From: Sphaeroforma arctica JP610 | Taxonomy: Eukaryota | Direction of reading: 5' to 3' | Length of the DNA stretch: 34,297 bases | Assembly: GCF_001186125.1 (NCBI RefSeq) | Contig: NW_014039677.1 | Location: 1 to 34,297, forward strand | Shown: one piece after another, positions 1 to 34,297 of the stretch | Layout: each line of letters begins with the position of its first letter | Position numbering within the stretch: the stretch's first letter is position 1 | Made by a program: the position numbers and the translations under genes | The notes under the pieces: generated by a model | The model's database searches: none | What the model was told of the DNA's origin: nothing | What the model saw: only the letters and a program-made list of their open reading frames with translations

Positions 1-14
1 TATATATATATATA

Positions 15-1040
15 GGCATTCAGTTTCTGATATTCATTGTAAACCCTGGCCATGTCCATTGGTCCCTTATGGTGTTGGATATGGACAAGCAACTGGTATA
101 TCCTTGCGTGCCAGTGTACATTCTGGATAGCATGTATGGTTCAACGATACCGTATTATTACAAATAAAGGATTGAGTCAACCTTTAACTTTAAGCTGTAT
201 ATCGAGAATATACTTATATTAGTCCCTCCAATCCATCTTGAGGTATCAAGCCAAGACAATAATTTCGACTGCGGTGTACACACACTGCTTAATTTGTCTT
301 TTTTTTTTAGTGAATCCGCGCCAATTCCTAGATCAGCCCGTTGAATCAACTGCTCAAGATATATATAACGAGAGAACGTAAATTCACTCATTCTTCAACT
401 TCTGTTGGAATGCAGCAAAGCAAGATCGTACCTCTATGGATAGTAGTATTACATTTGAAGATGTTGCTGTTGAATCAGTCAGTTTTCACATCTTGGACGA
501 CGATAAGAGCAAATCCAGTGTTGTGGACCAGAACCAGGATTTCGAATCTACAAGAGAGACCGTCGATGACTACATCAGTTTGAGTGCCGATTCAGAAGCA
601 AGATCTACTATAGGATCAGAATCTGAGACATATATGTTTCTGACTGATGTTATTATCTCAATAGAGGAACTGTATGAATACGACAATGATCAGAACATAC
701 GGAGAAGAACGAGTTGGTCTGAGCTCAATGAAACTTTAGGGTTGCAGGATGACCTCCCGAGTAAAGAACTCGTAGATAAACTTACCCACATGTTCCAAAT
801 CAGCTCTAAAAGAGAAAGGGTGGAGGTGCTATCACGTGTTATCCCTTCTATGACAAGAGATGAAAGATAAACTTTTTTAGAGGGTTTTCAAGATGACATG
901 GCCGAATTCAATAGCATTCAGCTTCTACAGAATTTGATTTCACCTGTAAATACTGGAAGTGTCAGAGAAAGAATATCACGAGCAGACAAATAAAGGGGAG
1001 AATATGAAAGATACGTTAATTCATTCATTCGGTTGTTAAG
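15..1040 (+). pseudogene. Degraded gene with a Ulp1/SENP-type (peptidase C48) cysteine protease domain followed by an acidic region (includes ORF 436..870)
   Basis: The frame starting at 15 reads GIQFLIFIVNPGHVHWSLMVLD...VYILDS...(TAA 165-167)...SQDNNFDCGVHTLL, giving the C48 HW, DS and QxNxxDCG motifs in order. An apparent frameshift in the T-run at ~299-308 leads to the frame of ORF 436..870. Further in-frame TAA stops occur at 379, 868 and 991, followed by an intron-like gtatgt...tag. Confidence 0.75.
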
Positions 1041-2989
1041 TATGTATGTCGATTTTTTTTCTTTCAATTATGTGTAGACTATTGCTCATCTAACTCTGCA
1101 TGACTTGTGTTTTGATTATTTGAAAAAATGCATATGACCTAGATCAATTTGACTTGTAGGGGTTGAGTTACATTTTGCCTCACATTATCTTCTAGAATTC
1201 TTCGCGATGGGTTTTGTGTGGATATCCCGGACCGTGATGGGTTGGAGCACGAATCTTACGCTCTTTACCTAGGAACAGTGAAGAGTAACGAGACGTTCAA
1301 GGATGAAGATGCTTTTATAAATGCGGTGTATGCTCACGCCGAACGAATGCGGAAAGCTGTATTGTAAGTTTCAAGTGATAGTTTTGATGATAGTGGCGTG
1401 CCCATTCTTGAGCGGTTTTGAGTTAGATTATCGTCGGTCCCTCGCAAACTATTTAATACTTTACTATCAGTGATATATGTTGTATAGGAGCCCTGTCACC
1501 TGGCGCATGGAGGTTAGCTCGTATGTTTGCATCAGCACCCAAGTATGAGCGTGAACGTCAAACCCCTGTTGCGGTCGCGATAGATTTTCTCGACGATGTT
1601 CTTCTGATTCGTCAATGCTCAGCTTTGTCAATGCTCACGTAAAATACGTCCCGATCTGCTCGGATAAGTATTCTTGCCAATGTGGATGCATGCGAAGAGT
1701 ACTGCGTCAGTACGCTCCCTCCGCAGCATGACTTATAAGGCAAAGCACACCGTGATTGTGGTAGCCCTGTTTATGACGGCGGGGTATCTTACTGTCGCAT
1801 CTCCATAAACCTACTTTGCGTTCAAAATCACAAATCTGTGTATCGGGGCGTACCCGAAGGCTTCGACTTCATGCATGCTAATATATGTCGGTATGCGTTG
1901 CCCTCCAAGTCCTATTCTCGTGTGTGTGCAATAAGAGCAATAAACATAGATTGCAATTTTCGTGCATTCTCCACAATAAGTCTAATAGCGCCTTAGCCTT
2001 CTTTTTGCAGAGCTCTGTGGAAGCCCTTTTACGTGTAAATAGGATCTAGCTTGTGAAATTCGCGCATTCTTATGCCAGTCTAAGATAAATGAATGCAGTT
2101 GTATCTTCTACCGGTTTTCCAACCAATAACTGCCCTGTGAGTTAGATGGTCATTCCTTCGGCGTCTGTTTGTCCAAAGTCACTGAGCATGTTTTCAGAGT
2201 CTGACATTGATTAAGCGGGTACCGTGGAGAGTTCATCAGATGGAAATCGCCCATGACGAGCACCATGCTGATGACATATCATATTTTGCTAATATGATCG
2301 CGATCAAGCAGAAGCGCATCGATCAGCTACTTCAGGCCCAACGTGGGCAAGACCACAGGGGTAACCAGAAGTACAAGGGACAGATCAATCGACTTAAGTC
2401 GAACTGGGATGCCAACAGCAAGCAGGTCGCGTTTATAAACAACCATGACCTCGACACGCTAACCCGTACGCTTAATGCGTTTACGGTCATGTTGGAGACG
2501 AATGATATCGCTCCCCAGCAATGGATTTCCGCTTTGATGCAGTCGTTTGACCCTACAGGAACAATTTACTTGATCCTGCAGCGACACCAGCATGAGCTAG
2601 ACACTTGTCGTGACTGGCCAGTTTTGTTTTGGTTGGTTACGTCCTTATTAAGCAAGGACATGCGAAATCCAGGACTGATTTCAATCTTAACTGAACCAGT
2701 TGAGAATACACCTGTTCATAGAGATATTCTGAAACTTGATGCTGACCTTAAACGTCCAGATATAACAAAGGACAAGGCGCAGCGATGGTACGAGTTCCTG
2801 GTTATACATGTTTTCTGTAAGAACATAGGGAACAACGACCGTGAAAGCCTGTACACCGAGTTGCGACGTAAATACGCAACTGAGGCCTTGAGACAAGGGA
2901 CATGAAACAAAGTTTCATCTATCCCGACTTACGTGGGAACATTTTTATGATGCTGTAAAGACTCTTTTACCCGCACATCGAGTAACCTC

Positions 2990-3507
2990 TGTTAGAGTAC
3001 AATGTAGTAGACTTTAAATAAAGTGCAAATGTATGTATTTATTTCTGACCTCACCTTTGGTTTTATACCAAAGGTGTTTGTGCTAGTGCTCAGCCGCTTG
3101 GGCTGGCCAGGGTAAAACCTCATATGGTCAGTATGAGAAACCTTATGCGGAACACTTTAACACTTCGATGCTTTTCTATTTCAACTTCTCTGCAACTAAA
3201 TCTCACGCTGATCACATGATGCTTTTCCGCATAGGTTGTGACTCACATAGAACCGCAGCTTTTATTAATATGTTGTGATTGACAGGCTTAATCCACTCTC
3301 GGGAATCGGTTGAGAAACTAAATCTGTTTTCGGGAGTCGGTTAAGTAATAACTCAGCTCTTGAGAGTAATTTGAGCAACTTGATTAGCTCTCGGAAGTGA
3401 GCTAACTTTGATGACTAAGCTCTCGGGAGTGAACTAATTCTGATGACTTCCATAAATCAAAGATGGTTTCTTGCTGTAAAATCTGGCCTGAGACCTGTAG
3501 TCACTCA
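2990..3507 (-). repeat. Solo LTR (~518 bp) of the copia family whose 5' LTR remnant is at 16558-16666
   Basis: TG...CA termini (tgttagag...tcactca). Near-perfect 5-bp TSD acctc (2985-2989)/gcctc (3508-3512). Homologous to 14802-15294 and to the reverse complement of 16558-16666. Internal ctctcgggag subrepeats at ~3296-3430. Confidence 0.85.
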
Positions 3508-3829
3508 GCCTCGAAGGGAAAGGCAGTAAATAAGAAACTGCGCGAGCTCACTGATCAAGGATACCTCTCACGCCAGACGTCAGATGATAAACCTCATCAG
3601 ACGCGTCCTAACCAGACACGTGCTCGCGACTCCACTCAATCAACGCGACCCAATAAGCGGGCACGCGCGGAGGTGAAGGACAAGGAACCTCTATTTAAGG
3701 AGATTAAAAAATGTGCCGACGCACAGTGTGGGTATGACATGCACCAATTGGCCCCTAACGGTTATTAATCCATATTAGCCCCCGTCAGACACAGTCAAGG
3801 CATTAATACCTGACTTTGCGAACAAAATC

Positions 3830-4363
3830 ATGGATCTGATTCTAGTATATAAGAAGATAGAGATCACAGATTCGGCAAAATTATGTTTTAACGACGGATA
3901 TGTCAGCCTTGACTTAACCAAGGTGGACTTTACACAGTTAAAGTGTCCCTCAAGGAACTATGTATCCTGGAGATACGAGGCGGTGGTAAAAGAACAAGTT
4001 GAGAAATGGCTAGCAGATGGTGTGATAGAAATTAACTATCAACAGACGCCAGTCAACTTGGCACTACTAGCCGTAGATCAACATAACTCTAACGGATCGC
4101 TTAAGAAAGTCAGAGTATGTTTAGATATGAGTCAAATAAATAAATTTTTGCCGACTCATAGCTTTCAGTTACCTCGTATTAACGAGCGACTACGAAGGAT
4201 GGAAGGTGCTACAGTATTTACAACTATAGACCTTACACAAGGATACTATCAAATGCAGGTATATGAACCACATCGTAAATACTTTAGTTTGACGTGGAAA
4301 GGTAAACAATACAGGTTCAGAGATTACACTTGGCTGATTACCTTAAACCTTTTGGACACTTAA
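3830..4363 (+). pseudogene. Ty3/gypsy reverse transcriptase, N-terminal part (catalytic YxDD region deleted)
   Basis: EQVEKWLADGVI, KKVRVCLDM, FQLPRINE, FTTIDLTQGYYQ, WKGKQYRF. Visibly related to the RT at 24631..26226. Confidence 0.9.
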
Positions 4364-4534
4364 GATGCCATAAAGGCAAACTAGGAGACTTGTGGACTAA
4401 GGAGTGTGATGACGCGTTTAAAGCGCTCAAACACGCAGTCCAACTCGCCCCTGTTGTACAAGGACCAGTGATGATTTAGTTTGAACCGAAATTTGGAAGT
4501 AGTACTTCAACAGCGTGATTAGCCGGGGTATGTG

Positions 4535-5254
4535 NNNNNNNNNNNNNNNNNNNNNNNNNNNNNNNNNNNNNNNNNNNNNNNNNNNNNNNNNNNNNNNNNN
4601 NNNNNNNNNNNNNNNNNNNNNNNNNNNNNNNNNNNNNNNNNNNNNNNNNNNNNNNNNNNNNNNNNNNNNNNNNNNNNNNNNNNNNNNNNNNNNNNNNNNN
4701 NNNNNNNNNNNNNNNNNNNNNNNNNNNNNNNNNNNNNNNNNNNNNNNNNNNNNNNNNNNNNNNNNNNNNNNNNNNNNNNNNNNNNNNNNNNNNNNNNNNN
4801 NNNNNNNNNNNNNNNNNNNNNNNNNNNNNNNNNNNNNNNNNNNNNNNNNNNNNNNNNNNNNNNNNNNNNNNNNNNNNNNNNNNNNNNNNNNNNNNNNNNN
4901 NNNNNNNNNNNNNNNNNNNNNNNNNNNNNNNNNNNNNNNNNNNNNNNNNNNNNNNNNNNNNNNNNNNNNNNNNNNNNNNNNNNNNNNNNNNNNNNNNNNN
5001 NNNNNNNNNNNNNNNNNNNNNNNNNNNNNNNNNNNNNNNNNNNNNNNNNNNNNNNNNNNNNNNNNNNNNNNNNNNNNNNNNNNNNNNNNNNNNNNNNNNN
5101 NNNNNNNNNNNNNNNNNNNNNNNNNNNNNNNNNNNNNNNNNNNNNNNNNNNNNNNNNNNNNNNNNNNNNNNNNNNNNNNNNNNNNNNNNNNNNNNNNNNN
5201 NNNNNNNNNNNNNNNNNNNNNNNNNNNNNNNNNNNNNNNNNNNNNNNNNNNNNN
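4535..5254. other. Assembly gap (N run)
   Basis: Run of N. Confidence 1.
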
Positions 5255-5257
5255 AAC

Positions 5258-5289
5258 TCATAGCCTCCTGTCTTTTTAGGAGGCTATGA
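5258..5289. repeat. Perfect 12-bp inverted repeat / hairpin
   Basis: tcatagcctcct - 8-nt loop - aggaggctatga. Confidence 0.8.
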
Positions 5290-6943
5290 TCAACTACAGT
5301 AAATAAACAGATATTTAAATATCAAGAAGGCTATAGTTTTTGGTTGTTTTTTTTTTTGGAAGAAGGCTATATTGTCATTGTTTTTAATAATAAAAACATG
5401 GTTTTTTAAAAATATTTACATATGGGTTTTTTTTCTTTTTTTAAGAAACCGATTTAGGAGACTACGGGTTTTCTTAGTGTTTTTAAAAAAAGCCGAAACA
5501 CATTGTTTCATAAGCCGGTTAGGCACTCAGACCGTCAGGCGTCAGCAGCTGACTCAGCTTCAACAGTTAAAAAATTAAAACCCAACACTTCTAAAAAAAG
5601 TAAATATTTATGTAAAACCCGTTGGCCGTGGCCGGCCCTTGGGCCGCAGGCCGGGTTATTCGAGTTTTTCTAGCTCGGTCAATAACGGTTATCGGTACTT
5701 GTGGAATCATAGTTGGTACTTTTAAAAAAAACATATAATAAAAATATTAATAGATTAGTATAATAAATATAAATTTTTACACTCTCGCGCAGTCACGCAC
5801 AACTGCACATTCTCTTGGCATCGCACAGTGCCACAGACGCACACTTCTTGTGTCGGACGACGCACGGTCAGTCACACACACACATAATACGCGCACTCAA
5901 AAGCCAAAATCTCTTCTATTTGCAATCTGGAAACTATGTATGCATATGTATGATTTGTTTGTTTGTTTTTATAAAAAAATGAATACACACTTGTTGTGTG
6001 GGCCTTGTAGGGCCATGAGACCGTCAGACTGTCAATGCCATCACAGGCTCACAGCACAGATATTGCGGCCTGCGGCCCTGCGGCCTACGTGGATAAACTT
6101 TTTGTTTTGTTTTGTTTTAGGAGGAATTACAGTGAAATGTCCTCTATTTTTAGAGACTTGAATGTATTTAAATGTGTGTGTAGAAGAAGGCTATTTATTG
6201 CAGTCCTTTATTAGGAGAGTGATACATAAAGATACCACGAATATACGTTATAACGTTTCGTAAATATAGAAACTTTATACGTTTATGTAATTTTTTGTTT
6301 TATTTTTACAAAACAAAATCTTCTGCACATAAATATGTATAAAAAAGGAATTTGTTGTCCGAGAAAATTGCCTTTTTGAACACAAAGCCATCAGGCATCA
6401 GCCTTGAAATTTGTTTTTTACTATAAAAAACAAAATATGTATATACGACGCTATTTCCAACAAAACATAGTAAACGCACAGATAAAAATTAAATATACCC
6501 GATTCCTCGGAGTGTGGTGGATTGCTTTAAACGAGAACATGGCTCTCAGTAATCCTTTATTCGGTATTCCTGTGAATGTATTTATTTTCAATTTTAGAAA
6601 CGACTAGTAGACTACTCTAGAGTAATACGTAGGCTCTATATTTATAAATATAAATATATATATACATATTAGTGCAAAGTTGAAGAGAGCGAGAAGAAAG
6701 AATCCGTAGGACAATACATTGCATATATAATAGCTCTCACAGTAAATGAGCTACATATTAATAGTTCAATACTCGAGCATATACAACACCACGCAAACTA
6801 CAAGGGTAATAACGCGTCAATTAGTAACGATTTCCGTAAAATTCATCAGAATATACAACAGTACACAGTTCATAAACGAGAAACAACACCCTCTCGAATA
6901 CAAAACAATATAATATTCGAGTTCAATCAATCAACCAAGCAAC

Positions 6944-7909
6944 ATGTTCAGCATTAAATGGGATGATATGGACCTGGGTGACGTAAGCTTCAGCGACCTG
7001 GCTGGTAGTCGCGCCCCCGCTCGCGTCATAGATCATGAGAATGTTGCGGTGCGAAAGGCAGCTGTAAAGGGCACTGTTGAGATTATAGCGGACATGATTT
7101 TAGAAGCGAAGGGTAATCTAGTGTTTCTAACTGGGGCGGGGATGTCAGCCGCGTCTGATATACCTACTTTCCGAGACCCCGATCACGGTGTCTGGGCAAC
7201 ACGTGATCCCAAACAGTGTGGTACTAAAGAGGCCTTTGTGCATCACCCAGAGAGACTCTGGACTGTTTTGATGGACGTGGTAGGCCCGGAGAACGACCCC
7301 AAGCCCAACTTGGGTCACAAAGCGCTCGGAGATTTAGAAGCTTTGGGCTTCACATCGACCGTGGTCACGCAGAATGTTGATGACTTGCACGAAAACGCAG
7401 GTAACAAAGATGTCATGCACTTGCACGGCAATCTGTGGCGAACTTTCTGTGTAGCGTGTGGGTTGCAAGGGACAAACACGCACGAGTTATTGCGCACAGT
7501 GAAGAAGGTGGACTTGCCACCGCGCTGCGATCACTGTCACGGGGTGTTGAAGCCCGACGCGATTTTATTTGGCGAGTTATTAGACAATAGTATAGTGGAT
7601 CGGGCTTCCGATTTGGTCAAGCACACACCGCTATTGTTTGTGTTAGGTACCAGTGCTAGAGTTACGCCTGCGTCCGACTTTCCGATCATGGCTGCAAATC
7701 ATGGGGCGAAGGTGGTGGAGATCAATATGGAGAGAACTCAATTGACAGACACATGCGTAGATGTATTCATGAATGAACCTTTAGAGGTAGTGCTACCGCA
7801 GATAGTTGAGCTGGTGAGGCAAAAACATTTAAAAAAGGATCCTTTAGGAACGTCGATGTTCACACTTCTGTCGTCGGTACTGAACGGGTCATCGAAAATG
7901 CCGGAGTGA
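6944..7909 (+). CDS. NAD+-dependent protein deacylase, sirtuin (Sir2/CobB family), intronless
   Basis: Intact 321-aa ORF with GAGMSAASDIPTFR, TQNVDDLH, HLHGN, CVAC...CDHC zinc module, KPDAILFGE, GTSARVTPA and EINME. Confidence 0.95.
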   Translation: MFSIKWDDMDLGDVSFSDLAGSRAPARVIDHENVAVRKAAVKGTVEIIADMILEAKGNLVFLTGAGMSAASDIPTFRDPDHGVWATRDPKQCGTKEAFVHHPERLWTVLMDVVGPENDPKPNLGHKALGDLEALGFTSTVVTQNVDDLHENAGNKDVMHLHGNLWRTFCVACGLQGTNTHELLRTVKKVDLPPRCDHCHGVLKPDAILFGELLDNSIVDRASDLVKHTPLLFVLGTSARVTPASDFPIMAANHGAKVVEINMERTQLTDTCVDVFMNEPLEVVLPQIVELVRQKHLKKDPLGTSMFTLLSSVLNGSSKMPE

Positions 7910-8007
7910 AGCGATTCTTGCAAAGTCCCCTAATTTCAAGAGTGCAGCTATTCGGGTATATGTACTTGCATGTTATATACATTTATATATATATATGTCG
8001 AATATAG

Positions 8008-8331
8008 AACATACTGGCCTCAGCAGTGAGTGCGATGGAGAACACACCGTTGTTATTTGTACTGGGCACAAGTGCACGTGTGAGCCCGGCCACAGACCTA
8101 CCTGTGATTGCCTCGAACGCGGGGGCAAAGGTTGTGAAAATCAATATGGAGGAAACCCAACTAACCCACACGTGCGTGGACTACTACCTGCACGCGCCCC
8201 TAGAGACTGTCTTGCCACAGATCGTCGAGTGTGTGCGGAGGATACACCGGGAAAGTAAACCCCGGTCATCCATTGTGGCGTCTTTAAGCAAGACATTCTC
8301 GAGACCCTCACTGCTTCCCGACCAATTATAA
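8008..8331 (+). CDS. Diverged partial duplicate of the sirtuin C-terminal third (possible alternative last exon or gene fragment)
   Basis: TPLLFVLGTSARVSPATDLPVIASNAGAKVVKINMEETQLTHTCVDYYLHAPLETVLPQIVE aligns without gaps to the sirtuin C-terminus. It is preceded by an AT-rich tract ending in ...tatag (8007). Confidence 0.7.
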   Translation, partial: NILASAVSAMENTPLLFVLGTSARVSPATDLPVIASNAGAKVVKINMEETQLTHTCVDYYLHAPLETVLPQIVECVRRIHRESKPRSSIVASLSKTFSRPSLLPDQL

Positions 8332-8723
8332 ACTTAAAAGGTATATAAAAATACATCTTGCTTGCACCTACTCAGACTTGTTCATGAGGTTAGAAGTCGT
8401 TTCTCGTGTATGTGCATGCGCATGCAGGCAGTCTTGATAGCTTGATACTTATTCTCGCGAAAGATTTCTCGTTGATATAGTACCTGTATATCTGTCGTAG
8501 AGTTGTATCGCTTGTGCGCACGTGTGTGTTGACACAGAACGGAATGAATTTATTCACATCACTCACAGTGTTGAATTAGCATACGAATGGCTCAATATAA
8601 TGTGACTCTCACACATATAGTAAAGCACTTCATACATCAAGTAAGGGAAAGGCGTCACTTATAATGATGTGAAAGCTTTCTTGTACACGTACTTGTCCGA
8701 AATATATCTATTACTTTACAGGC

Positions 8724-9495
8724 ATGCATATATATATATATATACATATGCATGTGTGTGTGTGTGCGTGTATACCCGTCCTGATTTTCAGTTCAGAGAG
8801 CGACAGTATCAAATCCATTGCATCGGATACGTTGGGATCAGTTTCCTACACTTTTCTTGTATTAGTTGTTAGTAAGGCACATTTTTTTTGTTGAAATAAG
8901 GGATTGCGGAATGTGAAACAGCATTCCTGCTTTCAATTATGAATATGTTCTTTGGTTCCTGTAGAGATTTAAAATTCAAATATTCGTGCATATATGTTTA
9001 TATATATGTATATATACATATATATGTATATGTGTGTGCGTGTGCGTGTGTGTATGTATGAATCTATATCTATATCTATCTATATATATATCTTATGTAT
9101 ATATATATGTGTGTGTGTGTGTATATAGATATATAGATATATATATATGTGTGGATGTTTGTTTGTATGCATACATGTATGTCTGTATCTATGTATGTCT
9201 GTATCTATGTGTATCTATGTATGTATGTGGGTATGTATGCATGCATGCATATATGTATATGTAAAAAGATTTTATTATATACATTTATATAGATGTAAAT
9301 ATATTTTATCTTTTTCATACAGGTCTATATATATATATGTATCTTTACATATATTGATTGTTTTATACATGTTTATTTATATATATATATGTATGGATAT
9401 GTATATATATATATCTATATATATATATGTGGGTGGGTGGGTGGGTGTGGTTATATATATATATATATATGTTTGTGTCTTTTGTATATTTGTTA

Positions 9496-9536
<41 letters not shown>

Positions 9537-9855
9537 GTGTGTTTGCTTGTTTGCTTGTTTTTTTATATATATATATGTGTGTGTGTGCATGTGTGTGTAT
9601 ATATGTATATTATTGTAGTATTATATGATTATATATATATTCTTATTGTTTTAATTTTATATTGATGTATATGTATATTTTTGTATTCTTATATGAATAT
9701 ATATATATCTATATTCTTATATATATATTCTTATTGTTGTTATTATATATTTCTATATATATGTGTGTGCATGTGTGAGAGTGTGGGTGTGCATATGTTT
9801 ATATATATATATATAAATGTATATGTGCGTGTGTGTGTGTGTGAGTATATATATC
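8724..9855. repeat. Compound (TA)n/(TG)n microsatellite / low-complexity region
   Basis: Interspersed TA, TG, TATG and TCTA runs, densest from 8986 to 9855. Confidence 0.95.
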
Positions 9856-10175
9856 GTGTTTGAAATGTTCAAAAGCCAGTTCAGCAAAAACATACACGAT
9901 GTATTCGAGTCCTACTCAATGACTATCGATTCATCACGAATAATACTTGTCAACAAGATTTGACCTGCTAGCAGTGGCAGATCATCACTATTGCGGCCCT
10001 ACATTGGAGAGGATAGTACAGTGTATGCAATATGCTTTTCATTTGCATTTTTTAGACCAAAATTTAACATCGTTTCTTATTCTTCCCACAGTGCGATGTT
10101 AAATATTGTATCTCTATACCACGGTAGTATGTTACATTTTTTTCCCAATACCTGACCTTGTTTTGTAATTAACAA

Positions 10176-10964
10176 ATGATGCAAAAGTTGAAGAGCCTTG
10201 CCGAGCGAAATGTACCCTACCGTGTTCCACCGCTGAAAAATGTCACATTTCAATTTCACTCATCTTCGTACAATAGATTGCTTTTGGGAAACTTATGTTG
10301 CTTGAGTCGAATAAACCCAATCATTCGGAGAAATGACAGTTGGCACCATGATATATATTTTGTGCAGATAATGAATTGTGCCAAAATCTTGAGCGGGGAC
10401 TGCAATTTGCATTCAAGTAAACTCGAAAAAATTACACATAGGTCAACATGTTGTGCACACTACTTGAAGCTTTGCGCAATTACGTGTAGCGCCTATCAAT
10501 TAGCATTGAGGAATATATTGCTGGGTTCCATATCTATTAACATCATGTAGCTACAAAATATAGCGAAATTCAGTATTCGTGTTAATGGGTAAGTGATGGC
10601 CAACAGTCTCAATTGTGGGGTTTTTAAAAGGCGCGATCGTGATGTCAATGCGTGAGAACTTATACAGGTATGCAGGGTATATAAATCCTAACATTGCAGG
10701 GCAAATTTTTGTACTGTCCAATGTATGTTCGATAGATTTCACTACATTCACAGGCATCCGAATATAGAGAAATTAATTATTCATGTCGAGGATAGTTCTT
10801 TTTCTTTCTGGTTAGCGATCGCGATGCCAATCAGTGAGAACTTGTGCAGATATGCAGAGTGTATAAACTTAACATTGCAGGGGAAATTTTATACTGACCA
10901 ATGTAGGTTCGATGAATATCATTACCTTTACAAGCATCCGCAGCATGTATACGGTGCTATTTAA
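10176..10964 (+). pseudogene. Degenerate ORF with an internal ~60-codon tandem repeat, product unknown
   Basis: 10633-10760 and 10815-10940 are diverged copies with a 180-182 bp period. The second copy is open (AIAMPISENLCRYAECINLTLQGKFYTDQCRFDEYHYLYKHP); the first is frameshifted. Confidence 0.4.
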
Positions 10965-11361
10965 ATTAGGTGCCGATATCTGTGATGGAAATAGAAACAG
11001 CGCCATACAATGATAACAAGTACGTCTAACAGCCACATATGTGTACACATGTATATGAAGTAGAGCTTACACCACGCTCTATTCACCTCTTGTGTCCCAT
11101 TTCTCGCGAAAATCAATACAGTGCGTATTGCTCCTTCGTTGACATATGCAGCTCTACAAACATGTATCATCTACGCGATGTATGCGCATATTACAGAGTC
11201 CAGATTCACTACTGAAGAACTACTTGCCGTACGCATCTATTTTTTTTCGTATTGGATTCGCGTAATCAAGTGAGGTTTGTTTGTGAAGCGGGCACTACGT
11301 ACACTGGTTGTTCATACATGACATCGACTCGTGAATGTCTAAGCGATTCCAATGGCCGCGG

Positions 11362-12945
11362 CTATCGGGCCATAACTTGAAGAAGAAACAATAGTTGCTT
11401 TGCAGCCTGTAGTTCTTCCCGCTCTATGCGTTCTTTCAGAATTCTAAATCCGCCTGTCCTTTCTTGGAGGTGAATATGACTACATACAGTATAAATCAAG
11501 GCATCCATATCTGGAACGGCCCATCGCATTGTATGCCCTGGTCTATGGGTGAGTAACAACTCTGAGGTGATGTGTTCGAAAACAGGACCATGAATAACGA
11601 AAGTGACGACACGTGGCAAGACCGGCACAGATAACAATTCACACAAGAACTAAAAAAGGTGATGGTTACTACTTCGCAGGCCTTTCGAGTCCGTGTTCTC
11701 TATCGAACTTTGTCACAATGCGCTCACGACCTCGGAGACTGGTATAGAAGTAACTTTAAACTATTTCAATATGTAAAATGCCATCAGACTTCCTTACCTT
11801 GATCCAGTCATAAGTTAGACACCCTCTCCTTTCTTTCAATTGTAAAAAATGATACAGTACTGTATATGATCGTGCAACGGAACAATAAATATCAAACTAA
11901 CTCGTAAATATCAACAGGCCTACCTAAACTTCTTCTATCCCGCCGAAATTGCTGTGCTTAGAAGATCCTATATTTTGAGAATAAATGTATTCAAAGAAGG
12001 GAATTCTGTATGCATGTGAGGACAAAATACATAAGCGAGATATGTATTTTCGGCCCGCACTCGTACTCCTCTTACATCCGAGATGATATTTCGCGTCGTA
12101 CTCTGAACTGTTGTTCCGCAAAACATAAGTAATTGATGAGTGATCGGTTTGAGTATGAGATTTCTATTACGTGAATGGAATTCTCAAAATGATATGAATA
12201 CAATGAGGCTTTAAAATTATGATGCAGATACCGTTCCAGTGTGTTCTCATCAGGTGTCGATAATACAAGCCTCATAATATCCGTATAGCTCGATGCCACC
12301 ACGGATAGCAAAGCGATTTTATCCACAACGTTGCTACAAGATGGTTGAATACGCTATACGAATTTCTATGGCAAATATAGGACTACAACTGTTGTGTGAT
12401 ATTTTAAGTCAGACACAGTATTCTCGCATCGGGGTCCGCCTTGCCCACGATAGTATTGACTTGAATAGTCGTTTATCGACTGCATTTCGATTTAAAATCT
12501 TACTCTTAACCCAGTTGACCTTTACATCGTGATTCAAAAGGTACGGAAAAGAGCCTTCCGCACTTGTGTGACTCAATGATATACGTTTCCCTTCATGACA
12601 TCACAAGGCTGGGCCTTTTTATTCTGCTACACTTTATTCTTGTATTTTTGAAACTGTATTTGTTTCAATTCTTCCCCGAATTAGATCTAAATATTTCATG
12701 AGGTGATGCAAATCCTTGTACAGATTTGAACAGGATATGAAAATTGAAGCTATATTTCTTGAGATGATGTGAAAACCCCCTCGTTTGGAGATTTGACAAC
12801 TATGATATGGAACTACGCTTCGAATTTGTTCGGACAGACTCGAACCGGTAAGTTTTCTTTTTGATAGTATTTGTGCGTAGAGTATCACTGCCATATGGTG
12901 TCGATTGCGAGGTGAATAGTTTTCTATTGTTAAACCGTGAGACAC
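11362..12945 (-). pseudogene. Possible fragmented coding region, unassigned
   Basis: Several protein-like minus-strand ORF pieces (12634..12945, 12072..12326, 11362..11646) with no motif I recognise. Confidence 0.25.
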
Positions 12946-13620
12946 AGTCTTGACAGCTTTACGTTACTTTTTACGTTGAATCATTGGCAAGGACGTGATC
13001 TTAACTACCTAAATATAAAACTTCATCTGTATCTTCTTTTCCTTGGTTTGAAGTACTGCTCCTGCTGCTCTAGACTTGAAGCCGAGGCACGAACCAACGA
13101 AGATTAGACGACGACTAGGTCTAGGTGTGTGACTCAAAATAGTGCACATGGCAATCTACACAGCGCTCTAGCATCAGTTCCCAAAGTATATCGTCTGTTT
13201 GAATTCAAATAACTAATTGTTGGCGATATTTATTGGCGGTATAATGCATGTTCTATGCGTATAAATACTTTTTCGCACAAAGTGACTGTGAAAGAACTCG
13301 ATGTGACTTTGAAATAAAACAGGAACATCTATACGATTACTTGAATTGAAATGATTTAAATGGTTTTGTGTACATTGGCTGTATATACAGATACTCTTGA
13401 CTGTGTATGGTCAATAAATAGCAAGACTATCTTTTCCAATATAAAGCACACCGCGTGGCATACGTACCTACCACATTCTGAGTGTGTGTAGGAGGGAGGG
13501 GAGAGAGAGGTTCTTTGAGTTGACATTCAAATGCCATCCACAACTACCTTACTTATCGTGTAAAAGTAAGATAGATACATACGAGTTTTCTACTGAAATC
13601 AAATAGAGGTTCGATAAAAC

Positions 13621-13703
13621 CAATGATCCATAACTATATATACTGTTCGAGAAGAAAGATGAAATCAATGATCCATAACTATTTATACCGTTCGAGAAGA
13701 AAG
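13621..13703. repeat. Short tandem duplication (38-bp core, 45-bp period)
   Basis: caatgatccataactat.tatac.gttcgagaagaaag at 13621 and 13666. Confidence 0.85.
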
Positions 13704-14801
13704 CTTACTTTTTGAAATATTGATTCCAATAATCCCGAAAGTGAAGAACAAATCAAATGCTAAATACTGTCATGAAATTTATATTTGCATTCATTCAAAT
13801 CTCACACCTGGTCCTGAAGAGAATAATCGTCATCAACTCAAATTAACTGCACAATCTTGTTGATGTGCCGAAAAACTTTCAAATGTCGAAGATTAGTGAG
13901 TTATTTGCAAACATGGCCTTACAAAGGAAAGAGGATGAAGCCCACCAAAAACAATGGAAGAAGGACTAACATTACAACACCAATTCTGGCTTGAGTGTCC
14001 GGCATACAGCAATGTACAAGATGCTAATAATCATCTAGAATCGATTCAGCGCATCCTCGAGGAGTTTCATATCAATAGAGATACAGTCTCTGGCACGATA
14101 ATCAATATCGTGACACATCTTGCCTTAATGCGTAGTCAATACTTTACGACACGAGAGCAGAAGTTCTTGACACTAACTTTTGTGAGTTACAAAGCTCAAT
14201 ACGCTGACCTAGGCGCAGACCATAATACAATCGCCTCACAACCCGCTACAACACACTTGTCACACAACTCACTGAAACACAACAAGTTATATTAAGAACG
14301 CAAGCAGCACGCGGATAAGGGTTGTAACGCTAAAGCTGAGGAGAATCTTCGTGGCGAACTACTAAACGCGTACGATGAGATAGAGAAACTCAAAATACGC
14401 AACGACAAACCTAAAACTTTCGTGGAAAGATTTGGCACATCGGCTCAACAACCAATCATCCCTGAAAATGAATACCCACAGTGTAAGGACGCATACAATG
14501 AGACAAACTAGAAAGCTATCTCAACTTTGGCAGTTGGTTCGCTGGCCTCCGCATGGAACTAGACACTCGGTGTTTTCAGCCGGTTACACCTAGAATGCAG
14601 CAATACACTCTTTGGTGGGACGATAGACATCGCCGCTAACAGCAAGTGCCGTCGAATACTCGTAGATTCTATCAGCACAGTACTCATCAAGGCGGTATAC
14701 AAGCAATACATATCAAAACCGCCTCACGTGTTCTTCAATCACATATGTGTGGCAACGAACACTGGCAGTCAAGGTAAACTATGGGGCACCCTATAGGAGC
14801 T

Positions 14802-15294
14802 TGTAAGAGTGCAATGTAGTAGACTTTAAATAAAGCGCAGATGTATGTATTTATTCTAACCACACATTTGGTTAAATACCTAAGTTGTTTGCGCTAGTGT
14901 TCAGCCACTTGGGCTGCCCAGGGTAAAACCTCGTATGGCCAGTTTGAGAAACCTTCTGCAAAACACTTTAACATTTCGATGCTATTCTATTTCGACTTCT
15001 CTACAACTAAATCTCACGCTGATCACATGATGGCTGATGCCTTTCCGCATAGGTTGTGACTCACAGATAACCGCAGCTATCTTTACAATGTTGCGGTTGG
15101 CAGACTTAATCCACTCTCGGGAGCTGGTTGAGAAACTTAATCTGCTCTCGGAAGTCGGTTTAAGTATTTACATAACTCTCGGGAGTAATTTAAGCAACTT
15201 GATTAGCTCTCGGGAGTGAGCTAACTCTGATGACTTCTATAAATCAAAGAGGGTTTCTTGCTGTAAAAACTGGCCTGAGATATGTAGTCTCTGA
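14802..15294 (-). repeat. Solo LTR (same family as 2990-3507) inserted in the gag of copia remnant A
   Basis: Begins tgtaagagtg. 5-bp TSD gagct (14797-14801 and 15295-15299). The host frame rejoins as ...LWGTL*ELINFNSAES. Confidence 0.85.
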
Positions 15295-15376
15295 GAGCTC
15301 ATCAACTTCTATAAATCAAAGAGGGTTTCTTGATGTAAAATCTTGCCTGAGACCTGTAGTCTCTCAGAGTTCATCA
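15233..15376. repeat. 72-bp tandem duplication spanning the LTR end, TSD and host flank
   Basis: acttctataaatcaaagag...gagctcatca is repeated at 15233 and 15305, bounded by acttc microhomology. Confidence 0.85.
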
Positions 15377-16557
15377 ACTTCAATTCAGCAGAATCAATGG
15401 ACAAAACGAAGCAAGCCCTTGAAGAGATTCGTCAGCGACTTTTGAACGTAGGGGAGTGTATACTTGACCGATATATTATCTGCGCCTTGATGTACGGTCA
15501 CCCAGAGGACTACAGACCCCTACGCACAGAGGTCTTCAAGAAGGACAACGAGAACATCACAACAGACGATGTGTATGAGATGACACTAAAGTACGAAGGC
15601 GATAATCAAATCCGCACCCAGCCTCATCTGTCGGGTATAAACGCTATCAGAGACGAGATCGAGGCATTAAAGGAACACAAACCCTGCCTCGCATTCGGCC
15701 TTAAAGGTCACAACATATACTCGTGTCCAACATCAGTCTGTCATCGATGCGGGGTAAACGATCACATGGGAAAGAAATGTCCAGTCGATCGCAAGACCTT
15801 GATCTGCACACAACGTGATAAGCCGGGCCACAATGCCGACGCATGTCTACGCAAGTGAAACGTTCGGGTCCACGGCTCTGCAGGGGGTGCTAGTAACGAC
15901 AATGACTGCGGTACGCCCAACACGACATCAGGTACGGAACACACTGAGAATCATAGAATACATAGCATCACTACAAAACTGGGATCCTTAAACCACACAC
16001 TTATAGCACAGGCACTTGTAAATTCCGATGCCATGATACATACTCGCACAGATGATATGGAAGTGAAAAGCATTCAGTACGGTAGATTAACTGTTGAATT
16101 TTCTGATGGATTGCAGACTATAGTCCACCGTCGCGGTATCATACCGAACTTAGGAGCGGTGCTGATTATGCCCCACAAGCATCACAAGATATACTATCAG
16201 TTAAACTTATACACCGTATCGGACTCGGGGTCTATTTCCCAGCCGAACCAGATATCAATAAGCCCACCCAATGCTTAATCCTCAACGACAATAACATTCA
16301 ACACAGTATTGATGAACATAAGGGGCAATATAGGACAGCCAATGAACATAGCGATATACCTCCAGCATGGCATGCACGATTAGAGCACTCACCCCCGCGA
16401 AACATTGCAGCTACACTACAAGATAATAGTGTGCAGAAGATACCACGCAAGGGAGTGTCCACTATGAACTATTTGCTCAACAGGAGCGTATACCTAGACG
16501 ACGTCGTCGAACCTTTCGGATACGTAGATATATATTTCTTTGCAGTCTTCAGTCTTT

Positions 16558-16666
16558 AGCGGCTGATCACTAGCACAAACACCTGAGGTATAAAACCAAA
16601 TGTGAGGTCAGAAATAAAGACATACATTTGCACTTTATTTAAAGTCTACTCCATTACACCCTAACA
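16558..16666 (+). repeat. 3' part (R/U5) of the 5' LTR of copia element B
   Basis: Reverse complement of ~2990-3098 and ~14802-14910. Contains AATAAA and ends in CA directly before gag. Confidence 0.85.
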
Positions 16667-18953
16667 ACTTATCAGGTCACTGAGGGTACCGATGGACACC
16701 CAAGGAAATCGCTGAGGAATATCAGATTATCAACCGTACCTTATCTCCACTACTGCAGATGGAGATCTGCCAATTTATTTATTAGCCGTGGGAAGCTTTC
16801 GCCGCACTGCAACGCAAGTTTGAAGCCCTGACCGAAGATGATATTCAGACATTAGAAGGGAAACTGAACCGCATCACGCAAGAACGGAACGAATCTTCGC
16901 CAGTCTTATCAGTCGTCTCAACACATCATTTGTGAAATTCAAAAACGCCGGAAGTTCGAAATCCAACAACAGCCCATGCGCTATCCTACGGCAGGCTGTA
17001 AACGACGATAATCATACTGTTAAGATTACGTTAAAGACACCGCTATGATGGAGATGTCGTATGATGACCTCACCACGTATCTCATCGCATTGGATCCAGA
17101 CGAAAGTGACCCATCAACCATTATGCACGGTGCACATGCAACTATATCGACAGGAAATTGTGCATACTGCAACAATCAAGGACATTCCACCGGGCAATGC
17201 AGATAGCTACAAGCGTTAATCAAATCGTGAGTTGCTGGTAAACCACGTAATCAGGGTCGTGACACGACGGTCGTACTCCTTACGCTCTGTTCCTCGTCAC
17301 GACATGAGAGACTACAGATATATGTCCATGAATAACTACAAGCATAGCCGACATGATTCAGATCGTGTTTTACACGTTATAAACGATACAACAGAAACAA
17401 CCGATACCAATACCTCTACGATAATCACGATGATCATGACCGACAGAACTACCGAGTATATAGATACAATCGACGCGACTACGACGATGGTAGATATTCA
17501 CGAGATACCTAACGTTCACAACAGTGTCAGAACATACCGATTCTAGAGCAATTGACGCCTAGCTCATGAAGGCAGACAGGACAAAGCATGTCAGCCCAAG
17601 TGTCCGATGACCAGCTACCTGCTAACAGACAGATTGCATTCTCCACAATTAACACTACAATCGACAACTAGGAGGTGAACGATCAGTCGGACAAAGATTC
17701 GAAGAGGTGGATACTGACTAGCTTGCGATAGTTCCGCCACCGTACACTTACTTTCCTATACGTACCACAAGCATCATCTCGTCCGCAACATATGCCTTAA
17801 TGACAGGTATGCGCTCGAAGTAGCTGATGGTACAATCATTTATTCAAAGTATGTGGCTCAGCTACGAAACCTGGGGGACGTACTCATCGATATGACATTC
17901 AAAACTGCACTACTAAGCATCATCAGCCTGCTCTCAGAGCGACACTACTCATTTGAATTCATCATCAACATGATATACATATTACTACCAAGCTTTTGGA
18001 ACCATAACAGTGCATGAAAAGCACAAAATATACTGCGTGCACATCAACGACATAGCTATGACTACAGGGGAACCATCGCTAGAGAAAGCCAACCAGATTG
18101 CATGGCTCAACAGGCTCGCGCACTCCAGCTATGTCCCAAAAGATTTACCCTACATAAAGCAATCAGATGAACGATGCAAAGCATGCACTATTGCAAAGAA
18201 GAAGAAGAACCTGCCACAGAGCCTCTCGAGTTGGTCTTCGTCGACATAATAGGCCCGTTCGCAACGTCAATAGGTTCCAACACCCACTCTGTATCAATCA
18301 TAGACTATCTTTCTAGCATGGCCAAAGAGTATTCGATCAATTCTTGACGCTATGGTACACACATTCAATAAATGATTTGTCTTAATTCGTCGCCGAGTTC
18401 AGTGCATACAAATGGATCGAGGTTCACATTTTACAGCAAACGTAACTAGATGCTTGTGTATTTGGGATGCTGCTCAAAGTACGCACCTACAGCCACGCCA
18501 CAGCACCATGGCAAGTTAGAGAGACTGCTGCAGATCGAGTATTTTATAATAGTACACCTTCTTTTATTTAACTAAACTAGATTTTTAGCTTCGACGTACT
18601 GAATCCTCAAGGTATACTAAATGAACCAAACTGGTCAAGCCTCTTGGCTAATATTCATTTGCTCATACATCGTTCCTCGACGGTCTGAGACTCTGAGGGC
18701 ATGTTCTAACTCGTAACTAATACGAGTCCACACTGATAAAAACTAACTCTCCACCAATAGGAATGCTGCCCTAATTACTCTAATTGCTCCTTGCTCTACT
18801 TGACCACAGTCCTGTCCTCTACCCCGAGGCAGAGGTGCAGGACTACATCAGTCCTTGTACCCTGCGGATCTACAACCCCCCCCCCCCACCAGATTCAGCA
18901 ATGGCTGTGTACAGGGATTTCTGGATCTCAATGTCCGAATGGTACCAACCCTC

Positions 18954-19379
18954 CTAAGTGTCCAGCGAGTCTAGGTCCAATTGCGTGGCTGCCAACTTCA
19001 ATTTCCATTCCTCTAACTGGTCGTCTTGTAACACATGTGAATATGCGAAACGGTATGCTAAATTAATGCCTGACAACTTCGATTTGGCCTTCTTGATCGT
19101 GCGTGCATGTCCATTGAAGTACTCTTCATCCTCCATCCTGAACGTCTCTACTCTATGATGCCCGTGCTCGTTGGCCGGTTTCTTGAAAAACATAAAACTA
19201 AAATTACATCTATATATAAAATTAATCGCTACTGGCGTAGTCAACCCTTTCCTTGGGAGCCGTCGCAAAAGGTGAGTCGTATAATATCCAACTACTATAC
19301 GGTGATCTGGTAAAAGATCCCCGCGGTCTCGCCTCACGACGGCACCTCTCGCCCTTTGTATCTGTAGTTGTGTGAGCAC
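18954..19379 (-). CDS. Second ORF fragment in the non-autonomous element, unknown product
   Basis: 141-aa ORF on the element sense strand, ending just before the PPT. No motif recognised. Confidence 0.3.
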   Translation of the reverse strand: MLTQLQIQRARGAVVRRDRGDLLPDHRIVVGYYTTHLLRRLPRKGLTTPVAINFIYRCNFSFMFFKKPANEHGHHRVETFRMEDEEYFNGHARTIKKAKSKLSGINLAYRFAYSHVLQDDQLEEWKLKLAATQLDLDSLDT

Positions 19380-19520
19380 CTCGTCTGCTGCGACTGCTTG
19401 TGCGGCTGTGTCCGCGTGTGCTTCCGCTTGTGAGTAAAACTCCGTGCCATCCTCTCCTATCTTTACTAACCGTGCTGGTCTACCTCGAAGCGCCCCACTG
19501 AGCCATAGTGGTGTATTAGG

Positions 19521-20117
19521 TCACACCCGTGGCCGTACATGCTTCGCCGATGCGGTTTCCGACTGTTGATGTATTGCCTGGTTGGCTTCGTACACTTGTT
19601 GTGGCGTCAGACCCGATGATGTTGTGTCTAGCTTACTAAATTTCATCGGGGCATTCTGCAATGCTTTCTTACTGCGTCCCTGGGGGTTCAACTCTGTCTC
19701 CGTGGTGTAAAAATTTCTGCCTACCGCGAATTCTGCTAATTCCGTCATCATGACTGCTCGCCGCCATGCTGCACGTTCTGTTGGCGCACTCATGTCGGTT
19801 TGCTTCGCGTGGATATCTACCGTGAATCCCGGACCAAACAGGTAACTTGCCGCCTCAAAATGTTCAATGAGAACCCTTTCTACGTCATGAATACTCGGTT
19901 CATTCGGCAATAATGGATAAATTTCAATAAGCACTGACTGGTCAATATATTCGTACATCAATTCCAAAAGGTCACTCCTTGCATTAGGTCCTTTAGCCAG
20001 AGTGCTGCAGACTTTGCCTTTGGTAAACTTCTTCCAAGGTCGCAAGAATGCACCAATGGGATCATATTTTGCCACCATGTACATGCGTGGGGGACGATCA
20101 TATTCGTTAGTTGACAT
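19521..20117 (-). CDS. Putative Gag-like protein of the non-autonomous element
   Basis: 198-aa ATG ORF starting ~110 nt after the 5' LTR on the sense strand. Assignment rests on position and helical character (VERVLIEHF). Confidence 0.5.
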   Translation of the reverse strand: MSTNEYDRPPRMYMVAKYDPIGAFLRPWKKFTKGKVCSTLAKGPNARSDLLELMYEYIDQSVLIEIYPLLPNEPSIHDVERVLIEHFEAASYLFGPGFTVDIHAKQTDMSAPTERAAWRRAVMMTELAEFAVGRNFYTTETELNPQGRSKKALQNAPMKFSKLDTTSSGLTPQQVYEANQAIHQQSETASAKHVRPRV

Positions 20118-22199
20118 GTCGGAAGGTAGTGACTGACACTGTTGGCAAAAAAATAAAATAAACCCTCTTTAAGATGTTGTCTACTACCTACTTATTAACT
20201 CAGCTACGTTCAAGCTAGTTTGGTTGTAGATCGAGTATTCTTTAATAGTACACCTTCTTTTATTTAACTAAACTAGATTTTTAGCTTCGACGTACTGAAT
20301 CCTCAAGGTATACTAAATGAACCAAACTGGTCAAGCCTCTTGGCTAATATTCATTTACTCATACATCGTTCCTCGACGGTCTGAGACTCTGAGGGCATAT
20401 TCTATCTCCTAACCAATACGAGTTCACGCTGATAAAAACTAACTCTCCACCAATAGGAATTCTGCCCTAATTACTCTAATTGCTCCTTGCTCTACTTGAC
20501 CACAGTCCTGTCCTCTACCCCGAGGCAGAGGTGCAGGACTACATCAGTCCTTGTACCCTTCGTATCTACACTGCATGGTACATTGGTCCCTAGAATGATT
20601 GTACAACTGAAGTATGCCCGTCTACCGACTACTATGTGGGCTGAATCATTGATTCAAACTACCAACATATACAATGCTATACCCACCGACGGAAAGAGCT
20701 CATCCCAAACGAGAAATTCACAGGATACGCATTTCCGATAGATATGTTTCGAATATTCGGGTGTCACATTGCGTACAAGAACTGTGATCCAGACGGCAAA
20801 CTCGACGATAGAGCACTGGGTAGCATTCTCCTTGCGTAACCCTTGGACACAACACCGGACTCGTATCGTATATTTTTTCACCTCTGACCAATCGTATAAT
20901 ACAAAGCCGAGACGTCTATATATTCGAAGACGACTTCTTTGTCTGGGAAGGCAACAGATGTACAACCGCTATCGCACCACCAGACACTATAAACAACAGC
21001 ACATTTCTCCAAATCGAGAATGACGATTTCCAAACAGACGCAAGGACAACATCGACAACGGAAGATATTATTAGCCAACGAGCCCAGCCAACTGTGCCGC
21101 AAAAGTCGAGCAACTCAGAACAACTACAAATAACTTCATCGTCAACATAACCTATTGAGAGCGAAGTACATACTGGTGAGTTGGAGGCTCCCGTAGCGAC
21201 TACCAAAACACAACACGATGTGGAAGCAACCATAGCTAGGAGAACGGCGGAAGGTCGCCAAGTCTCTCGAGAACAGCGAGACTTTGCGAAAGGTGCTAAT
21301 AACGTCAATTGGTATCACGACAGCCGCCATAAAAGACGATCTTCCATTCAGCAATGGAACTGAAAATATACAAAGGTATATACGAGATAACAAACGCAGC
21401 CGATTGAGAGGAATCAGCACGTTCGGAAATCGAGAGCTTGGTGATGCAACGCAGAGCATTCACTCTGGTTGACAACAAACCACGGGAGAAATCACTATTC
21501 CCCCCTCGATGGGTATTCAAGGCAGAACGGATGAATCAGTATAAATCACACGACTTAAATCACGTCTGAACGTAGCAGCATTCAACGCAAAACAGAGAGT
21601 CGCTTACGATGAAAACTATGCCCCAGTAGTAGCCAAGGAAACACTCAGGATATGTCTAGCTTTAATGGCACACTTCGACATGGACATTTGACAATACGAT
21701 ACACCCTCGGCGTACCTCACTCAAGAACTGAATACCCCTAGCTACGTGCGAGTGCCGCAAGGATACGATCTCATCGAACATCTACTGGACCCGTCTCAGA
21801 GACAATTATACGAAAGGCACAAAGAAGGAAACACAAAGGTCGTATGTCGAGTTGACCGTTGCGTATACGGTCTACCACCTAGCTGGCACTATTGGTTTAA
21901 AGCTATTCTTTGGTTTGCTATAATTGACCATTATAAACAAGCGCAATCTGATGGAGCACTGTTCATCAAACAAACCCCCATCGAACCGTGTTTCATTATT
22001 GTACACGTAGACGACAAAATTGCAGCATGCCAGAGTAAGACTGACGGACACAAATGAAACAGGGATTAACAGACTGCAAACCAGCATGGGTGCCAATTCT
22101 AGAGTCGGACTATGAAGTAACAGACAAACACGCATATCTCCCAGAAAGAGCGGCAAGTTCAGATGTCCCAACAATCATACAATACAACAAGCTTAGATC

Positions 22200-22430
22200 G
22201 GTAGTAAGTAGTCGAGGATAACTGTATCTCAACGTACTCCCCTCGTACAAGGGGAGACGTTGTTTATTTATTGATCTAAATCCTGTGACTATCATTTTGG
22301 TCATGTGTTTTCCGTTAATCAGTTTTAACCTGATTGGATAAACCCAGTTCAAAATGTAGTCTCTAATAAAACCCAAATATCAAATAAACCCTAATTCTAA
22401 ATAAACCCTATCAGGGACTTCCTGACTACA
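22200..22430 (-). repeat. 3' LTR of the gypsy element
   Basis: Direct repeat of 29997-30227, adjacent to the PPT. Confidence 0.95.
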
Positions 22431-22500
22431 ACCCCCCCAAGCTGAAACACCACAAGTGTGCGAGCTTAAAAGATTGAAGGAATGCCCTGAAAGCGGTTAC

Positions 22501-22599
22501 GTGCTGGCATTTATTCTCAGAGAGCTAGATCATTGTGCTGGCATTTATCCTCAGAGAGCTAGAGCATTGTGCTGGCATTTAACTTCAGAGAGATAGAGG
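22501..22599. repeat. 3 x 34-bp tandem repeat in the gypsy 3' UTR
   Basis: gtgctggcattta..ctcagagagctaga.catt at 22501, 22535 and 22569. Confidence 0.9.
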
Positions 22600-22689
22600 G
22601 CTCGGCTATTTGTTCACCACTCGAGCTGGTGACTAAACGGTAAGTACACGTAACTTAAAATTGTATATATTAACAAAATTGTCTTCTAA

Positions 22690-22880
22690 CTATAACTGGT
22701 CTCTCCGGCGTTTCCGAGCTCGTGTCTGTGTATCTTTGTGATATGCCACAATGTCATTCGCGTCGTCAAAGGCCTCGGCCGTTTCCCACGTCAGCACCCC
22801 CTCATGCCAACGCACCAGGTATTCGAGTTTACCCGTAACAACATTTGTCCTATGTTTGATGATGTGACGGAACACTGACC
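22690..22880 (-). pseudogene. Chromodomain at the integrase C-terminus
   Basis: VFRHIIKHR...GKLEYLVRWHEGVLTWETAEAFDD matches the chromodomain pattern (I..HR...YLV.W...TWE). Confidence 0.85.
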
Positions 22881-22943
22881 CGCCTTCTTGCCAAAGATCA
22901 TCGTTCAACGGTGGGTCTGTACTGCGGGACCAACCGTAGTAAC

Positions 22944-23950
22944 TCAACCCGCACCGGCAAACTCCTGGGCAGTGGACCCATCTCTATGTGTAAGGTCATA
23001 ACCTTGACCGTTGCGGCCTTTAACTACGTATGGGCCAAACAGTGGGCGCATGGCTTTGAAAGTTCGCCCCTCCGATTTCACCATCACGATGTCGCCTTCA
23101 TCAAAGTGGACTAAGTCATGGGCGTGTAACCGATCAAACGTCTTCGTCAATTTATCCGTATAGGTCGTAGTAATCTTATGCAGTGTAGGCAAAGTTGTAT
23201 CCTGGAGCTGGTCCAACCGTTGTGCCCACGTGTCATTAGTAACCTGTTGTTGTTCTGGGACGTCATCGGTGAAATCCGCAAACGGCACGTGTCGACGTCC
23301 GAAATAAACACTAAACGGCACGCTTTTGTGTCGTCGGGAGATGCGCAAGTTCTGGTACAGCATTGTCAAAGGGGGACATTCGTCCCATGCTTGGGGTACT
23401 GCCTCACAGACGATGCGTATCGAACGTGTTATCTCCTTATGCCGACGTTCCGTTGCCCCAACACCTGTGGTCTATAAGGTGGTGATACTTTGTGAAGTAT
23501 ACCCACTGCCTTGACAATGAGGGCGGCCATGTTGTTCGTAAACTCATTACCCATATCTGTCTGTAGCTTGCGAGGGAAGCCATGTTCGCCAAAGAAAGAC
23601 AACAACATCTGCGTGGTGGTTTCCTTAGTCTTATCTGGTGTAGCACGTAAGATCACGTCTAATACATGGAGGACAAATTTATTCTGTCTTGTGGACGTTA
23701 CCGGCATTGGAATATAGTCCACCTGAATGTGATCCTAAAGGTACTTCACATCAATGCTTATCATCGGATGTAAGCCTTTACGTAGGGTATGCTGGCCCAA
23801 ACACTGTCCACATTGCCGTTTAATTCCTGTAGCCAGTTCTAATGCCCCCGGCCAAACGTGGCCGTTCTGTTGTAACTGTTGGACAGTATCGGCAGCGCCG
23901 TGGTGGCCTTGCTCATACTGTGCCGTGTGAGTTGTGTACGCCGTTGTTGT
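22944..23950 (-). pseudogene. Ty3/gypsy DDE integrase (frameshifted)
   Basis: Zinc-finger region GHHG...WPG...CGQC; HIQVDY; FPRKLQTDMGNEF; SPPYRPQ; SVPFSVYFGR; GPY/F motif FGPYVV. Confidence 0.92.
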
Positions 23951-24114
23951 TCCATCGGTGTGGCATTCGCAAAGGCCGGTTGTGCCCCCTCACTACTTAA
24001 CGCCACGGAAATCTCTCGTGCCGTTTCCAAACACTGATGGTATGGTGTGTGTCGAGGTTTGGCATAGCCTAATCGTTGTGTAAAGCTCTCGGCGAGCTGA
24101 AAACCTGACGGCGG

Positions 24115-24515
24115 CCCCACTCGTGCAATGACCGTGTGCCCCCACGGAGTCTTCTCACAGGCATACTTCGCATACTTTAGACATGTATGCGGGGTCCGGG
24201 GTACTATCACTGGCTCGGTTTGCAATAATGATTTGAAAATGTCAAACCATGGTGCGCGAGGTGTCCAAGGTAAGCACACCGTCGCTAGCCCCATCCGCTT
24301 TGATCTTCCGAAGCATGCTATGTATCAACCTCCACGGCGGGTTCATCCACCCGTCAAACAACGCCCAGTTATGATCAAATGCACTGTCGCGCTCGTTCTT
24401 TGTCCAAAACCTAGGAAGCTGCGCGTTATGGGGTGCTGCGAACACGTCTATGTTGTTGTGTCCAAAGATACGCTGTGCTTGTTCGAAGTAGCTGGGAAAT
24501 AATAGCCAGCAGTCT
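24115..24515 (-). pseudogene. N6-adenine DNA methyltransferase-like domain (phage Dam / DIRS1 MT type) embedded in pol
   Basis: In frame with the RNase H end: WLLFPSYFEQAQRIFGHNNIDVFAAPHNAQLPRFWT...DSAFDHNW...GWMNPPWRLIHSMLRKIKADG. After one frameshift (~24285) it continues ATVCLPWTPRAPWFDIF...TPWGHTVIARV. NPPW is at 24332-24343. Confidence 0.85.
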
Positions 24516-24559
24516 GCATATAGTATCTCTGGCACGTCTGTTTCCGCGGTCCCTTCATG

Positions 24560-26371
24560 TATACGACTCAGCATATCCGGCAGGACATTCCTCTCCTCAG
24601 GTATATGTGAAATGGTGAAGTTAAAAGGCGCTATAATGTGGTGCCACCTCTGTAGCATAGGATTAAGCTTAATACTTTGTGATCCGTAAACACCGCAAAG
24701 CGCTGGCCGTCAAGGTAGTCGCGGAAGTGTGTCAACCCGTAGACCAACGCTAGTAGTTCCTTCATTGGTGTCGCATAGTTCTGTTGAGCCTGATTGAGTG
24801 TCTTGCTGAAAAACATTAGGTAGTGTTTATTGCCTTCCACCCACTGGAACAACACGCCCCCCAATCCGTAGTCACTCGCGTCTGTCTCGAGGTTGAGGGG
24901 GACGTCACCCACCGGAAAGTGTAGTGCGACCGCGTTGACTATCGCGTCCTTCATTGCTGTCCACGCGTCCGCATGGCATTGTTCCCACCTATCTCCGATC
25001 AGTTCTTTCAGCTTCAGCTTGCAAAACTCCCGTAGAGGGGCTACCACGTGTGCGAAATTGGGTAGGTGTTCGTGCAAGAAGTTAGCTAACCCCGACGCGG
25101 AGGCAATGTCCTTGTATCGCTGAGGTGTTGGCCAGTCGAGGAGTTTAGCCTGCTTCTCAAAGTCAACGTCAATCCCTGCCGCTGAAACCTTCTTACCTAG
25201 TATCAAAACCTCTGCAATTGCAAAGTGACACTTCGCTGGATTCAGTTTGAAACTGTTGTATGTCAATCTTCTGATCACCTCCTTCAATTTAGCGATGTGC
25301 TCTTCATAATCGTCACTGGCAATCACAATATCGTCAATGTGGTGGTGGACTGGTAGTCCATCTAGTATCGTACTGAGTGTCCGTTGTGATTGTTGCGTCA
25401 ATACGTGTAATCTGAAAGGTGCCGATGTAAACGAGTACTGGTATCGATCGTGCGTGAAACTAAATAGGTATCTAGAATCCGGGTGTATCGGTAGTCTATG
25501 ATATGCTGCTGATATATCGAGTGTGGTATAGTACTTCCTGCTCTTCCGTCGTGAAATGATCTCATTCACCTTCGGTATCAAAAACTGGTCTCCTGGAATC
25601 AGTGCTTTGACCGCTCGCATGTCCAGACATACCCGTACCTTCTTCACATTACCCTCACTATCAAACGTTGGAACTGCGAGTAAGGGAAGATTAACCGCCG
25701 TGGGAGTGGTCCGCTTGGTAATCACTAGGTCCTTCCACCACTTCTGTACTTGTTCATCGACATGCGGTAGCCATCGCTCGGATACAAAGTTGCGTGTCGA
25801 TCGTCTCATACTCCTAGCCTGCTCGCGTGTCACCGGTATTGCCACTTCACTCCCCTCTAAGCGGCAAAGTGCATTGTCTGCAATGTCGGCGTTCGCTTCC
25901 AACACTGTGGCCAGCCTTGTCCGTACTTCGTCGGGTTCGATAAGGAGTTCATCTAGTTCCGTTGGGTCGATAGGTGCGAGTGGTGACTGAATTCCGCCAA
26001 TATATAACCCAAGGTCCGTCATCATGTCCAGCCCGAGTATAATGTCGATGCTGTCAGGGAGATTCATCAACTCGAACGCTCCATTGATGATCTCTGAGCC
26101 ATAACGTATCGGTAGCAATTCTGTTGTCCCCAGGCGAGGAGTGCGTACCGCTTTATCCGCCAAATATATAAATGATTCGCTGGGTGCTAAGTGCGGATGC
26201 TCGTGCGATGCAACTACGGTTCCCACCTGTATCTATCAACGCTCGGAATGTACGACCTTTCACCTGCAATTGTATATAGGCACGGATGTCGGAGGACAGC
26301 AGTGGGTCTTTTATTGCCATCACTGTCTTCAATGGATGCGTGAACGTAAATGCTACATCATCATCGGACAC
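24560..26371 (-). pseudogene. Ty3/gypsy protease, reverse transcriptase and RNase H (frameshifted)
   Basis: Protease FRALIDTGGNRSCI. RT KVRVCLDMR, TTLDISAAYHRL, HIDDIVIAS, KLNPAKCHF. RNase H ETDASDYGLGGVL, KELLALV, FTDHK, HIPEERNVLPDMLSR. Confidence 0.95.
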
Positions 26372-26699
26372 CCTGAGGTCTCAGTGTTGCTCTGTTATCG
26401 GAGTCCATTGGGGCTGCGATGTGTCCGTCTGTTTATCCGCGGCCTGCTCGATGTCATTGGTTCGGATGGAGTGTATATGTAACTCTGTGGCCGACTGGCT
26501 ATCGTGTCCCGGACCCTCCTCCTGTGTGAGCACATTAACCTGTGGTATCGTCGTAGTTGAGGTCGACTGTCGGCTTAGGTATTCTGGTGGTTGGTGCACG
26601 GACCCCTGTGGTGGCGTAGGTGGCTGTCCCATTGTCACCTCTATCTGCTGCTGACTAGTGTCTGACGTCCGTGTCCTCACGTCCTGCCCCCCATGTTGG

Positions 26700-28415
26700 G
26701 CCGCTCGGTAATGGTGGCAGCGCGGTATGTGTCGCAACCCTGGAGGTGCTTGTGCGCGGCAACCGTTGCACGTCATTGGGTTAGTTGTTGGAGTCGGGCG
26801 TTGTTGCCATTGTTGCTGCTGACGCTGGACTATGTGTGAGCTAGGTCTATTATTCGTCGTCTCCCCCCGGGCTGAGTCCCCATTGTGACCTCGACGATTG
26901 ACTAAACCTTATNNNNNNNNNNNNNNNNNNNNTCCAACAATTGAACTATGCAGTGGTTGAGCAAATTTTTCTTAAAATCTGCATCGATCTGACAACGCTC
27001 GTGTGCCCGACAATGATTCTACTTAAGGTGTGTCATCTGTTCCATCACTGGAACATTACTAAGTTTCTGGTGTCCCTTTGCTAATTTGCGAAATGTGGGG
27101 TCCACCGTAGCCTGAGTCTCGTGTGAACAGATTTGTGTTATTTGGAGTTCTGGTGTCCATGCAACTAAACGTTGGTGATTAGATTTTATATAATCAAGTG
27201 TAGATTGTTTGGCTTTAAAGTGGCTTAACACCTTATAAAACCAACGAAGACTCCATGCTTCGTCGACACCCGAAATCTGCGCATTCTTAAGGGCTTCTCG
27301 CAATGCCCCTTTAGTGTCGCGCTCCATAATGTTGCTGAGGTTATACCAGTTCGAGGGCCACTCCGGCCAACTACGTGGTTCCCGTGGTTCCTGTTTGTTC
27401 GCCGGTCGTGAGTCATAGGTTGCTCTTTATGTCTCGAGTACACCTCTTAGTGCCTCCGCTCGTGGCAAGTTGTTGGCTTCCACTGCACTACATGATTCCT
27501 CCGACAATTTGAGCATACGCGCGTGCAAGGCTTGGCGGTCCGCCGCTATGCTGTCTGGTGTAGGAGGTGTGGCCTGCTGAGCCAAGCGTCGACGCTTCTC
27601 CGATGACGTGGCTTAACTCGACGGTGTGCGTTCAAGCAGCCTGCGTGACGGTAGACTGTCATTCATAGCTTCTCATACAAATTGTTGGCTTTGACGTTGT
27701 GCTTGTAAAGACGTGTCCATGTTGTCACGTCGATTATCCAGTGCCTCCCTCCCGTGAGGATTCTGTGTAGCTCTACGTTGTTCCTTTGCAAAGTTTTGAC
27801 GAGATATCGTTTCCTGTTGTGTATCGCTTTCGTCCTGATCCGACGAAGTGTACCTTAACCCACGACGGGCATCGTCGGCTCCTCTAATGCGGAACTCGAT
27901 GTTGTCCGGTGATGAAGGTGTGTTCCCTCGTCACAGTCGACGCAAACGCCGTTCATATTTCTCTAATAGCGATTGCTGTCGCCGAAGTAGGCTCGTCATT
28001 TGCTCTGGCATGTCATCGTCTCTACCTCGGCTCTGTTGTCTCTCTTTGATATGATAACGAGGGCGCTTACTTGTTACAGCCTGTAATGCCTCTCGAGGAG
28101 CTGTCCCCTCCTGGTAGTGAGCCTGCGACGTCGAATGTGGCACTCTCATTAGTTCGGGGGTACGTCGTTCACGATCCGTGAAGTCCACGTCACTCGGAGT
28201 GGTTATTCGCCCGTCGCGTTGTTGTTGTGCTGTAGTGTCCGCTGGAGTATTGTTTGGTTAGTTCGACGTTCTGACTCTAAGTCCTCCTACACTTCTCCAC
28301 CCGTATCTACTCGATCATGAGTACGTCATCGGAAACCTCGTTGATGGATGTCATCCCGTTCACGTTGTTCTGGGGATAGCTGTTGCTGCCGACGACTCTG
28401 TCGAATGTTAGCCAT
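26700..28415 (-). pseudogene. Degenerate gag region of the gypsy element (contains a 20-N gap at 26913-26932)
   Basis: Located upstream of the protease. ATG at 28415, R/Q-rich fragments, and a Cys/His motif CNGC...H...C at ~26720-26770. Confidence 0.55.
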
Positions 28416-29347
28416 GGTTGAAGTAACCTTCTGTTTGTCTATTGATAGCAATGTGATGTTTCAACTTATTTTCCTTCTGACTTAAATAGGCATTCGACTG
28501 TGAATCTCACGCCTACTAATTACTCAAAGCCCCATTAACCATTCTCCTATCAACGTGTTCTTGTACCCCTGCCTGGGTCTTGTTGCACTGAAATCGTCCG
28601 CTCATGAACCTCGTGCTCCAGACTACCCCGGTTATCCTTGCGGTTGCTCCTTACTCCTTCCGACCAACCCCGTACTCTCGATACCCATGCCATTTCTCGT
28701 TTTGTGGGTTCTCTACTCCTCATATTCTTGCTCTATTGTTCCGTACACATGTCTCTTTGCTACCGACGTTCTCCCGTTTCACTTTCGGCTCTGACCCTAG
28801 TTAGTTGGCTAACTTGCTGCCTATCGTCGTCGTCGCTGTGTCTTGGTGCTGCTCGTTCTCACACCACACTTGTCTACCGTAACTCATACGGTATATTCAT
28901 ATTCACATTGAAATCGACGAATTTGGTCGGACCACTCGTATGCACATTTACAATACTCACTCCCTCGTGTACTCAATTTAGTACTGTGTACACACACCCT
29001 ATCGTTCTATGTAGCGTCGTGTCACTCCTATTGTGTTTGTATCTTTTATCTTATGTACCCGAACTTGCTGTATGACTGTCATTGCATGTGCATCTTACTT
29101 CAGTGTCTATGTGCGCATGTCATTTCTTTGCAAACCTATGTCTTCTACTAATAATCTATTTAGTTTACACCTGGTTACTTGAGTATCTATCCCATATCAT
29201 TCCTCTCTCTCTTATTCCTGTACCCAATTTCTTACATACCTTTTGGATGCCTGTACACACGTGTACTTCGTGCTCGTTGCCATGGCGATGCTCAAACATA
29301 TACACCTACTTGACTTCTTTTTGTTTTCCTTGACCTTCTGATACCGT

Positions 29348-29842
29348 CTACAGTTCGTCCAAATCCTCCTTATTCTTCTGGATATCCTTCCTGATTTGAG
29401 TCGATTCTCGTTCCGGTATCGATGCCCATGGCTCCGTGCGCTCCTCTTGTCGCGGCATGGTCCGTAAAGTCCACTTTAATGTGATCGTCGGATTCCTATT
29501 CTCTTGTTCCCACACAACATTTTCTCTGTTGCGATTATCCGTTGTATTACCTATCGTTGACGTCCTTAGGGTCTCCTGACTGTTAACTTTTATGTCCTCT
29601 AGTCGTCTTCCTCTCTCATCTAACCTGTCTACCTGTCGATGTACATGAGATTGTATTCTACGGTTGTGTTGATCCACACGGCTCGCCTGCCCCTGTATAA
29701 TTACGGTTCCCTCCGTCATTTCATGTTCTGAAGCACTACTGCTGTTTAGTAGAAGTGTTGGTATGCTATTGCTTGTATCGCTACTAATAAATACACTCTC
29801 CGTATCATGTAACAATGGTTGGGTCGTGTTGGAAATCATCAT
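29348..29842 (-). CDS. Extra sense-strand ORF in the long 5' region of the gypsy element
   Basis: 164-aa ATG ORF starting ~155 nt after the 5' LTR, S/T-rich then charged. No motif recognised. Confidence 0.4.
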   Translation of the reverse strand: MMISNTTQPLLHDTESVFISSDTSNSIPTLLLNSSSASEHEMTEGTVIIQGQASRVDQHNRRIQSHVHRQVDRLDERGRRLEDIKVNSQETLRTSTIGNTTDNRNRENVVWEQENRNPTITLKWTLRTMPRQEERTEPWASIPERESTQIRKDIQKNKEDLDEL

Positions 29843-29996
29843 TTCAGTGGCTGATGTCTACTGATGCCTAGGACTTTCTCTCTTCTTTATGTCATCAAAA
29901 TTTTCTACTTCTATCTGTGGACCTTTCGGTCCTATTATCTTCTTTTCCTATATAGGATAAGCTCAATTAATGTACAACATCTAAGGCAGTTAAAAA

Positions 29997-30227
29997 TGTA
30001 GTAAGCAGTCGAGGATAACTGTATCTCAACGTACTCCCCTCGTACAAAGGGAGACGATGTTCATTTATTGAACTAAATCCTGTGACTATCATTTTGGTCA
30101 TGTGTTTTCCGTTAATCAGTTTTAACCTGATTGGATAAACCCAGTTCAAAATGTAGTCTCTAATAAAACCCAAATATCAAATAAACCCTAATTCTAAATA
30201 AACCCTATCAGGGACTTCCTGACTACA
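29997..30227 (-). repeat. 5' LTR of the gypsy element
   Basis: Direct repeat of 22200-22430 with TG...CA termini. Confidence 0.95.
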
Positions 30228-30445
30228 GATCAAACACGATTGGATATATGCATTGCTGTTTCGATCCTAAATCGCTATCTGATAGCACCACAGTACCACT
30301 ACTTCAAAGGAGCCAAGCGCTGTTTGGGGTATCTCGCTGGTACTCAAGACTTCGGCCTCGAATACACGAACAACGAACCATGTATTCTCTATTTGAGTGC
30401 AGACAGTAAAACCCACAAATCTTCGGCGGGTTCTACTATGACCTA

Positions 30446-32967
30446 AACAGAACCTGAGTTCAGCGGCTGCCAAACAACTCGTTCCGCCCACGTTTGACCG
30501 CCCAAAGCAATGCTCAAATGTTCGAAGATATTGCGTACCAACGACGGTCTCCGCGCCAACCCAGCATACCGGGTGCCGATGACACAGGCGCCACCCTCAC
30601 TGGCTACTTTGAGGACCTATTCAACTCTACAAACCCGTACGTGTTTCTACCGAATACTGAACCCTCGCCCGATGTAACTTCCGCCATACGCCCCGACGAT
30701 GTATTGGAGGCTATACCACGCTATCCCAATAAGGGGCCTGACCTCCTGAAGGCCGCAGTGGAGCGCTCCACCAAACGCAGGACACTAGGACGCCCAGACG
30801 TCAATAGCCCACTGATTAGACTCCTTGCTGAAGCATTCACTGAGCTACTGAAGGCGGGTACCTTCTCTGCAGCCCTTCTCTGCAGCCTCCTGACAACGCA
30901 CCCAAAGAAAGCCGATGCAGATATCACCTCCCCCGCCGACTTCCACCCTATCACGCTTACGCAAATAGTCTATACTACGCTATCCCAATAAGGGGCCTGG
31001 CCTCCTGAAGGCCGCAGTGGGGTGCTCCACCAAACGCAGGACACTAGGACGCCCAGACGTCAATAGCTCACTGGTTAGACTCCTTGCCGAAGCATTCACT
31101 GAGCTACTGAAGGCGGGTACCTTCTTCTCTGCAGCCTCCTGACAACGCACCCAAAGAAAGCTGATGCAGATATCACCTCCCCCACCGACTTCCACCCTAT
31201 CACGCTTACGCAAATAGTCAGAAGCATCTTTGAGAAGTGGTTTCATAAGCTGATTACGAGCCACCCCGGTTCTGCTACCCATGCTACCCAAGCTGGCTTA
31301 AAATCACGATACTCCTGTCATACCCAAGCACTCGCCGCCATGGAATCTGAGAAACAGTCGGAAGAGGAGTGGAACGACGTCTGTCTGGACATTACCAAGA
31401 CATACGACAAGGTTGCTCTCCCACGCCTATGGGTACTCCTGCGCCACGCCGGAATGCACGAAAACTGGATCAACTGGCTCCGCGCGATAATTGAGAGGGT
31501 TCCTACCCGAGTGACATACCGTTGCACGCTCTCGCCTCTATTCCATAGAACGAATGGCATCCTACAAGGCTCAATCGTTGGCCCCCAGCTTTTTATTATT
31601 TACATGGATTCCTTAGCGGTCACACTATCACAATTTTGGCACAAGCTCCTCCGCTCTTATTTGTTTGTCGGCGACACACGGATCCAAGCCCCCCAACCGG
31701 TTCCGCTCCAGCCCTTCTTAGATGACATTGATGGGCGGGGACGCAAATCTGGCCTCGAACAGGGTGTCATCAAACCCCGAGAATGATCTACCGACTTGCG
31801 ACACGCGGCGCCAACCCTCCGTATAAATGGTGAGCTTATCACGCTGACTCTCGCAGACGCACCTTGAAACACACGTTACCTCCCTCTGAAGATGGCGCCC
31901 ACACATGTCAAGCCGAAACGCTCCAAATATCTGGGGTCCCCACTCTCTCACGTTATACAAGGGATCGACTTCGCCAGACATATGTAATCCCTGGTTGCAG
32001 CATTGTCCCTGGGTATCACCTCTTTCCACGCTTATGGCTTCCATGGCTTCAGCTGGCGACAACCCTGCAACCGACTGGTGCTGTTCGAAACATTCATCAT
32101 ATCCACGGCTACATATGGCCTGAACATTATTGCCTGGGCTCCACCTATATGGAAGGATGCCCTGGACCCCCTGTTCGAGCGCTATAACTCAGCACTCATC
32201 CAGGCAGCAGTCACCATCAAAGGCACTAAATACCCTAGGTTTCCCAAACATCAAACAAACGTACTCCACTTTTGTGGCCTGCTCCCCGCACGACCATTCG
32301 CGGACTACCTCGGAGGTTGCCTGGGAATACAACTCGACTCAATGGCCAGCACAAATACACTTACCCCTCTGACGCAACCCGCCTGGGCTCATGACAAACC
32401 ATCACTGCGCTTCCTGTACAGTATCTAAGCCCACCTGAAAACTGTACACAAAACCACGGGCGGGCGTACACCCGACCAGCTCTCCACCAACGCTGTGACG
32501 ACTTCAGAAGGAACTCATCAAAATGCTGGTCCAATAAGGAGATCGCGGCAATGGCCCGGCGCCAATACTACTACCAACTGGTAATGGGTAAACCGCCAAC
32601 CTTAAATCGAGACAAAGCCAGACACGACAGCTTCAACCGCTGATTCGAGCCTACACCCATCCGGCTCTGTGCTATGATTTTAACGAATACGTACATGTTC
32701 ACATTGATCGACTACCGCACTGACGGTTGTCTCTACCCAGTCTGCCCCGGTAGCCACAAATTCACCACTAGCCACTTTACCTGCATCCAACAATTGATCC
32801 GACGCATCCTGGTAAGCCTGAAACTGCCACCCATTGGCCCTGACCTCCTCAAGCAAATACAAGAGCGTCACGACTTCCACGGTATCTGGACCCTCCACGA
32901 ACACCTTGGATTCTTTCTCCAGCATGTAGAACAACCACCGTACCCACACCCGTCTCTGACACATTAA
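30446..32967 (+). mobile_element. 5'-truncated non-LTR retrotransposon (LINE), degenerate RT and C-terminal Cys/His knuckle
   Basis: KGPD, PKK...SPADFHPITL, CLDITKTYDKV, GILQGSIVGPQLFIIYMD, YLFVGD; C-terminal CLYPVC...H..C. Boundaries are approximate. Confidence 0.88.
30718..31219. repeat. ~259-bp tandem duplication within the LINE
   Basis: acgctatcccaataagggg...acgcaaatagtc occurs at 30718-30972 and 30977-31219. The second copy has a small deletion. Confidence 0.9.
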
Positions 32968-32977
32968 TAGATGTTCC

Positions 32978-33480
32978 CCATATCCCGGCTAATCACGTTG
33001 TGAAGTTCGACTTCCAGAATTAGGTCCATATTAAGTCATCGCGCCTGTTGGTTCCGTCTATGATACTTCTGATTCAGATCAACCAGCACATATCGAATAC
33101 ATCGGTGGTCTGTTCGGCATCGGTTTACTTCCAACCTCGCTTCTCAACCGAACTATGACAGATAACCTGGTCCTACTCGACATTTTGTACTCTGCACTAA
33201 CCCATTCGAAGGCAATGCACGGTGCAGACCCGATCCGTACCACAAAGGTGGGTACGCTACATAGTAGGTCAGCAAGCGAGTACTTAGCACACTCGATAGT
33301 GCAAGGTTTTTTGTCAGCACCGGCCAGAATTGATCCAGTGCATATCCTCCATCGTCGACTCACTTGGCCCAAGTTTCAAACGGGAACTTACTGACCACTT
33401 CTTCCCATCGATATTCCCCGAACCACTACAACGGCTATGGGAGCCATACCATATGTACATACATTGTAAATAATCTCCTT
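32978..33480 (+). repeat. Unclassified interspersed repeat with a degenerate ORF; its 5' part matches the reverse complement of ~4470-4534
   Basis: catatcccggctaatcacgttgtgaagt...cttccagaattaggtccatattaagtcatc compared with the reverse complement of gatgatttagtttgaaccgaaatttggaagtagtacttcaacagcgtgattagccggggtatg. Confidence 0.5.
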
Positions 33481-34297
33481 TGAAATAAATAATATCATCC
33501 CTATTTATATCAGGAACCATAGTCAGAGAGTTCATTTGATGCCAGGGTGTCAGACTCCATGATAGTCAGACCGCTTGTTAGTCGAGAGGGTCAGACTCTA
33601 TGTATGTATTGATATTATGAAGGAGTTTAGTTTAAGTTTTTAACACTAGGTGTCATACAATTTACAACAGTTTGTACACCACTGTAACAGTCTGACTGTA
33701 TTACATCTATTGAAAAAAGAAATCATAGTATGAGGCACGAATAAAACACACTACTATCTATAAGGGCCGAAGCAGAATTTTAAGTTAGTCAGTACATGCC
33801 ATTACAATAGTGCCTTTTGTATATAAGTAGAAGCAATACTATTGTGTGGCTCGACAGATTAACATAGGACCAACTCATTCATGGCGTTGTAGAATTAAGC
33901 TTGGTTAAACAATAAGAACGGGAACAACCGATTAATGCCGTTGATTAAAAATACATGCCTGCGAGGGCCAAGCAGAGGTTCTGCATCAGCATAGAGCTTG
34001 ACTGGGCAGGAGAGCTGAAGAGTCTTATCAAAGACGCTTTCTCACTCACTCAGAAAGCAATTTTTTCTTCGAACGTCGAATCTTTTAAAGGGGTGTGAGG
34101 TCGAAGATGCCATTCAACCATGAACAGTATGGCGGGTGGTAGAGTCAGCAGGCAATGATCTCTGACGAGACTTAGGGGTAGGTAAGCCTGAGAGTTTGGT
34201 ATAGAGAGTTGTAGAAATACGGCCTCCGGTCAGTCTAAAATATCAAGATCAATTGAGATAATGCATTGGTTTTTATTTGTATTTTAAATAAATTAAT

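Follow-up and report, generated by a model that had tools for sequence, protein, structure and literature searches.

LTR retrotransposons that carry a DAM domain (DAM-LTRs) were first claimed, in five lineages, in a preprint of May 2026 (Fernandez-Moreno et al., bioRxiv 10.64898/2026.05.21.726589), and one of these lineages is described there from Pirum, Abeoforma and Sphaeroforma arctica and said to be without chromodomains. In this preprint, higher 6mA and expression are reported on the DAM-LTRs of S. arctica and Abeoforma whisleri, representative DAMs of DIRS elements, DAM-LTRs and adintoviruses are reported to cause no rise in 6mA in dam- E. coli, and a model is put forward in which reverse-transcription intermediates are marked and AMT1 then maintains the mark. 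Ty3/gypsy-like LTRs are the only recipients of DAM named in its main text, and in our literature search (papers up to 2025 by listing) a DAM in integrase-type LTR elements was found in this preprint only. A related methyltransferase (MT) also stands right after RNase H in DIRS1-type elements (PMC4738411; PMC5890265); Iyer et al. (PMC4738411) assign the MTs of DIRS elements to the PCIF1 clade and judge them likely inactive, and PMC5890265 treats DNMT captures and cites the DIRS adenine methylases. The element from S. arctica that we describe here is a member of the DAM-LTR lineage of the preprint and is not new. The initial annotation of the locus, made from the letters alone, had raised the question of novelty, and the answer is negative, since DAM-LTRs, chromodomain-bearing ones and the ichthyosporean lineage among them, were already in that source. 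Our additions are modest, namely an overlooked chromodomain poor in cage residues, codon-level evidence for selection, and a PCIF1-like fold.

The window, by which we mean the whole stretch of 34,297 nucleotides of S. arctica JP610 that was analysed (contig NW_014039677.1), contains an 8.0-kb Ty3/gypsy LTR retrotransposon on the minus strand. As had been proposed from the sequence, it lies between matched LTRs and a target site duplication (TSD): the LTRs are direct repeats of 231 bp with TG...CA ends (5' LTR, 29997..30227; 3' LTR, 22200..22430, with 6 mismatches, one of them at the terminal base), and the 4-bp TSD reads GATC (left copy 22196..22199, right copy 30228..30231). The insertion site is the RT of a copia element, and the empty copia site was recovered in contigs of three of the four runs examined, which confirms the TSD. 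A polypurine tract of seven G residues, recognised from sequence, adjoins the 3' LTR (22432..22438), and no TGG-type primer binding site was found after the 5' LTR (29950-29996), where the best self-priming match was only 7 nt; no tRNA gene was found in the window. Three 34-bp tandem repeats are present in the 3' UTR (22501-22602).

Reading in the direction of the element, on the minus strand throughout, a decayed region with several short ORFs (26381..29857, interrupted by an assembly gap at 26913-26932) is termed gag-like from its position only, and the two pieces of it that were tested gave no meaningful Pfam match. It is followed by the start of an aspartyl protease (26186..26290, DTG motif at 26222-26239), placed by alignment to the relative P0124, with no Pfam match in the adjacent piece tested, and by RT and RNase H (24631..26232; RVT_1, E 2e-15; RT_RNaseH_2, E 3e-27), in which the YxDD of RT is HIDD (25330-25341). 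Near 25940 (25939-25949) the window copy is without some 33 bases that other copies have. RNase H ends in NVLPDMLSR (24563..24589), and beyond it come a Dam-like amino-methyltransferase domain of about 140 residues (24112..24529), an integrase H-H-C-C zinc finger (23801..23920), the integrase DDE core with its GPY motif (22944..23734; GPY at 23022-23036; rve, E 1e-8) and a diverged chromodomain (22720..22878, with YLVRW and TWE), such that the order of pol is PR-RT-RH-MT-IN-chromodomain. The initial annotation had listed this same succession after the MT; the zinc finger (a weak match, E 0.09), the integrase core and the GPY motif stand, and the chromodomain reaches only a sub-threshold score in Pfam. 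The frameshift at 24285 that it had noted is also real, yet it is not the single break implied, as pol has frameshifts near 24680, 24285, 23924, 23455 and 22926 (five in all, the last upstream of the chromodomain) and also a stop codon in frame at 23735-23737. These lesions of pol, HIDD in place of YxDD and a decayed gag mean that the window copy is dead. Its family can nonetheless be taken, on the 97% identity of the LTRs, to have been active recently. A gypsy-type RT, the PR-RT-RH-IN order, a DDE integrase, and direct LTRs with a 4-bp TSD place the element in Ty3/gypsy and, despite the related MT right after RNase H, set it apart from DIRS1-type elements.

The surroundings are rich in other mobile DNA. 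Nested copia pieces (gag, CCHC, RVT_2) occupy 14800-22190 and 30230-33000, a LINE-like RT is found at 30458-32428, and related repeats occur at 2990-3508, 14802-15367 and 16558-16666 (inverted). Within the copia material, at 18529-20524, direct repeats of 300 bp (96%) flank a pair of ORFs on the minus strand (188 and 215 aa), neither of which has a Pfam match; this is possibly a small non-autonomous LTR element. A second gypsy-type element on the plus strand (2186-4530) has a gag-like ORF and RT, and an assembly gap precedes the place where an MT would be expected. The window also holds an intronless-looking sirtuin gene (6914-7909, plus strand), whose best non-self matches are in Creolimax fragrantissima (57%) and Amoebidium parasiticum (44%) and whose further relatives are mostly prokaryotic or unnamed; a second, incomplete copy of the C-terminal part of this gene follows at 8008-8331 on the same strand.

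The methyltransferase domain itself is readily detected. Reading on in frame from the end of RNase H leads, as had been claimed, into a match to PF05869 (Dam) that exceeds the curated cut-off (30.7 bits against 28.1, E 2.9e-7, profile positions 10-79 of 169; 29.4 bits and E 7.5e-7 in a further scan) and whose E value is also below the 1e-5 used to recognise DAM-LTRs. The motif series first noted from the letters is present on the minus strand, with DVFA at 24437-24448, NPPW (Asn-Pro-Pro and an aromatic residue, as in DAM-LTRs) at 24332-24343, and TVCLP at 24268-24282 in another frame than NPPW, where the domain resumes past the frameshift at 24285 and continues to about 24112. This latter piece gave no Pfam match when scanned alone; it aligns with P0122, an intact PR-RT-RH-Dam-IN Pol, at 37.5% over 56 aa, and with the S. 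arctica protein SARC_07150, to which 36 of 51 positions are identical. Among 1.84 billion representatives, SARC_07150 is also the best match of the MT (60%), and the search yielded 304 proteins with E values of 0.001 or less. Dam was matched in all 24 relatives scanned, which were picked by length and rank from the 150 listed of these 304, and the order RH-Dam-rve was found in eight of them. Identity between the window element and P0122 is 35% over the MT (48/137), 37% over RT, 51% over RNase H, 29% over the integrase core and 26% over the chromodomain. Matches to phage N6A-MTases were weak (42 phage records, best E 3e-5); the phage PF05869 adenine methylases share the DxFA and NPP[WFY] motifs, and differ in being free-standing genes at about 30-39% identity. 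A PDB sequence search with the MT half alone gave no meaningful match, and a word-based search among longer proteins with the piece spanning the RNase H end and the MT gave none in 110 candidates. The ESM Atlas returned clusters from eukaryotes as well as one, at 0.84, whose PF05869 share is 14%, which we treat as a lead only. The one metagenome locus (L001) was rejected as a relative, since the match is fortuitous, covers 22 residues and lies in DNA of bacterial appearance.

Given that the region is full of nested elements, and that the MT nests among DIRS-like MTs, a fragment of a DIRS element might have landed once in a single dead gypsy copy. Sequencing runs argue otherwise. At 24285 other copies have two bases more in all eight runs examined (of 24 listed), so that the frameshift is absent from most other copies, and contigs cross both the junction of RNase H with the MT and that of the MT with integrase, contigs of copies about 80-87% identical among them. 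In one run (X18, guessed to be RNA; record 10, 24102-24560) the deepest contig has a 25-base deletion across the NPPW region, and contig depth cannot rank expression. The segment is thus present in other family members, where the initial annotation had suggested looking for it, and because other copies are in frame, the variants they share are biased toward silent changes and the same order recurs in distant, intact Pols, the MT is a trait of the family and not a peculiarity of the window copy. The one-off insertion, to which we attach practically no probability, is refuted, since the segment continues the RNase H frame, recurs in other copies, evolves under purifying selection and occupies the same position in distant, intact Pols.

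Neutral evolution of the MT, which the annotation had also proposed to check, is not what the variants suggest. We scored 40 listed variants of the 93 variant sites over the MT. The 26 that are shared among subfamilies (10-85% of depth, run X4) comprise 21 silent and five replacement changes (pN/pS 0.07-0.09, p below 4e-8), and the 14 that are peculiar to the window copy or to one other copy comprise one silent and 13 replacement changes, a difference between the classes that is significant by Fisher's test (p 8e-6). As the classes were defined post hoc and each site was scored singly, this pN/pS is indicative and no formal dN/dS; with that reading, the tally is indicative of purifying selection on the MT in the family. 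These data also bear on whether the domain is retained merely as a nucleic-acid- or SAM-binding module, or as a structural part of Pol, for which catalysis is irrelevant. Such a role would sit well with the inactivity that Iyer et al. (PMC4738411) ascribe to DIRS MTs, with the negative dam- E. coli assay of the preprint (10.64898/2026.05.21.726589) and with the broken motif of SARC_07150. However, SARC_07150 may be a dead copy, NPPW is invariant in the 12 relatives of the element's own MT clade (12/12, at about 35-40% identity), and the one listed variant within the NPPW codons (24341) is silent; we consider a non-catalytic domain unlikely. The intactness of NPPW had initially been presented as a contrast to DIRS elements, and this is not borne out, NPP[WFY] being present in 114 of the 151 MT relatives examined, a set biased by the query.

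The ancestry of the two parts of the polyprotein appears to differ. In an RT-RH tree of 60 rows (two chosen rows failed to align; a tree of 121 rows concurs), the element falls in a clade of 10 rows, all of them Dam-bearing Pols and including A. whisleri P0272 (SH-aLRT 99), which is nested in a 26-row group rich in chromodomain-bearing gypsies (SH-aLRT 96) and separate from the DIRS-like RTs (SH-aLRT 100). In an MT tree of 116 rows, built with DIRS-like relatives as the annotation had recommended, the matching clade of 13 rows (SH-aLRT 99) lies among DIRS-like MTs. The element groups with A. whisleri P0272/P0273 in both trees (SH-aLRT 99 each), and this grouping, together with its Ty3/gypsy type, its PF05869 domain and its ichthyosporean host, is what it has in common with the published ichthyosporean lineage. 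Trees and architecture thus uphold the proposal that an integrase-using LTR lineage captured an amino-MTase related to those of DIRS elements. Since the trees are quick searches, midpoint-rooted and without bootstrap, and the label 'DIRS-like' was assigned by architecture only, we infer rather than observe the donor and the direction of capture, namely that a chromovirus-like ancestor at the base of the lineage acquired a DIRS-type MT a single time; the sequences of the preprint's authors were not among the rows. Dam-bearing gypsies that fall outside the element's clade (P0263 with P0292, P0276 and P0380) are consistent with gypsies having captured Dam repeatedly. P0380 (2382 aa, JGI) is a gypsy-type Pol in which protease, an exo/endo-phosphatase nuclease, Dam (NPPW), RT, RNase H and integrase follow one another in this order. 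A further protein, P0402 (1248 aa, ENA), is a Ty1/copia-type Pol (Pol_BBD, GAG-pre-integrase, rve, SH3, RVT_2) with Dam (E 1e-12, NPPF) between integrase and RT; it is a single-member cluster and may be a chimera.

For the fold, we turned to P0262, a clade member with a whole MT that is 47% identical to the first half of the window's MT. Its model (pLDDT 90, pTM 0.86) has a class I SAM-dependent MTase fold, which agrees with the PF05869 match as regards the profile and structure check originally called for. With the fold taken from P0262, and the DxFA and NPPW motifs present in the window, the domain is an amino-methyltransferase by predicted fold and motifs, and its activity is likewise a prediction. 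Foldseek placed PCIF1/CAPAM first (E 4e-4, TM 0.64), followed by Dim1/KsgA/Erm; VIA gave Z values of 10.1 for PCIF1, 9.9 for DIMT1 and 9.6 for KsgA, top rows that are tied, and 8.4 for M.TaqI, 8.0 for T4 Dam and 7.3 for E. coli Dam. The modelled domain therefore has RNA adenine methylases (PCIF1, Dim1/KsgA) as its nearest solved folds, not E. coli or T4 Dam. The likeness to PCIF1/CAPAM, a cap adenosine N6-methyltransferase, covers 132 aligned residues at an rmsd of 3.2 and an identity of 14%, and PCIF1 differs in having about 480 residues with extra domains, against some 140 in the retroelement domain.

It is conceivable, on this basis, that the enzyme is active and that its substrate is RNA; in the manner of PCIF1 it would N6-methylate an adenosine in the transcript or primer of the element, with consequences for stability, packaging or priming. 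Besides the Foldseek and VIA rankings, in which rRNA methylases follow PCIF1, the MT sequence profile matched PCIF1 alone in the PDB (2/2, E 0.03-0.04), DIRS MTs have been grouped with PCIF1 (Iyer et al., PMC4738411), and an RNA substrate fits the negative assay on E. coli genomic DNA (10.64898/2026.05.21.726589). On the other hand, both PF05869 and the phage matches carry DNA methylase annotations, the highest Z values lie within 1 of each other and a common fold reveals no substrate, the ranking is limited by the structures that have been solved, as the PDB has no closer sequence relative, and the fold was modelled for P0262 and not for the window's own domain. We therefore hold methylation of RNA as a tentative alternative, one that falls well short of an even chance.

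The chromodomain deserves separate consideration. In Pfam it is below the cut-off (Chromo, E 0.006, 16.9 against 25.1 bits). Nevertheless, all 23 matches up to E 10 in a PDB sequence search are chromodomain proteins (best E 0.01), among them cpSRP43, a protein with chromodomains, and a profile of 24 retrotransposon chromodomains matched it at E 1.5e-8, compared to the remaining 424 six-frame pieces from the window, which reached 0.19 at best. Similar diverged chromodomains occur in the clade members P0122, P0264, P0265, P0274 and P0414, and the cut-off C-terminus of A. whisleri P0273, without a score against the canonical retrotransposon chromodomain profile, scored 15.2 bits with a profile of seven relatives, where 200 shuffles reached at most 5.1; Abeoforma P0270 scored with neither the canonical nor the diverged-relatives profile. 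A single-sequence AlphaFold model of the domain was discarded (one long helix, pTM 0.34). By these comparisons of sequence, the chromodomain of the window can be regarded as real. In alignments, the middle W of the aromatic cage is kept and aromatics 1 and 3 are gone, position 1 being variable within the clade. Group I chromodomains, which read methyl-lysine, are defined by three aromatic cage residues (PMC3350952), and the window domain has one. With two of the three missing, the initial idea of the domain as a chromatin reader is weak, and it is probably not a reader of H3K9me. In the loss of aromatics 1 and 3 and the retention of the central W and TWE it resembles the group II chromodomains of plant chromoviruses; group II is reported in PMC3350952 from plant gypsies only, and the loss in the window domain may be independent.

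The element thus has a diverged chromodomain, as do several members of its clade, although the ichthyosporean DAM-LTR lineage to which it belongs is described in the preprint as being without one. The disagreement is probably one of detection, because the domain falls under both the Pfam cut-off and the preprint's hmmsearch threshold of 1e-5. [quoted passage not shown]

As regards the role of the MT in working copies, the reading we put first, with our confidence about evenly divided, is that it sets methyl marks on the element's newly made DNA or on its RNA:DNA intermediate. Because it belongs to Pol, the MT would be taken into the particle and work in cis while reverse transcription proceeds; the 6mA of the inserted copy would then be maintained by the host AMT1, as in the model of the preprint (10.64898/2026.05.21.726589), and this upkeep would place the copy in transcription-permissive chromatin, while the chromodomain, its methyl-lysine cage mostly lost, would probably read no H3K9me. 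The link between 6mA and DAM-LTRs is, in the data cited from the preprint, a correlation measured at ApT, the motif of host AMT1, such that host marking of transcribed copies could also explain it. The element is unremarkable in its content of ApT and CpG.

A different possibility is that a DNA motif is methylated or recognised by the MT, which could, for instance, protect the cDNA against nucleases of the host or direct integration toward GATC-like sites. The TSD of the window insertion is GATC, the classic Dam site, and the degraded chromodomain cage would leave room for another targeting cue. But this is one insertion, noticed after the fact, which may be chance, and GATC shows no distinctive depletion within the element (21 observed against 27.9 expected, with CTAG and TGCA equally low). 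We regard a motif-based role as very unlikely.

There is also a broader proposal, which we hold as doubtful. The ichthyosporean DAM-LTRs would be disguised chromoviruses, descended from chromodomain gypsies, which captured a PCIF1-like methylase once, let the chromodomain cage decay, and exchanged hiding in heterochromatin for an activating adenine mark of their own, set on RNA or an RNA:DNA intermediate. Such a substrate would also account for the silence of the domain on E. coli chromosomal DNA.

The PCIF1-like fold directs an enzyme assay toward RNA or hybrid substrates, for which the intact relatives P0122, P0274 and P0270 are suitable. The locus adds codon-level evidence for selection on the methylase in a family that appears recently active, and the chromodomain, missed in the published description, changes the inferred ancestry of the lineage. 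The lineage and the idea of self-marking are already in the preprint (10.64898/2026.05.21.726589). If it is true that a retrotransposon writes its own activating mark, this would be a transposon that exploits rather than evades the epigenome of its host.
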